From positions 1,074-65,073 of the forward strand of contig JBEKKR010000004.1 in the NCBI GenBank assembly GCA_050010635.1: a stretch of DNA of 64,000 nt, read 5' to 3'. Positions 1-64,000 of this stretch are shown here, piece after piece (position 1 is the stretch's first letter; every line of letters begins with the position of its first letter). Made by a program: the position numbers and the translations under genes. A model generated the notes under the pieces. The model saw only the letters and a list, made by a program, of their open reading frames with translations. It was not told the origin of the DNA and made no database searches. The DNA is from Candidatus Limnocylindrales bacterium (GTDB lineage Bacteria; Chloroflexota; Limnocylindria; Limnocylindrales; CSP1-4).

Positions 1-1
1 C

Positions 2-241
2 GAGCCCGAGTGGGAGTCCGTCTTCGAGGCCTACGTCCGGACGGCCAACCGGCCTCGAGGCTCGGGCATCGGCCTGTATGCCGCCCGGCGCCTTATGCAC
101 GCGATGGGCGGACATGTCTGGTTGGAATCAAATGGGTACGGCGGCAGCAGATTCATGGTGGCCATCCCCGAGATGCGGCAGACTGACGCAACAAATGGTC
201 CTGAGGCGGGCGTGATGTCCGAGGCGGGCCCGGAAGGGTAG
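2..241 (+). CDS. Sensor histidine kinase, C-terminal HATPase fragment (truncated by window edge)
   Basis: Frame 2 reads EPEWESVFEAYVRTANRPRGSGIGLYAARRLMHAMGGHVWLES...TAG(239-241), containing F-box and G2-box (GxGLGL-like) motifs; directly upstream of a response regulator. Confidence 0.85.
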   Translation, partial: EPEWESVFEAYVRTANRPRGSGIGLYAARRLMHAMGGHVWLESNGYGGSRFMVAIPEMRQTDATNGPEAGVMSEAGPEG

Positions 242-257
242 TCGAGCGGAGGCTGAG

Positions 258-968
258 GTGAAGGGTATGGGTCCCGGGGAGAGGAGCCTGCTCGTGCTCG
301 TCGTGGACGACGAGCCGGCCATGGTCGGCGCCGTGTCGGCCCTGGTCGGGCGCGCCGGCCACCGCGTCGTAACCGCCTACGACGGCAACACCGCCCTGCG
401 CCGCTTCAGCGAGGAGCGCCCGGACCTCGTCCTGCTGGACCTGGCCATGCCCGGCCTGGACGGCGTGGAAGTCTGCCGGGCCATCCGCCGCATGTCCCAG
501 ACGCCGATCATCGTCCTGACCGGCGAGTCCGATGAAAGAGCCAAGGTCGAGGCCCTGGACACGGGCGCGGACGACTACGTGGTCAAGCCCTTCGGCAAGC
601 AGGAGCTTCTGGCGCGCATCCGCGCCGTCATGAGACGCCGCGGCAACGAAGCCGAACCCCACGGCGTCGGCGAGTTGCGCTGGGGTGAGATCGTGCTGGA
701 TCGGGGCCGCCACACAGCCGCGGTCTCCGGCCAGGAGATCATTCTGACCCGCACCGAGTACAGCCTCCTGGCGTCGCTGGTCGCCGCCGCCGGCCACGTC
801 GTCTCGCATTCCACGCTCCTCGCGGCCGGCTGGCCGGGCGAGCCGAACCCCGACCCGCAGTGGCTCAAGCCCCACGTGGCCCGGTTGCGCTCAAAGCTGG
901 AGGAAGCGGGCGCTCCCGTCCCGGCCTCCGTCCGCGGCGTCGGCTACCGCCTCGAGGACGCGGAGTAG
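258..968 (+). CDS. OmpR/KdpE-like response regulator
   Basis: Receiver motifs VVDDE, LDLAMP and KPF; winged-helix end VRGVGYRL. Confidence 0.92.
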   Translation: MKGMGPGERSLLVLVVDDEPAMVGAVSALVGRAGHRVVTAYDGNTALRRFSEERPDLVLLDLAMPGLDGVEVCRAIRRMSQTPIIVLTGESDERAKVEALDTGADDYVVKPFGKQELLARIRAVMRRRGNEAEPHGVGELRWGEIVLDRGRHTAAVSGQEIILTRTEYSLLASLVAAAGHVVSHSTLLAAGWPGEPNPDPQWLKPHVARLRSKLEEAGAPVPASVRGVGYRLEDAE

Positions 969-1020
969 GCCCAGCCGACAAACAACAACCCGCGCTACCT
1001 GCCGAAAGGTGCGCGGGTCG

Positions 1021-1365
1021 ATGTCGGAAAGGGACTGGTTTGCGATCTACCGGGGATCCGGTCCGCTACCGACCGGTGAACCAGGAGATGACCGCGAGAT
1101 CCTCGAGGTCGAGATCGTGTGCTACTCGGCCGCGGCGGCTCGAGACGGGGCGATGAACCAGGCCACGACCAGGATCGCGAAAACGAAGAAGGCGGCTGCG
1201 ATCACTTCTTGGCTCCTTCGGCTGAACCAATGGGATTTGGATCCCGTTCACTGTCTGGAAGTCTATTTGGGGAATCGGCGCGAATCAGTAGCGCGCGGGT
1301 GGACGATCGGTAACGCCCAGGTGACGCCAGGGTTGCCGTTCGGTACGGGCGCCGGCCCGATCTGA
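1021..1365 (+). CDS. Hypothetical protein
   Basis: Only ORF with non-shadow composition filling the gap; ATG at 1021 chosen; no recognisable motif. Confidence 0.5.
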   Translation: MSERDWFAIYRGSGPLPTGEPGDDREILEVEIVCYSAAAARDGAMNQATTRIAKTKKAAAITSWLLRLNQWDLDPVHCLEVYLGNRRESVARGWTIGNAQVTPGLPFGTGAGPI

Positions 1366-1381
1366 CCTGCGCGGCCGGGGC

Positions 1382-2623
1382 CTACGACTGCCAGGCGACC
1401 TCGCCGTGCTGGGAGGAGTCCAGGCCGGCCTCTTCTTCCGACTCCTCGACACGGAGCCCTACGAAGCGGTCCACGACCTTGAGGATCACGAAAGTAGCGA
1501 TGCCGCTGTAGATCCAGACCGCGGCCACTGCCGCGAGCTGCTTGAGGACCTGGCTGCCGTTGCCCTCGATCAGCCCGGAGACGCCCCCGACTGCGGCTAC
1601 CGCGAACACGCCGGTGAGGATCGCGCCGAGGGTTCCGCCGACGCCATGGACGGCCCACACATCCAGTGCATCGTCCACTTTGAGGTGCTCGCGCAGCAGG
1701 ATCGCGCCGTAGCACGTGGCACCGGCCGCGAAGCCGATGATGATCGCCGCGCTCGCGTCCACGAAACCCGAAGCCGGCGTGATGGCTACGAGACCGGCCA
1801 CGCCGCCGGCGACGGCGCCGACGACGCTCGGCGTGCCCTTGTGCAGCCAGCTGACCGTCACCCACGTCAGCGCTGCCATGCCCGCGGCGGTGTTCGTGAC
1901 CACGAAGGCGTTCGCGGCCAGGCCGTTCGCGGCCAGGGCCGAGCCGCCGTTGAAGCCGAACCAGCCGAACCAAAGCAGCCCGGCTCCGATCACGGTGAGG
2001 CGGACGTCATGCGGCTCGAAACGATCGGACTCGCGACGGACCCGCGGACCGAGCACCAGGGCGGCGACGAGTGCCGCCACGCCAGAGCTGATGTGGACGA
2101 CGGTGCCGCCGGCGAAGTCGATGGTGCCGAGCCCGCGCAGCCAGCCGCCCTCGCCCCAGACCCAGTGGGCGATCGGCGAGTAGACCAGCAACGTCCAGAG
2201 CAGCGTGAATAGGACGAAGGCCTTGAACCGCTTGCGTTCGGCGAAGGCCCCGGTGATCAGGGCCGGGGTGATGACCGCGAACATCATCTGGAAGGCCATG
2301 TAGGCCGTGCCCGGGATCGTCGGCGCGTACTGGGTCAGCGGCGCGACGCCGACGCCGCGCAGGCCGATGTAGTCGAGCCCGCCGATGAAGCCCCAACCGT
2401 TCACGTCCTTGCCGAACGCCAGGGTGAACCCGATGAGAACCCACGTGACGCTGACCAGGGCCAGGGTGAAGACGCTGTGCATGATCGTGCTCAGCACGTT
2501 CTTGCGGCGAACCAGGCCGCCGTAGAAGAGCGCCAGCCCCGGCGTCATGAGCATGACGAGGGCAGCCGAGGTCAGGACCCAGGCGGTGTCGCCCGAGTTG
2601 ATTGCGCTTGACGCGCTAGGCAC
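1382..2623 (-). CDS. amtB: Ammonium transporter (Amt family)
   Basis: PGLALFYGG, FQMMFA, DFAGGTVVH, WFGWFGFN and DDALDVWAVHG motifs; both pore histidines present. Confidence 0.96.
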   Translation of the reverse strand: MPSASSAINSGDTAWVLTSAALVMLMTPGLALFYGGLVRRKNVLSTIMHSVFTLALVSVTWVLIGFTLAFGKDVNGWGFIGGLDYIGLRGVGVAPLTQYAPTIPGTAYMAFQMMFAVITPALITGAFAERKRFKAFVLFTLLWTLLVYSPIAHWVWGEGGWLRGLGTIDFAGGTVVHISSGVAALVAALVLGPRVRRESDRFEPHDVRLTVIGAGLLWFGWFGFNGGSALAANGLAANAFVVTNTAAGMAALTWVTVSWLHKGTPSVVGAVAGGVAGLVAITPASGFVDASAAIIIGFAAGATCYGAILLREHLKVDDALDVWAVHGVGGTLGAILTGVFAVAAVGGVSGLIEGNGSQVLKQLAAVAAVWIYSGIATFVILKVVDRFVGLRVEESEEEAGLDSSQHGEVAWQS

Positions 2624-2856
2624 GAGTGAATCTCCTTCGCAATGTCGGTTTCTGCCCGCGAGCCGGTTCTTCTCGCGGCAAGGCCGCCCCGCTCGAACCC
2701 GAAGCGTAGGGATGCGTTTCGGCGGAATCAGTAACCGTCGGGTGTAGCCGGGGTCGCGGTCTGGTGGCGCGGCGGTTGCCGTTCAGGACGACGCGTCTGG
2801 CGCCGAAGGCGCCCCGACGGTTGACCGAACCGCTCCCGTGCCGGACTGTTCACGCC

Positions 2857-3390
2857 ATGGAATCGAACGCGGTGATCCGCGCGGTCCGGGCCGGCGAGTG
2901 GCGCATGGTCCGGGACATCCGGCTGCGCTCACTCGAAGACTCGCCCGATGCGTTCGGCTCCGCCCTCACCGATGAGCGGTCGCTGCCGGATCGCGCCTGG
3001 ATCGAGCGGACCGAGAGATACGCTCGGGGCGATGACAGCGCGGCCTTCATTGCCGAGACGCCCGCCGGATGGATCGGCTTCGTCATGGCTCGAATCGAAG
3101 CGGAAGACCGCACTCGCGCGGGCCTGTTCGGACTCTGGGTCGATCCGGCGGCGCGGGCGGCCGGGGCGGGGCTCGCCCTGACACAGGCCGTCATCGCCTG
3201 GGCACTGGAGCAAGGAGCGCGCACTCTTGCCCTGTCGGTGGTCGCGTCCAACTCGACGGCCATCAGGATCTACAGGCGGGCCGGGTTGGCCGAGACGGGC
3301 AACACGATGCCGATGCCGCGGAAACCGCAGCTCATGGAGATCCAGATGGAGAAGAACCTGATGTCGCCGGCCGCCGACGGAGGCGTCTAG
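2857..3390 (+). CDS. GNAT family N-acetyltransferase
   Basis: RLRSLEDSPDAFGS N-terminus, LWVDPAARAAGAG acetyl-CoA motif A, NxxAIRIYxRxG motif B; start moved to ATG 2857. Confidence 0.88.
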   Translation: MESNAVIRAVRAGEWRMVRDIRLRSLEDSPDAFGSALTDERSLPDRAWIERTERYARGDDSAAFIAETPAGWIGFVMARIEAEDRTRAGLFGLWVDPAARAAGAGLALTQAVIAWALEQGARTLALSVVASNSTAIRIYRRAGLAETGNTMPMPRKPQLMEIQMEKNLMSPAADGGV

Positions 3391-3647
3391 CCGGCGGAGG
3401 CCTCCAGCGGCGTGATCCGGTGCGGCAGATCGAGGCAATCGACTCGGCAGCCGCGGGCGTCGTAGCCGGACATTCCCCAGAAGTGGCGCCACGCCGCGTC
3501 AGGGCCCAACAGGCCGCCATCGCGCAGCGATTCACGGGCCGTGAGGCGGCAGCCGCAGGCCGCGCACGTCAGCACGAACGACTCGTCGCGGCGCAGGGCG
3601 CGCGGTCCGGCCGACTCCCCCACCTGCTCGAACTCGTACGCATTCAT
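3387..3647 (-). CDS. Small Cys-rich hypothetical protein (possible metal/zinc binding)
   Basis: CAACGC...H...CRVDC...H in 86 aa; TAGTGT -10-like hexamer 7 nt upstream of ATG 3647. Confidence 0.6.
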   Translation of the reverse strand: MNAYEFEQVGESAGPRALRRDESFVLTCAACGCRLTARESLRDGGLLGPDAAWRHFWGMSGYDARGCRVDCLDLPHRITPLEASAG

Positions 3648-3735
3648 GCCGAAAACACTACGCCGTGCCTGTGGCGCCGATCGTTGCGGTTCGGAAACAC
3701 TTCGGGACGTTGCGGTTCCGGAGGCGGCCGCGAGC

Positions 3736-5181
3736 CTACACGCCCAGCCGAGCCTTTGCGGCGGCGAGGGCCGCGGCCACGCGGCGAGGGGCCGTGCCGC
3801 CGATGACATCGCAACCGGCCATCGCGCCCTCGAGACCGGCGGCCGTGCGCAGCTCCCCGGGGACGGCAGCATCGCCTACGAGCGCAATCGCGATCGAATC
3901 GTCGGAGGCGGAAAGCGCGGCACCGATCACGGCGTCATCCAGCGTGCCCAGCCCTACCCCACCCCGCTCCGCCTCGGCGACGAGTGCGGCCACGATGTGG
4001 TGAGCGGCTCGGAATGCCACTCCCCGCCGGACGAGGGCGTCCGCCACGGCCGTGGCCGTGGTGTATCCCTCGGCTGCCGCAGCGCGCATCCGGGCGCGGT
4101 CCACGGTGAGCGTCGCCACCATGCCGGACATGACGAGCAGCGACGCCTCCAGCGTGGCCGCGGCGTCGAACAGGGCCGGCTTGTCGTCCTGCATGTCCTT
4201 CTGGTAGGCGAGCGGCAAACCCTTGAGCAGCGTCAGCATGCCGGTGAGCGCGCCGATGACCCGGGCTGACTTCCCGCGCACCAGCTCGGCCGGATCGGGG
4301 TTCTTCTTGTTCGGCATCATCGAAGAGCCAGTCGAGAACGCATCCGCCGCGCGCACGAAGCCGAATCGCGGGTTCGACCACCACGTGATCTCCTCGGCCA
4401 GCCGCGATAGGTGGACCATGCACAGCGCGAACGCGGCCAGGGCCTCCACGACGAAGTCGCGGTCGCTGACGCCGTCGAGCGAGTTGGCGGTGACGCCGTC
4501 GAAACCGAGCTCCGCAGCCGTCGCTTCGCGGTCGAGCGGATAGCCCGCACCGGCGAGCGCTCCCGACCCGAGAGGGCTCACGTTAGCCCGCCTCCGGCAA
4601 TCGGCCAGCCGGCCACGGTCGCGTTCGAGCATCTCGACGTATGCCAGCAGGTGATGGGCCAACAGCACCGGCTGGGCCGGCTGGATATGGGTCATGCCCG
4701 GGAGAATCGCCTCGCCCTCGCGTTCGGCCAGGCCCACCAGCGCGCGTTCCATCTCGACGATCGCCCCGTCCAGGCCGTCGATGGTCCGGCGTAGCCAGAG
4801 GCGCATGTCCGTTGCCACCTGGTCGTTGCGCGACCTGCCGGTGTGGAGCCGTCCCGCGACGGGGCCGATCCTCTCCCGCAGGGCCGCCTCCAGGTTCATG
4901 TGGATGTCCTCGAGCGCCGGATCCCAGGTCAGCGTTCCGGCCTCAACCTCCACCCGCATCCCTTCGAGCCCGCGTACCAGCGTCTCGACCTCGTCGGGGG
5001 CGAGCAGACCGGCCCGGCCGAGCCCATGGACGTGAGCTATCGAACCGGCGATGTCGTCGACCGCCAGAGCGTGGTCGAAGTCGATCGAGCGCGTGAATTC
5101 CGCCATCCGCTCGTCGGACGCGCCTTCGAATCGGCCGCCCCACATCCGCACGGGTTGTCCTCCATCCTCGTAGTTGGGCAT
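3736..5181 (-). CDS. argH: Argininosuccinate lyase
   Basis: MWGGRF, EDIHM, HTGRSRNDQ and GSSMMPNKKNPD signatures. Confidence 0.97.
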   Translation of the reverse strand: MPNYEDGGQPVRMWGGRFEGASDERMAEFTRSIDFDHALAVDDIAGSIAHVHGLGRAGLLAPDEVETLVRGLEGMRVEVEAGTLTWDPALEDIHMNLEAALRERIGPVAGRLHTGRSRNDQVATDMRLWLRRTIDGLDGAIVEMERALVGLAEREGEAILPGMTHIQPAQPVLLAHHLLAYVEMLERDRGRLADCRRRANVSPLGSGALAGAGYPLDREATAAELGFDGVTANSLDGVSDRDFVVEALAAFALCMVHLSRLAEEITWWSNPRFGFVRAADAFSTGSSMMPNKKNPDPAELVRGKSARVIGALTGMLTLLKGLPLAYQKDMQDDKPALFDAAATLEASLLVMSGMVATLTVDRARMRAAAAEGYTTATAVADALVRRGVAFRAAHHIVAALVAEAERGGVGLGTLDDAVIGAALSASDDSIAIALVGDAAVPGELRTAAGLEGAMAGCDVIGGTAPRRVAAALAAAKARLGV

Positions 5182-5226
5182 GGTACCGGGCCGCCGGGCC
5201 CGGCGCGCAGCATTGCGAGGCCGGGC

Positions 5227-6453
5227 TCAGCCAACCAGGGGGATGGGAACGCCGATCGCGGGTTCGGAAATCTGACCCCGGTCCGTGGGAAGCGCCACAA
5301 ACCCGATGCCCCCGCCGATCACAGCAATGATGGCCCCGACGCCGAAGACGCCCACCGGACCCACCGCGCCGTACAGGATCCCGCCGATGAAGTTGGCCAG
5401 AATGGCGGCGATTCCGAATGCGGCTGCCTGCATGAGCGTCTGCCCCGTGGACTGGAGCCGGGCCGGCAACATCGTCGCGACCGTCAGCACGTACGAGACG
5501 AAAACCCCGGAGAAGAAGATCCCGGACGCGAAGCGCGTGGCCAGGATCGGGCCAGCGTCCACCAGGACGATCCAGCTGAGCATGCATGCGGCAAAGCCCG
5601 CGGAGGAGGCCGCGAGCACCCACCGCGCCCCCAGTCGGGCAACCAGCAGACCGGCGATTACCAGGCCGGGGACTTCCGCGGCAGAGCCGATGCCGTTCAC
5701 AAGGCCCACCTCGGTCGGCCCACCGCCCAGGTCGGAAATGCGGAGCGTGATGTACGTGCCGCTGGCCATGATTCCGAAGAAGACACACGTGACCGAGATG
5801 AGCACGGCCACGAGGCGCGGCTTCACCTTGAAGGCCTCGCCCACCGAGCCGAGCCGGCCGCGCTCCGGAACGGCCTGGACCTTGCCATCCCGCAAGGCCC
5901 GCGCCTGCCGGTAGCGCTCGCTGTCGCGGCCGTGAGGCACGCGCTGGGCGCTGATGAAGGTGGACGCCATCGCGGCCAGGTAGATGACGGGCGCCGCCAG
6001 GTATCCGACGGCGCCGTACACGAAGCCGCAGGCGATGGAGCTGCCGGCGGCCGCGATGCTGGTGAGCAGCCGCAAACGGGCGTATTCGCGCGATGGATCC
6101 TCGAGAACCGGCACGGCCATCGCATCGGTCAGGGCCATGGCCGGGCCGCCGCCCGCGCTCAGGACGATCTGGCACACGATGATGGCCCACACTGGGAAGG
6201 GCGCGCTCAGGCCCAGGGCGAAGATGGCGGCGGGGATGCAGGCCATTTGAAGCGTGCGGCGCGGACCGCTGACGATGTCGCCGACATGCCCCCATGCCGG
6301 CAGGGCCATCGTGTAGGCAAACGAGCCAAGGCTCGTCGCAACGCCGATCAGGGCCGGGTCGAAGCCCTTCGACTGCAACAGGACCGGCACGAATCCATAC
6401 AACGAGCCGAAGGCGAACCCGTTGGACATGTACAAAGCTCGAAGCCAGCGCAT
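5227..6453 (-). CDS. MFS transporter (MFS_1-like)
   Basis: About 12 hydrophobic segments; ATG 6453 lies 6 nt after a TACCAT -10-like hexamer. Confidence 0.85.
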   Translation of the reverse strand: MRWLRALYMSNGFAFGSLYGFVPVLLQSKGFDPALIGVATSLGSFAYTMALPAWGHVGDIVSGPRRTLQMACIPAAIFALGLSAPFPVWAIIVCQIVLSAGGGPAMALTDAMAVPVLEDPSREYARLRLLTSIAAAGSSIACGFVYGAVGYLAAPVIYLAAMASTFISAQRVPHGRDSERYRQARALRDGKVQAVPERGRLGSVGEAFKVKPRLVAVLISVTCVFFGIMASGTYITLRISDLGGGPTEVGLVNGIGSAAEVPGLVIAGLLVARLGARWVLAASSAGFAACMLSWIVLVDAGPILATRFASGIFFSGVFVSYVLTVATMLPARLQSTGQTLMQAAAFGIAAILANFIGGILYGAVGPVGVFGVGAIIAVIGGGIGFVALPTDRGQISEPAIGVPIPLVG

Positions 6454-6546
6454 CCCGAAATGGTACCCGCGGCAGCGCGCCGGCGGCGTCATTGGCCCTA
6501 CGTAGGCGACGCCGGTATGAGCTGCGGCTGCGGCTATGCTTCGCCG

Positions 6547-7530
6547 ATGGCGAACCCCTCCGAGGCCCGGCCGAACCCGGCCCTCGCTTCCGCTACGGCA
6601 CCCAAAGCCCGCGTCGCCGCACTGCATTCGAGCCGTGCCGACTGGCTACTCTTCGCGATGCTCGGGGCCATCTGGGGCAGCAGCTTCCTGTTCATAAAGA
6701 TCGGCCTCGAGTACATCGGTCCCTTCGAGCTGGTCAGCTTCCGTCTCCTGTTTGGAACGACCGCCCTGGCCGTGATCGTCCGCGTCGCGCGTGAACCTCT
6801 GCCTCGCGATCGGGCGACCATCGGCAAGCTCCTGTTTCTGGCGGTCTTCAATGTCGCCATCCCCTTCTCGCTCATCACCTGGGGCGAGCTGTCGATCCCA
6901 TCCGGCACGGCCGCGATCGTCAACGCGACCGTCCCGCTCTTCACCGTATGCGTCGCCGCGTTGGCCATAGGCGAGGCGTTCGACGCCCCGAGGATCGCCG
7001 GGCTCGCGGCCGGCTTCGCCGGCGTCGTCATCGTCGTGAGCCGCAACGCCGGCAGCGGCAGCACCGCCGGCGAGCTGGCCGTGGCCGCGGCCGCCTGTTC
7101 GTACGCCGTCTCGAACGTCTTCGCCCGCCGCCACCTAGGGCACCTGCGGCCGATGATCATCGCCATCGGGCAGGTTGGACTGGCCCTGCCGATCGTGGCC
7201 GTGACCGCCCTGATCCTCGAGCATCCCTGGACGGTGCCACTCCGACCCGAGCCGATACTGGCCACGCTCTGGCTGGGGGCGCTGGGATCGGCCGTGGCCT
7301 ATCTGATCTCGTTCCGGCTCCTCCAGCGATGGGATGCCACGCGCGCCTCCCTCGTCACGTACCTGCTCCCGATCGTGGGCGTCACGCTCGGCGCCGTCGT
7401 CCTGGGTGAGCAGGTCGACGCTCGCGTCGTCCTCGGCACGATCCTGATCGTCGGCGGAGTCGCGATGGTCAACTTGCGGGGGTTGCGGCGGCCGGGTCTG
7501 AGCGCGGCCGTGCCCGCCGAAGAGGCTTGA
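6547..7530 (+). CDS. EamA/DMT family transporter
   Basis: IWGSSFLFIK and YLLPIVGVTLG..LGE motifs in two EamA repeats; the true gene is the 3' part of the 895-aa ORF; TATGCT 6 nt upstream of ATG. Confidence 0.92.
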   Translation: MANPSEARPNPALASATAPKARVAALHSSRADWLLFAMLGAIWGSSFLFIKIGLEYIGPFELVSFRLLFGTTALAVIVRVAREPLPRDRATIGKLLFLAVFNVAIPFSLITWGELSIPSGTAAIVNATVPLFTVCVAALAIGEAFDAPRIAGLAAGFAGVVIVVSRNAGSGSTAGELAVAAAACSYAVSNVFARRHLGHLRPMIIAIGQVGLALPIVAVTALILEHPWTVPLRPEPILATLWLGALGSAVAYLISFRLLQRWDATRASLVTYLLPIVGVTLGAVVLGEQVDARVVLGTILIVGGVAMVNLRGLRRPGLSAAVPAEEA

Positions 7531-7591
7531 GCCGGGCGAGACCTTGCCTGCGCGGTCTCCTTGGCATACCGTGCACGCCAAGGAGGCTGAC

Positions 7592-8725
7592 GTGGCGAAG
7601 GGACACCACAACCGTCATGGCGGCAAGGACGGCGCGAGCGCCGACGTCGCCGCCAAGGCCGGGTCCAAGAAAGCTGCGGAGAAGGCGCCCGCGACTCGGG
7701 CCGCGGCTGCTGCGGCTGCCAAGGGAGCGGCCGTAGCTGCCACTCCCCCGCCGCCGGCCCCGCCGGCTCCGCCCGTCACGCCGGCGACAGTCGCCCACGA
7801 GAACGCCTCTGCCCGCGCCGAAGCCGCCGCAGCCGTCCATCGGGAGAGGCGGGTCGTTCGCTCCGCGGCCGAGCGTCGCGAGGGCCACAAGATCGCCCAC
7901 GCCGACGCGTTCGACCCGACCACCGGCGACCTCGTCCAGAAGCGCCGCGACAAGCTCGACACCAAGTTCTACGAGTCAGAGCTGGTTCGCCTCCAGGTCG
8001 AGCTGGTCAAGCTCCAGGAGTGGATCCGCGCCCAAGGGCTCAAGGTCGTCTGCCTCTTCGAGGGTCGCGACGCGGCCGGCAAGGGCGGCGTAATCAAGCG
8101 GATCACGGAAACGCTCAACCCGCGCATCGCCCGCATCTGCGCCCTCGGGATTCCGACCGAACGCGAGAAGACGCAGTGGTATTTCCAGCGCTATGTGGCC
8201 CAGCTCCCGGCAGCCGGCGAGTGGGTTCTCTTCGACCGCAGCTGGTACAACCGGGCCGGCGTGGAGCACGTCATGGGCTTCTGCACCGACGACGAATACC
8301 AGGACTTCCTGCGGACGGCACCCGAGTTCGAGCGGATGCTGATCCGCTCCGGGAACATCCTGATCAAGTACTGGTTCTCGGTCAGCGACGAGGAGCAGGA
8401 GAGACGCTTCCAGGATCGGATCAACCAGCCGACCAAGCGCTGGAAGATCTCGCCGATGGACGTGACCGCGCGCTCGAAATGGGTCGACTACTCGAAGGCG
8501 AAGGACGCCATGTTCGCCGCGACCGACACGGCCGACGCACCCTGGTGGGTGGTCGAGGCCGACGACAAGATGCGCGCTCGTCTCAACTGCATCAACCACC
8601 TGCTGGGCGTGATCCCGTACCAGGACACCACTCCAGCGCAGATCGTCCTGCCGCCCCGGCAGGTCGACAAGGGCTACGCCCGCCCCCCGATCACCAACCA
8701 GCACTTCGTCCCAGACAAGTATTGA
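7592..8725 (+). CDS. ppk2: Polyphosphate kinase 2 with long low-complexity N-terminal extension
   Basis: FEGRDAAGKGG Walker A, FDRSWYNRAGVE and RWKISPMD motifs; AAGGAGG SD before GTG 7592. Confidence 0.95.
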   Translation: MAKGHHNRHGGKDGASADVAAKAGSKKAAEKAPATRAAAAAAAKGAAVAATPPPPAPPAPPVTPATVAHENASARAEAAAAVHRERRVVRSAAERREGHKIAHADAFDPTTGDLVQKRRDKLDTKFYESELVRLQVELVKLQEWIRAQGLKVVCLFEGRDAAGKGGVIKRITETLNPRIARICALGIPTEREKTQWYFQRYVAQLPAAGEWVLFDRSWYNRAGVEHVMGFCTDDEYQDFLRTAPEFERMLIRSGNILIKYWFSVSDEEQERRFQDRINQPTKRWKISPMDVTARSKWVDYSKAKDAMFAATDTADAPWWVVEADDKMRARLNCINHLLGVIPYQDTTPAQIVLPPRQVDKGYARPPITNQHFVPDKY

Positions 8726-8739
8726 CGGCCCGCGGCCAC

Positions 8740-9474
8740 GTGTCCGACCAGCTCTCGTTGAGTCTCACCGGCGACGTCGCCCGCCTGCCGCGATCGGTCC
8801 GGCCGATGCTGGCCAAACCGGCCGACGCCGCTTTCGACTCGGACGAGCACGTCTTCGAGCCGCGCTGGGGCGGGCGCCGGGTGCTCGCCTTCATCGAGCC
8901 CGACAGAGCGGGTCAGGCCGCTCGCCTGCGCCTGATCGACGAGGACGGCCGGGACCTGACTCCGTTCTTCCCCGAGCTGGCGACGCTGACCGGCCTAGTC
9001 GGCGATCTGCCGGCGATCCTCGACGGCGAGCTCGTGCTTCCTGACAGGTCGGGCAGGATGGATCGGGAGGCCTTCGCCGGGCGGATCGATCACGGCCGGA
9101 CGGACGGCGTCGTCCCGGTCTACCTCGCCTTCGACCTGATATGGGCCAGCGGGCGCCCCATCATCGCCCAGCCTCTGCAGCGCCGCCGCGAGCGCCTGGC
9201 CCGGATCGTCCATTCGAGTGCCGAGCTGGTGGTCCTGCCCGGCGTCGTGCGAGACGGAATGGATCTCTACTCCGCCGTGGCCCAGCAGGGGCTGCGAGGA
9301 GTCATGGCGCGCCACCTTCGCAGCCCGTACCTGCCCGGCCGGCGCAGCGAGCTGTGGCGCTGGATCGCCTCGCAGCCGGGGGAGATGCCGCTCCACGCCC
9401 TCCCGGACCCGGTCGCCGAACCGACGGCACGGCCGATCCTGGCCCTGATCCAGCGCCTTCCGCTAGAAGACTGA
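8740..9474 (+). CDS. ATP-dependent DNA ligase adenylation-domain homologue with degenerate catalytic motifs
   Basis: PMLA, ILDGE, YLAFDL and SPYLPGRRS match LigC/LigD ligase domains, but motif I reads EPRWGGRR instead of ExKxDGxR; no OB domain. Confidence 0.8.
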   Translation: MSDQLSLSLTGDVARLPRSVRPMLAKPADAAFDSDEHVFEPRWGGRRVLAFIEPDRAGQAARLRLIDEDGRDLTPFFPELATLTGLVGDLPAILDGELVLPDRSGRMDREAFAGRIDHGRTDGVVPVYLAFDLIWASGRPIIAQPLQRRRERLARIVHSSAELVVLPGVVRDGMDLYSAVAQQGLRGVMARHLRSPYLPGRRSELWRWIASQPGEMPLHALPDPVAEPTARPILALIQRLPLED

Positions 9475-9477
9475 GGG

Positions 9478-9595
9478 CACGCCGTAGTAGAAGCCGGCGG
9501 GACAGCCGGGAGAGCGCAGGCGCACTGGGCGAGCGAAGCTCGGTTGTGCGCCAAGCGACCCCGGTGCCCCGCCGGCTGATCCACTCTACGGCGTG
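9478..9595. repeat. Long nested inverted repeat (rod-like hairpin) between convergent genes
   Basis: Paired arms cacgccgtag/ctacggcgtg, agccggcggg/cccgccggct, ggcgcac/gtgcgcc and apical cgagc-gaa-gctcg. Confidence 0.75.
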
Positions 9596-9599
9596 GGTC

Positions 9600-10904
9600 T
9601 CAGCGCGAGACCCGGGCCGCCCGAAGGACCTGGGCCAGGCTGACTCGCTGGCCGTAGAGCAGGACGCCGGCGCTGTAGATCCGGGCCGCGACGAAGAGCG
9701 CGACGACGATGGCGGCCAACAGCAGCAGGACGGCCAGCCCGAACTCCCAGGGTTCGACGTGGCCGGCCGAGACCCGGGCAAGCATCAGGTAGGGACTGAA
9801 GAACGGCACGAACGAGGCCACCTTGACCCAGGTCTCGTCGATCGCCTGCAGCCCGAAGACCGACATGAAGTAGCCGAGCATGATCAGGACCATCAACGGC
9901 GACGTAGCGCTCTGGACGTCCTCCTGCCGGCTGACCAGGGAGCCCAGCGCGGCGTAGAGGAGCGAGTAGAGCGTGAAGCCGAGCACGAACAGGACCACGA
10001 AGGCGGCCAGGACGGCCGGGCTGAGCCCGCCGAACTGGGTGCCGGCGTCCGAGCCGAGGACGGCCTTGTGGATAGGGCCCTGGGCCACGAGCCCGACGAT
10101 AACGGCCACGAGGATGAGCCCGTACTGGGTCATCCCAGCCCCTCCGTTCCCGAGCATCTTGCCGGTCAGCATCTGCAGGGGCGTCGTGGCGTTGAGCATC
10201 AGCTCCATGACCCGGCTGCCCTTTTCCTCGGCCACGCTCATGGCCACCCAGACGCCATACGTGACGATGGCCATGAAGATCAGGACGATGAGACCGGTCG
10301 ACAGGAGGCCGGTTGAGATCTCGCTGCTCAGGTTGTTCGTCTGTTCGGAGGTCCCCGTGACCGACGCGACCGTCAGCGAGAAGGGCGCTCGAAGCGCGGC
10401 GGTAGAGGTCCCGGATCGACTGAGCCGATCTTCGATCTCGAGCGAGACGAGGGCGTTGGTGATCGTCTGGACCGGGCGTCCGTCACGCGGGCTGTCTGTT
10501 CGGAGCGTGAATCTGAGGTCGCTGGCGGCGTCGCGGTCGACGATCAGAAGGACGTCGTACTTCCCGCGCTCCAGGTCCGTCTGAGCCGCCGTGGCATCGC
10601 CGCCGGGGAGCCAGCTGATGGCAAAGTCCTTGTGGGCATTCGGATCGGTCGATTGGCCATTCAGCGTGGCGTCGAAGAGGGCGAGCGAGTCCGATGGCAT
10701 GTCTGATGCCTGAACGACCACTGCGACCCGCGTCTCGCTCGTGCTCACCGAGATGTCGATCAGGACGGGTATCTGGGTCGCTGCAAAGGAGATGGCTGCC
10801 AGCAGAATCGTGCCGATGACGAAGCTGCGGCTGCGGCACCGGCTGCGGTATTCACGAACGGCCACGTACCAGGCATTCGGGAAGAGCGTCCGCCAGCCTT
10901 TCAT
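9600..10904 (-). CDS. ABC-2 type permease (NatB/YhaP-like)
   Basis: N-terminal TM, extracellular domain, VAEEKGSRVMEL motif, C-terminal TMs. Confidence 0.9.
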   Translation of the reverse strand: MKGWRTLFPNAWYVAVREYRSRCRSRSFVIGTILLAAISFAATQIPVLIDISVSTSETRVAVVVQASDMPSDSLALFDATLNGQSTDPNAHKDFAISWLPGGDATAAQTDLERGKYDVLLIVDRDAASDLRFTLRTDSPRDGRPVQTITNALVSLEIEDRLSRSGTSTAALRAPFSLTVASVTGTSEQTNNLSSEISTGLLSTGLIVLIFMAIVTYGVWVAMSVAEEKGSRVMELMLNATTPLQMLTGKMLGNGGAGMTQYGLILVAVIVGLVAQGPIHKAVLGSDAGTQFGGLSPAVLAAFVVLFVLGFTLYSLLYAALGSLVSRQEDVQSATSPLMVLIMLGYFMSVFGLQAIDETWVKVASFVPFFSPYLMLARVSAGHVEPWEFGLAVLLLLAAIVVALFVAARIYSAGVLLYGQRVSLAQVLRAARVSR

Positions 10905-11845
10905 GCGTGGGCCGCCTTCGGAGCGAGCGTCCGTTCGCTCATGTCGATCTGGCCGACACGCTCGATGAAGATCTGCTCGAGCGACGGATCGGCCATCTCG
11001 AAGTGGCGGATCTCGCAGCCCCGACTGAGCGCCGCCCGAAGCACCGAGCCGGGGTCGTGGCCGGGCGCGACCTCCGCCTCGACGTAGTCCTGGCCCCTTC
11101 GCGTTACGTGCACGCCGTCCAGCGTCCCCAGCCAGGCGATCTCGGGATCGCCCTGGACCGCGACTCGAACCATCTGGCGGCCGGTAGAGCGGCGCACGTC
11201 ACGGACGGACCCGCCGACCACCACCCGCCCTCTATCGAGGATCGCGATCGACTCGCACAGCTCCTCGACCGTCTCCATCTGGTGGGTGGAGAAGACCAGC
11301 GTCTTGCCCCGGTCCTTCATCTCCTGGAAGGCCTCCTTGAGGAGGGCCGCATTCACCGGGTCCAGGCCGGTGAAGGGCTCGTCCATGAGCAGGACCAGCG
11401 GATCGTGCAGGATCGCCGCGATGAACTGGATCTTCTGCTGATTGCCCTTGGATAGCTGCTCGGCGCGGCGGTCGGCGTACTCGGGGATCCGGAAGCGCTC
11501 GAGCCATTCGCGGGTTTCCCGCTCGGCCGCCCTCGGCTTCACGCCGTGGAGCTTGGCGAAGAAGACCAGCTGCTCGAGGACGGTCATCTTGGCGTACAGC
11601 CCGCGCTCCTCGGGCAGATAGCCCCACGTCTCGCGCGGCAATTCGGTGTTGAGGGTTCCGTTCCAGGTGATCGTGCCCGAGTCCGGCCGGAGGATGTCCA
11701 GCACGATCCGCATGGCCGTCGTCTTGCCGGCGCCGTTGGCGCCCAGAAAGCCGAAGACTTCGCCCGGCTCGATCTGGAGCGATATGGCATCCAGGGCCTG
11801 GACGTCGCCGAAACGCTTGGACACGGAGTCGATCAGCAGCGACAT
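10901..11845 (-). CDS. ABC transporter ATP-binding protein (NatA/YhaQ-like)
   Basis: GANGAGKT, GYLPEERGLY, LSKGNQQK and DEPF motifs; ATGA overlap with the permease. Confidence 0.95.
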   Translation of the reverse strand: MSLLIDSVSKRFGDVQALDAISLQIEPGEVFGFLGANGAGKTTAMRIVLDILRPDSGTITWNGTLNTELPRETWGYLPEERGLYAKMTVLEQLVFFAKLHGVKPRAAERETREWLERFRIPEYADRRAEQLSKGNQQKIQFIAAILHDPLVLLMDEPFTGLDPVNAALLKEAFQEMKDRGKTLVFSTHQMETVEELCESIAILDRGRVVVGGSVRDVRRSTGRQMVRVAVQGDPEIAWLGTLDGVHVTRRGQDYVEAEVAPGHDPGSVLRAALSRGCEIRHFEMADPSLEQIFIERVGQIDMSERTLAPKAAHA

Positions 11846-11913
11846 GCAACCTCCTGGAGACTAGACCCGAGTTCGCGCGGAAGGGTTCGGGCGCGGGAGC
11901 GTCGATTCATTCG

Positions 11914-12312
11914 TCACAGCCGCCATCGATACCAAACGACGCCGCCGATGTAGGCGATGCCGATTGCACCAGCCACTATGGCGAACCCGGACCAATCGCG
12001 CCCGGTTGCCTCCGCCAGGACTAAGCCGCCGAGGGACACCATGGCCGCGACCAGGCCGGCCGTCGCGAGAGCATGGAGATTGATTGCCGCCCACCGCTCG
12101 TCGACGGGGCTGCCGGCCAGGACACCGGCCGTCTCACTCCGCGACTGGAGAAGGGCCAGGACCAGCGTGTAACCGCCGACGATGGCGACGTCGATCAAGG
12201 CTCGGCCCGGCGAGCCATTCGCGGCCAGGTCGGCCAGGCCGAGCACTCCTCCGACAGCCAGCCCGACCAGGACCAGCCACCACCCGCTGCCGAAGACGCC
12301 CTTGCTCGCCAT
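11914..12312 (-). CDS. Small membrane protein (DUF2178-like)
   Basis: Four hydrophobic segments with central DER motif; follows an XRE gene. Confidence 0.7.
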   Translation of the reverse strand: MASKGVFGSGWWLVLVGLAVGGVLGLADLAANGSPGRALIDVAIVGGYTLVLALLQSRSETAGVLAGSPVDERWAAINLHALATAGLVAAMVSLGGLVLAEATGRDWSGFAIVAGAIGIAYIGGVVWYRWRL

Positions 12313-12313
12313 T

Positions 12314-12526
12314 TCATCTCGCTCCCAGTTCGTGCCCGTCATCGCGAAAGACCTCTTCGATCGCCCGGCCGAAGTACCGCCCAATCGCCATCGCCAGCGG
12401 CAGCGACGGAAGGTATCTGCCGGTCTCTATGGCATTTATCGTCTGGCGTGAGACGCCCAGGTGCCTGGCCAGATCGCCCTGGCTCAGGGATCGATCCTCG
12501 CGCAGCTTCCGGACGTCGTTCTGCAT
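12314..12526 (-). CDS. XRE-family HTH transcriptional regulator
   Basis: SQGDLARHLGVSRQTINAIETGRYLPSL; start ATG 12526. Confidence 0.92.
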   Translation of the reverse strand: MQNDVRKLREDRSLSQGDLARHLGVSRQTINAIETGRYLPSLPLAMAIGRYFGRAIEEVFRDDGHELGAR

Positions 12527-12529
12527 GGC

Positions 12530-12574
12530 TGTAAAGTTAACTTGACAATCAGGACGTGTCAAGCTCCCTTTACA
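12530..12574 (-). promoter_or_regulatory. Sigma70-type promoter overlapped by two palindromic operators (likely XRE autoregulation)
   Basis: TGTAAAG-n4-CTTGACA (12530-47) and TGTCAAG-n4-CTTTACA (12557-74); the minus strand reads TTGACA-17-TAACTT, 7 nt before ATG. Confidence 0.8.
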
Positions 12575-12628
12575 GGCGCGTGAACCAAGGCACCCGGCGA
12601 TGCGCCCGGCGGATTGCCGGCGGCCGAA

Positions 12629-15214
12629 TCAGGCGACCCAGGGGCGGTGGCGGATTGCCCGATACGCCTCCGCGACGAGCGCAGGCGCCAGGGCCACGAT
12701 CGCCACCAACAGCCAGTCGAAGGCATCGAGCGCCGTGGCCTGGAAGGCGTCCTTGAGCGGTGGGACGAACGGGATCCCTGCCTGCACCACGATGCAGGCA
12801 ATGCCGCCCAGGAGCAGCAGCGGATTGGGACGGCGGAGCACGACCGGGTAAGACAGGCTCCGGTTGGCGTTCGCGCGCACGACCTGTCCGACGACCAGCG
12901 CGCTGTAGGCCAGCCAGCGAGCGTGGGTGAAGTCCGGGCTGTGCTGCTCGATCAGGTAGAACGCGGCCAAGGCGCTGAATCCGCCGGCCAGGCAGATCCG
13001 GCTCAGGATCATCCAGTCGAGTAGAGGCCTCGTCCTCGGCCGGGGCGGGCGTTGCATGGACCCCGGCTCTTCCGCCTCACCCTCGAACGAGACGGCGGTG
13101 AGCATGTCGATGAAGACCTCGAGCCACAGGATCTGGATCGGCAGGAGCGGCTGGCCGAAGCCGGCGATGGTGGCGATCAGGATGAACCCGAGCATGGCCA
13201 TGTGGGTCGAGACGAGGAAGACGAGGCCCTTCTGGACGTTGGCCACCAGGCGGCGGCCTTCGCGCAGGCCATACATCAGCGTCACGAAGGAGTCGTCGCC
13301 GAGGACGAGGTCCGAGGCTTCTCGGGCGACGGCCGTGCCGCTGCCCATCGCCACCGCTACGTCCGCGTGGTGGAGAGCCGGAGCGTCGTTCACGCCGTCG
13401 CCGGTCACGGCAACGGTCCGGTTCGAGCCGCGGGCCACGTCGACGATGCGGAGCTTCTGCTCAGGGATCGCCCGCGCCACGACGTGCAGGGTGGGCAGCT
13501 CCGCGGCCAGGCGGGCATCGTCCCAGGTAGCCAGCTCCGGGCCGGTGACGATCCGGGCATTCGGCAGCCCGGCGTCGGCGGCGATGGCCGCGGCCGTGGC
13601 CGGGTGGTCACCGGTCACCACCAGGGTGTGGATGCCGGCCGCTGCCGCCTGGGCCATCGCTTCGCGGATTCCGGGCCTGATTCGATCGGCGAACGCCAGA
13701 ACCCCGAGCGGAAGCCAGCCCTCCCCATCGGAGCAGCGGGCCAGCAACAGGAGGCGTTCACCCGCCTCGGCCCCGGTCTCGATGAGGTCGCGCCAGTCCG
13801 CCCGCTCTTTCGCCGTGAGGCCGGAGCACATCTCAAGGACCGCTTCCGGCGCGCCCAGGGCCAGTTCCTCCTCCGCCACGTTACCGTCGAGGTCGCGCCT
13901 CCGGGCCCTCGTACGCGAGTAGGGGCGCTCGTCGCTGACCGGGTCGGCATCGATCAGATCGCCGGGGTCGAGATCGAGGACGACGGCTTGCTCCGACAGG
14001 AAGCCGAAGAGCGATCGGCTGAACGAGCCGGGCTTGCTGCCGGTGACGGCGCTCCACGCGTCCTCTTCGGCTCGCACGGCAAGAGCGGCCAGTTCGACGA
14101 CCCTGGCACGATCCTCGATACCGCCCTCGGGCGTACGGATCGCGGTCAGGGCCAGCTTGTTCTCGGTCAGGGTGCCGGTCTTGTCGGTGACGATCAGATC
14201 GACCGAGCCGAGGGTCTCCTGGGCGGAGAGACGCCTCACCAGCACGTTCATCCGCAGCAGCCGGTATGCACCGAGGCCGAGCACGACGGCCACGAGCGCC
14301 GGCGGTTCTTCGGGGATCGCCGCGATCGCCGCCGAGACGCCCGCGAGCAGGTTCTTGCCGGCCTCCTGGCCCCGCAGGAAGCCCAGGCCCACGACGATCG
14401 CTATCAAGCCGATCGCAACGACGAGGAGGATGCGGACCAGCCGGTCCAGCTCCCGCTGCAACGGCGAGCGGCGCCGCTCGCGCCCGGCCAGGGCCTGCGA
14501 GATTCGCCCGAATTCCGTGCGCAGGCCCGTGGCGACCGCAACTCCCTCGCCCCGCCCGCCGACCACAGCCGTGCCGGCATAGGCGATGGAATGCCGGTCG
14601 GCAAGGGCGGTGCCCTCGGGGTCGGGTCCCACGGCCGCCGGCTCCGGCAGCGACTCCCCCGTCAGCACGCTTCGATCGAAGCTCAGGGCCTCGGCCCTGA
14701 TGAGCCGGAGATCGGCCGGAACAACGTCGCCCGTCCGCAGGAGGACGAGGTCGCCGGGAACGAGCTCGCGCGTCGGCACGTCCAGGACGTCTCCGCCCCG
14801 CCGGACGCGCGCCATCGGGGCCGCCGCGTCGCGCAGCGCCTCCAGGGCCTTCTCGCCGCGGTACTCGGTCACGACGCCCGCCCCGACGATCGGCGCCAGG
14901 ATAACGATCACCAGGAGACCGTCGCGCACCTCGCCCAAGGCAACGGCAAGACAACCGGCGATGAAGAGCAGGACGACGAAGGGTTCGCGTGCTCCGTCCC
15001 AGAGGAGGCCCCATATCGACGTCTTTCGGTCCGGCTCGAGCTCATTTGAGCCGAACAAAGCGAGCCGGGCGGCGGTCTCACCTGGTGTGAGGCCGACCGA
15101 CCCGTTGGCACCGAGCCGCTCCAATACGGAGCCGGCCGCCATGTGCGCGGCAGCTTCGGGCAGATCGGCGATGGAATCGGAGAGAGACGCAGTGCCCTCT
15201 CGGGGAGCGGTCAT
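12629..15214 (-). CDS. Cation-transporting P-type ATPase (P2A-like)
   Basis: TGES, DKTGT, TGD and GDGVND motifs; TM4 variant IPEEP. Confidence 0.93.
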   Translation of the reverse strand: MTAPREGTASLSDSIADLPEAAAHMAAGSVLERLGANGSVGLTPGETAARLALFGSNELEPDRKTSIWGLLWDGAREPFVVLLFIAGCLAVALGEVRDGLLVIVILAPIVGAGVVTEYRGEKALEALRDAAAPMARVRRGGDVLDVPTRELVPGDLVLLRTGDVVPADLRLIRAEALSFDRSVLTGESLPEPAAVGPDPEGTALADRHSIAYAGTAVVGGRGEGVAVATGLRTEFGRISQALAGRERRRSPLQRELDRLVRILLVVAIGLIAIVVGLGFLRGQEAGKNLLAGVSAAIAAIPEEPPALVAVVLGLGAYRLLRMNVLVRRLSAQETLGSVDLIVTDKTGTLTENKLALTAIRTPEGGIEDRARVVELAALAVRAEEDAWSAVTGSKPGSFSRSLFGFLSEQAVVLDLDPGDLIDADPVSDERPYSRTRARRRDLDGNVAEEELALGAPEAVLEMCSGLTAKERADWRDLIETGAEAGERLLLLARCSDGEGWLPLGVLAFADRIRPGIREAMAQAAAAGIHTLVVTGDHPATAAAIAADAGLPNARIVTGPELATWDDARLAAELPTLHVVARAIPEQKLRIVDVARGSNRTVAVTGDGVNDAPALHHADVAVAMGSGTAVAREASDLVLGDDSFVTLMYGLREGRRLVANVQKGLVFLVSTHMAMLGFILIATIAGFGQPLLPIQILWLEVFIDMLTAVSFEGEAEEPGSMQRPPRPRTRPLLDWMILSRICLAGGFSALAAFYLIEQHSPDFTHARWLAYSALVVGQVVRANANRSLSYPVVLRRPNPLLLLGGIACIVVQAGIPFVPPLKDAFQATALDAFDWLLVAIVALAPALVAEAYRAIRHRPWVA

Positions 15215-15297
15215 CGAAAGCCACCCATTCGAGCCGGGTCCGCTGCTCGCAGGTCACTCTACGGACGTCCGCCCCGACGCCGATCTTAGAATGAGGC

Positions 15298-15642
15298 ATG
15301 GCCACGAACCCCGCAAACCAGCCGACCGCGATCAACGCCGACAGAGATGCCGGCGTCGTCATCATCGATTGGGCCGACGGCCACCGCAGCGTCTTCGACA
15401 CGCTCTCGCTGCGGCTGCTCTGTCCGTGCGCGTACTGCCAGGGCGAGGCCGGCCGGCCGGGCTGGCTCGACACGAACCCCACCCTGACCTCGGACCAGAC
15501 GCAGCTCGTCGGCATGCGCCTGGTCGGCCAGTACGCCGTGGCGCCGACCTGGGCCGACGGCCACGACACGGGCTACTACACGTTCGAGGTGCTGCGTGCG
15601 AACTGCCCGTGCGATACGTGCTCGGCGGATCGACCGGCGTAG
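15298..15642 (+). CDS. DUF971 / GBBH-N-like domain protein
   Basis: WADGH...LRLLCPCAYC...VGQYAV..W.DGHDTGYY pattern. Confidence 0.88.
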   Translation: MATNPANQPTAINADRDAGVVIIDWADGHRSVFDTLSLRLLCPCAYCQGEAGRPGWLDTNPTLTSDQTQLVGMRLVGQYAVAPTWADGHDTGYYTFEVLRANCPCDTCSADRPA

Positions 15643-15818
15643 CCGGGCCCCAGCGCCACGGGTTCAATCTTCCGGACGAGGCCGCTTTGCTCACAACGAC
15701 CGATCCGAACGGGAACAGGAGGGTCGACAATCCGACTTGAGCCTCGCGCTCGGCCGCCCGCGGCTGCATGACCGGCGCCGCGAACCAGCCATCGCCAACC
15801 AAACTCGGAGGATCCGCA

Positions 15819-16166
15819 ATGATCATCGCCACCACTCCCTACCTGCCGGGCTATCGCGTGACCGAGGCCAAGGGCCAGGTATTCGGCCTCGTCGTCCGGA
15901 GCCGCGGTTTCGCCGGCAACTTCGCCGCCGGCCTGCGCTCTCTCGTGGGCGGCGAGATCCACGAGTACACCGAGCTGCTCGAGGACACCCGTCGCCAGGC
16001 GATCGACCGCATGGTCCAGAACGCGACGCTCATGGGCGCCAACGCGGTCCTCTCAATGCGCTTCGACTCATCCGAGATCGGCAACACGATGTCCGAGATC
16101 GTGGCCTACGGGACGGCCGTCGTGGTAGTGCCCGACGCGGCCGCCGGGCGCCCCGTCGGCGAGTAG
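15819..16166 (+). CDS. YbjQ/UPF0145 family protein
   Basis: GLRSLVGGEIHEYTELL, GANAV and EIVAYGTAV motifs; GGAGG SD. Confidence 0.92.
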   Translation: MIIATTPYLPGYRVTEAKGQVFGLVVRSRGFAGNFAAGLRSLVGGEIHEYTELLEDTRRQAIDRMVQNATLMGANAVLSMRFDSSEIGNTMSEIVAYGTAVVVVPDAAAGRPVGE

Positions 16167-16208
16167 AGGCGGGCAATCCGCTGCAGCTTCGCCGCCGGAG
16201 AGTAGGCC

Positions 16209-16496
16209 ATGCCTGACGTCTACTCCTGGATCGCCGTGGCCGTCGCCATCCTGGCGTTCGTCCTCGGCATCCAGGTCTTTGGCGTGGTCGGCGGATTCGT
16301 CCTGATCGTGGCCGCCCTGTCCATCCTGACCGTCGCCGCCACCTTCGTAGGAGCTCGGGCGCGCCGCAGGCTCGCCCGGCGGGACCCGAGATTCCAGCGG
16401 ACCGACGAGGCCTTCCACGATCCCAGCACCGGCCGCGTGACCAGGGTCCACGTCGACCCGGCTTCCGGCGAGCGTCGCTACTGGCGAGATCCCTGA
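16209..16496 (+). CDS. Hypothetical two-TM membrane protein, paralogue A
   Basis: Two hydrophobic helices, then PRFQRTDEAFHDPSTGRVTRVHVDPASGERRY. Confidence 0.75.
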   Translation: MPDVYSWIAVAVAILAFVLGIQVFGVVGGFVLIVAALSILTVAATFVGARARRRLARRDPRFQRTDEAFHDPSTGRVTRVHVDPASGERRYWRDP

Positions 16497-16501
16497 GGAC
16501 G

Positions 16502-16849
16502 ATGCTGAACCCAACGATCCAAGTCCTGGCATTCGTCGTGGGCAGCCTGTCCTTTCTGGGCGGCCTCGCGGAGCTGAGCGTGTCCGGTGGCGACACCGGG
16601 TCCGGCGTCGTCGGAATCCTGTTCGGCACGGGGATCATGGTCGCGGCCGTCATCCAGAGGAATCGGTACCGCTCGGAGGCGGCGGAACGCGGCCACGACA
16701 CGCCCGGCCCGGGCGGCGGCGAGAGCGGCTACCTGGAGCCACGCTTCCTGCCCACCACGGAGGTCTTCACGGACCCGACCAGCCGCCGGGTGATGCGCGT
16801 GTTTGTCGATCCGCGCTCCGGCGAGCGCCGCTATCGGGCCGAAAGCTAG
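16502..16849 (+). CDS. Hypothetical two-TM membrane protein, paralogue B
   Basis: Two hydrophobic helices, then PRFLPTTEVFTDPTSRRVMRVFVDPRSGERRY. Confidence 0.75.
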   Translation: MLNPTIQVLAFVVGSLSFLGGLAELSVSGGDTGSGVVGILFGTGIMVAAVIQRNRYRSEAAERGHDTPGPGGGESGYLEPRFLPTTEVFTDPTSRRVMRVFVDPRSGERRYRAES

Positions 16850-17031
16850 CGTCCCGAGCCGCCGATCGACGCCCGAGACCGGACGACCCGGGCGGGCAAT
16901 CGGCGCCCTCTGGTCCGCATCGCCCTGCGAGCCCGGAGACGCTCCTATTGCGTACTGGCGCCGACTGTCGAGAATAGGCCGATGCACTCGACGGCCGTCG
17001 AGGTGAAAGTGCAGAGGCGCAGGCAGAGAAC

Positions 17032-19194
17032 GTGACCGCGATCATACGGAGAGCCGCTACAGGGCCTGCGCATGCCCGGGGCGAGCCCGGCTCCGTGTTC
17101 CCGTACATCAACCGCGAGCTCAGCTCCCTCGAATTCAACTACCGCGTTCTCTTCGAGGGTCGCGACGATCGGAACCCCCTGCTCGAACGCGTCAAGTTCC
17201 TGGCCATCTTCGCCAGCAACATGGACGAGTTCTTCCAGATCCGTGTCTCCGGCCTCATGGAGCAGGCCGAGGCACACGCAGTGGCGGCCCCAGGCGAGAA
17301 ACCGGCGGCCGAGCAGCTGGCGGCCATCCGGCGCCGTTTCCGCGAGTTGCTGGACGAGCAATGCGAGGTCTTCGACCAGGTTTGCGCCGCACTCGGCAAG
17401 GCCGGCATCGACATCGTCGACTACGCCGACGTGCCCGATCACCACGAGGCGCTTCGGCAGCGCTTCATCGACGAGATCTACCCGGTCCTGACGCCGCTGG
17501 CCGTGGACCCCGGTCATCCCTTCCCGTACATCAGCACGCTGAGCCTCTCGCTGGCGATACGGATGGAGGATCCCGACGAGAAGGAAGAGCGGTTCGCTCG
17601 GGTCAAGGTGCCGGAGGTTCTGCCCCGCTTCCTCCAGATCGGGCCGAGCAAGTTCGTCCTCATCGAGCAGGTGATCGCCGCCAACCTGGACATGCTCTTC
17701 TCCGGCATGACCATCCTGGAGACTCATCTCTTCCGCGTCACTCGCGACGCCGACCTGGAGCTGCAGGAGGACGAGGCCGACGACCTCATGCTCGCCCTGG
17801 AGGCGGAGCTGCGGCGGCGCCGCTTCGGTGAGGCGGTCCGCCTCGAGGTCGCCAAGGCGATGCCGGCCCCGATGCGCCGGATCCTGGAGAAGGGCGTCGG
17901 CGTCGATCCGGCGGATTGCTACGAGATCCCGGGCATGCTCGACCACACCGGGCTGTGGCAGATCGCCGCGCTGGACCGGCCGGATCTCAAGCTGCCCGTG
18001 TACTCCCCCGTCGTGCCGCCTCGCCTTCTTCCGCCGGACGAGGACGAGCCGGCGGATGTCTTCGCGGCAATTCGAGCCGGCGATATCCTCGTCCACCACC
18101 CCTACGAGAGCTTCGCCGCGTCCACCCAGCGCTTCATCGCCCAGGCGGCCTCGGATCCCGAGGTGCTCTCGATCAAGATGACCTTGTACCGCACCAGCGG
18201 CGACTCGCCGATCGTGCGCGACCTGATCGCGGCCGCCGAGCGCGGCAAGCAGGTCGTCGTCCTGGTCGAGATCAAGGCCCGCTTCGACGAGGAGGCGAAC
18301 ATCGTCTGGGCCCGCAAGCTCGAGCAGGCCGGCGCCCACGTCGTCTACGGCCTGGTCGGGCTCAAGACCCACAGCAAGACATCGCTCGTCGTTCGCCGCG
18401 AGGGTACGAACCTGCGGCGCTACGTCCACATCGGGACCGGCAACTACAACTCCGGCACCGCCCGCCTCTACACGGACTTCGGCCTGCTGTCCAGCCGGCC
18501 GGAGCTGGGCGCGGACGTGAGCGACCTGTTCAACGTCCTGACCGGCCTCTCGCGCCAGCGCGACTTCCGCCGGCTGATCGTGGCCCCGATGAACCTGCGC
18601 AACTGGATCCTGGACATGATCCAGCGCGAGACGGACCACGCCCGGGCGGGGCGCTCGGCGCACATCATCCTGAAGCTGAACTCGCTGGTGGACCCGGCCT
18701 GTGTCGCCGCCCTCTACGCCGCGTGGCAGGCCGGCGTCCAGGTGGACCTCATCATTCGCGGCATCTGCTCGCTCTGGCCGGGCGTACCGGAGGTCAGCGA
18801 AGGCATCAGGGTCCGCTCGATAGTTGGCCAGTACCTCGAGCACTCGCGCGTCTTCTCGTTCTCCAACGGCGGGGAGACCGAGTTGTACATCGGGTCGGCG
18901 GACCTCATGGAACGGAACCTGGACCGGCGGGTCGAGGCGCTCGTGCCGATCGAGGATCCGGAGGCGCGCGCCCGGATCGAGGCCATCCTGGGAGTCATGC
19001 TCGCCGACGACCGCAGGTCGTGGCAGCTCGGAGCCGACGGAACTTACCGCCGGACCGAAGATATCCGCGGCGCGGCGGGTACTATCGACACGTTCGAGAC
19101 GCTCATGGAGCAGGCCGTCCAGACGGCGGCCTCCGCGGTCGTCACCCCTCATCGACCGCACGCCGGCGTGGGCTCGCTGGACCCGAGGGCATAG
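17032..19194 (+). CDS. ppk1: Polyphosphate kinase 1
   Basis: NRELSSLEFN, HPFPYIS, HHPYESF, IKARFDEE, KTHSK, GTGNYN and SADLMERNLDRRVE motifs. Confidence 0.97.
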   Translation: MTAIIRRAATGPAHARGEPGSVFPYINRELSSLEFNYRVLFEGRDDRNPLLERVKFLAIFASNMDEFFQIRVSGLMEQAEAHAVAAPGEKPAAEQLAAIRRRFRELLDEQCEVFDQVCAALGKAGIDIVDYADVPDHHEALRQRFIDEIYPVLTPLAVDPGHPFPYISTLSLSLAIRMEDPDEKEERFARVKVPEVLPRFLQIGPSKFVLIEQVIAANLDMLFSGMTILETHLFRVTRDADLELQEDEADDLMLALEAELRRRRFGEAVRLEVAKAMPAPMRRILEKGVGVDPADCYEIPGMLDHTGLWQIAALDRPDLKLPVYSPVVPPRLLPPDEDEPADVFAAIRAGDILVHHPYESFAASTQRFIAQAASDPEVLSIKMTLYRTSGDSPIVRDLIAAAERGKQVVVLVEIKARFDEEANIVWARKLEQAGAHVVYGLVGLKTHSKTSLVVRREGTNLRRYVHIGTGNYNSGTARLYTDFGLLSSRPELGADVSDLFNVLTGLSRQRDFRRLIVAPMNLRNWILDMIQRETDHARAGRSAHIILKLNSLVDPACVAALYAAWQAGVQVDLIIRGICSLWPGVPEVSEGIRVRSIVGQYLEHSRVFSFSNGGETELYIGSADLMERNLDRRVEALVPIEDPEARARIEAILGVMLADDRRSWQLGADGTYRRTEDIRGAAGTIDTFETLMEQAVQTAASAVVTPHRPHAGVGSLDPRA

Positions 19195-19215
19195 CGCATC
19201 ACCCAGGGGAGACCG

Positions 19216-20991
19216 ATGGCCGCGGCCCGGAAGATAGAAGTCGAGATGAAGTACGAGGTGGCGGGGCCGGGCGGCGCCGACCGCTACCTCGTGGCGCCGG
19301 AGCTCGGCCCATTTTCCCCGGACGGCCTGGTCAGGTCCGTCAGAGTCGAGGATCGCTACGTCGATTCGGCCGACTGGGCGCTGGCTCGGGCCGGCTTCGC
19401 GACGCGGCTCCGCAAGACCTCGCGCGGGACGGAGATCGGCCTCAAGGCCCAGAACGCCTCGGGTGGCCGGCTGCAGCGTCGCGAGGAGATCGAGGGCCCG
19501 GCCGACGAGGAGCTGGTCCCCGCCGGATGGCCCGCCTCCCAGGCCCGCACCGTGATCCTGGAGCTCTGCGGCGACGAGCCGCTGGTGGAGCTGCTGACGG
19601 TCCGCCAGCTGCGGCGCGTCCGGCCGCTCCAGGCCGGGGCCACCCGCGCCGAGCTGAGCCTCGACGAAGTGGAGGTCTTCTCCGGCGGTCGCGTCCTCGA
19701 TACATTCGAGGAGCTCGAGGTCGAGCTGAAACGCGGGGATGAGAAGCCGCTGGCCGCGCTGGTCGCGCTCTTCGACGCCGACCCGGGTCTGCGCCCCGTC
19801 TCGCGCTCCAAGCTGGACAGGGCTATCAAGTCGATCCGGGCGGCAATGCCGTCCATGCCGCCGGAGGTGCAGCACCGGTGGCTGGAGGCGCCGCCCGAGT
19901 TGCTCGGCGGCAAACCCGAACCGGATCGGCCGCGCCTCGAGGCGAACGGCACGGCGGTTGCGGTGGAGGTCGAACCGTCTGAGCCGCCGCCGACGCCGGA
20001 AGAGGCGCAGGCCGCGGCCGGCGGGGCGAAGAAGCTCGCGATCCGCGCCAAGACCGGACCGCGAACGATCGGCATCGTGGCTGAAGACAGCATGCCCGAG
20101 GCCGCCATCAAGGTCCTGCGCTTCCACTTCTCCAAGATGCAGCGCCGCGAGGCGGGAACACGCAACGGCGTAGACGTGGAAGAGCTCCACGACATGCGCG
20201 TCTCGACCCGGCGGATGCGAGCCGCCTGGCGGATCTTCGACGGCGCCTTCAAGGCCGGCAAGACGAAGAAGATCCGCCGTCATCTCGAGACGCTCGCCGA
20301 CCGGCTCGGCGCGGTCCGGGACCTGGACGTCCTGATCGAAGGCCTCGAGGCCTATAGCGTTGGGCTGGACGAGGAGCAGCGCCCGGGCCTGGAGCCGCTC
20401 CTCTCGCTGTGGCGACGGCAGCGGGCGAATGCCCGCACGCAGCTGATCGCAGAGCTGGATTCGCCGGGCTACTCGAGCTTCATCCGGGAGATGGAGGAGT
20501 TCATGGAGGCCGGCGCCAACGAGGCGGCGGCGGTCGCCACGCCAACGGCTCCGCACCGCGTCCGCGATCGCGCCGCCTCCGAGATCTGGGCCACCTACGA
20601 GGCCGTTCGATCGTACGAGCTGGTCCTGCCGTGGGCCGACGTGGAGACGCTCCACGACCTCCGGATCTCGGCGAAGTGGCTCCGCTACGCCCTGGAGTTC
20701 TTCGGCGAGACGCTCGGCCCGGACGGGGTGCGGCTGCTCGCGCGCGTGGTGGCGCTTCAGGATCATCTGGGCCTGCTCCACGACGCGGACGTGGCCACTA
20801 AGCTCGCCCGAGACCTTCTCGTGGCCCGCTCCGGTGAGCTATCCAAGCCGGAGACCGAGGCGATCGGCGCCTACCTGCACTCTCGCGAGCGCGAGGTCGC
20901 CCGTCGCCGGCGCGCCCTGGGGCCGATCTGGCGAGCCGTCGACGGAGCGCCTTTCCGGCGCGCGCTGGGTCGCGCGACGGCAGCCCTGTAG
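19216..20991 (+). CDS. CYTH-CHAD fusion protein (triphosphate tunnel metalloenzyme plus polyP-binding CHAD)
   Basis: N-terminal EVEMK (ExExK) and ELEVELK; C-terminal LHDMRV..RR.R, LHDLRI..K.LRY and LGLLHD CHAD motifs. Confidence 0.92.
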   Translation: MAAARKIEVEMKYEVAGPGGADRYLVAPELGPFSPDGLVRSVRVEDRYVDSADWALARAGFATRLRKTSRGTEIGLKAQNASGGRLQRREEIEGPADEELVPAGWPASQARTVILELCGDEPLVELLTVRQLRRVRPLQAGATRAELSLDEVEVFSGGRVLDTFEELEVELKRGDEKPLAALVALFDADPGLRPVSRSKLDRAIKSIRAAMPSMPPEVQHRWLEAPPELLGGKPEPDRPRLEANGTAVAVEVEPSEPPPTPEEAQAAAGGAKKLAIRAKTGPRTIGIVAEDSMPEAAIKVLRFHFSKMQRREAGTRNGVDVEELHDMRVSTRRMRAAWRIFDGAFKAGKTKKIRRHLETLADRLGAVRDLDVLIEGLEAYSVGLDEEQRPGLEPLLSLWRRQRANARTQLIAELDSPGYSSFIREMEEFMEAGANEAAAVATPTAPHRVRDRAASEIWATYEAVRSYELVLPWADVETLHDLRISAKWLRYALEFFGETLGPDGVRLLARVVALQDHLGLLHDADVATKLARDLLVARSGELSKPETEAIGAYLHSREREVARRRRALGPIWRAVDGAPFRRALGRATAAL

Positions 20992-21043
20992 ATCCGCCTC
21001 TCCGCCACTCGCCCGATGCCGTTCCGCGTGAGATCATCGAACC

Positions 21044-21547
21044 ATGAACTCGCGGGTTGAAACGCAGCTGTGTCTTCTGCGCCACGCCCACGCCGGCGAT
21101 CCAATGAAGTGGCGCGGTCCGGACGAGATTCGGCCGTTGACCGAGAAGGGCCGCCAGCAGTCCGAGAGGCTCGGAGCCTTCCTGGCCGCGGCGGGATTCC
21201 GGCCCGATGCCATTCTCACGTCGCCCACGACGCGAGCCGCCGAGACCGCGCGTCTGGTTGCGGCCGCGCTCCATCTCGACGTCAGGGTGGTCGCCGAGCT
21301 CGGCGAGCCGCTCGATCTCGAGTCGCTAGACGCCCTCCTCCACTCGGCGGGGGACCCAAGCCGGCCCCTGCTGGTCGGGCACGACCCGGACTTCAGCATG
21401 CTGGCCGCGGAACTGGTCGGCATCGCCGAGCTGCCGATTCGGAAAGCCGCGCTTGTCCGCATCGACGCGATCCGACCGCTGGAGCCCGGCGGGGGCCTGC
21501 TCCGCTGGCTCCTGCCACCCGATCTGCTGGGCGCGGCGATGGGTTGA
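21044..21547 (+). CDS. sixA: SixA-like phosphohistidine phosphatase
   Basis: LLRHAHA, RPLT.KG, SP..RA.ETA and LVGH.P motifs; ppk context. Confidence 0.88.
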   Translation: MNSRVETQLCLLRHAHAGDPMKWRGPDEIRPLTEKGRQQSERLGAFLAAAGFRPDAILTSPTTRAAETARLVAAALHLDVRVVAELGEPLDLESLDALLHSAGDPSRPLLVGHDPDFSMLAAELVGIAELPIRKAALVRIDAIRPLEPGGGLLRWLLPPDLLGAAMG

Positions 21548-21641
21548 CGGTCCAATCCGTGGCGATATGCTTCGTCCGCCACCTACGCGAGCGACGTCAC
21601 TGAATGCGCGCCGCATAGAGACACGACCAGAGAAGGGTCCG

Positions 21642-22115
21642 ATGATGGCCAAAGGGCGTTCGAAGGGCTCAGCCAGGGGCGAGTCCGATTCCAGGAAGTC
21701 ATCCGGTGTCCGCAAGCAGATGCGCCGCCTGGAGCGACAGCTTACCGAGGCGGCCCGGCTGGAGCGCAAGCGCCTGCGCAAGCTCGAGCGGGCCCGCTAC
21801 CGCCGCCAGCTGATCGAGGCGACCCTGGACGGGCTGCGAGAGGTGGCCCCGGCGAAGAAGGCCGCGCCCCAACCTGCCTCCGCCAATCCCGCGCCGGCGG
21901 CCAGGTCGGGGCGAGCTGCCAGACCGGCAACGACGAAGTCGCCGGCTGCCGCCAAATCCGCCGCGGGTGCGTCGTCCCCGGCGAAGCCACGGGCCGCGCG
22001 TCCAGCGGCGTCACGCCCGGCCACCGGCCGTGGCGCCGCTTCACCTCGCCGGACCGCGCCGAAACCTCCCCCGGACAAGCCGGCCGCTCCACCGTCCAAG
22101 TCGGAAAGCCGCTAG
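21642..22115 (+). CDS. Highly basic protein: Arg-rich coiled coil plus histone-H1-like Ala/Lys/Pro/Arg tail
   Basis: RKQMRRLERQL..RLERKRLRKLERARYRRQL followed by PAKKAAP, AAAKSAA and PAKPRAA; AGAAGGG SD-like element. Confidence 0.72.
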   Translation: MMAKGRSKGSARGESDSRKSSGVRKQMRRLERQLTEAARLERKRLRKLERARYRRQLIEATLDGLREVAPAKKAAPQPASANPAPAARSGRAARPATTKSPAAAKSAAGASSPAKPRAARPAASRPATGRGAASPRRTAPKPPPDKPAAPPSKSESR

Positions 22116-22131
22116 CCGGCCCCGAAACCGG

Positions 22132-23460
22132 TCAGGCGTCCCCGCCCGCTTCCGCCGCGCCGGAACCGGAACCCCCGGCAGCGGCCGCGCCACTTGCCGC
22201 CCCGCCGCCCTTCGCCGCGCCGTTCCCGGGGCCCTTTGCCTGCCGCCCGCTCCTTGGAGCGAGCGGCACCGTGAATACGAAGGTCGAGCCCGAGCCCTCG
22301 TGGGATTCGGCCCAGATTCGCCCACCGTGCGATTCCACGACGTGGCGCGAAATCGAGAGACCCAGGCCCGTGCCGCCTCGTCCCCTGGCCCGGGCCCGAT
22401 CCACCTTGTAGAAACGTTCGAAGATGCGGGCAAGGTCGGCCCGCGGCACGCCTATGCCCGGGTCGCGGACCCAGACGCGGATCTGCTCCTCTTCCTCTCT
22501 CACACCCACCACGACCTCGCCGCCGTCCGGGCTGAACTTGACGGCGTTGTGGAGAAGATTGACCAGGACCTGGCCCAGGCGGTCCTCGTCGCCGCGGACC
22601 GGTGAGACGCGATCGGGAAGGTCGAGCTCGATCCGAAGGCCTTGACGCTCGGCGAAGAGACGAAGCCTTTCGGCCGTGGCGCGGGCGAGGCGCACCAGGT
22701 CCACGTCGTCGAGCAGCAGCTGCGCCGTCCCACTCTCGATCCGAGACAGGTCGAGCAGCTCGTTGACCATCTGAATGAGGTGGCCGGTCTCGACCTCGAT
22801 CTTGGAGATCCGGTCCCGCAGGCGAGGCGAGGCCTTCTCGGCATCCCTGGCGGCCGTCTCGGCCAGCAGGCTGATCGTGGTCAGCGGTGTGCGCAGCTCG
22901 TGGGACAGGTTGTCGATGAACTCGGCCCGGATTCGCTGCAGCCGACGCAGCTCCGAGACGTCCTCGAGCACGAGCCAAACTCCCGAGACCGGCGAGCGAC
23001 GGGCCCGAACGGTGACGGTGGCGCCGGATGCGGAGCGGACCGTGACCTCGCCGTTGGCGGAGCCAGACTCCATCGCGGTCCGGGCGATCCCCTCGATGCG
23101 GGTGTCGACGAAGGCCTCCAACGCCGAGCGCCCGACCATGGACCCCGGCCGCCTCTCCAGCATCACGTGGGCGGCGTCATTGGCGAACTCGACCGTGAGG
23201 TCGTCCCGGAGCCGTACCACGCCGGCCGTCAGGAGCTCGGTCAGGTAGCCGGTGTCGTGGCTCGTCTGCTCGGCATTCCAGCGAGCATCCTCCGCCTCCT
23301 CCAGCGCCATGCGAACGCGCCGCTCGACGTCGTCCGCACCGGTCGCGCCGGTCGTCTCCTCGAGGCGCTCGATCGCACGACCGCGGGAAAGGGCCAGGGC
23401 CAGGGCCCAACCGAACATAATGGCCAGCGCGACGATGAAGAGGATCTCGACGGTGTCCAC
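22132..23460 (-). CDS. phoR: Phosphate regulon sensor histidine kinase
   Basis: N-terminal TM, PAS-like region, SHELRTPL, NLLHNAVKF, FERFYKVD and GTGLGL; inside the Pho cluster. Confidence 0.88.
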   Translation of the reverse strand: MDTVEILFIVALAIMFGWALALALSRGRAIERLEETTGATGADDVERRVRMALEEAEDARWNAEQTSHDTGYLTELLTAGVVRLRDDLTVEFANDAAHVMLERRPGSMVGRSALEAFVDTRIEGIARTAMESGSANGEVTVRSASGATVTVRARRSPVSGVWLVLEDVSELRRLQRIRAEFIDNLSHELRTPLTTISLLAETAARDAEKASPRLRDRISKIEVETGHLIQMVNELLDLSRIESGTAQLLLDDVDLVRLARATAERLRLFAERQGLRIELDLPDRVSPVRGDEDRLGQVLVNLLHNAVKFSPDGGEVVVGVREEEEQIRVWVRDPGIGVPRADLARIFERFYKVDRARARGRGGTGLGLSISRHVVESHGGRIWAESHEGSGSTFVFTVPLAPRSGRQAKGPGNGAAKGGGAASGAAAAGGSGSGAAEAGGDA

Positions 23461-23625
23461 GAATCGAGCATGGCACAGCCGGCCGAGTTCGGCTGAACAA
23501 ATGGGTGCGGCTGGCGGTCGAGCGAGCCGACCGCTACCCTAAACGGTGCTCAATGCCAGACGCGTGGGTCGACGGCGCCGAGTGCGCAAGCCGGTCGTCA
23601 GATCGCTCGCGACGCCCTTCGGAGG

Positions 23626-24255
23626 TTGGTACAGGTGCCCTCGTTTCGACTGATCCCGCGCGAAGAGCGCTTCTTCGACCTCTTCGTCGAGGACGCCGCC
23701 AACGTCCTGGATGGCGCACGCCAGCTCGAGGCGATGCTCCGTTCATTCGACAACCCAGACAAGTCGGCCAAAAAGATCCGGGAAACCGAGCACAGAGGCG
23801 ACGAGATCAGCCACGACATCGGCCGGCGGCTGGAGTCCACCTTCGTGACACCGTTCGACCGCGAGGAGATCCACGCCCTCATCAGCGGTCTGGACGACAT
23901 CCTCGACATGATCGAGGAGGTTGCGGACACCTTCGTCCTGTATCGCATCGATGCCCCAACCAAGGCGTCGGTCAAGCAGGCGGCGCTGGTCGTCCAGGCT
24001 TGCGAAACGATCCACCAAGCCCTCAGCAACCTCCGCGGTTTCAAGGACATCGACCGCTTCATCACGGAAGTCCATCGGATCGAGAACGAGGGCGACCGAA
24101 TCAGCCGCTCCGCGATCGCCGGCCTCTTCGACGACGGCACAAAGACCATCGACGTGCTCAAGTGGAAGGACGTCTACGCCCTGCTCGAAGACACGATCGA
24201 CAAATGCGAGGATGTCGCAGATCTCATCGAGCGCATCGTCGTCATGCACGCGTAA
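23626..24255 (+). CDS. DUF47 Pit-accessory (PhoU-like) protein
   Basis: PREERFFDLF, EHRGD, TFVTPFDREEI, ENEGD and DKCED motifs. Confidence 0.92.
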   Translation: MVQVPSFRLIPREERFFDLFVEDAANVLDGARQLEAMLRSFDNPDKSAKKIRETEHRGDEISHDIGRRLESTFVTPFDREEIHALISGLDDILDMIEEVADTFVLYRIDAPTKASVKQAALVVQACETIHQALSNLRGFKDIDRFITEVHRIENEGDRISRSAIAGLFDDGTKTIDVLKWKDVYALLEDTIDKCEDVADLIERIVVMHA

Positions 24256-24299
24256 GCGCTCTCTCCGGTGCTCGCGCCGTAGCTGCGGGCTGCGCGAAC

Positions 24300-24332
24300 G
24301 TTAACAAGGCGCCAACAGACCGTTAAGCGCGC
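24300..24332 (+). promoter_or_regulatory. Candidate PHO box (11-bp-period direct repeats) upstream of pstS
   Basis: GTTAAC (24300), GCCAAC (24311) and GTTAAG (24322) at exact 11-bp spacing. Confidence 0.55.
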
Positions 24333-24402
24333 CCCCCGACCATCTCCTCGGAACTGGGAGCGGGTTGCTCAGCTAGCTGCCCAGCAAAGAGGAGAGATTA
24401 CG

Positions 24403-25611
24403 TTGCTCAACGGAACACGACGCTTCGCCGCCCTCGCAATCGCGGCGGCCATGTTCGCTGCAGCATGCACGTCGGCCGGCACGACGCCGACTGCAGCCCC
24501 GGCCACGGTAGCACCGGCCAGCGCGGCACCGAGCGACACTCCGGCGCAGACAGCGGCCGGGGAGTCGTCCACGCCGGTCGCCTATACCTACCGCTGCACC
24601 AAAGCCGACGGCCAGCTGAACGGAGCAGGCTCGACCTTCATCTTCCCGCTGCTGTCGAAGATGGGCGCGGACTACAACACCAAGTGCGGCGTCAAGCTGA
24701 ACTATCAGTCCATTGGGTCCGGCGGCGGCATCAAGGCGTGGTCCACCAACACGGTCGACTTCGGCGCCTCGGATGCATTCCTGGCCGACTCCGACGTCTC
24801 CGCCGCGGCCAAGAATGGTGAGCCGGTCGAGATCCCGGTCACCTTCGGCGCCGTGGTTGTGGCGTACAACCTCAAGGGCCTCAGCGCCCCGCTGAAGATG
24901 ACCCCGGACATCATCGCCGGCATCTTCGACGGCAAGATCACCTCCTGGAATGACCCGGCGATTGCCGCAGTCAACCCTGGAGTGAGCCTGCCCGGCACTG
25001 ACGTCAGCGTCGTCCACCGCTCGGACGGCTCCGGCACGACAAGCATCTTCACTACCTACCTGACCAAGGCCAGCCCGGACTGGGTGACGGTGGTGGGTAA
25101 GGGCGACGCGACCAAGTCGGCCGGCAAGACGGTGGACTGGCCGACCGGCCTCGGGGCCAGCGGCAACGAGGGCGTCACGCAGGGCATCAACCAGACCGAA
25201 GGCGGAGTGGGCTACATCGAGCTCGCCTACGCGCTGCAGAACCACATCCCGTTCGCGGACGTGAAGAACAAGAGCGGCAACTTCGTCACGCCTTCGCTGC
25301 AGTCCCTGACTGCGGCGGCTGATCTGCCCTCATATCCGGCGGACCTTCGCTTCAACCTCGCCAACACCGATGCGGCCCAGGGCTACCCGATCTCGGGCAC
25401 CACCTGGGTCATCGTCTACAAGGATCTGTCCAAGGTCATCAAGACGCAGGATCGTGCCAATGCCCTGGTCGACTTCCTGTGGTGGGCCATCCACGACGGT
25501 CAGGCCGACGCGGCGCCCCTCGACTACGGATCGATCCCAGCATCCCTGCTGGCCCAGGACGAGGCTGCGGTTCGGTCGCTGAATTGGGCAGGGACGCCCC
25601 TTCTGCCCTGA
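24403..25611 (+). CDS. pstS: Phosphate ABC transporter substrate-binding lipoprotein
   Basis: Lipobox-like FAAAC; GAGSTF, GSGGG, DFGASD and RSDGSGTT motifs. Confidence 0.96.
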   Translation: MLNGTRRFAALAIAAAMFAAACTSAGTTPTAAPATVAPASAAPSDTPAQTAAGESSTPVAYTYRCTKADGQLNGAGSTFIFPLLSKMGADYNTKCGVKLNYQSIGSGGGIKAWSTNTVDFGASDAFLADSDVSAAAKNGEPVEIPVTFGAVVVAYNLKGLSAPLKMTPDIIAGIFDGKITSWNDPAIAAVNPGVSLPGTDVSVVHRSDGSGTTSIFTTYLTKASPDWVTVVGKGDATKSAGKTVDWPTGLGASGNEGVTQGINQTEGGVGYIELAYALQNHIPFADVKNKSGNFVTPSLQSLTAAADLPSYPADLRFNLANTDAAQGYPISGTTWVIVYKDLSKVIKTQDRANALVDFLWWAIHDGQADAAPLDYGSIPASLLAQDEAAVRSLNWAGTPLLP

Positions 25612-25627
25612 ACCCACGCGTAAATCG

Positions 25628-25658
25628 CCGCCGCTCGGGTCCTCCGCCCGAGCGGCGG
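25628..25658 (+). terminator. Stem-loop between pstS and pstC (mRNA stabiliser or partial terminator)
   Basis: ccgccgctcggg...cccgagcggcgg inverted repeat without a U tract. Confidence 0.6.
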
Positions 25659-25684
25659 TCGACCGCGTTCTAGGGGAGGCAGCG

Positions 25685-26671
25685 ATGACCGCCCGAGTTG
25701 AAAGTCCGTCGGCAGACTCCCCGCTCGGACCGAACGATCTGCGGCGCCGCCGGTTCGCCGACGGCGACCTGGTCTTCCGCGTCATGGGGGCAGTCGTGAC
25801 CGGTCTGGTGCTCCTGCTGATCGGCTTGATGGTGGCCCAGAGCTTCCAAACAGCCCTTCCGGTATTCGATCGATTCGGCGTCCTGGGGTTCATCACAGGG
25901 CAACGCTGGTCGCCGACGTTCACGGTGTACGGAGCCTGGCCGTTCATCTTCGGGACGGTGCTGACGAGCCTGATCGCTCTGGTGATCGCGGTCCCGATCG
26001 CGATCCTCGTCGCGCTGCTCGTGACCGAGTTCCTGCCAACTCGCATCGGCCAGCCCGTGGCCATAGTCGTGGACTTGCTGGCGGCCGTGCCGTCGGTCGT
26101 GTGGGGTCTTTGGGGCCTGCTCGTGCTCGTGCCATTCCTCCGGCCGATCGAGCGCAGCATCGCCGCCGGGCCGGGAAAAGTCGTCCCGTTCCTGGGGCCG
26201 CCTACGCCTGGTCCTAGCTACTTCGTGGCCGGCCTGATCGTCGCCCTCATGATCATCCCCATCGTGGCCGCCGTGACCCGGGAGGTCTTCGCGACGACGC
26301 CGCGACTCCAGCGCGAAGCAGTCCTGGCTCTGGGCGGGACACGCTGGGACGTGATTCGGCGGGTGGTGCTGCCACTCGGTCGCACCGGGCTCGTCGCCGC
26401 AGTGCTGCTTGGGCTGGGTCGAGCAATCGGCGAGACGATCGCCGTGACCATGGTCATCGGCAACGCGCCGCGCGTCGGTAGCTCGGTCTTCTCGCCCGGC
26501 TTCACGCTTGCCAGCGTTATCGCGAACGAGTTCAACGAGGCCACAGAGGAACTCCACCCGGAAGCCCTCATCGCCCTGGGTGTCGTCCTGCTGGCCGTGG
26601 CCGTGGCCGTCAATGGCGCCGGGCTGATGGTCCGCAGACACTTCGAGAGGAGCGCCGGCCGTGGCCGTTGA
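25685..26671 (+). CDS. pstC: Phosphate ABC permease PstC
   Basis: PSVVWGLWG, LGLGRAIGETIAV and IANEFNEA motifs. Confidence 0.95.
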   Translation: MTARVESPSADSPLGPNDLRRRRFADGDLVFRVMGAVVTGLVLLLIGLMVAQSFQTALPVFDRFGVLGFITGQRWSPTFTVYGAWPFIFGTVLTSLIALVIAVPIAILVALLVTEFLPTRIGQPVAIVVDLLAAVPSVVWGLWGLLVLVPFLRPIERSIAAGPGKVVPFLGPPTPGPSYFVAGLIVALMIIPIVAAVTREVFATTPRLQREAVLALGGTRWDVIRRVVLPLGRTGLVAAVLLGLGRAIGETIAVTMVIGNAPRVGSSVFSPGFTLASVIANEFNEATEELHPEALIALGVVLLAVAVAVNGAGLMVRRHFERSAGRGR

Positions 26672-27545
26672 GTTCAGCACTCTTCTGAAGCCAACCAGCC
26701 GTGCTCGCCGGCTCAAGTCCGACTTCGTGGTGGTCCTAGCAGTCGCCGCGACCCTGATTGCTGTGATCCCGCTGGCTGCGGTCAGCCTCTACGTGATCTC
26801 CTCCGGAGCGGGCGTCGTCAGTCTCGACTTCTTCACGCAGGACCCACCCGGCGACCTGAGCGCTGCCGGCGGCGGCATCCGCAACGCGATCGCAGGCACG
26901 CTTGAAATGACCGCACTGGCCACCGCCTTCGCCGCACCAACCGGAATCCTCATCGCGATCTTCGACACCGAGGTTGGCGGACGAGTTGCCACAGGAACCA
27001 GGCTCTTCATCGACGTCATGGCGGCCCTGCCTTCCATCGTGGTCGGCATCTTCGTCTACTCGCTGGTGGTCGTTACGCAAGGCCACTTCTCAGGCTTCGC
27101 CGGCTCGGTGGCCCTGGCCGCGATCATGCTCCCCGTGATCGTCATCTCCACCGAGGAGATGCTTCGCCTGATCCCTCGCCCGATCAGCGAGGGGGCCCGA
27201 GCCCTTGGCCTGCGGCGGTGGCGCACGTACCTGTCCGTGTACATCCCGACTGCCATGTCCGGGATCTTCACCGGGCTATTGCTGGCCGTGTCCAGAGCCA
27301 TCGGCGAGACCGCCCCGCTTCTCTTCACCTCGCTGGGCAACAACTTCTTCACGACCGACATCAACGAGCCGATGCAGGGCATGCCGCTGCTGATCTACCG
27401 CAACGCCCTCAACTCGGCCTTTCCGGCGGCGAGAGACAGGGCCATGGGCGCAGCGCTGACCCTGGTCGTGATGGTCCTTGCATTCAACCTGCTCGGCCGC
27501 TGGCTGGTAGCCCGACGAAGGCCCGGGCGAAATCCGGGCCGATGA
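26661..27545 (+). CDS. pstA: Phosphate ABC permease PstA
   Basis: [18 protein letters not shown] and RAIGETAPL motifs. Confidence 0.95.
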
Positions 27546-27552
27546 GCGGAAG

Positions 27553-28422
27553 ATGGAAGAGGTAACCATGGTCGTCGCGACTGATACCAGGCAGACTCCC
27601 ATGGCCGCCGTCGAGGCCGCGCAATCGGACCAGCCACTGCCGCCCGAGGCCGCCGTGCTTCGACTTCACCACGTGAACGCCTACTACGGCCCGCGGCGAG
27701 TGGTTCGGGACATATCGCTCGACATCGCCCGCAACTCCATCACGGCGATCATCGGGCCTTCGGGAAGTGGCAAGTCCACGCTGCTGCGCTGCATGGACCG
27801 GATGCACGAAGTCGTTCCCCACGCCCGCGCCACGGGCCTCATCGAATATCGCGGTATCGACCTGTACGACAAGCGAGTAGATCCTGCCGCGGTACGACGT
27901 TCCATCGGCATGGTTTTCCAGCAGCCAAACCCGTTCCCGACGATGTCTATCTTCGACAATGTCGCCGCGCCTGCCCGGTTCAACGGCCTGGTCCACGGCC
28001 GAAACGAGGCGGCAGATCTGGTGGAACGGTGCCTCCGGCAGGCGGCGCTCTGGGACGAGGTCAAGGACAAGCTGCGCCAGAGCGGTACGTCGCTGTCGGG
28101 CGGACAGCAGCAGCGTCTCTGCATCGCGCGGGCGCTGGCTCTGGCCCCGGACGTGCTCCTCATGGACGAACCGTGCTCGGCTCTGGACCCAGTTGCTACC
28201 CTCCAGATAGAGCAGTTGATGACCGATCTCCGGGCCGACTACACGATCGTGATCGTAACCCACAACATGCAGCAAGCCTCTCGGGTCAGCGACCGGACGG
28301 CCTTCCTGACGATGGGCGAAGATGGCGCAGGCTACCTCGTGGAAGAAGGACCCACCGGCCGCATCTTCACGCAGCCTCGCGAACAACTGACCGAGGACTA
28401 CATCTCCGGGCGGTTCGGATGA
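27553..28422 (+). CDS. pstB: Phosphate ABC ATP-binding protein
   Basis: [31 protein letters not shown] and YISGRFG motifs. Confidence 0.97.
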
Positions 28423-29222
28423 GCGCGCATGAGCACAAGGAGCGGAAGATGGAGTCGCGCGAAACGCCGGCTCATGTGCCGGTGATGGATACCGCCACGT
28501 CAGAATCCGGCGGCGTTCTGGAGGAAGCGGCGGAGCACGGTATGCGACCCGACTCACACACCCCGCATGTGCGAGGCAGCCTCGACGCGGAAATGCGCGC
28601 CGTGAAGGACGGCGTCCTGCGCATGGGCTCCTACGTCGAGGAGCAGATCCTCGCCGCCCTGGACGCGATCATGCACCGAGACGCCGATCTGGCCCAGAAG
28701 GTCATCGCGTCGGACGGGCGCATCAACGAGGTCCAGCGTGGGGTCACGGCTCTTGTGGCGATGACGATCGCGACCCAGGCGCCGGTGGCCCGGGATCTTC
28801 GCTTCCTGCTCGCCCTCGACCGGGTCACCTACGAGCTGGAGCGCATGGGCGACCATGCCGGCTCCGTCGCCAAGCAGGCCCGCAAGCTCGCCGGTGTGAC
28901 GATCATGGTCACCTACGATGAGCTCACGCCGATGGCCAGGCTGGCCGCCCAGCAAGTTCGCGACGTCGTCATGGCCCTCGTCGACATCGACGAGAAGGTG
29001 GCCCGGGAGGTTGCGGCCCGCGACGACGAGATCGACAGGCTCTACCACCAGGTCTTCGACGACGTCCTCGCCGAGATGCGGACCGATCCGGACAAGGTCG
29101 ATCCGGGAACTCGGATTCTCTTTGCCGCCCACTACCTCGAGCGCATCGGCGACCGTGTGACGAACATCGCCGAGGACGTGGTCTTCCTGGCCACGGGCGA
29201 GGTCGAAGACCTGAACCCGTAA
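28419..29222 (+). CDS. phoU: Phosphate signalling protein PhoU
   Basis: [17 protein letters not shown] and YLERIGD..TNIAE motifs; ATGA overlap with pstB. Confidence 0.95.
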
Positions 29223-29337
29223 CACTCCCAGAGACTCCCAGACGGGCAGACCGCCGGAGCGGGAGAGCCGCCGACCTGATAGCCTCTCGGTGGCGAACCC
29301 CGCCGCGATTCCATGGGCATCACGAGGGCGTGTCGGC

Positions 29338-30351
29338 TTGTCTACGGGCACATTGCTTGGGCTGATAGCGATCTTCGTGCTGGCCGTCACGTTCGACTAC
29401 ATCAACGGCTTCCACGACACGGCAAACGCGATCGCCACATCGGTCGCCACGCGAGCGATCAAGCCCGAGTACGCAATCCTTCTGTCGGCCACGGCCAACT
29501 TCGTGGGCGCCCTCGTCTTCGGCGTCGCCGTGGCAACGACTGTCGGCAGCAAGATCGTCCAGGACAACCTGATCCTGGGCAACGGATCGACCGTCCTGAT
29601 GGCCGCCCTCATCGGCGCGATCACCTGGAACCTGATCACGTGGCGGTTGTCGATCCCGAGCTCCAGCAGCCACGCCCTGATCGGCGGTCTGATCGGCGGC
29701 GCCTGGGCTGCTGCGGGCGTCGGCGCGGTGCAGTGGGACCAGTTCGCGGCCAAGATCCTTGTCCCGTTGTTCTCGTCCCCGATCCTGGGTCTCGCGATCG
29801 GTTTCGGTCTGATGATCGTCATCCTCAACGTCTTCGTGCGGGCCAACCCCCGCCACATGAACGACCGTTTCAGGAAGCTGCAGATCTTGTCGGCGACGTA
29901 CATGGCCCTCGCCCATGGGTCGAATGACGCTCAGAAGACGATGGGCATCATGACCCTGGCCCTGTTTGCGGATAAGGCCATCCCGGACAACACGGTGCCC
30001 ATCTGGGTCATCCTGATAGCGGCGACAGCGATGTCACTCGGCACAGCCGCCGGTGGCTGGCGGATCATGAAGACGATGGGCCAGCGCGTCGTCAAGCTGG
30101 ACCCGGTTCACGGCTTCGCCGCCGAGACGACCGCCGCCTCCATCATCATGGTGGCCTCCCACTTCGGCATGCCCGTCTCCACCACGCACGTGATCTCCAC
30201 CGCCATCATGGGCGTCGGCACCAGCGACCGCATCAAGGCGGTCCGCTGGGGGATCGCGCGGAGCATCATCACGGCCTGGATCCTGACGATCCCCTCGACG
30301 GCGATCATCGCCGGAGTGTCATACCTGCTTCTCCACCTCGTCGGCGCCTAG
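29338..30351 (+). CDS. pit: Inorganic phosphate transporter (PiT family)
   Basis: NGFHDTANAIAT, PSSSSH, HGSNDAQK and PVSTTH motifs; start uncertain (29290 GTG or 29338 TTG). Confidence 0.95.
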   Translation: MSTGTLLGLIAIFVLAVTFDYINGFHDTANAIATSVATRAIKPEYAILLSATANFVGALVFGVAVATTVGSKIVQDNLILGNGSTVLMAALIGAITWNLITWRLSIPSSSSHALIGGLIGGAWAAAGVGAVQWDQFAAKILVPLFSSPILGLAIGFGLMIVILNVFVRANPRHMNDRFRKLQILSATYMALAHGSNDAQKTMGIMTLALFADKAIPDNTVPIWVILIAATAMSLGTAAGGWRIMKTMGQRVVKLDPVHGFAAETTAASIIMVASHFGMPVSTTHVISTAIMGVGTSDRIKAVRWGIARSIITAWILTIPSTAIIAGVSYLLLHLVGA

Positions 30352-31065
30352 CGCACCGGCTCCCTGCTCAGTCGGCTTCGGGCGCCTCAGGACGTAGCCA
30401 ACGCCGCGGACCGTCTCCAGGTAGATCGGGTTGGCCGGGTCGGCCTCGATCTGGGCCCGCAGCCAGTGGACGTGGACGTCAACCGTGCGCGTCTCGCCGG
30501 CGTAGTCGTAGCCCCAGACGTGCTCGAGGAGCTGGTCGCGGGTGAAGACGTGGCCGGCGTTGCGGAGCAGGAACGCCAGCAACTCGAAGGCCTTGGGCTT
30601 GACCGGCAGCACTTCCGAACCGCGCAGCAGGCGGCGACCGGCAAGGTCCACTCGCACGTTGCCCAGGTCCACCGTCTCCAGCTCGGGCGCGGCGGCCTGC
30701 GTCTCGGACCGGCGCAGCAGGGCCCTGATCCGGGCCAGCAGCTCGCGGAAGCTGAACGGCTTGGTGACGTAGTCGTCCGCGCCCAGCTCGAGCCCGACGA
30801 CCTTGTCCACCTCCGCGCTCTTAGCTGTCAGCATGAGTATCGGCACACCCGATTCGGCCCGGATGATCCGGCAGACCTCGGTCCCGGATATCTCCGGCAG
30901 CATCAGGTCAAGCAGGATGAGGTCGGGATGGTGGCCCCGAAAGGCCTCGACCGCCTCCCTGCCGTCGGCAGCCTGGACGACGGCGAAGCCCTCCTGCTCC
31001 AGGCTTTCGGCCAGTGTCTCGCGCAGCGTGCGTTCGTCGTCCACGACCAGGATCGTTCGCGCCAT
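30319..31065 (-). CDS. phoB: PhoB/PhoP-type response regulator
   Basis: LDLMLP, GLELGADDYVTKPF and TRTVDVHV.WLR motifs; flanks the pst operon. Confidence 0.82.
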   Translation of the reverse strand: MARTILVVDDERTLRETLAESLEQEGFAVVQAADGREAVEAFRGHHPDLILLDLMLPEISGTEVCRIIRAESGVPILMLTAKSAEVDKVVGLELGADDYVTKPFSFRELLARIRALLRRSETQAAAPELETVDLGNVRVDLAGRRLLRGSEVLPVKPKAFELLAFLLRNAGHVFTRDQLLEHVWGYDYAGETRTVDVHVHWLRAQIEADPANPIYLETVRGVGYVLRRPKPTEQGAGALGADEVEKQV

Positions 31066-31079
31066 CCCGTGGTTCCCTC

Positions 31080-32585
31080 CTACAGGGTGGGAGCCTGGGC
31101 GGTGAGCTTCGCGATCGCCCGATCCAGCCGGGTCAGCGTCCGCTCGTAGCCAAGGGCCACCATCGTATCGAAGAGTGGCGGTGTGGCGGTCCGGCCGGTG
31201 ACGGCGACGCGGATGGCCATGAACAGATCGCCGGCCTTCCAGCCTCGATCCTCGACGAGGCGCCTTAGCGGCGGCTCGATCTCCTCAGCCTCCCAGCTGA
31301 CTTCCCCGATATCCGCGATCGTCTGGCGGGCGACGTCGAGGGCTGCCGCGGTGGTGGCGGCGTCCCAGCCCTTGGGCACCAGCAGTGCCACGTCCGGGTC
31401 GAGTGCGTTCACGAAGAGGAAGCTGATGAGGTCGCCGATGGCCGCCAGAGTCGGCAGCCGCTCCTGGACGACCGGAAGCAGGGCGTGGAGTTCCTCGTCA
31501 GAGGGCAGCCAGTCGATTCGGCCGGCGTCGAGTTCCATCTGGACGAATGGGCGCAGGCGCTCGATCAGGTCGTCGGCGGAGAGGCGGCGAATCCACTGGC
31601 CGTTGAGCCACTCCAGGCGCCCGCGGTCGAAGACCGCGCCGGCGCTGTTGACGGTCGAAAGGTCGAAGCGCTCGATCAGCTCGTCTGCCGAGAGAACCTC
31701 CTCCTCGGTGCCCGTCGACCAGCCGAGGAGGGCCAGGTAGTTGACGAAGGCCTCGGGGATGAAGCCGTCGGCCCGGTACGCGTACACCGCCGTCTGGCTC
31801 TTGCGCTTGCCCATCTTGGTCCGGTCCGGGTTAAGGATCAGCGGCAGGTGGGCGAACTGCGGCACCGCCGCGCCCATCGCCTCGAAGAGGAGGATGTGCT
31901 TGGGCGTGTTGGAGAGATGGTCTTCGCCCCGGATGACGTGGCTGATGGCCATGGCCGCGTCGTCCACGGCAACGGTGAAGTGGTATAGCGGCGTTCCGTC
32001 CGAGCGCACTATCACCAGGTCCCCACCCAGGGCACTCGTGTCTATCTCGACGTGCCCGCGGACGATGTCGTCGAAGGCGATCGTCCGGTCGGCCGGGATG
32101 CGGAAGCGCACCACCGGCTTGTGGCCCTCCGCCTCGAACGCGGCTCGCTCGGCCGCGGTCAGGTTGGCACAGCGCCCGTTGTATCGGGCGGCCTCGCGAG
32201 CAGCCTCCTGGCGCTTGCGCTCCGCCTCGAGCTCCGCCGGCGAGCAGTAGCAGTAGTAGGCCTTGTCCTCCGCCAGCAGCTTCGCGGCGGCCTCCGCGTA
32301 TCGGGGCAGGCGCTGCATCTGGCGATAGGGGCCGTACGCGCCGCGCTCGGGCTCGTCGCCGATGCCGGGTCCCTCGTCCCACCGGATCCCGAGCCAGTGC
32401 ATGCCCTCGAGAATGTCGAGCTCGAAGGCTTCGGTCGAGCGGGCCTGGTCGGTGTCCTCGAGGCGGAAGATGAAGGTTCCGCCGGTGTGCCGCGCGAAGA
32501 GGAAGTTGAACAGCGCCGTCCGCGCCGTCCCGAGGTGGAGCGGCCCGGTTGGGCTCGGTGCGATTCGGACGCGTATGTCGGTCAT
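31080..32585 (-). CDS. gltX: Glutamate--tRNA ligase
   Basis: RIAPSPTG.LHLG (HIGH), VIRGEDHLSNT and KMGKR (KMSKS) motifs. Confidence 0.97.
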   Translation of the reverse strand: MTDIRVRIAPSPTGPLHLGTARTALFNFLFARHTGGTFIFRLEDTDQARSTEAFELDILEGMHWLGIRWDEGPGIGDEPERGAYGPYRQMQRLPRYAEAAAKLLAEDKAYYCYCSPAELEAERKRQEAAREAARYNGRCANLTAAERAAFEAEGHKPVVRFRIPADRTIAFDDIVRGHVEIDTSALGGDLVIVRSDGTPLYHFTVAVDDAAMAISHVIRGEDHLSNTPKHILLFEAMGAAVPQFAHLPLILNPDRTKMGKRKSQTAVYAYRADGFIPEAFVNYLALLGWSTGTEEEVLSADELIERFDLSTVNSAGAVFDRGRLEWLNGQWIRRLSADDLIERLRPFVQMELDAGRIDWLPSDEELHALLPVVQERLPTLAAIGDLISFLFVNALDPDVALLVPKGWDAATTAAALDVARQTIADIGEVSWEAEEIEPPLRRLVEDRGWKAGDLFMAIRVAVTGRTATPPLFDTMVALGYERTLTRLDRAIAKLTAQAPTL

Positions 32586-32648
32586 GCGGTAAGTGTACGG
32601 TCGTACGCAGGTGGCTACGAAGGCGTCGCCGGCTTAGCATCACAGTTC

Positions 32649-32807
32649 CCGATCGCCGGTCCGACAAGGCGCCAGGCGAGCCTGGAGGCAGTCCTAGGCG
32701 GCGACGAGGCGTCAGGCCTGCCTGACGACGCAGCGAGCGCACCCAGCCGTGCGTGAGCAAGGCGCGGAGGAGCCAACGCCGGAATGCGCCGGCTGACCGG
32801 CGATCGG
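32649..32807. repeat. Structured intergenic element closed by a 13-bp perfect inverted repeat
   Basis: ccgatcgccggtc ... gaccggcgatcgg enclosing three internal hairpins. Confidence 0.65.
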
Positions 32808-32808
32808 C

Positions 32809-34131
32809 CTAGAGCAGCTCGCCGACGGGGGCCAGCTCGAAGGCGGCGACCCCTTCGCCGGCCTGGTCGCCGCGCGGGTCCAGGGCGAGCGGCCGGTGGT
32901 AGCGGCCGAGCGCGCGGAGGGCCGCCGGATCCAGGACGCCGATCTGGCGAAGTGTCTCGACGGAGGCGGCAGAGGCAGCCCTGTCGAACCCGCCGCCATC
33001 CTCGATCTTGATGGCCACTCCCGAGGCACCGACGCGGCCGTCGCCCGGCAGCAGCGCGAAGCCACGCAGACCCTCGGCACCCCCTTTGGCCACGATCCGT
33101 CCGGGCGAAGCCTTCATGACAGAGGTATCGAGCCTGTCTCGGCTGCCGGCGACCATCTCGGGGTTCGCCATCATGGCGTCCCGGATCCGCCGCAGCGCAT
33201 CCGTCAGGCTGGACCGAGTGTCTGCCGCTGGGATCGCGGCCGGGTCCGCCAGCATCGCGAAGGCCCGCGCGACCTCGCGCAGCGGGAAGGCGTACGTCGG
33301 CACGCCGCATGCATCAGTCGACATGATCAGAAGCTCGGCCACCGTCGAGAAGGCCCGCGCGACCGTCGCCGAATACAGGCGCTGGACCGGGTGGTCGGGT
33401 CGCCAGTACCCCTCGAGGGGCCAGTCGTTGACCCGGCAGAGGAGGAGCATCGAGGAGTGCTGGCCCGAGCACATGTGGCGGAGCGATCCGGGCTTCTCAC
33501 CGTCTCGGGCCAGGCGCACCGCTGTCAGCGCATCCAGCGGGGCTCCCTCCGCACCGCAGCCCAGGTGTTGCTGGGAGACGCCGGCGCGTCGAAGGACGGC
33601 CTGCAACGTGCGGACGTGGAGATCCTCGCCGGAATGCGAGCCGGCCATGATGGCCAGTTCGGCATCGGACAGGTCGAACGCCTCGACGCCGCCGGCCTCG
33701 ATCAGGGCGACGAGCCCGAAGGGTTTCACGGCCGAGCGAAGGTTGACGAGCGTGTCGGGATCGCCCAGCGCGCGACGAACGGCGCCGTCAACGCCTACCT
33801 CAACGATCGAGCCTCGATGTCGGGCCTCGACCACCCCGCCCCGCATCTGGCGGACGAGGACCGGCGGGGTCCGCGGCGGGTCGGGCGTGCGGGCCGGAGG
33901 CCGGGGGCCGCGGACGTTCTTGACGGCGGCCGAACGGCCCGGGATGGCCGCCGGGGCCGGCGGGGTGGTGCCGGCCGTCTTCGAGCCGGAGGGGGGCCGC
34001 GCCGAGGATGCGGAAGGAAACGGGGCCTGGCGGCTGAGGGGCAGACCGGCCTTCGAGGAGGCGGGCTTGGAGGCCGGCGCGGGTCGTCCGGGCCCGCCGA
34101 CCGGATCCGATCCGAAGCGCGACGGCGACAT
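32809..34131 (-). CDS. L-asparaginase II (AnsA/class 3) family protein with Pro-rich N-terminal extension
   Basis: RSAVKP, GSHSG, CSGQH, DACG and AKGGAEG motifs. Confidence 0.88.
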   Translation of the reverse strand: MSPSRFGSDPVGGPGRPAPASKPASSKAGLPLSRQAPFPSASSARPPSGSKTAGTTPPAPAAIPGRSAAVKNVRGPRPPARTPDPPRTPPVLVRQMRGGVVEARHRGSIVEVGVDGAVRRALGDPDTLVNLRSAVKPFGLVALIEAGGVEAFDLSDAELAIMAGSHSGEDLHVRTLQAVLRRAGVSQQHLGCGAEGAPLDALTAVRLARDGEKPGSLRHMCSGQHSSMLLLCRVNDWPLEGYWRPDHPVQRLYSATVARAFSTVAELLIMSTDACGVPTYAFPLREVARAFAMLADPAAIPAADTRSSLTDALRRIRDAMMANPEMVAGSRDRLDTSVMKASPGRIVAKGGAEGLRGFALLPGDGRVGASGVAIKIEDGGGFDRAASAASVETLRQIGVLDPAALRALGRYHRPLALDPRGDQAGEGVAAFELAPVGELL

Positions 34132-34315
34132 GGTCCCTCCAATCTCGTGGCCTGGACCGCGCTACCGGCGGCTCATCGGTCCGTTCGGCAGGCTCTCGCC
34201 GAGCATACTCCGGCGCGGCTCGACGGGGCGCGATGGGCCGTCGGGAAGGCTCGTGGGGCGGCCGGTCGGGCGGCCGCGGGATCGAGCGGTGTCGCGGTTC
34301 CGCGATACCGGCGCG

Positions 34316-35446
34316 CTATCCTCCAGGCTCGGAAGGCGGGGCGGCCTGAGCCTTGATCTGGATCTTGGCTTGGACCTCAGCCTCGGCCTCTGCGGCCACT
34401 CGAGCTGCCTCCGCTTCGGCGGCGAGTCGTGCGGCTTCGGTCTCGGCGGCTACGCGGGCGGCTTCGGATCCGGCCGCGGCGGCGCGGCGGCCGGCCCGCG
34501 CTACACGCGCTGCAGCGCGGCGGGCGGCGAGCCAGACCCAGGCCCGGTGGATCGCCCTGGCAACCACCGGTATCAGCATCGCCACCACGGTCAAGGCCGC
34601 TACGCCCAGCAGGATGAGTTGCTCCACATCCAGCGAGCGGTAGACCTGCGCATCGCGCCACGTGAACGCGACGGCGAAGCGGGCCGCGGCCCACAGGCCG
34701 AGTACGGTCACGTAGCGCCGCCAGCCGCTCAGGTAGAGCCAGTCGTGCCGGGGCGCAAGCCCGGGCCTCACCACCGGTCCCCAGCGCCGAATGCGAAGAC
34801 GCAGCGAGAACGGCAGGACGACGATGAAGAGGGCCGCCGCGATGGCCAGGCCGCCTTCCATCAGCTGGGACGGCACCGCCGGGTAGCTCGGGTTGAGACT
34901 GCCCCAATCTCCCGAATGGACGTAGCTGGTCGCCCATGAGGCCGTCGAGTACACGCCCTGTCCCGCCCCGCCGAGCGCCATCGCCAGCTTGCCGAGGCCA
35001 AGGCCGAGCACTACCGGAACGCCGGCCGCGCCCAGCCACCGGCCGACCGGCGCGGCGAGGAGACGAGCCACGGCCATGGCCGTCAGCGTCCCGAACACGA
35101 CGGCCAGGGTCAGGCCGTATCCGCCCTGAGAGGGATCCGTGATCGCACCGGACGTGGCCTGGTAGTAGTCGAGGTGGATCAGGGCGTAATCCAGCCTCCC
35201 TCCCACCACGGCCCCCGGCACGGCCCCGAACGCAATGAGAATCAGGTCGTCGCGGCGGAGCTTCGGCAGAGTCGCCCGGGCAGCGTCATCCGCCGCAGCG
35301 GCGCCCGCTCCGGCCCTCCCCGCGCCGATGGCCGCGAGCAGCAGCATGACCAGGACGGCTCCGGCCAGGGCCAGAGTCTCCAGGCGGATCGACAGGCCGA
35401 AGATCATGGTGGAGGGGTCGAAGTCGAGGCCGATGCTGGCTAACAC
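34316..35446 (-). CDS. Lgt-like membrane protein with degenerate catalytic motifs
   Basis: Lgt scaffold recognisable (GGRLDY, PSQLME, ARF) but the GRxGN/E and HGG motifs are replaced; C-terminal AEAARVAAE repeats. Confidence 0.72.
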   Translation of the reverse strand: MLASIGLDFDPSTMIFGLSIRLETLALAGAVLVMLLLAAIGAGRAGAGAAAADDAARATLPKLRRDDLILIAFGAVPGAVVGGRLDYALIHLDYYQATSGAITDPSQGGYGLTLAVVFGTLTAMAVARLLAAPVGRWLGAAGVPVVLGLGLGKLAMALGGAGQGVYSTASWATSYVHSGDWGSLNPSYPAVPSQLMEGGLAIAAALFIVVLPFSLRLRIRRWGPVVRPGLAPRHDWLYLSGWRRYVTVLGLWAAARFAVAFTWRDAQVYRSLDVEQLILLGVAALTVVAMLIPVVARAIHRAWVWLAARRAAARVARAGRRAAAAGSEAARVAAETEAARLAAEAEAARVAAEAEAEVQAKIQIKAQAAPPSEPGG

Positions 35447-35761
35447 TCGCCGAGTGTACCGGGCCGGGCGTCCGCGGGTGGGGCCGCCGAGATCGGTGTC
35501 GGCTGGCCGCCGCCGGCTGTCGGCGGGAGTGTCTGCTGGCCGACAGCTTGGCTGTCGCCTGGCTGCTCATTCGAGGAGCCGGTACGTGGCTTCATACGTT
35601 TGGATGAGAACCTGGGAACGTCCCGGGATCTCGCCGAATCAAATGGGGGGTTCGCCCGATGTGCGGCTACGACCGCCACCGAGGGGGATCGGACGGGCGA
35701 AAGGCGCTGGTCCCGGAATCCCGGGGGGCCGGGACCCGCGCTCTAGAGCTTGATTGGACCA

Positions 35762-35799
35762 GGGAAGCCCCGGCAGGACGGGACCGCCGGGGCTTTCCC
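35762..35799. terminator. GC-rich hairpin (possible terminator)
   Basis: gggaagccccggc...gccggggctttccc inverted repeat downstream of mdh. Confidence 0.6.
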
Positions 35800-35871
35800 A
35801 TGCCGCGCTCGCGCGCCTGGTCGGCGGGCCGGCCTCCGGCGCCGCCCGATCCGCGGGATCGAATGGACTGA

Positions 35872-36951
<1,080 letters not shown>

Positions 36952-37020
36952 CTACCCGAACTCGTAGGCTCCGGCAGGCGAGACACCGGGGGCCTTCGGC
37001 CGGGCCTCGCACGTCGGCGG

Positions 37021-38850
37021 TCAGGCGGCGGCGATCGCCGTCTTCATCTGCTCCAGCCGTGCGGCCAGAGCGGCCGGCAGCTTCGAGCCGAACCTGGCGT
37101 AGTGCTCGGAGATCGCCTCGGCTTCGGCCACCCACGCCGCCGGGTCCACTTCGAAGAGAGCGGCCAGGTCGGCCGAGGTGACGTCCAGGCCGGTCGTGTC
37201 GATCGCACCGGGCGCCGGCAGGAAGCCGATCGGCGTCGAGATCGCATCGTCTTCGCCGAAGCAGCGGCCGAAGATCCATTCGATGACGCGGCTGTTCTCA
37301 CCGAAGCCGGGCCACATGAAGCGGCCGGCCGCGTCCTTGCGGAACCAGTTCACCAGGTAGATGCGTGGCAGCTGGGCGCCGGCCTTCCGGCCGATCTCGA
37401 GCCAGTGGCCCCAGTAGTCGGCCATGTTGTAGCCGCAGAACGGCAGCATCGCGAAGGGGTCGAAGCGCAGCTTGCCGATGGTGCCGAAGGCGGCGGCCGT
37501 CATCTCGGAGCTCATGATCGAGCCGAGGAAGACGCCGTGCTCCCAGTCGAAGCCCTCGCGAACGAGCGGCACCGCGGAGGAGCGGCGGCCGCCGAACATG
37601 ATCGCGTCGATCGGGACGCCGGCCGGGTCCTCCCAGTTGGCCGCGATGGCCGGGTCCTGACTCGCCGGAGCGGTGAACCGGGCATTGGCGTGAGCGGCGG
37701 GCTTGTCGCTGCCGGGGGCCCAGTCGTTGCCGGTCCAGTCGATCAGGTGAGCCGGCGCTTCCTTCGTGAGGCCTTCCCACCACACGTCGCCGTCGTCCGT
37801 CAGGGCGCAGTTGGTGTAGATGCAGTTGGCGTACAGCGTCCGGATGGCGTTGGCGTTGGTGAACATGCTCGTGCCGGGCGCGACGCCGAAGAAGCCGGCT
37901 TCGGGGTTGATGGCGTAGAGCCTGCCGTCCGCGCCGAACTTCATCCAGCAGATGTCGTCACCGATCGTCTCGACCTTCCAGCCCGGGATGGTCGGCTCCA
38001 GCATGGCCAGGTTGGTCTTGCCGCAGGCCGACGGGAAGGCGCCGGTGATGTGCTTGACCCGGCCATCCGGGGCGGTGACCTTGATGATCAGCATGTGCTC
38101 GGCCAGCCAGCCCTCGTCACGGGCGATGACCGAGGCGATCCGCAGGGCGTAGCACTTCTTGCCGAGCAGGGCGTTGCCGCCGTAGCCGGATCCAAACGAC
38201 CAGATCTCGCGCGTCTCGGGGAAGTGAACGATGTACTTGGCGTCCGGGTCGCACGGCCAGGTGACGTCCTTCTCTCCGGGCTCAAGCGGCTTGCCGACGG
38301 AGTGGATGGCCGGCACGAATTCGCCCGTCTTGACGATCTCGGCCAGGGCCTCCTCGCCTATGCGGGTCATGATCCGCATGTTGACCACGACGTAGGGCGA
38401 GTCGGTGATCTCGATGCCGAGGCGTCCGATCGGCGAACCGACCGGGCCCATCGAGAAGGGAATGACGTACATGGTCCGGCCCCGCATCGAACCCCTGAAG
38501 AGATCGTTCAGCGTCGCGCGCATCTCGGCGGGCTCGCGCCAGTTGTTCGTCGGTCCGGCGTCCTCCTGCTTCTCGGAGCAGATGAAGGTCCGGTCCTCGA
38601 CACGGGCGACGTCGGAGGGATCCGAGCGGGCCAGGAAGCTGTTCGGGCGGAGATCGGGGTTGAGCCGGATGAAGGTCCCGGCGTCAACGAGCTGCTGGCA
38701 GAGACGGCTGTTCTCCGCCTCGGAGCCGTCGCACCAGTAGACCGCGTCGGGCGTGGTCAGAGCCGCAACCTCGTTCACCCACCGAACGACGGGATGCGCC
38801 GCAGGAAGACCCTGCGGTTGCCCTTCTACCCTGGCGCCGATCGTTGTCAC
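37021..38850 (-). CDS. pckG: Phosphoenolpyruvate carboxykinase (GTP)
   Basis: [32 protein letters not shown] and [13 protein letters not shown] motifs. Confidence 0.97.
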
Positions 38851-39169
38851 CGTTCTCTCCTAGCTATCCGGTGGGCAAGCCTCGCGTCGCGCGGCGCAAG
38901 CCACTTCGGGCCGGTGCCAGTAGATCGGGCGGGGCGGACATTATGTCTAGAGTTACGACGATTTCGGGGACGTAGGAATTGTACGGAGCGGGGAGCCTGT
39001 CGCGCAAACCAGGTCCGAAGAGGGCGCGCGCGACCATGCCACCCGGTCTGTTTGCCCCGGCTCCTGTCCTTTGGGGTGGTAGGCGCCGGGCATACGATTC
39101 GGAGTCTCTCGACTCGCTCGGGGCCGGTGCAGCGCCTGCCGGCGGGCCGACCAGCAGCGGAGACGTCCC

Positions 39170-39574
39170 ATGATCGCTTTCCTCATCGAACTCGAGAATC
39201 GCGCCGGCTCACTGGCGAAGGTCACGGAGGCGATCGCCGACCGCGGGATCAACATCACCGGCGGCGCCGGGATCGGCGGCGGGAGCCGCGGCTACTTCGC
39301 CGTGACCACGAACGACGAGGCGGCTACGCGGCGAGTCCTCCTGGGTGGCAGCCACAAGTTCCGCGAGATCGAGATAGTGCCGCTGACGCTCGCCGACGTG
39401 CCCGGCACCTTCGCGAAAGCCTGCCGGGCCCTGGCCGATGCCGGTATCAACATCGAGGCCGCCTTCTCCATGACGGGTACGGCCGAGAAGAACACGATCG
39501 CCTTCGCGACCGACGATCCGGTGAAGACCCGCTCCATCCTGAGCAAGAAGTCCCTGACGGGCACCAGCCGCTAG
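39170..39574 (+). CDS. Tandem ACT domain protein
   Basis: Two repeats: ENRAGSLA...GINI and DVPGTFA...GINIE. Confidence 0.85.
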   Translation: MIAFLIELENRAGSLAKVTEAIADRGINITGGAGIGGGSRGYFAVTTNDEAATRRVLLGGSHKFREIEIVPLTLADVPGTFAKACRALADAGINIEAAFSMTGTAEKNTIAFATDDPVKTRSILSKKSLTGTSR

Positions 39575-39595
39575 ACGGAAGATCCGAACTCGGCC

Positions 39596-39630
39596 GAAGG
39601 CCCCAGGGCATTGCGCTCTGGGGCCTTCTT
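39596..39630. terminator. Intrinsic terminator between convergent ACT and lgt genes
   Basis: gaaggccccag...ctggggccttc followed by TT. Confidence 0.7.
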
Positions 39631-39650
39631 CCTGTGGCTTGGTTGGCGAG

Positions 39651-40562
39651 CTAGGTCGCCGGCGCCGGCTCGACCCGTTCGGGGGGCTCGGGAGTGGCCT
39701 GGTCCGAGGTCCCGGCCGGAGCCTCGGGGTGGCGGCGGACCCACCAGTGCCGGATCACGATCGTGACTATCGCGGCGGCGGCCGCGCCCAAACCGATCAG
39801 CTGCGCGGTGGCGAGACCGAAGATCGTCCAGTTCCAGCCGCTCCGGAAGGTCTCGAGGATGCTTCGCTCCACGCCGTACCAGACGAGGTACAGGAGGCCG
39901 ACGTCGCCGGCGATGAGGAGCCGGCCGCGGGCGGTGAAGCGGCGCCACAGGAAGAGCAGCACGACGACACCGAGCAGGCTCAGCATCGATTCGTAGAAGA
40001 AGAGCGGGATGAAGTGGGCGTCCACCAGCGTCGTGCCACCCTGCGCCGGGCAGGCAAACTCGGCCACGCGATACTGGCACTGGATGGCGATGCCCCAGGG
40101 CAGGTTGGTCGGCGGGCCGTACAGCTCCTGGTTCATGAAGTTGCCCCAGCGGCCGACGGCCTGGGCAAGCAGCACGCACGGGACGATGAGATCCCCCCAC
40201 CGCCAGAACGACTCGTGGTAGTGGCGAGTCAGCCAGAGGATGGCGATCATCCCGGTGAAGACGCCGCCGTAGATACCCAGTCCGCTGTACGGCGGCAGGA
40301 AGATCTGGGCGATGTGGTCCTTGTAGTCCAGCCCGGTGGACCATTGATCGATCACGTGGTACGCCCGCCCGCCGATCAGGGCCGCGATTGCCACGATGAT
40401 CAGGCTGTCCATGAGCACGTCGATCCGCATGCCGCGCTGACGGGCAAGGCGGAACAGCAGCCATGCCGCGGCCAGGATCGCGGCCACGTAGCCGATCCCG
40501 TACCAGCGGATCTCGAGAGGGCCAAGGGCAAGGGCTACCGGGTTGGGCGTGAAGTCGATCAT
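39651..40562 (-). CDS. lgt: Prolipoprotein diacylglyceryl transferase
   Basis: IRWYG, GLGIYGG, GRWGNFMNQELYG, P.FFYES and RSILETFR motifs. Confidence 0.93.
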   Translation of the reverse strand: MIDFTPNPVALALGPLEIRWYGIGYVAAILAAAWLLFRLARQRGMRIDVLMDSLIIVAIAALIGGRAYHVIDQWSTGLDYKDHIAQIFLPPYSGLGIYGGVFTGMIAILWLTRHYHESFWRWGDLIVPCVLLAQAVGRWGNFMNQELYGPPTNLPWGIAIQCQYRVAEFACPAQGGTTLVDAHFIPLFFYESMLSLLGVVVLLFLWRRFTARGRLLIAGDVGLLYLVWYGVERSILETFRSGWNWTIFGLATAQLIGLGAAAAAIVTIVIRHWWVRRHPEAPAGTSDQATPEPPERVEPAPAT

Positions 40563-40717
40563 CGTCGGACAGTGTACCGGCCCGGGCGGTTCGGCTCGCG
40601 CACACGGCGCGATCCGTATACTGGCCGGGACGCCTGGCCGTTCTGGCCTCCGGTGCCTGCGGCGGCGGCCGCGTTACGCGATACATCGACGACAACCGCC
40701 CCACGGAAGGGCCCGAA

Positions 40718-41038
40718 ATGCCGTTCTACTTCTTCTTCGGACTTCTCGGTCTGGTCATCGGCGGTCTGCTGACCTGGTTCTTCCTGGCCGACCACCCTTT
40801 CGAGTCGCTCGAGACGCCGGGCGGTCCGGTCGATCTCCTGGAGGCTGGCCTGCTGGCCAAGGAGCTGGCGGCCGACGGCATCGAGATCGACGAGGCGACA
40901 ATCGTCCGGCTCCTCAACATGCACGGCGCCTACGTTGACGGCCAGATCCGGGAGGCCCAAGCCGCGGCCGAGGCCGAGCGGATCGACGCCGACCGCAAGC
41001 AGATCCGGCAGGAGAAGGCCGGCAACGACGCCGGCTGA
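40718..41038 (+). CDS. Hypothetical single-TM protein
   Basis: N-terminal hydrophobic helix, acidic helical C-terminus, GGAAGG SD. Confidence 0.7.
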   Translation: MPFYFFFGLLGLVIGGLLTWFFLADHPFESLETPGGPVDLLEAGLLAKELAADGIEIDEATIVRLLNMHGAYVDGQIREAQAAAEAERIDADRKQIRQEKAGNDAG

Positions 41039-41080
41039 ACCGAGCCCTCGTCGAGCCCGCCTCTAGGCGGCGATGGCCCG

Positions 41081-41848
41081 CTAGGCCACGGTTCCGGCGT
41101 GCAAAGCCACGGAGCCGAGGGCCAGCCGCTTGAACGTGACATCCTTCAGGCCCACTCGGCGCATCGTCGCCGCGATCTCCTCGGGCGCCGGGAACCCGTT
41201 CAGCGAGCTCGGCAGGTACGCGTACGCGGTGCGGCGGCGGAAGAGGGCCCCGATGAACGGCGCCGTGACGCGGAATAGGCCGATGTAGACCCGACCCATG
41301 AATCGGGGCCGCGGCACGGACAGCTCCAGGCAGACGACCCGTCCCCCACTCCGGACGGTTCGGGCCATCTCACGGAAACCGTCTTCGAAGCTGGCCAGGT
41401 TGCGCAACCCGAAGGCGATCGTGGCCGCGTCGAACGTCCCGTCCTCAACCGGCAGCGCCAGGGCATTGCCGAGGACGAACTCGACTCCCGGCATCTCGCC
41501 GAAGGCGCGCCGGGCTTCCTCGATCATGGCCGGCGAGAGATCAACTCCGACGACATGGCCCTCGGGCCCAACCGCGCCGGCCAGGGCCGCCGTCAGCTTG
41601 CCCGTGCCGCAGGCTACGTCCAGGGCGGATCCGCTCTTGGACAGTCGCGCGGCGCGGACCGCGGCCCGCCGCCATCGGCCGTCCATGCCGGCCGTCATGA
41701 GCGTGTTCATCCGGTCGTACACGGGCGCGATCGAGTCGAACATGGTCGTGACGCTGGGCTCGGGCACGGTGTTGCCGGTTCGGCTCGCCTCTCGGGCCCT
41801 CGCTACGGCGCGGGCGGCCTCCGAGCCCGGTTCGCCGGCGCCTGTCAC
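41081..41848 (-). CDS. menG: UbiE/MenG demethylmenaquinone methyltransferase
   Basis: MFDSIAPVYDRMN, LDVACGTG, AFGLRN and YLP.S motifs; GTG start overlaps the lrp stop (GTGA). Confidence 0.9.
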   Translation of the reverse strand: MTGAGEPGSEAARAVARAREASRTGNTVPEPSVTTMFDSIAPVYDRMNTLMTAGMDGRWRRAAVRAARLSKSGSALDVACGTGKLTAALAGAVGPEGHVVGVDLSPAMIEEARRAFGEMPGVEFVLGNALALPVEDGTFDAATIAFGLRNLASFEDGFREMARTVRSGGRVVCLELSVPRPRFMGRVYIGLFRVTAPFIGALFRRRTAYAYLPSSLNGFPAPEEIAATMRRVGLKDVTFKRLALGSVALHAGTVA

Positions 41849-42345
41849 GAGTTCGACGGGCCGGTCAGCTGGTCCGACTCGCGGGCCGTCCGCAGCGGGC
41901 GCCGCTCGAAGGCGCTGGAGAAGACGACCTGGGTTTCGGTCGTGAAGACGTGTCCGACCTGCTGGATCGAATGCAGGACCCGCTCGAGGTGACGCGTATC
42001 GGTCGCGCGAACCTTCAGCAGGTAGTCGGACTCGCCGGCCAGGTGGTGGCACTCCTCGATCTCGTCGATGGCGATGAAGTCGCCCGTCATGTCCGTCGCG
42101 ATCGTGCCCGGCACCTGCTTGATGAAGATGAAGGCCAGCACGCCGTAGCCGAGGAGCGTCGGGTCCACCAGGGCCGAGTAGCCGCGGATCACACCCCTGG
42201 CCTCGAGCTTCTTGACACGCTCGTGGGCGGAGGGCCCGCTCATGCCGACCGCCTGCCCGACCTCCGCGTAGGACTCGCGCCCATCGCGCTGCAGGAGCTC
42301 GAGGATTCGGGCGTCGGTGTCGTCGATCCGTTCGAATGAGCCCAT
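41845..42345 (-). CDS. Lrp/AsnC family transcriptional regulator
   Basis: D.RILELLQRDGR, ERVKKLEARGVIRGY and ECHHLAGESDYLLKV motifs. Confidence 0.93.
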   Translation of the reverse strand: MGSFERIDDTDARILELLQRDGRESYAEVGQAVGMSGPSAHERVKKLEARGVIRGYSALVDPTLLGYGVLAFIFIKQVPGTIATDMTGDFIAIDEIEECHHLAGESDYLLKVRATDTRHLERVLHSIQQVGHVFTTETQVVFSSAFERRPLRTARESDQLTGPSNS

Positions 42346-42471
42346 TCTCGTCTGCGTCCTCGGGCCAGAATCACGAGACGTCCCGGCGCGCCTCAACATT
42401 CAGCCTAGCCCATCCCGGCGGAATCCACAGGCGGCGACCCGGCCATCCGCGTCCGGCGCGAGCCCTCCGGA

Positions 42472-42794
42472 CTACCAGCGGTAGCCGCGACCGCGAGCCT
42501 TGGTGCCGCACGTGCCCGCCGGGAGGTGCGCCTTAAGGCAGGTGACGCCTTTCGCCCCGACCACGGCATCGTGCGGGATCTTGGCCGGCAGGTCGAGCCG
42601 CTCACCCGGGCCGAGCACGAAGCCGACCCCATAGCCGCTCAGGCCGAATGTGATCGAGCCTTCGACGACCACGACCACCTTGTCGTACTCGTGGATGTGC
42701 TGCTCGAATCGCTCGCCCGGAAGATTCGACCAGGCGGAGGCCATCAGGCCTCGGCCTGGAGTCTCGCCTCGATGCTCGCGATCACCCGGCTCAT
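42472..42794 (-). pseudogene. Small cupin protein with apparent 1-bp frameshift near 42749
   Basis: ATG 42794 gives MSRVIASIEARLQAE then a stop; one added G restores ...AEGLMASAWSNLPG..HIHEYDKV...PHDA (cupin His motifs). May be a sequencing error. Confidence 0.6.
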
Positions 42795-42838
42795 CTCGGC
42801 TGCGCTCCCGGTGTGGCGGCGTTTGTTGGTGTAACGCC

Positions 42839-43147
42839 TTAACGGTCATCCCGAGGTCGGGGGCTCGTCCGTCGCCCCTTCTCCGGCCCGGGCATGGTGG
42901 CTTGATTCCTCTCGAGAGTGATACGGTCGGAGGCCGGGGGCAGGTCGGGGGCAGCTTGCCGCCAGGCCGCATCGGCGGCCGCGTCCTGGGCGTCGGTCCC
43001 GGTGGCGACCACGGCGAAGATCGCCAGACCCACGCCGGACCCCACCAGGGCCGCGATCTCGCGGCTGGCGTGAAGAGAGACGAATAGGAATGCCCCAAGC
43101 GGCACCCCGATGAGGGCCGCCGCAACCAGACCCCTGACTCGCTGCAA
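42839..43147 (-). CDS. Hypothetical two-TM membrane protein
   Basis: GAGGAG SD before TTG 43147; two hydrophobic helices. Confidence 0.62.
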   Translation of the reverse strand: MQRVRGLVAAALIGVPLGAFLFVSLHASREIAALVGSGVGLAIFAVVATGTDAQDAAADAAWRQAAPDLPPASDRITLERNQATMPGPEKGRRTSPRPRDDR

Positions 43148-43447
43148 GTGCTCTCCTCGACGGATCTGGCCGCGCACCGGAACGACCGCTACACCGAACG
43201 TGCCCGGTGCCATGCCTTCGGCTGGACGAGCCAGCTCGGCGCCTCCTCGGCGCCTCGACGACGCGCGCACGCGCGAAGGCCACACGGCGTTCGCGCCTGT
43301 GCCGCCATCGTACCGCTACACTCCGAGGACTCGCACCGGCTCCGCGTAATCCACGGTCCGGGCGCCCCTGCCGAGTCAGGGACCGGCTCCGGCCGCCGGA
43401 GCCGACGGCCCGACGATTTCCGTTCGCTTCCCCTCTAGATCGGGACA

Positions 43448-44461
43448 ATGAAGCCGCTCCGATACCTCTCCGCCGCGGAAGTTGCCCTCGCGATGCCGCC
43501 CCTGATGGAGCGGCTGGTCCTGGCCGAGCGGACGATGCGTGCCCTGGGCGGCGCCGTCGAGCTGCCGCCCAAGATCGGAGTCCATCCGAGGCAGCCCGGG
43601 TCCCTGGCCCAGGCCATGCCGGCGCTGCTCCGGGGAGAGGCTCCGGACGGCTCCGCGGACCTCATCGGCGCGAAGTGGATCGCCGGATTCCCGTCGAACC
43701 CGCGGCTCGGGCTGCCGGCCTACCACGCCCTGGTCCTGCTCAACGACCCCTTGACGGGCGAGCCGCTGGCGGTCATGGACGCCGCCTCGATCACGGCCCA
43801 GCGGACCGCCGCTATCAGCGGGACGGCGATCCGCCACCTCCTGCCGGGGGGCGCGGGGCCCGCGGGCGAATCGGTGCGCGTGGGGATCCTCGGGGCGGGC
43901 GCTCAGGCCCGCAGCCACCTGCCGATCCTCGGGCACCTGCTGCCCGCGTGCGCCGTTCGACTGACCGACGTCGACGGGGCGCGGGCCGCGGCGCTCGCCC
44001 GGGAGGCGGCCGCGATCGAAGGGATCGGCTCCGTTGAGGCGGTCGCGGGCGTGCGCGAGGCCGTCGAGTCGGCCGACGTCGTGATCTCGGTCGTCTCGTT
44101 CGGGCCGGACCGGCAGGCGCTCGATCCGGCCTGGCTCGGGCCCGAGACGCTCTTCGTCGCCGTCGACTACGACATGCAGGCCCCGGCCGCGCTGGCTCGC
44201 GAGGCCTTCTTCGCGGTGGACGATCGCGGCCAATTCACGGCGACTCGCTCGGGCCCGGTCTTCGCCGGCTACCCCGACCCGGATGCCACGCTCGGGGAGT
44301 TGTTCCGCGGCGAATCGATGGGTCGCGCCGCGGCGCCCGGCCGCGCCTCGGGACGCGTTCTCGTGACTCACCTGGGCGTCGGCCTGGCGGACGTCGTGTT
44401 CGCGTCGGCCATCCTGGAGCGAGCGGAGCTTCTCGGCCTGGGGCGGATCCTGCCCCGCTGA
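43448..44461 (+). CDS. Ornithine cyclodeaminase / mu-crystallin family protein
   Basis: AMPA, GAKW, TG.PLAVMD...ITAQRTAA, GAGAQA and G.GLAD motifs. Confidence 0.9.
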   Translation: MKPLRYLSAAEVALAMPPLMERLVLAERTMRALGGAVELPPKIGVHPRQPGSLAQAMPALLRGEAPDGSADLIGAKWIAGFPSNPRLGLPAYHALVLLNDPLTGEPLAVMDAASITAQRTAAISGTAIRHLLPGGAGPAGESVRVGILGAGAQARSHLPILGHLLPACAVRLTDVDGARAAALAREAAAIEGIGSVEAVAGVREAVESADVVISVVSFGPDRQALDPAWLGPETLFVAVDYDMQAPAALAREAFFAVDDRGQFTATRSGPVFAGYPDPDATLGELFRGESMGRAAAPGRASGRVLVTHLGVGLADVVFASAILERAELLGLGRILPR

Positions 44462-44495
44462 GGTGGACGGGCCGCCGCGGCCCGGTCGTACGGCC

Positions 44496-44846
44496 CTAGC
44501 GATTGACCTCGAGCGGGCCCTCGGGAACCTCGATCAGGACCCTGCCGCCCTCGATCACTACCGGATAGACCGCGAGCGGCCATTCGGCCGGCGGATCGAT
44601 GACCTCTCCGTCGAGGAGCGAGAAGCGCGACAGGTGGAGCGTGCAGAGGATCGAGTCGCCGATCATGACGCCCCGATCGAGCTCGAAGTACTCGTGCGAG
44701 CAGATTCCCTGGGCGGCGTGGAACGTGCCGTCCAGATTCGTCACGAGGACCGGCTCATCCTCGACCTCGCAGAGCTTCATCGTGCCAGGCGGAACCTCGT
44801 GCGCAGCGCACAGATCGACTCGTCGCAAGCCGGCGGCGCCCCTCAT
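44496..44846 (-). CDS. Rieske-type [2Fe-2S] ferredoxin
   Basis: CSH...CTLH Rieske ligand pair and PPA motif; follows sufD. Confidence 0.9.
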   Translation of the reverse strand: MRGAAGLRRVDLCAAHEVPPGTMKLCEVEDEPVLVTNLDGTFHAAQGICSHEYFELDRGVMIGDSILCTLHLSRFSLLDGEVIDPPAEWPLAVYPVVIEGGRVLIEVPEGPLEVNR

Positions 44847-44853
44847 CTCGGGT

Positions 44854-46293
44854 CTAGGCCACGGCCGCCGGGGCCGCGGCCTGAGTGGTCCCCGGCCGAG
44901 TGCCGGTTCTGGCGTCCCACTTCGCCTCCAGCAGCTGGCGTAGCAGATCCCGGGCCGACTCGAGCGGCACGCGGGCGACCACGGGCTCCAGGTAGCCCAG
45001 GACGATGGCCCGCCGGGCCTCCTCGGGCTCGAGGCCGCGGCTCTCCAGGTAGAAGAGCTGCGACTCGTCGATCGGGCCGACGGAGCTGGCGTGGGCGACG
45101 CGGCGGCAGTCCGGCTGGTCGATCTCCAGGCTCGGGATCGCCACCGACCGCGCCTGTCGGGAAAGCAGCATGCCGAACTCGCCGATGTAGCTGTCCGTGC
45201 CGTGAGCCGTGTGCTCGATCGTGGCCAGGCCCTTCATGTAGACCCGCGATCGATCGGCCAGCGCGCCCTTCGACAGCAGGTTGCCCGTCGTGTCCTTGCC
45301 GACGTGGCGCGTGTAGGAGGTCAGGTCGAAGAGCTGGTCGGCCGAGCCGAAGACGATCTCGGCTTGCTCGACCGCCGAGCCGTCGCCCTCGAGGAAGTTG
45401 TCGATCCGGCTGCGGACGACCCGGCAGCCGAGCTGGGCCAGCGCCCAGCGAACCGTCGCTCCCCTGCTGAGCACGGCCGAGCGATGCTGGAAGGCGACCT
45501 GTCGAAGCGAGAGGTCCTGCAGGCCGGCGAACGAGAGCGTCGAGCCGGCGCCGATCTGGACCTCGGTAGTGCCGGCAAAGAAGGCCTGGGCGTCGGTCGC
45601 GGCGGGCACGGAGCCATCGGCGGAAACCTGTTCCTCCACCACGGAGACTTCGGCATCCTCGCCGAGCGAGATGACGGTTCGAGTCAGCAACGCCGTGTCC
45701 GGCGCGCCGACGATCCAGCGCATGAAGATGGGCCGCTCCAGGTGGACTCCGTTCGGGACGTGGAGCAGCAGCCCATCGGACCACAGGGCCCGGGTCATCT
45801 GGGCGAGCTTGTCGTTCTCGGGCAGGGCGCAGCCGCCCTCGAGAAGGCGGCGCATGAGTTCCGGGTCCCGGGCGCGCAGGCCGGCGAGGGTCTCCAGGAT
45901 GACGCCGGCGACACGAGCTTCCTCCGACAGCACCAGCGCCGTGACGCGGTTCTCGCTTATCTCCGCGTAGGCGGCCGCTCCCTCGGGCAGCAGCTTCGCG
46001 GCGGTCGCGCCGGAGGCCACTGCCGCCGGACCGGCGTACGGCCGCGCGGCAGCTAGCCGCGCGTTCCGAAGATCCACGTACGTGGTGTAGAGCCGGTTCG
46101 TCTCGATCGGGAGGGCGTTGAAGGCGCGAAGCCCCTCGAGCCGATCGGCGAGCAGCCACTCCGGATCGGCCGCCGCCCCGGCGGTGCTCCGCACCGTGGC
46201 CTCGTCGACGAAGGAAAGGGTCAGGTCGGACGGCGCCTGCCGGGCGGGCGCGGCCGGTCTGGAGGCGGCCTCCGCTTCTGGCTGTGCCGTCAT
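44854..46293 (-). CDS. sufD: Fe-S assembly protein SufD
   Basis: SufBD beta-helix, [23 protein letters not shown]; follows sufB. Confidence 0.9.
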
Positions 46294-47690
46294 CCGAGCG
46301 AACCCTCCATCTCGAGCTTGACCAGCCGGTTGAACTCGATGGCGTACTCCATCGGGAGTTCCTTGGTGAAGACCTCCAGGAAGCCCTGGACGACCAGGTT
46401 CGTGGCCTCGTTCTCCGTCAGGCCCCGGCTCATCAGGTAGAAGACCTGGTCCTGGCTGATCTTTCCGACGGTGGCTTCATGAGTCATCGTCGTGTCGTCT
46501 TCCTGGATGTCGATGTAGGGGTAAGTGTCCGAGCGGCTGCCCTCGTCGAGCAACAGCGCGTCGCAGCGGACGCTGGCGACGACGCCGGTCGCCCCGGGAA
46601 CCACCTTGAGCTGGCCCCGGTACGTTGTCCGGCCGCCGTCCTTGGAGATGGACTTGCTGATGATCCGGCTGCGCGTGTTGGGCGCGAGGTGGATCGCCTT
46701 CGCCCCGGTGTCCTGGTGCTGGCCCTTGCCTGCCACCGCCACCGAGATCACCTCGGCGGTGGCGCCTTCGCCCCGCAACCAGATGCTCGGGTACTTCATC
46801 GTCAGGCGCGAACCCGTGTTCGCGTCGATCCACTCGACCGTGGAGTTGGCGTGGGCGTGGGCCCGCTTGGTCACGAGGTTGTAGACGTCGTTCGACCAGT
46901 TCTGGATCGTGGTGTAACGGACCTTCGAGCCCGGCAGGGCGATGACCTCGACGACCGCCGCGTGGAGGGCGTCGGTGGTGTAGATGGGGGCCGTGCAGCC
47001 CTCGATGTAGTGGACCTTGGCGCCCTCGTCCACGATGATCAGGGTCCGCTCGAACTGGCCGGTGTTCTCGGCGTTGATGCGGAAGTAGGCCTGCAGCGGC
47101 AGCGGGACCTCGACGCCCTTGGGCACGTAGACGAACGATCCGCCTGACCACACGGCGCTGTTCAGCGCGGCGAACTTGTTGTCTTCGGGCGGGACGACGG
47201 TGGCGAAGTACTTCTTGAAGAGCTCCGGGTACTCCTTGAGCCCCTGGTCCGTGCCCATAAAGACGACGCCGATCTTGGACAGTTCCTCGCGGACGCTGTG
47301 GTAGACGACTTCCGAGTCGTACTGTGCGCCAACGCCGGCGAGGAACTTCCGCTCGGCTTCCGGGATGCCGAGGCGTTCGAACGTCTTCTTGATCTTGTCC
47401 GGGACGTCGTCCCAGGACTTCTCTTCGCCCTCGGATGGCTTGCGGTAGTAAACGATCTTCTCGAAGTCGATATTGCCGAGCTCGCCACCCCACGTCGGCA
47501 TCGGCCGAGAAAGGTAGTGCTCGTAGGCGCGCAGGCGGAAATCGAGCATCCATGCCGGCTCGCCTTTGAACCGGCTGATCGCCTCGACGGTGCCGCGATT
47601 CAGCCCGTGGCCGGTCTGCTCGAGGTAGTCGACGTCGTCGTGGAAGCCGAACTTGTACTCGCTTGAGACGATCTCCGGGCTGGTGGCCAT
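46290..47690 (-). CDS. sufB: Fe-S assembly protein SufB
   Basis: [29 protein letters not shown] and HEATV motifs. Confidence 0.97.
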
Positions 47691-47757
47691 GGAGCTCCTT
47701 GGAACAAGGCGGCGGTCCTGCGGAGGGGGGACGCCGGACCGCCGCGAAGGTGGTTTC

Positions 47758-47784
47758 TAATTCCGACTCATATTATCGGGATTA
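47758..47784. promoter_or_regulatory. Rrf2/IscR-like palindromic operator upstream of sufB
   Basis: TAATTCCGAC-TCATATT-ATCGGGATTA imperfect palindrome; AT-rich in a GC-rich background. Confidence 0.7.
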
Positions 47785-47796
47785 CGGCGGGCGGCG

Positions 47797-48189
47797 TCAA
47801 TCGCGGCCTGGTTTGGCGGCCACACGCATGTCGATCTGGGCCATACGCTCGCGCACGATCCGCTCAACGAGGTCTCTCGGGAACGGGTGCTCCGGCGTGA
47901 ACTGGAGCGTGCCTTTTGAGGTCGCATAGCCGGCGAGCTCGTCTCGATGTGTCTCGATCAGCTCCGCGCTCATCGGGAAGAACGAGCAATGCGCCTTGAA
48001 GGCGGCGTAGGAGACGAGCGAACGCCCGCGATACCGGAACGCTGGCATGCCGTAGCTGATCGCCTCCTCGGCCCCGGGAGCCGCCGCGGCGATCGTCCGC
48101 CGGAGATCTTGCATCGCGGCGCGCTGATCGGCCGGCAGCCCCGCGAGCATGGAGTCGATCTGCGCGGTCGCACCCGCCGGATTGGTCAT
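47797..48189 (-). CDS. DUF1801 (YdhG-like) protein
   Basis: APGAEEAISYGMPAF, YAAFKAH and SKGTLQF motifs. Confidence 0.9.
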   Translation of the reverse strand: MTNPAGATAQIDSMLAGLPADQRAAMQDLRRTIAAAAPGAEEAISYGMPAFRYRGRSLVSYAAFKAHCSFFPMSAELIETHRDELAGYATSKGTLQFTPEHPFPRDLVERIVRERMAQIDMRVAAKPGRD

Positions 48190-48524
48190 GACGCGGCCTC
48201 CTTGTGGTCACGGACGCATCGATGCAATGATCGCTGCCCGGTCCAGGGCCCGAGGCGCCCTGGCGTCGCCGGGCCTGGCGGAGACTCCTCGATCCGACCG
48301 AACCGTGCTATTCTGCCGCCCTCCGGTGGTTGACGCCCCCACCCCGCCGTGCCGCGTCGACCCTCGAATCCCGGACGCCCGCGGGTTCCGCCGTTGCGAC
48401 CCTGGGCCTCTATCGTGGAGCGCGCAGGGCAACCGCCGCGACCACCCCCGCCAGATCTCGCCGGGTCGCGGTATGCGGCCGAAGGCTCGGGCCCGCCCCG
48501 CGGCGCGACCAATGAGGAACTCTA

Positions 48525-49118
48525 TTGAAGCGACTCTCGCCGGCGGCGGTCCTGGTAATGACGGCGGCGCTGCTTCTCGTCGTCGATGCCGTGATCCTCA
48601 TCGTGCCGAACGCTCTGGCCGATCCTTCCGCGACTCCGTCGCCGGCGGTCTCCTCTTCGGCCGACGCGAGCCTGCTCGCCGATGCCTCGCCGACGCGCTT
48701 CTTCGACGACCCGACGTGGTTCCCGGCCACGACCGAAAATACCTACATACCTACCCCGACGCCCGGGCCGGCAACGCCCACCCCGGCGCCGAAAGCCAAG
48801 GCGACGCCCGCTCCCACTTACAGGGACACGGTCTGGAACGCCCGGGTCTACGTCAAGAGCCGCGTCGGCGCCAAGGGCTACGACTGCATCAACGCTATCT
48901 GGACGGCGGAATCCGGCTGGAATCCGCTCGCTGGGAACCCGAGCTCGGGAGCGTACGGCATTCCTCAGGCTTTCCCGGGATCCAAGATGGCGGTCTTCGG
49001 GTCCAATTGGCGCTACAGCCCGTTGACCCAGGTGAAGTGGGGTCTCTGGTACGTCACCAACCGCTACGGGTGGGCCTGCGGCGCCTACGACTTCTGGCAG
49101 GCCCACGGCTGGTATTGA
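48525..49118 (+). CDS. Secreted lytic transglycosylase-like protein (Apf-type GWY C-terminal domain)
   Basis: Signal/TM segment, Pro/Thr linker, WTAESGWNP.A.NPSSGAYGIPQA...RYG...GWY with candidate catalytic Glu. Confidence 0.85.
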   Translation: MKRLSPAAVLVMTAALLLVVDAVILIVPNALADPSATPSPAVSSSADASLLADASPTRFFDDPTWFPATTENTYIPTPTPGPATPTPAPKAKATPAPTYRDTVWNARVYVKSRVGAKGYDCINAIWTAESGWNPLAGNPSSGAYGIPQAFPGSKMAVFGSNWRYSPLTQVKWGLWYVTNRYGWACGAYDFWQAHGWY

Positions 49119-49276
49119 GCCCGAGGGCACCTGGGACATGGGCGGAAGTCTCCTCCCCGGCCGGCCGGCCTCCTTTCCGATCGGATTTGGATTACGCTCC
49201 AAACGTATGGCAGGCTGATCCGGAGCAGCCGCTCCAACGGCGACCTTGACTCGGGCAGTGGAGGGGGATTCGGAAC

Positions 49277-51434
49277 ATGGAGTCGTGGCCGGGCAGGCCC
49301 TATCCGCTCGGGGCTACGCCCGGTCCGGACGGCACCAACTTCGCCGTCGCCTCGAGCGTCGCCTCGGGCGTGACGCTGTGTCTCTTCGACGAAGCGGGCG
49401 CCGAAGTGCAGCTCTCCTTACAGGAGGAGGACGCCGGCATATGGCACGGTTTCGTGCCGGCCGTCGGCCCCGGCCAGCGCTACGGGTACCGCGTATCTGG
49501 TCCGTACGAACCTGCCCGGGGCCTCCGCTGCAACCCGAACAAGCTCCTTCTGGATCCGTACGCCCGGGCCGTCGTCGGTGATGTTGACTGGGTCGACGCG
49601 GTCTTCGGCTACGTGCCGGGGACGCCGGACGGGTTCAGCGTCCTGGACTCGGCGCCGCACGTGCCGCGGAGCCTCGTCGTGGACGGCGGCTTCGACTGGG
49701 GGTCCGACGCGCCGCCGGCCATCCCCTACTCCGACAGCATGCTCTATGAGATTCACGTCAAGGGTTTCACCCAGCTGCATCCCGGCGTCCCGGCGGATGT
49801 GCGCGGCACCTATGCCGGCCTCGCCTCCCCCGCCGCGCTCGATCACCTGACGAGCCTGGGCGTCACAGCCGTGGAGTTGATGCCGGTCCATCACCACGTC
49901 GACGATGGGTATCTCCGGTCCAGGGGCCTCGCCAACTACTGGGGCTACAACAGCCTGGGCTTGTTCGCGCCGCACGCGGGCTATTCGGCCGAGGTCAGGG
50001 CCGGTCGTCCCGGCGGCCAGGTCGCCGAGTTCAAGGCCATGGTGAAGGCCATCCATGCTGCCGGACTCGAGGTGATCCTCGACGTCGTCTTCAGCCATAC
50101 CGCGGAGGGCGACCATCTAGGCCCCACGCTCTCATTCCGCGGGCTCGACAACCCGGCCTACTACCGGCTCGTGGCCGACGACCCGCGCTACTACTTCGAC
50201 ACCACGGGCACGGGCAACTCCCCCAATGTGGACAATCCGACCTGCCTGCGGCTGATCATGGATTCGCTGCGGTACTGGGCTTCCGAGATGCACGTCGACG
50301 GCTTCCGCTTTGACCTAGCGGTGGCCCTGGCCCGGGAGCACGGCAGCTTCGATCGCGTCTCGGCCTTCTTCGACCTGATCTCGCAGGACCCGGTCGTGTC
50401 GCGACTGAAGCTCATCGCCGAGCCCTGGGACGTCGGCCAGCCCGACAGCTACGACCCTGGGAGATTTCCCGTCTTCCTGGAGCGAGTGGAACGGCAGGTA
50501 TCGCGATACCGTCCGCGACTTCTGGCGGGGCCAGGACGGAACCCTGCCGGACCTGGCCAGGCGCCTCACCGGCTCGGCCGACCTGTACGGCCCGTCGCGG
50601 CGGCGGCCCAACGCCTCCATCAATTTCGTGACCAGCCACGACGGCTTCACCCTGCGCGATCTGGTTTCGTACGAGCAGAAGCGCAACGAGGCGAACGGCG
50701 AGTCGAACCAGGACGGGACCGACGACAACCGCTCCTGGAACTGCGGGGCCGAAGGACCGACGGACGACCCGGCCATCCTCGAGCTGCGCGCCCGGCAGTC
50801 GCGGGCGATCCTGGCCACGCTTCTGCTGAGCCTCGGCGTGCCGATGCTGCTCGGCGGCGACGAGCTCGGCCGAACGCAGCGGGGCAACAACAACGCGTAC
50901 TGCCAGGACAACGAGGTCGGCTGGTTCGACTGGGCATCCGCCGACCGCGAGCTGCTCGCCTTCACCCGGGCGCTGATCGCCACGCGGCGCCGCCACCACG
51001 CCCTGCGACGCCGCCGCTTCGCCAGCGGCGCGCTCCGGGACGACATCCGGTGGTTCACGCCGGCAGGCATGGCGATGACCGACTCCGATTGGGGCGCCGG
51101 CTGGACGCGCAGCTTCGTGGCCTATCTGGACGGAACCCGGCACGCGGACCGGGACGACCGGGGCCGTCCGATGCTGGACGACGATCTGCTCGTAGTCTTC
51201 AGCGGCTGGTGGGAGCCGCTGCCGTTCACCGTCCCGGATGTCGGCGCGCCGCGAGCATGGCAGTGCGAACTCGACACCTTCACGGGATCCGGCGGTGCGA
51301 CGGCTGTCGCCGCAGGGGCCACGTTCGTCGTGGAGTCGAGGTCGGTGGTCCTGCTGAAATCGGCTCTTCTGCCTGACCCGACCGGCACGAGTCATCGGCG
51401 TGAGCCGATGGCTCGAAAACCTGCCGCACCCTGA
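49277..51434 (+). pseudogene. glgX: Glycogen debranching enzyme GlgX with +1 frameshift at 50455-50457
   Basis: 5' frame has PLGAT, YEIHVKGFT, NYWGY, DGFRFDLA and IAEPWD; 3' frame has WSEWNGRYRD, HDGFTL.DLVSY and GNNNAYCQDN. Removing one C gives YDLGDFPSSWSEWN. Confidence 0.9.
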
Positions 51435-51458
51435 CATCCCTGGGGCCACAATCGGGGC

Positions 51459-52742
51459 ATGACCTACCAGATCAGCATCGCCGCGGCCCGCCGGTTCCTG
51501 GCGATCCGCCACCTCCTCGCGCCGCCGCGCGCATTGCCCGCCACGCCGGAGAGCGTCCTGGCCGTGGTGGATCGGTTGGGCTCGCTCCAGTTCGATCCGC
51601 TCGAAGTCGCCGGCCGCAACCACGACCTGGTGCTGCAGGCTCGCATCGCCGGCTACCGCCGCGAGATCACCGACGAGCTGCTCTACGGCCGCCGCCTGCT
51701 CTTCGAGGCCTACAACAAGTCCCTCAATCTGCTGCCAACCCGCGATCTGCCCTACTACCGGATTACATGGAATGACTTCGCCGGCGGGTGGGCCGGGCGG
51801 CTCGTCGGCGAGCAGGCCGTTCTGGCCGAGAAGATCCTGGCGGAGATAACCGCCCAGGGGCCCAGGTGCTCGAGCGACTTCGAGCGAGAGGCCGCGATCG
51901 AGTGGTGGTGGGGTCCTACGAGCGCGGTCCGGGCGGTACTCGAAGCGCTCGCGGTCTCGGGCAGGCTGAGCCTGGCCCGGCGTGAGGGCAATCGCCGCTA
52001 CTACGACCTGACCGAGCGGCTCTACCCCGCAGATCTCCTCGAGACCCGGATACCGGAGAGGGAACAGAGGTGCCACAGGCTGCTGTCGCGCTACCGCGGC
52101 CACGGACTGCTGGGCGCGGGCGGAAGCGGCGAGCTCTGGCTGGGCACGGCCCCGCCGGCCGTCCGGGCCGAGATGCGCCGCGACCTGCTCGGTCGCGGCG
52201 AGCTCGTGGCGGTGACGGTCGAGGAGATGCGCGGCGAGCGCTTCGTCGTCGGCGACGAGCTGCCGCTGCTGGCGCAGGCCGAACGCGAGGTGGCCGCGGA
52301 GTCGGCCGGCAGCCCGGTCCGGCCGGGAGACGCCGAGCCCGGCTGCAGCTTCGTGGCCCCGCTCGACCCGCTGATGTGGGATCGCGGCGCGCTCGAGCCG
52401 TTCTACGGCTTCGAGTACCGCTGGGAGGTCTACACGCCCGCGGCGAAGCGCCGCTGGGGTTACTACGTCCTGCCGATTCTCTTCGGCGATCGGCTGGTCG
52501 GCCGCATCGAGCCCCGCATCGATCGCGCCGCCCGGACGGTCCGCATCCTCGGCCTGGGCTGGGAGCCCGGCTTCGACCCGGTGGAGGCTCCGGGCTTCGT
52601 CCCGGCATTCGCCGCGGCCCTCAACGCCTACCTCGCGTTCAGCGCGGCGGAAGCCGTGGTCGCTCCCCCGGGGCCCGCCAACCGGGCGCTGTTCCGGGCG
52701 ATTACGGGCGAGGTTCGCGTCAAGCGGCCGCCGGCCGGCTAG
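51459..52742 (+). CDS. HTH_42 / YcaQ-like DNA glycosylase
   Basis: LQFDPL (QxD motif), PLDPLMWDR, FEYRWEVYTP and GYYVLPIL motifs. Confidence 0.9.
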   Translation: MTYQISIAAARRFLAIRHLLAPPRALPATPESVLAVVDRLGSLQFDPLEVAGRNHDLVLQARIAGYRREITDELLYGRRLLFEAYNKSLNLLPTRDLPYYRITWNDFAGGWAGRLVGEQAVLAEKILAEITAQGPRCSSDFEREAAIEWWWGPTSAVRAVLEALAVSGRLSLARREGNRRYYDLTERLYPADLLETRIPEREQRCHRLLSRYRGHGLLGAGGSGELWLGTAPPAVRAEMRRDLLGRGELVAVTVEEMRGERFVVGDELPLLAQAEREVAAESAGSPVRPGDAEPGCSFVAPLDPLMWDRGALEPFYGFEYRWEVYTPAAKRRWGYYVLPILFGDRLVGRIEPRIDRAARTVRILGLGWEPGFDPVEAPGFVPAFAAALNAYLAFSAAEAVVAPPGPANRALFRAITGEVRVKRPPAG

Positions 52743-52867
52743 GTTCCCTGCATTCGCGCCGCTCCGAGGTAATGTTTGGATGCCCACGGGCAAGACGGCT
52801 CGTGGCCGCGCCGACCGGCGGTTTAGGCGGCCGATCGGGTCCGGCAACGGAAGGGAAGGAGGCGTCG

Positions 52868-53395
52868 ATGAGGCCAATCGCCATCGGCAGCGATGAGGCC
52901 GGCTTCCAGCTCAAGGAGGAGCTGAGGCGCCACCTCGAGGCGGCGGGATACGAGGTCACGGACTACGGCTGCCACTCGCCTGAACCGGTCGATTACCCGG
53001 ACGTGGCGATCGAAGTGGCAACCGCCGTCGCTGCCGGCCGCCACGATCGAGCGGTGCTCATCTGCGGCACCGGGATCGGCATGGCCATCGCCGCCAACAA
53101 GGTCCCCGGCGTGTATGCCGCCAATGCCCACGACCCTTACTCCGCGGCCCGGGCGCGCATGTCCAACAACGCCCAGGTCCTGTCTCTCGGGGCGCGGGTG
53201 GTCGGTACCGAGCTGGCCAAGACCCTCGTCGACGTCTGGCTAAAGGCCGAGTTCGCCGGCGGCGGCTCCCTGCGCAAGGTCCAGAAGATCCAGGCGGCCG
53301 AGCGAAAGGCCGGGGCGGCCCCGGCTTTATCGGGCTCGGACGCGGCGTCTCAGGCAGCTCCCCCGAAGGCTTCGCACAAGGAGCGACCGAAATGA
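52868..53395 (+). CDS. RpiB-family sugar-phosphate isomerase (DerI-like)
   Basis: GSDEAG, VDYPD, ICGTGIGM.IAANKV.G and SNNAQVL motifs; operon with dhaK, dhaL and a TIM-like gene. Confidence 0.9.
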   Translation: MRPIAIGSDEAGFQLKEELRRHLEAAGYEVTDYGCHSPEPVDYPDVAIEVATAVAAGRHDRAVLICGTGIGMAIAANKVPGVYAANAHDPYSAARARMSNNAQVLSLGARVVGTELAKTLVDVWLKAEFAGGGSLRKVQKIQAAERKAGAAPALSGSDAASQAAPPKASHKERPK

Positions 53396-54420
53396 CGGCG
53401 GCCCAAGGAACCGGCGCTTATCGAGGCTTCTACAAGAAGCTCATCAACGATCCGTTCGACGCGGTCGACGAAGCCCTGGAAGGCTTCGCCGGAGCCCATT
53501 CGGACCTGGTGACCCTGGCCGCGCCACGGGTGATCGCCCGCCGTGTCCCCGCTTCCGGTAAGGTCGGCTTCGTGGTCGGCGGCGGATCCGGGCACGAGCC
53601 GGCGTTCGCCGGTTACGTCGGCCACGGCATGGCCGACGCGGCCGCCTGCGGCAACGTCTTCGCGTCGCCGCCGCCCGACGTGATCCTCGCCGCGATCCAC
53701 GCCGCTTCCACCGGGAAGGGCGTGCTGATGGGCTACGGCAACTACGCCGGCGACGTGCTCAACTTCGGCCTCGCGGCCGAGTTCGCCGCGGCCGAGGGCA
53801 TCGAGGTCCGGGAGATCCGGGTATCCGACGACGTCGCCTCGGCCGGACCGGGCGAACGCGACAAGAGGCGAGGCATCGCCGGCGACATCATCGTCTTCAA
53901 GTGCGCCGGCGCCGCCGCCGAACGAGGCGACTCGCTCGGCGAAGTCGAACGCATCGCCGTCAAGGCCAACCTGGCGACGCGGAGCATGGGCGTCGCCCTG
54001 GCCGCGTGCGAGGTTCCGGGCACGGGGCGCCTCACCTTCGAGCTGGCCGCCGACGAGATCGGGATCGGCATGGGTGTGCACGGCGAGCCAGGGATCCGCC
54101 GCGGGCCGCTCGAGCCGGCCGACGCCATCGCCGGCGCGCTCGTCGCGGCGATAACAGGAGAGATGGACCGCGCAGAAAGCCGGGACGTCGCCCTGCTGGT
54201 CAACGGCCTGGGAGCCACGGCCACGATGGACCAGTACGTCTTCTATCGGGGCGCTCGCCGGGCCCTCGAGGCGGCGGGCTTCCGGGTCACCCACAGCTAC
54301 GTCGGCGAGTACATCACCTCGCTCGAGATGGCCGGGGCATCGGTCACGGTCACCGCCCTGGACGGCGAGCTTGCCGAGCTGCTCGACGCCCCGGCCCGAA
54401 CCACGCGCTTCGTCCAATGA
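53392..54420 (+). CDS. dhaK: DhaK-family ketose kinase substrate-binding subunit
   Basis: GGGSGHEP, GNVFASP, NYAGD, GMGVHGEPG and TSLEMAG motifs. Confidence 0.93.
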   Translation: MTAAQGTGAYRGFYKKLINDPFDAVDEALEGFAGAHSDLVTLAAPRVIARRVPASGKVGFVVGGGSGHEPAFAGYVGHGMADAAACGNVFASPPPDVILAAIHAASTGKGVLMGYGNYAGDVLNFGLAAEFAAAEGIEVREIRVSDDVASAGPGERDKRRGIAGDIIVFKCAGAAAERGDSLGEVERIAVKANLATRSMGVALAACEVPGTGRLTFELAADEIGIGMGVHGEPGIRRGPLEPADAIAGALVAAITGEMDRAESRDVALLVNGLGATATMDQYVFYRGARRALEAAGFRVTHSYVGEYITSLEMAGASVTVTALDGELAELLDAPARTTRFVQ

Positions 54421-55082
54421 GCGCCGGCCGGCTCCGCAACTGCATCCTGGCCGCTGCAGATGCCGTCGAAGCGAGTCGCGATGAGTTGGGCCGGCTCGAC
54501 GCAGTTGCCGGCGACGGTGACCACGGCCTGACGATGGCTCACGGGGCTCGGGCAGTCCGCCTGGCGATCAAGGAGAACCCGGATGCGCCGCCGGCCGATC
54601 TGCTGGCGAAGGTGGCGACGGCGATGGGCTCGATCGGCGGCGCCATCGGACCGATCTACGCCACGGCCCTGCTCAAGGTGGCTGGCGTGGTGCGGGCCTC
54701 GGCCCCCGGCGACGGCGCGACCGTAGTCCAGCTGCAAGCGTGTGCCGACGCGGCCGTCACCGCGGTCATGGCGCTCGGTCACGCCAAACCCGGCGACAAG
54801 ACGGTGCTCGACGCGATGGCGCCGCTGGCGGAGAGCCTGCGTGCATCCGAGGCGGAGGGCGCATCCGTGGATGCGGCGCTCGTTCGGGCTCGCGACGCCG
54901 CTCGGGCGGGTGCGGCGGCCACCGCCGGGATGATCGCGTCGATCGGCCGCGCGGCGCGGCTCGGCGAGCAATCGCGTGGCACGGCGGATGCCGGCGCCAC
55001 GTCGTTCGCGCTGATCGTCGGCGCGGCGATCGACTCGTATCTCGAGAGCGAGGGCCCACGGTCGCCCGGAGCTGCGGCGTGA
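54417..55082 (+). CDS. dhaL: DhaL-family kinase nucleotide-binding subunit
   Basis: LDAVAGDGDHG, GDKTVLDA, GRA and DAGA motifs. Confidence 0.92.
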   Translation: MSAGRLRNCILAAADAVEASRDELGRLDAVAGDGDHGLTMAHGARAVRLAIKENPDAPPADLLAKVATAMGSIGGAIGPIYATALLKVAGVVRASAPGDGATVVQLQACADAAVTAVMALGHAKPGDKTVLDAMAPLAESLRASEAEGASVDAALVRARDAARAGAAATAGMIASIGRAARLGEQSRGTADAGATSFALIVGAAIDSYLESEGPRSPGAAA

Positions 55083-55828
55083 TCCGGCCTCTCGTCGGCA
55101 CTAGCTGGAAGATGAACCTGACGCCCAGTCGGGCCGCCGTCTACTGCGCCGCCCTTCGGTCCCTGGTCGCGGACGTCGACGACCGCACGCTCTTCGTCCT
55201 GCCGCCGTTCCCGTCCCTGCCATGCGCCCGCGACCTCCTGGCCGGCAGCAACGTCGCCTGGGGCGCCCAGGACGTCCACCCCGACGTCGAAGGCGCTCAC
55301 ACAGGCGACGTCTCGGCGTCGATGCTCGCCGATCTCGGCTGTACCTTCGTGGAGGTCGGCCATCACGAAAGGCGGCGCGACCATCACGAGGACGACGACC
55401 TGATCGCCTCGAAGGTCGCGGCCATCCACCACTGGGGCATGACCGCCATCCTGTGCGTCGGCGAGGAGCACCGGACGACGCCCGAGGCGGCCCGTGCGCA
55501 TGTCCTCGGCCAGCTTCGCTTCGTGGAGGATTTCGATCCGGCGAGGCTGGTCGTCGCGTATGAGCCCGCCTGGGCCATCGGCGTGGGGGCCGAGCGCGCG
55601 CCGTCCGAGTGGATCGGGGCGATGCACGAGGCCATCCACGAGCGACTGGCAGAAGCGGCCGGGGGCCGAGCCGCCATCGCCGTCATCTACGGCGGCAGCG
55701 TGGACGCCGCAGGAGCCCGCGAAATCCTGGCCTCACCCGGCGTGGATGGACTCTTCGTCGGCCGCTACGCGCTCACGGCCGAGGGTTTCGCGGAGATCGC
55801 CCACACGCCGCTGCGGCCCGAACGCTAG
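55079..55828 (+). CDS. TIM-family isomerase, LerI/EryH-like (tetrulose-phosphate isomerase)
   Basis: GTSWKMN (versus housekeeping GNWKMN), GHHERR, AYEPAWAIG, YGGSV and DGLFVGR motifs. Confidence 0.85.
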   Translation: MIRPLVGTSWKMNLTPSRAAVYCAALRSLVADVDDRTLFVLPPFPSLPCARDLLAGSNVAWGAQDVHPDVEGAHTGDVSASMLADLGCTFVEVGHHERRRDHHEDDDLIASKVAAIHHWGMTAILCVGEEHRTTPEAARAHVLGQLRFVEDFDPARLVVAYEPAWAIGVGAERAPSEWIGAMHEAIHERLAEAAGGRAAIAVIYGGSVDAAGAREILASPGVDGLFVGRYALTAEGFAEIAHTPLRPER

Positions 55829-55833
55829 GCCGC

Positions 55834-55858
55834 GAGAGGCCGGCCAGGGGCCTCTCTT
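55834..55858 (+). terminator. Probable terminator after the TIM-like gene
   Basis: gagaggcc...ggcctctc followed by TT. Confidence 0.5.
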
Positions 55859-55874
55859 GGTGCCAATCGGCGGT

Positions 55875-55910
55875 TGGCAAGGTCTTGACTTCGCTGGCAC
55901 AATCTTTCCG
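55875..55910 (+). promoter_or_regulatory. Conserved promoter/operator element, copy 1
   Basis: TGGCAaGgtCTTGACttcGcTGGCACAATCTTTCCG; 29/36 identical to the reverse complement of 62857-62892. Confidence 0.8.
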
Positions 55911-56068
55911 TATCAGGCCAAGCCGAGGCCGGGAGAAGATCCCCAGGTCTCACCGGGCCGCCGTCGCCTTGTCTCGCTGAAACCGGGCCGGAAGCCGGCG
56001 GTTGGCGGTACCGAGACCCCCAATTGCCTCCGTCGCGGCGGGCGGGGGCCGCATGCAGGGACCGGAAG

Positions 56069-57148
56069 ATGAAGATTCTGGTTGTTGGGGACTCCTACTG
56101 CCCATGGCGGGCGCTGGGCCCGTCGATCGATCGCCTGGCCGAGACACACGAGGTCACATGCATCGACGTCGTCGACGAGCCGGGCTGGCGTCCCTCCACG
56201 CCGTCGGAAGGCAGGATCAAGGAATTGCTGGGCAGCCCGCGCCAGATCATCGAACGGCTCGACGGCCACGAGGTCTTGATAGTCCAGGGCGCGCCTGTTA
56301 CGGACGCCGTGATGGACGCCTCGCCGAAACTGAGGCTCGTGTGCGTCGCCCGCGGCGGCCCCGTGAACGTGGATGTCGCCGCGGCCACTGAGCGCGGCAT
56401 CGCCGTCGTGACGACTCCCGGAAAGAACGCACAGGCAGTTGCCGAACTCACGATCGCCTTCATGGTGATGCTGGCCCGGCGCCTGCCCGAGGTCGTCCGG
56501 TTTCTCGAGGGCGGCGGCGAACTGGCCCGCGACAACTACGAGGGCGCCAAGTGGATGGGCCACGACCTGGAGGGACACGTCCTGGGTCTGATCGGTTACG
56601 GCCAGATCGGCCATCGCGTCGCCAGGATCGCCAAAGCCATGGACATGCGGGTCATCGTCTCGGACCCGTTCGTGCCGGCAGCCCGGATCGAAGCCGACGG
56701 CGCCGAACCGGTGGACCTGGACACGCTCCTGGCGACCGCGGACTACGTCTCGATCCACGCCCGGGTCACCGCCGAGAACAAGGGCATGATCGGGCGGGCC
56801 CAGATCGAGCGGATGAAGAAGGGCGCCTGCCTGATCAACACGGCCCGTGACACGCTCGTGGACGAGGACGCGGTCTACGATGCGCTCCGTTCCGGGCACC
56901 TGGCTGGCGGCGGATTCGACGTGGTCCGCATCCCCGACCTATCGATCCCGGCTGAGCTCGGCCGGCGTCACCGCCTGTACGACGCCCCGAACGTCGTCAT
57001 CGCCACTCACATCGGCGGCGCCACGTACGAAACAATGGGACACGGCGGCGAGATGGCCGCCGCGGAGATCGGCCGGCTGGCCGCCGGCGAGCCATTCGTC
57101 AACCTGGCCAATCCGGCCGTGCTCGAGAAGGTGGGGAACCATGCCTGA
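56069..57148 (+). CDS. D-isomer-specific 2-hydroxyacid dehydrogenase family protein
   Basis: RGGPVNVD, PGKNA.AVAE, GYGQIG, INTAR and HIGGAT motifs. Confidence 0.9.
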   Translation: MKILVVGDSYCPWRALGPSIDRLAETHEVTCIDVVDEPGWRPSTPSEGRIKELLGSPRQIIERLDGHEVLIVQGAPVTDAVMDASPKLRLVCVARGGPVNVDVAAATERGIAVVTTPGKNAQAVAELTIAFMVMLARRLPEVVRFLEGGGELARDNYEGAKWMGHDLEGHVLGLIGYGQIGHRVARIAKAMDMRVIVSDPFVPAARIEADGAEPVDLDTLLATADYVSIHARVTAENKGMIGRAQIERMKKGACLINTARDTLVDEDAVYDALRSGHLAGGGFDVVRIPDLSIPAELGRRHRLYDAPNVVIATHIGGATYETMGHGGEMAAAEIGRLAAGEPFVNLANPAVLEKVGNHA

Positions 57149-58703
57149 ACCGCATGTCATGGCAATCGACCTGGGCACGGGGAGTTGTCGGGCGCTCGTA
57201 TTCGACCGCGGCGGCCACCAGGTGGCGATGGCCCAGCGAGAGTGGTCCCATCCACCGCTTCCCGGCGCCCCGGGCTCGCAGCAGTTCGAGACGGCCCGCA
57301 ACTGGCCGCTCATCTGCGAGTGCACCCATGAAGCCCTCGCCAAGAGCGGCCTGCGGGCCGATGCCATCAAGGGCGTGTCCAGCACGGCGATGCGCGAGGG
57401 GATGGTCCTGTACGACGCCGGCGGCACGGAGATCTGGGCTTGCCCAAACGTTGACTCCCGCGCCGGGGACGAGGCTACGCAGCTGATCTCCTCGGGCGAC
57501 GCGCGCAAGATCTACGACACCGGCGGCGACTGGGTCTCGATCACTTCCCCTGCCCGATTCCTCTGGATCAAGAACCACCAGCCGGACGTGTTCGCTCGAA
57601 TCGCCCACATGGGCATGCTCAGCGACTGGGTCCTGACCAGGCTCTCTGGCAAGTACGCCACCGATCCGTCGATCGGCGCCAGCTCCGGCCTCTTCGACCT
57701 GGCGAAGGCCGATTGGTCGCCGGAGCTGATCCGGCTGATCGGCCTCGAGCCGGAGATCTTCCCGAAGGTCATGCAGCCGGGCACGGTCCTGGGCGACGTG
57801 ACCGCCAAAGCGGCCGCCGAGACCGGGCTCGCGGCCGGGACGCCGGTCGTGGTCGGCGGGGCGGACACCCAGCTCGGCCTGCTCGGCATCGGCCGGACCA
57901 CGCCCAACGCCTTCACGCTCGTAGGCGGCAGCTTCTGGCAGAGCACCGTCGTCGTGGACAAGCCTCTGATCGACCCGGAGGCGCGCCTCCGCTCACTGTG
58001 CCACGTGATGCCGGGCCAGTGGATGGTCGAAGGCATCGGCTTCTACTGCGGCCTGACGATGCGCTGGTTCCGCGACGCCTTCTGCGATCTGGAGAAAGCG
58101 CAGGCCGCCGAGCGCGGAGTGGATCCGTTCGTGGTGATGGAAGAGGAGGCGGCAACAGTGCCGCCGGGCTCGAGCGGCGTCCTGCCGATCTTCGGCAACA
58201 TCATGAACGCCAAACGGTGGGTCCAGGCCTCGCCGTCGTTCGTCCAGTTCGACATCGACAACCCGGGAACATCGGGCCGCAAGGAGTGCATCCGGGCCAT
58301 CGAGGAGAGCGCCGCGTACATCGCCCTCGGACACCTCCGGATCATCGAGCGCCTCACCGGCTACAAGTTCGAGGAGATCGTCTTCACCGGCGGCGGCGCG
58401 AAGGGGCACCTCTGGCCCCAGGTCATCGCCGACGTCCTGGGCGTCGCCGTCAAGGTCCCGCAGGTCAAGGAATCCACCGCCCTCGGGGCGGCTCTCTGCG
58501 CCGGCCTGGGAGCCGGCATCTACAAGGACCTGGCCGAAACGGCCGCCGAGGTCGTCCGTTTCGAGCGAACGTTCCGGCCCGATCCGGTCGCCTACGCCGC
58601 CTATCTCTCCCTGTTCGAGAAGTGGCACGCCGTCTACGGCCGTTTCCTCGAGATGGGCGACGCCGGCCTGCTGCGTCCGCTCTGGAAACCCGCCGGAGCC
58701 TGA
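57141..58703 (+). CDS. lsrK: Autoinducer-2 kinase-like FGGY kinase
   Basis: [16 protein letters not shown]...PGSQQF...[38 protein letters not shown] and LWKPAG all resemble enterobacterial LsrK. Confidence 0.85.
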
Positions 58704-58785
58704 CAGCGAGAGGGCCCGGCCCCTATCCAAACCAAACCGCGTGATCGCCGTCCCGGCCCACGGACAAGGCAGAAAGAGGAGCGAG

Positions 58786-59682
58786 ATGCCAGAAGCCGAT
58801 CTCACCGAAGAGAAGAACTTCCACGAGGACATTCCGCAGCGCAACAGCGCCTTCTTCCTGAAGGGCGCCGGGGCATACGACTGGGGCATGCAGAACCGCC
58901 TGGCCCGCGTCTTCAACCCCGACAGCGGCAAGACGGTCATGCTGGCCATCGACCACGGCTACTTCATGGGGCCCACATCCGGCCTCGAGCGGATCGACGT
59001 CAACATCGTTCCGCTGGTCCCGTATACCGACGCCCTCTTCTGTACGCGCGGCATCCTGCGCACGGTCGTCCCGGCGGCGACACGGACGCCCAACGTCCTG
59101 CGGGCCAGCGGCGGTCCCTCGATCCTAAAGGAGCTCTCGAACGAGCAGATCGCGATGGACATGGAGGATGCCGTCCGCCTCAACAGCTGTGGTGTCGGCG
59201 TCCAGGTATTCGTCGGCGGCGAGTTCGAGACCCAGTCGATCAACAACATGACGCGCCTGGTCGATGCGGGCTATCGCGTCGGCCTGCCGGTCCTGGGCGT
59301 AACCGCCGTCGGCAAGGACATGGTCCGAGACGCGAAGTACTTCCGGCTCGCGACACGCATCTGCGCCGAGCTCGGCGCCCAGATGGTCAAGACCTACTAC
59401 GTGCCCGATGGCTTCGAGACCGTCACCGCCTCCTGCCCGGTCCCGATCGTGATGGCGGGCGGCAAGAAGCTGCCCGAGATCGACGCCCTGACGATGGCCT
59501 ACCGCGCCGTCCAGGAGGGCGCGGCCGGCGTGGACATGGGCCGGAACATCTTCCAGAGCGAGTCGCCCGTGGCGATGATCCAGGCCGTCCGAAAGGTCGT
59601 CCACGAGGCGATGAAGCCCGAACACGCACTCGAGCTGTTCAAGACGCTTCGGTCCGAATTCAAGCAGCCCGTCGGGGCCTGA
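58786..59682 (+). CDS. lsrF: LsrF-type thiolase (class I aldolase fold)
   Basis: [46 protein letters not shown] and [10 protein letters not shown] motifs. Confidence 0.93.
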
Positions 59683-59686
59683 CGAC

Positions 59687-60415
59687 GTGGCCACGACCGC
59701 ACACCTGCCGTTCCTCGACGGCCGGGCTCATCTGACCATCGGCATCAACACCGCCGACCTGGGACACCTGGCCGACGAGGTCCACGTGCTCGAGGACGCG
59801 CGAGCCGAGATCGTCCACATCGACGTGATGGACGGCGTCTTCTGCCCCATGACCACGGTCGGGCCGCCCTTCATTAAGGCGATCAAGACGCCGCTCCTCA
59901 AGGATGCCCACCTGATGATCGTCGACCCCATCGAGAAGGTGGCCGACTATGTGGCCGCCGGCGCCGACATCATCACCTTCCAGGCCGAATCCACGCGCCA
60001 TCCGCACCGCGTCCTGCAGGTCCTGGGCAAGGCCGAGAACGCCAACGACCCGGCCCGCGGCATCATCCGAGGAGTGGCGCTCAACCCCGGCACGCCCGTG
60101 TCGGCTATCGAGCCGCTCCTGGACGAGCTGGAGTACGTGCTCATCCTCGCCGTCAACCCCGGCTGGGGCGGGCAGAAGTTCATCGAGTCGACCGAGCGGC
60201 GCCTGGCCGAGGCGAGGGAGCTGATCAGGCGGTCCGGCCGCCAGATCATGCTCGGCGCCGACGGCGGGATCACCAAGGAGAACATCGCCCGCGTCGCGGC
60301 CATGGGCCCGAACCTGATCGTCACCGGCAGCGCCGTCTTCGACGGCAAGACGCCGGCCGACAACGCCCGCTACATGCTCGACCAGGTCCGGGGCGGAGCA
60401 GCGGTGACGACGTAG
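59687..60415 (+). CDS. Ribulose-phosphate 3-epimerase family protein (LsrE-like)
   Basis: HIDVMDG.FCP..TVGP, DAHLM, NPG.GGQ and DGGI motifs; follows lsrF. Confidence 0.85.
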   Translation: MATTAHLPFLDGRAHLTIGINTADLGHLADEVHVLEDARAEIVHIDVMDGVFCPMTTVGPPFIKAIKTPLLKDAHLMIVDPIEKVADYVAAGADIITFQAESTRHPHRVLQVLGKAENANDPARGIIRGVALNPGTPVSAIEPLLDELEYVLILAVNPGWGGQKFIESTERRLAEARELIRRSGRQIMLGADGGITKENIARVAAMGPNLIVTGSAVFDGKTPADNARYMLDQVRGGAAVTT

Positions 60416-60434
60416 GCCGCCGCTACCGGACGCG

Positions 60435-60476
60435 AAGGGACGGGGCCCGAGGAATCGAGTCCCGTCCTTGTCTTTT
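60435..60476 (+). terminator. Intrinsic terminator between convergent operons
   Basis: aagggacggg...cccgtcctt followed by gtctttt. Confidence 0.7.
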
Positions 60477-60484
60477 GCCGGAGA

Positions 60485-61255
60485 TCAGAGCTCGGCGTTG
60501 ACGATGAAGCCGGCGTCGACGAGCAGCGTCGCGCAGGTCACGTAGCTCGCGTCGTCCGAGAGCAGGTACGTGATAGCGCCCGCCATCTCCTCGGGCTCGC
60601 CAGGGCGATGGATGGCGATCCGGTCGATGTAGTACTTCCAAACCTCGGGCGCCGCATCGAACATCGGGGCGCTCATGTTGGTCTTGATCCAGCCCGGTTC
60701 GACGGCGTTGACCCGGATCCCGTGCTCGCCGAGGTTGCAGCCGAGGGCCTTGGCAAGCATCGAGATCGCGCCCTTCGTGCCGCAGTAGGCGGTCTGGTAG
60801 GGGGCGCCGACGTGGGCGGAGATCGAGCTCGTGCAGCAGATGGCGCCGCCGTGGCCCTCCTTGATCATCTGCTTGGCGCCCTCGGTCACGACGACCCAGG
60901 TGCCGCGGACGTTGGTCTCCATCAGGTTGTTGAAGTCTTCGAGCGAGGTCTCGTCCCACTTCATGAATGGGTTGATGGCCGCGTTGGAGACGACGTAGTC
61001 GAGCCGGCTGCCCCGTTCGGCCACCTCGTGGACCATGCGGATGACCTGCTCGGGGTCGCGCATGTCGGCCACGACCGGGAAGCCCTCCCCGCCCGCCTCC
61101 TTGATGCGGCGGAGCGTTTCGGTGGGATCGCCGGTCGGCCGCTGATTGACGCCCACCAGCGCTCCTTCCGCCGCAAGCCGCACCGCCGTCGCCTGCCCGA
61201 TTCCATTGGTGGCCCCGGTGACCAGCGCGACCTTACCGACGAATCGCTTTTCCAT
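60485..61255 (-). CDS. Short-chain dehydrogenase/reductase
   Basis: TGATNGIG, SNAA, YCGTK and PGWIKT motifs. Confidence 0.93.
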   Translation of the reverse strand: MEKRFVGKVALVTGATNGIGQATAVRLAAEGALVGVNQRPTGDPTETLRRIKEAGGEGFPVVADMRDPEQVIRMVHEVAERGSRLDYVVSNAAINPFMKWDETSLEDFNNLMETNVRGTWVVVTEGAKQMIKEGHGGAICCTSSISAHVGAPYQTAYCGTKGAISMLAKALGCNLGEHGIRVNAVEPGWIKTNMSAPMFDAAPEVWKYYIDRIAIHRPGEPEEMAGAITYLLSDDASYVTCATLLVDAGFIVNAEL

Positions 61256-61318
61256 GGCAAATCCTCCGAGTGGTCATGCGATGAGTGCCGTGGTAGATGC
61301 CGGTTGCGGGACGCTGGA

Positions 61319-62077
61319 TCAGTGCATGCCGCGGCCCCCCGCGACGATGAGCAGCTCACCGGTGATGAAGCTCGCCTCGTCCGAGGCGAGGAAGACGGCC
61401 GAGGCTGCGACGTCGTCGGGCGTGCCCCAGCGCTTGAGCGCGGTCTCCTCGAGGATACGCTGCTGGATTGCCGGGTCTATCTCCTCGACCATGTCCGTCC
61501 GGATCCAGCCAGGGCAGATCGCGTTGATCCGTATCTGAGGTCCGAGCGCGAGCGCCATGGCCTTGGTCAGGCCGTTCATGCCGGCCTTCGAGACGACGTA
61601 TTCCGTGAAACGCATCGCCGAGGGGTGGTAGAGGCCGGAGTTGGACGACATGTTGATGATCGAGCCGGCGCCCTGGCGGATCATCACCGGCGCCACCTCC
61701 TTGGAGCACAGGTAGGCGCCCTTGAGGTTGACGTCGATCGTGATGTCCCAGTCGTCCTCGTCGGTCTCGAGGACGCCCTTGGCGACCATCACCCCGGCGT
61801 TGTTCACGAGGATGTCAATGCGCCCGAACCGCTCGAGGGTCTGCTCGACCAGGCGCCGGACGTCCGCGCTCCTCGATACGTCCGCCTGTACGGCCATCGC
61901 GGCGCCGCCCGAGGCTTCTATGCCGGCGACGACGACGGCCGCGTTCTTCGACCCCTGGGTGTAGTTGACGACGACGGCCGCACCCTCGGCCGCGAACCGC
62001 TCCGCGACGGCGCGCCCGATGCCACGCGACGCGCCGGTGACTATTGCGACCTTGCCCGCCAGACGCCCTTCGACCAT
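61319..62077 (-). CDS. Short-chain dehydrogenase/reductase
   Basis: TGASRGIG, NNAG, YVVSK and PGWIRT motifs. Confidence 0.93.
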   Translation of the reverse strand: MVEGRLAGKVAIVTGASRGIGRAVAERFAAEGAAVVVNYTQGSKNAAVVVAGIEASGGAAMAVQADVSRSADVRRLVEQTLERFGRIDILVNNAGVMVAKGVLETDEDDWDITIDVNLKGAYLCSKEVAPVMIRQGAGSIINMSSNSGLYHPSAMRFTEYVVSKAGMNGLTKAMALALGPQIRINAICPGWIRTDMVEEIDPAIQQRILEETALKRWGTPDDVAASAVFLASDEASFITGELLIVAGGRGMH

Positions 62078-62253
62078 AGCCGTCTCCTCCTAGCCCTGCC
62101 CCCAGTCCGACCGATCGAACGTGGCTCGAACCCGACCTCGGCCGCGTCGCGCCGGCTCGTCACCCGGACGTGCCCCCTGGCGACGTGCCCCGCGAGGGTC
62201 GTCAAGAGGGGCGATCGACGGGTCCCCGCTTGCGGCCTCAGGCTGAGCCCGAT

Positions 62254-62763
62254 CTACTTCTTGGCGGGAGGGTACTGGCGAACAGGGGTCAGCTCGATGG
62301 CATGGCCACTGCCCGACTCCGCGACAAAGTGGGCGTCCTTGGCCGTGTCGAGGTAGTAGAACTCGATCGTGTCGCCGATCCGGCCGCCCATCGACATCTC
62401 ATACCCGGCGTCGCCGAAGCGCTTCTTGAAGGCGTCCGACTCCTCCTGGCTGTGACTCATCAAGGCGATGTGCTGGACGCCCTCGCCATACTTGGCCAGG
62501 TGCTCCTTGTAGATCGAGTCGCCTTCCAGCGGCTGGATCAGCTCGAAGATGAGCCCCGGCTGGACCTCGCATTCGGCGCCAATCATCGAGTAATTCGAAG
62601 CCTTGCCGTGGAGGTGCTGGTGGTGGAGCTTCGGCGGGACATGCTCGTAAACGTTCCAGGGACCCCACCCGAACATCTCGTTGTAGGTCTTCATCGCCGC
62701 GTCGATGTCCTTGACGACCACCGCGATCTGGCTGATCCGGTACGGATGTTCCGGCGGCTTCAT
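62254..62763 (-). CDS. VOC family protein (methylmalonyl-CoA epimerase-like)
   Basis: QIAVVVKDID, FELIQP.EG.SIY and GEGVQHIA motifs; GGAGG SD before ATG 62763. Confidence 0.88.
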   Translation of the reverse strand: MKPPEHPYRISQIAVVVKDIDAAMKTYNEMFGWGPWNVYEHVPPKLHHQHLHGKASNYSMIGAECEVQPGLIFELIQPLEGDSIYKEHLAKYGEGVQHIALMSHSQEESDAFKKRFGDAGYEMSMGGRIGDTIEFYYLDTAKDAHFVAESGSGHAIELTPVRQYPPAKK

Positions 62764-62856
62764 GGTTTCCTCCAGAAGATCGGTTCGAGTTGCTGGACTG
62801 GGTGCCATGGCGGCGACCTCGCCCTCCGGGGCCGGGGCCGGCCACGCGCCTTCGTT

Positions 62857-62892
62857 CGGAAAGATTGTGCCACCCGGGTCAAGGTCGTGCCA
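62857..62892 (-). promoter_or_regulatory. Conserved promoter/operator element, copy 2 (divergent VOC / regulator region)
   Basis: Reverse complement TGGCAcGacCTTGACccgGgTGGCACAATCTTTCCG; 16-bp exact match to 55895-55910. Confidence 0.8.
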
Positions 62893-63027
62893 TACTGGAT
62901 TGCGTCGCGATACGTAGCCTACGGATCAGGTACTGTCCAACCTCGAAACGCAAGCCGGCTCCAATGGCCCCGGCGGCGGCCTCGCGGGGTCGCCGCGGAC
63001 CAGGACCGGCCCGATTGGATGGGAGAC

Positions 63028-63996
63028 ATGGCGACAGGGCAGTCTTCACGAGCGACGCCGGCGGTCGGCGGCCGCGTCACGGACCTGCTGGTCGAGGTCG
63101 CGCGACGCTTCTACCTGGTCGGTGAGACTCAGGTCGAGATCGCCCGAGACCTGGGGCTGGATCCGTCGACGGTCTCGCGCTACCTGAAGCGTGCTCGCGA
63201 CGAGGGAGTCGTCCGCGTCGAGATCAGGCCGCCGATGCGCCGGAACGCCGATCTGGGCCGTCAACTGGCCGACCGCTTCCAGCTCTCCCGCGTCGTCGTG
63301 GCCGCGGTCGACGAAGAGGGCGACCTTTCCAGCCTGGCGGATGTCGCGGCGGACTACGTGGGCACGCTGCTCCGCAAGGGCATGAGGGTCGGGCTCGGCT
63401 GGGGATCGACCCTCTCGGCCACGGTCGGGTGCTTGGAGCCTGGCACCGTCTCCGACTTGATCATCACCCAGCTGGCGGGCGGCCAGAGCGACCCGGTGCC
63501 CGGCATGCAGGGCCACGAGCTGGCCCGCCACCTGGCGAGCCTCTACCCGGGCAGCCTGGTCCATTACCTCCATGCGCCCTCGATCGTGGATTCGCCGGCC
63601 ATCAAGGAAGCGATCCTGAGCGATTCTTCCGTGCAGGCAGCCCTGGCCATGGCTGCGCAGAGTGAGCTGGCCCTAGTCGGGATCGGCGAGATCGGCCCGA
63701 ACGCCACTCTCTTGCGGTCGTCGCAGGTGACTCGGGCCGACCTTGGATCGTTGATCTCGGACGGCGCCGTCGGCAGCATGAACGGGCGATTCTTCGGGCG
63801 GGACGGAAAGCCCGCCGGCCATCTCGACGAGCGGACCGTGGCGATCGAATGGGCCCAGCTGGATGCCATACCGATCGTCGTGGCCGTCGCCGCCGGCCTG
63901 CCGAAGGTCGAGGCGATCCTCGGCGCGCTCAAGTCCGGTTGTGTGGACGTCCTGATCACGGACGAGCCGACCGCCACCGCGCTGGCGGAGCGCTAG
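63028..63996 (+). CDS. SorC/LsrR-family sugar-binding transcriptional regulator
   Basis: ARRFY...TQ.EIA..LG....VSRYL..AR.EG.V HTH; GWGSTL, LVGIG and LITDE.TA motifs. Confidence 0.93.
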   Translation: MATGQSSRATPAVGGRVTDLLVEVARRFYLVGETQVEIARDLGLDPSTVSRYLKRARDEGVVRVEIRPPMRRNADLGRQLADRFQLSRVVVAAVDEEGDLSSLADVAADYVGTLLRKGMRVGLGWGSTLSATVGCLEPGTVSDLIITQLAGGQSDPVPGMQGHELARHLASLYPGSLVHYLHAPSIVDSPAIKEAILSDSSVQAALAMAAQSELALVGIGEIGPNATLLRSSQVTRADLGSLISDGAVGSMNGRFFGRDGKPAGHLDERTVAIEWAQLDAIPIVVAVAAGLPKVEAILGALKSGCVDVLITDEPTATALAER

Positions 63997-64000
63997 GACA

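What the first reader, a model, noticed from the sequence alone, without database searches (positions are those of the whole stretch)
52868..63996. Hybrid Lsr-type plus tetrulose catabolic locus: candidate undescribed pathway for an AI-2-like or C6 deoxy-diketo sugar
Seen: rpiB-dhaK-dhaL-TIM(GTSWKMN), then 2-hydroxyacid dehydrogenase-lsrK-lsrF-rpe(LsrE-like), a convergent VOC-SDR-SDR operon and a SorC/LsrR regulator. No lsrG or lsrACDB occurs in the window. Established: LsrK phosphorylates DPD, LsrG isomerises it, and LsrF cleaves the product to acetyl-CoA plus DHAP. RpiB-family DerI, DAK-family kinases and TIM-family LerI funnel erythrulose (phosphates) to erythrose-4-P. Canonical AI-2 breakdown needs neither tetrose enzymes nor three oxidoreductases. 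Inference: the substrate may be one carbon longer than DPD, e.g. a deoxy-hexose/polyol oxidised to a 1-deoxy-hexo-2,3-diulose. LsrF-type cleavage would then give acetyl-CoA plus erythrulose-4-P, the substrate of the adjacent DerI-like enzyme.
Basis: partly seen in the sequence, partly recalled or inferred. Interest (0 to 1): 0.8.

Follow-up and report, generated by a model that had tools for sequence, protein, structure and literature searches.

The report
LsrK/LsrF catabolic island with tetrulose-type isomerases
A peat bacterium carries close relatives of the two enzymes that gut bacteria use to destroy the signal AI-2, built into a larger, recurring and still uncharacterised nutrient-breakdown gene island that often also holds four-carbon-sugar-type isomerases, so these genes point to an undescribed sugar-breakdown route rather than to quorum sensing.

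Summary
No lsrG or lsrACDB lies in the window or in the 19 kb beyond it.

The link between the Lsr-type genes and the RpiB/TIM/DhaKL genes is not peculiar to this genome. It recurs in at least four gene orders, in another genus and in metagenome contigs. In the Chloroflexota sampled, the diverged TIM paralogue turned up only in genomes that also hold the LsrF cluster.

The real unit is larger, about 16.5 kb. Its core is VOC, a PGDH-like dehydrogenase, an LsrK-clade kinase, LsrF and an Rpe-like epimerase. SDRs, a D-threonine-aldolase-like PLP enzyme, a cyclase-family hydrolase, an amino-acid permease, DUF4432 and a SorC regulator usually accompany it. The tetrulose-type genes are an optional add-on, present in 9 of 36 long loci.

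LsrF keeps 10 of 10 named active-site residues of E. coli LsrF, and its tree does not split by context. The kinase forms a sister clade to canonical LsrK.

This scan has noted the core cassette before, on other DNA. The substrate remains unknown.

The parts
52868..53395 (+). RpiB-family sugar-phosphate isomerase (RpiB*), an extra paralogue
   Evidence: PF02502 185.7 bits. NCBIfam RpiB equivalog TIGR01120 scores 154.2 against a cut-off of 138.65. The DerI model NF051858 scores 148.9 against a cut-off of 240. Paralogues lie on C5 and C18. RBS and start.
53392..54420 (+). DhaK subunit of a split dihydroxyacetone-kinase-family kinase
   Evidence: PF02733 384.2 bits. NF011049 431.4 bits, below the cut-off for the fused form. 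It overlaps rpiB by 4 bases.
54417..55082 (+). DhaL subunit (nucleotide-binding) of the same kinase
   Evidence: PF02734 134.2 bits. It overlaps dhaK by 4 bases.
55079..55828 (+). Diverged TIM-family isomerase (TIM*)
   Evidence: PF00121 207.8 bits. Its motifs are GTSWKMN (Ser at the Asn11 position), GHHERR and GLFVGRYAL; the Lys and Glu positions are kept. The housekeeping TIM on C1 reads AANWKMN, GHSERR and AYEPVWAIGTG over the part aligned, which ends before loop 8; TIMs of two other genus genomes (L097, L108) read VGGASL there. 115 of the 120 best homologues have Ser at that position.
56069..57148 (+). D-2-hydroxyacid dehydrogenase, closest to 3-phosphoglycerate dehydrogenases (HADH)
   Evidence: PF02826 and PF00389. 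The best solved relatives are PGDHs, with 1wwk at 156.4 bits. R232, E266 and H314 are invariant in 9 orthologues. No NCBIfam equivalog cut-off is reached.
57141..58703 (+). FGGY kinase of the LsrK family, in the clade sister to canonical LsrK (LsrK*)
   Evidence: NF008187 622.9 bits against a cut-off of 528. 44.6% identical to E. coli LsrK. All 48 dehydrogenase-linked kinases form one clade, sister to the canonical ones.
58786..59682 (+). LsrF-type class I aldolase-fold thiolase
   Evidence: NF006081 496.3 bits against a cut-off of 297. 64% identical to E. coli LsrF. PDB 3gkf scores 409.5 bits. 10 of 10 named residues are identical.
59687..60415 (+). Rpe-family 3-epimerase (LsrE-like), an extra paralogue
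   Evidence: PF00834 166.7 bits. NF004076 subfamily scores 167.7 against a cut-off of 165; the TIGR01163 equivalog is below its cut-off. A paralogue lies on C28. It follows LsrF in 19 of 36 long loci.
60485..61255 (-). Short-chain dehydrogenase (SDR1)
   Evidence: PF13561 191.7 bits. No NCBIfam equivalog cut-off is reached.
61319..62077 (-). Short-chain dehydrogenase (SDR2)
   Evidence: PF13561 228.1 bits. The GolD/DthD subfamily NF005309 scores 191.8 against a cut-off of 286.
62254..62763 (-). Small VOC (glyoxalase-fold) protein
   Evidence: PF13669 43.9 bits. Only weak solved relatives: 3gm5 at 34.8 bits and methylmalonyl-CoA epimerases at about 24 bits. Present in 29 of 36 long loci, mostly directly upstream of the dehydrogenase.
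63028..63996 (+). SorC/DeoR-type sugar-phosphate-sensing regulator, divergent from the VOC operon
   Evidence: PF04198 196.2 bits. The LsrR model NF011947 scores 108.3 against a cut-off of 486. 28% identical to E. coli LsrR.
55829..56068 (+). 240-base gap between the two co-directional operons, with one promoter-like site at 55874-55903
   Evidence: 1 site found in the region, 0.6 expected from shuffles. This is a consensus match only.

Best explanation
The stretch is the larger part of one accessory catabolic island of about 16.5 kb. It runs from rpiB to a DUF4432 gene at L002:7429, which lies beyond the window. It is not an AI-2 quorum-sensing locus.

Proposed route, with the basis of each step:

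1. An amino-acid-type (APC) permease takes up the compound, which is still unknown. A D-threonine-aldolase-like PLP enzyme, a cyclase-family hydrolase, SDRs and the VOC protein pre-process it. This is inferred from gene content only.
2. The product is a small 1-deoxy or DPD-like ketose. The LsrK-clade kinase phosphorylates it on the terminal hydroxyl. This is inferred from family membership.
3. The Rpe-like enzyme sets the C3 configuration. The PGDH-like dehydrogenase oxidises the hydroxyl next to the CH2-O-phosphate. This yields 3-hydroxy-2,4-pentanedione 5-phosphate without LsrG. This is inference by analogy with 3-phosphoglycerate dehydrogenase. The VOC protein, the TIM paralogue, or both may instead do an LsrG-like carbonyl shift.
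4. LsrF then does its known reaction, giving DHAP plus acetyl-CoA. The reaction itself is not shown here; orthology and active-site identity are.

The rpiB-dhaK-dhaL-TIM* operon is a functionally coupled but optional side module of this island. Its exact job is unsettled. TIM* and RpiB* most likely shift the carbonyl along short phosphorylated ketoses that share the CH2OP-CO-CHOH-R scaffold with the LsrF substrate.
For: Family calls:
- LsrK and LsrF score above the NCBIfam equivalog cut-offs.
- LsrF is 64% identical to E. coli LsrF and keeps 10 of 10 residues named in PMC2728841, passages read.

Trees:
- In the LsrF tree of 105 rows, dehydrogenase-linked, canonical and other contexts are intermixed. 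Starred branches force at least 4 changes of the label. This fits one conserved reaction.
- In the kinase tree of 60 rows, all 48 dehydrogenase-linked kinases form one clade (support 99). It is sister to the 7 canonical plus 2 other kinases. This fits a different entry substrate.

Co-occurrence in the 36 dehydrogenase loci of 10 kb or more:
- LsrK 33, VOC 29, any SDR 29, LsrF 26, D-threonine-aldolase-like 26
- Rpe 19, APC permease 17, cyclase 15, SorC 12, DUF4432 10
- LsrB 0, LsrG 0

No LsrG-like hit at E <= 1e-3 was found in any of the 161 loci.

Accessory nature:
- LsrK is in 4 of 36 other genomes of the genus and in 3 of 400 other genomes of the phylum.
- No LuxS was found in this genome, which is 96.4% complete.

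Coupling of the tetrulose-type genes:
- The gene orders differ: the window and L005; L003; L122 and L138; L131, L132 and L137; and DhaKL alone in L145, L153 and L162.
- RpiB* and TIM* are always paired wherever both could be seen.
- TIM* occurs only in genomes with an LsrF cluster among those searched. This includes G065, where LsrF sits beside DeoR-SBP-ABC-ZnADH-RpiB-TIM* and no LsrK was found.
- TIM* keeps Lys13, His95 and Glu167 but has Ser at Asn11. By the abstract of PMC10249627, Asn11 binds O1 of DHAP, so there is room for a substituent there.

Dehydrogenase: its closest solved relatives are 3-phosphoglycerate dehydrogenases, and the Arg, Glu and His columns are invariant.
Against: - No enzyme was assayed, and the substrate is unknown.
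- The role given to the dehydrogenase rests on analogy only.
- The model gives RpiB* no necessary step if the intermediate is a 1-deoxy sugar. The strict RpiB*+TIM* pairing, also in loci without DhaKL (L003, L131, L132, L137), is what a tetrulose-phosphate to erythrose-4-P route predicts.
- RpiB* passes NCBIfam's plain RpiB equivalog cut-off, so it could simply be a ribose-5-P isomerase.
- An LsrG-like tandem ABM protein exists elsewhere in the genome, so LsrG activity may be supplied in trans.
- Most loci (27 of 36) lack the tetrulose-type genes, and the 97%-matching cluster of G017 works without them.
- Related genomes are not independent samples.
- 80 of the 90 dehydrogenase loci, and 27 of the 36 long ones, were picked by the dehydrogenase itself.
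- The deep nodes of the LsrF tree are weakly supported. The kinase tree is FastTree only.
Confidence: 0.45

Rival explanations
1. The substrate is a 1-deoxy-hexo-2,3-diulose, for example 1-deoxyglucosone released from an Amadori-type compound. The kinase phosphorylates C6 and an isomerase moves the carbonyl. LsrF then gives acetyl-CoA plus D-erythrulose-4-P, which RpiB* (DerI-like) turns into erythrose-4-P. TIM* and DhaKL salvage free or 1-phosphorylated erythrulose.
For: - RpiB* and TIM* are always paired and occur only with LsrF clusters, also where no DhaKL kinase is present. A tetrulose phosphate made inside the pathway would explain this.
- The kinase is in a clade apart from canonical LsrK.
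- The permease is of the amino-acid type. Some related loci add SIS and xylose-isomerase-fold genes, families that also serve in fructoselysine use; that parallel is recalled. They occur in L123, L168, L174 and L182.
- JGI names 3 of the 120 closest TIM* relatives L-erythrulose 1-phosphate isomerase.
Against: - LsrF keeps 10 of 10 residues of E. coli LsrF, including the whole phosphate site and Lys203. PMC2728841 places the Schiff-base carbonyl one position from the phosphate. A C6 substrate would need a different register.
- LsrF does not form a context-specific clade.
- 27 of 36 long loci have no RpiB, TIM or DhaKL, so erythrulose-4-P would have no dedicated exit there.
- RpiB* fails the DerI model (148.9 against 240).
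- TIM* is nearer to a Thermus TIM (187.9 bits) than to the solved LerI (137.5 bits).
Confidence: 0.13
2. There are two independent pathways that are only co-located and co-inherited. One is a self-contained erythrulose route (DhaKL kinase, TIM* as LerI, RpiB* as DerI) to erythrose-4-P. The other is a separate Lsr-like cassette. No intermediate is shared.
For: - The two operons are separated by 240 bases holding a promoter-like site.
- The kinase, LerI and DerI logic is established for tetritols (PMC10733421, passages read).
- G017 keeps the Lsr-like part without the tetrulose-type part.
- Most distant loci lack it too.
Against: - The linkage survives rearrangement into several gene orders and between genera at 54-71% identity.
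- RpiB*+TIM* occur without any DhaKL kinase in L003, L131, L132 and L137.
- TIM* was found in no genome of the genus or phylum samples that lacks an LsrF cluster. G069 is the one open case, because its contig ends before that point.
- No polyol-binding transporter lies in this island.
Confidence: 0.2
3. This is true AI-2 (DPD) scavenging. The kinase makes phospho-DPD. The LsrG step is supplied in trans by the tandem ABM protein on contig C2, or by TIM* or VOC. LsrF finishes the route. The rest of the island is unrelated.
For: - Kinase and thiolase pass the NCBIfam AI-2 equivalog cut-offs.
- The C2 protein reaches the LsrG cut-off (169.4 against 135, summed over two domains).
- All 5 LsrK-bearing genomes of the genus have the ABM gene doubled or fused.
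Against: - No LsrB-type binding protein or lsrACDB was found. The only LsrB-like hit lies in a rhamnose cluster.
- No LuxS was found.
- The ABM gene is a core gene of the genus, in 43 of 50 genomes. LsrK is in 4 of 36.
- The kinase lies outside the canonical clade.
- The cassette is tightly tied to a dehydrogenase, a VOC protein, a PLP enzyme and an amino-acid permease.
Confidence: 0.08

Closest known systems
Lsr AI-2 processing branch of E. coli and Salmonella (LsrK kinase, LsrG isomerase, LsrF thiolase, LsrE epimerase-like, LsrR, LsrACDB)
   Same: - The kinase and the thiolase are family members above the NCBIfam cut-offs.
- The LsrF active site is identical at 10 of 10 named residues.
- An Rpe-like gene follows LsrF, as lsrE does in Salmonella (the Salmonella gene order is recalled).
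- The regulator is of the SorC type.
   Different: - There is no LsrACDB and no adjacent LsrG.
- The regulator is far below the LsrR cut-off.
- The kinase is in a sister clade.
- Partners unknown in Lsr are always present: a PGDH-like dehydrogenase, a VOC protein, SDRs, a PLP aldolase-like enzyme, a cyclase-family hydrolase and an APC permease.
- The genome has no LuxS.
Tetritol and erythrulose routes to erythrose-4-P (LerK, LerI and DerI of Mycobacterium smegmatis; EryH and EryI of Brucella)
   Same: The three families are the same: a dihydroxyacetone-kinase-family kinase, a TIM-family isomerase and an RpiB-family isomerase, in one translationally coupled operon.
   Different: - No polyol-binding ABC transporter is present.
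- No dehydrogenase reaches the GolD/DthD cut-off.
- RpiB* is below the DerI model cut-off.
- TIM* belongs to a large subfamily (Ser at Asn11, GHHERR, Arg in loop 8) that is no closer to the solved LerI than to ordinary TIMs.
- The genes occur only beside LsrF clusters in the genomes searched.
- The primary papers (Huang 2015, Barbier 2014) were not held. The pathway is cited from PMC10733421.
5-deoxyribose and methylthioribose 'DHAP shunt' (kinase, IF-2B-family isomerase, class II aldolase)
   Same: Both end in DHAP plus a C2 unit from a deoxy-pentulose phosphate. Some related LsrF loci hold IF-2B and class II aldolase genes (L075).
   Different: - The C2 unit would leave as acetyl-CoA through a thiolase, not as acetaldehyde.
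- This genome has no IF-2B-family gene.
- The link is an inference from gene content, not a tested one.
Archaeal ADH synthase and class I FBP aldolases (DhnA/FbaB family)
   Same: They share the fold and the Schiff-base lysine with LsrF. ADH synthase also handles a methyl-ketone sugar phosphate.
   Different: The scores are far lower: TIGR01949 165.9 against a cut-off of 299.45, and PDB 2qjg at 117.9 bits. The window protein is clearly of the LsrF type.

Membership tests
Lsr AI-2 system | LsrK: FGGY kinase orthologous to the AI-2 kinase | tested here: inconclusive
   NF008187 scores 622.9 bits against a cut-off of 528, and identity to E. coli LsrK is 44.6%. In the tree, however, it lies in a clade of 48 dehydrogenase-linked kinases that is sister to the canonical clade.
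Lsr AI-2 system | LsrF: P-HPD thiolase with Lys203, Asp57, Asp251 and the phosphate site | tested here: met
   NF006081 scores 496.3 against a cut-off of 297. Identity is 64%. 10 of 10 named residues are identical. Activity was not assayed.
Lsr AI-2 system | LsrG isomerase encoded with the system | tested here: not met
   There is none in the window, in the next 19 kb, or in any of the 161 related loci. An LsrG-like tandem ABM gene lies on contig C2 but is a core gene of the genus.
Lsr AI-2 system | LsrACDB importer with an LsrB-type binding protein | tested here: not met
   0 of 36 long loci have LsrB. The only LsrB-like hit in the genome (31% identity) lies in a rhamnose cluster.
Lsr AI-2 system | LsrR repressor | tested here: not met
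   The regulator is of the SorC family, but NF011947 scores 108.3 against a cut-off of 486. Identity to E. coli LsrR is 28%.
Lsr AI-2 system | Response to AI-2/DPD | not testable with these tools
   No LuxS was found in the genome. Induction and kinetics need the bench.
Tetritol/erythrulose pathway (LerK/DerK, LerI, DerI) | Dihydroxyacetone-kinase-family erythrulose kinase | tested here: inconclusive
   The Dak1 and Dak2 domains are clear. No model or tree separates erythrulose kinases from other members.
Tetritol/erythrulose pathway (LerK/DerK, LerI, DerI) | TIM-family L-erythrulose-1-P isomerase (LerI) | tested here: inconclusive
   It is a diverged TIM with Ser at Asn11. The solved LerI 11ef scores 137.5 bits, against 187.9 for a Thermus TIM. 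JGI names 3 of the 120 closest relatives LerI. The alignment to 11ef could not be displayed.
Tetritol/erythrulose pathway (LerK/DerK, LerI, DerI) | RpiB-family D-erythrulose-4-P isomerase (DerI) | tested here: not met
   NF051858, a model built on Rhizobiales, scores 148.9 against a cut-off of 240. The plain RpiB equivalog TIGR01120 is passed.
Tetritol/erythrulose pathway (LerK/DerK, LerI, DerI) | Tetritol dehydrogenase and polyol ABC transporter in the cluster | tested here: not met
   SDR2 scores 191.8 against a cut-off of 286 for GolD/DthD. There is no binding-protein transporter in the island. The transporter is an APC permease.
D-3-phosphoglycerate dehydrogenase (SerA) | Equivalog-level score and domain build | tested here: not met
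   TIGR01327 scores 208.8 against a cut-off of 454. It is a family member only. The catalytic Arg, Glu and His columns are kept.

The most novel reading that the evidence does not exclude
3-hydroxy-2,4-pentanedione 5-phosphate is a general metabolic hub, and LsrF is its acetyl-CoA-forming exit in many soil bacteria.

In this island, deoxy-pentuloses reach the hub without LsrG. They may be released from an imported amino-sugar or Amadori-type conjugate by the PLP enzyme and the hydrolase.

- The PGDH-like dehydrogenase oxidises C4 of 1-deoxypentulose-5-P.
- DhaKL, TIM* and RpiB* form a 'carbonyl walk' on the methyl homologues of the erythrulose phosphates. They convert 5-deoxypentulose-1-P into 1-deoxypentulose-5-P.

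TIM* would then be a TIM-fold enzyme doing LsrG/LerI-type chemistry on a new substrate. The N11S/GHHERR/loop-8-Arg subfamily would be a new isomerase specificity.
Probability: 0.12. Interest if true: 0.8.

Novelty: new variant of a known kind. Interest (0 to 1): 0.6.

Why it matters
LsrK and LsrF are widely read as markers of AI-2 quorum quenching or sensing in genomes and metagenomes. Here, and in hundreds of soil and peat sequences, they sit in a different pathway with no importer for the signal. The dehydrogenase profile alone matched 535 metagenome stretches. Such annotations therefore over-call quorum sensing.

The island offers a defined set of about 15 enzymes for a catabolic route that I could not find in the papers searched. 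It may add an acetyl-CoA-yielding way to dispose of deoxy-ketoses. It also contains a large, unassigned TIM subfamily with a changed catalytic-site residue. That subfamily travels only with LsrF in the genomes searched, which gives a concrete and testable lead to its function.

Tried and rejected
- Expression: the run search listed no RNA holder. The stretch is held by many peat metagenome DNA runs. No reads were laid.
- Literature, no relevant paper found:
  - 'LsrF' + 'LsrK' + '2-hydroxyacid dehydrogenase': 0 papers.
  - LsrF with 5-deoxyribose, 1-deoxy-D-xylulose or 5-deoxyribulose: 412 papers held at least 2 of the 5 terms, and none of the 20 listed ties LsrF to deoxy-pentose breakdown.
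  - Glucosaminate with D-threonine aldolase: nothing relevant among the 12 papers listed of 31.
  - The library lacks most subscription journals. Supplements are closed, so a description elsewhere is not excluded.
- Primary tetritol papers: Huang 2015 and Barbier 2014 were not held. PMC12780249 gave nothing useful.
- Solved LerI (11ef): I wanted its residue-by-residue alignment. It ranked 9th and then 14th, beyond the 5 alignments shown, so LerI motifs could not be compared.
- Promoters and terminators: the scan gave 1 promoter-like and 1 terminator-like site, no more than shuffles give. The inverted-repeat search of the three intergenic regions gave one weak pair. No operator was defined.
- Gene calling: the first GC-frame gene caller missed genes and was replaced. 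Neighbourhood tallies rest on tblastn with window proteins, so families absent from the query set are not counted.
- LsrG in trans as the explanation: kept only as a minor rival, because the ABM gene is a core gene of the genus.
- LsrB-like hit on C6: rejected, as it belongs to a rhamnose cluster.
- Not attempted: structure prediction, complex prediction and the atlas searches. The families are clear, and those tools would not reveal the substrate.

Full report
**1. What is there**

The window is G000:C4:1074-65073 of a 3.03-Mb genome in 70 contigs with about 70% G+C. By the titles of the nearest LsrF loci it is a Chloroflexota / Limnocylindrales-type MAG. Its DNA is held by many peat metagenome runs.

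- Operon 1: rpiB, dhaK, dhaL and a TIM paralogue are translationally coupled, with 4-base overlaps.
- A 240-base gap follows, with one promoter-like match.
- Operon 2: a 2-hydroxyacid dehydrogenase, an LsrK-like kinase (8-base overlap), LsrF and an Rpe-like gene.
- Operon 3: a convergent VOC-SDR-SDR operon.
- A divergent SorC-type regulator closes the window.

The kinase scores 622.9 bits against a cut-off of 528. The thiolase scores 496.3 bits against a cut-off of 297. Both pass NCBIfam's equivalog models for AI-2 kinase and P-HPD thiolase. They are 44.6% and 64% identical to the E. coli proteins.

The cluster's TIM, RpiB and Rpe are extra copies. Other paralogues lie on C1, C5, C18 and C28.

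**2. Beyond the window**

Downstream (L002) there is no lsrG, no lsrACDB and no binding protein. Instead there are:

- a PLP enzyme whose closest solved relative is D-threonine aldolase (4v15, 218.7 bits);
- a cyclase-family (PF04199) protein;
- an APC amino-acid permease;
- a DUF4432 protein.

All four recur with the cassette elsewhere. The island therefore spans about 16.5 kb.

Elsewhere in the genome a tandem-ABM protein reaches the LsrG model cut-off (169.4 bits over two domains, cut-off 135). An ABM gene of this kind is in 43 of 50 other genomes of the genus. LsrK is in only 4 of 36. The ABM gene is thus a core gene, not part of the island. It is doubled or fused in all five LsrK-bearing genomes, which I leave as an open observation.

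The only LsrB-like hit belongs to a rhamnose cluster. No LuxS and no IF-2B-family gene was found in this 96.4%-complete genome.

**3. Is the 'hybrid' real?**

I took 80 genome loci found with LsrF (174 relatives, the best 80 kept) and 80 metagenome loci found with a profile of the dehydrogenase (535 relatives, the best 80 kept). To these I added G430. I mapped the window's proteins and the E. coli Lsr proteins on them by tblastn.

Of the 36 dehydrogenase loci of 10 kb or more:

| Gene | Loci |
|---|---|
| LsrK | 33 |
| VOC | 29 |
| an SDR | 29 |
| LsrF | 26 |
| D-threonine-aldolase-like | 26 |
| Rpe | 19 |
| APC permease | 17 |
| cyclase | 15 |
| SorC | 12 |
| DUF4432 | 10 |
| RpiB | 6 |
| TIM paralogue | 6 |
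| DhaK | 6 |
| DhaL | 6 |
| LsrB | 0 |
| LsrG | 0 |

Nine of the 36 hold at least one tetrulose-type gene. No LsrG-like hit appeared in any of the 161 loci. That includes the canonical actinobacterial lsrACDB-R-K-F loci.

The tetrulose-type genes are therefore optional, but their presence is far from a one-off. They occur in several gene orders:

- RpiB-DhaK-DhaL-TIM then the dehydrogenase (the window and L005);
- RpiB-TIM then the dehydrogenase (L003);
- DhaK-DhaL-TIM-RpiB-class II aldolase-dehydrogenase (L138; L122 = G430, another genus, at 54-71% identity, with an EamA gene in between);
- TIM and RpiB divergent from VOC-dehydrogenase (L131, L132, L137, L140);
- DhaKL alone (L145, L153, L162).

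RpiB and the TIM paralogue are always paired wherever both could be seen.

The reverse test is sharper.

- 36 genus genomes were tested for both genes. The TIM paralogue at 74% identity or more is in 3 of the 4 with LsrK and in none of the 32 without.
- In a 400-genome draw of the phylum it is in one genome, G430, which is one of the three with LsrK.
- Two further genus genomes (G065, G069) hold a 55-57% paralogue but no LsrK. In G065 it lies in LsrF-DeoR-SBP-ABC-ZnADH-RpiB-TIM (L006). LsrF and the isomerase pair thus travel together even without the kinase.
- A Propionibacteriaceae locus (L071) puts LsrF between RpiB and a TIM-family gene, with a fused dihydroxyacetone-kinase-family kinase.

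Related genomes are not independent. I rest the case on the number of different arrangements, not on a statistic.

The closest exception is G017. Its LsrF matches at 97% over the part aligned (residues 57-297), and it has the cassette in another genomic place without the isomerases.

**4. What the enzymes say**

*LsrF.* Ten residues are named for E. coli LsrF in PMC2728841 (passages read): Asp57, His58, Lys203, Tyr205, Gly226, Gly227, Asp251, Met252, Gly253 and Arg254. All ten are identical here. That paper places the Schiff-base carbonyl one position from the phosphate.

A tree of 105 LsrF sequences follows taxonomy, not context. Dehydrogenase-linked, canonical, Rpe-only and other contexts are intermixed, and starred branches force at least 4 changes for the dehydrogenase-linked label. 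This is what one conserved reaction used by several pathways would give. It argues against a longer substrate in this context.

*The kinase.* It behaves differently. All 48 dehydrogenase-linked kinases form one clade (support 99), sister to the clade of the 7 canonical and 2 other kinases (FastTree). Thirty-eight of the 48 rows come from loci that were picked by the dehydrogenase. The informative point is therefore that no canonical kinase falls inside that clade. I read this as the same exit reaction with a different entry substrate.

*The dehydrogenase.* Its nearest solved relatives are 3-phosphoglycerate dehydrogenases. It keeps invariant Arg, Glu and His columns. By analogy it could oxidise the hydroxyl next to a CH2-O-phosphate. 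On a 1-deoxypentulose 5-phosphate that gives exactly the LsrF substrate and makes LsrG unnecessary. This is inference.

*The TIM paralogue.* It keeps Lys13, His95 and Glu167. It has Ser for Asn11, His for Ser96 and an Arg in loop 8. 115 of its 120 best relatives share the Ser. By the abstract of PMC10249627, Asn11 binds O1 of DHAP, so the change fits a substrate with a substituent at that end.

LerI, LsrG and TIM all shift a carbonyl within CH2OP-CHOH-CO-R / CH2OP-CO-CHOH-R, with R = CH2OH, COCH3 or H. This chemistry is reasoned from the known reactions. TIM* therefore sits next to LsrF in reaction space under any of the models.

TIM* is not closer to the solved LerI (137.5 bits) than to a Thermus TIM (187.9 bits). 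RpiB* fails the DerI model but passes the plain RpiB model.

**5. Reading**

My best reading (0.45) is one accessory catabolic island for an imported compound that is probably amino-substituted. It ends in P-HPD thiolysis to DHAP plus acetyl-CoA. The dehydrogenase, and possibly the VOC protein or TIM*, stands in for LsrG. RpiB*/TIM*, with or without DhaKL, is a coupled optional side module.

The weak point is RpiB*. A 1-deoxy intermediate gives it no obvious step. The strict RpiB*+TIM* pairing without DhaKL is just what a tetrulose-phosphate to erythrose-4-P route predicts.

The other rivals are pure co-location of two pathways (0.2) and true AI-2 scavenging with LsrG supplied in trans (0.08).

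A bolder reading reconciles the data (0.12). DhaKL, TIM* and RpiB* would work on the methyl homologues of the erythrulose phosphates. They would walk the carbonyl from 5-deoxypentulose-1-P to 1-deoxypentulose-5-P, which the dehydrogenase and LsrF then finish.

**6. Known or new**

Four full-text searches found no description of an LsrK/LsrF cassette with these partners. The library lacks most subscription journals, and supplements were closed.

Earlier notes of this scan report the same core cassette on other DNA: e1-4819029, e1-4731487, e1-3390297 and e1-4935705. The core is therefore not new to the scan. This report adds four things:

- the recurrent, rearranged linkage to RpiB*/TIM*/DhaKL;
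- the restriction of TIM* to LsrF-bearing genomes in the samples;
- the contrast between the LsrF and the kinase trees;
- the active-site argument against the C6 register.

I class it as a new variant of a known kind and score its interest at 0.6.

Noticed in passing
G000:C2:122342-122998 (L084:9343-10002), outside the window: A tandem-ABM protein reaches the NCBIfam LsrG equivalog cut-off, with an Fe-ADH gene next to it. A single-domain form is a core gene of the genus (43 of 50 genomes). The doubled or fused form is in all five LsrK-bearing genomes and in G012.
   Followed up: partly
L010, L019 and other Acidobacteriota loci (LsrF at 10001): LsrF-Rpe followed by a fused class II aldolase-SDR protein, with no kinase or transporter nearby. 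In L010 it sits between glmM and pdxJ, which looks like a housekeeping setting.
   Followed up: partly
L075 (Actinotalea) 1633-11508: A binding-protein ABC transporter, an IF-2B-family isomerase, a GntR regulator, a class II aldolase-SDR fusion, a cupin, LsrF and a class II aldolase lie together. The mix resembles 5-deoxyribose or methylthioribose salvage genes joined to LsrF.
   Followed up: no
L057 (Alphaproteobacteria MAG) 4031-17770: A TRAP transporter, a VOC protein, a DUF1537-type kinase, a class II aldolase, LsrF, YCII, an SDR, a RuBisCO-like protein and DhaK-DhaL lie together. This is another LsrF context.
   Followed up: no
L064, L067-L069, L073, L079, L081 (Georgenia, Demequina, Timonella, Leucobacter): These are canonical-looking lsrACDB-lsrR-lsrK-lsrF loci in Actinomycetota, but no LsrG-like gene lies within 10 kb.
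   Followed up: partly
L123 (G165) 1869-11311: An APC permease, a SIS protein, a xylose-isomerase-fold protein, a D-threonine-aldolase-like enzyme, an SDR, a cyclase, a VOC protein, the dehydrogenase and LsrK lie together. No LsrF was detected in the 20-kb locus.
   Followed up: no
window 49277-51376 and 51459-52742: A GlgX-type debranching enzyme and an AlkZ-like DNA glycosylase lie directly upstream of rpiB. The same two genes precede the island in L005.
   Followed up: no
L085 (G000:C6:28000-47000): A rhamnose-type cluster: RhaM, a ribose-type ABC transporter, a class II aldolase-SDR fusion and a second SorC regulator. A 2-oxoacid dehydrogenase E1/E2 pair and a transaldolase lie beside it.
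   Followed up: no
L002:12394-18564 (beyond the window): Large flavin/Fe-S oxidoreductase genes (Pyr_redox_2, Fer4_20, a nitrate-reductase-gamma-like membrane subunit) lie downstream of the island.
   Followed up: no
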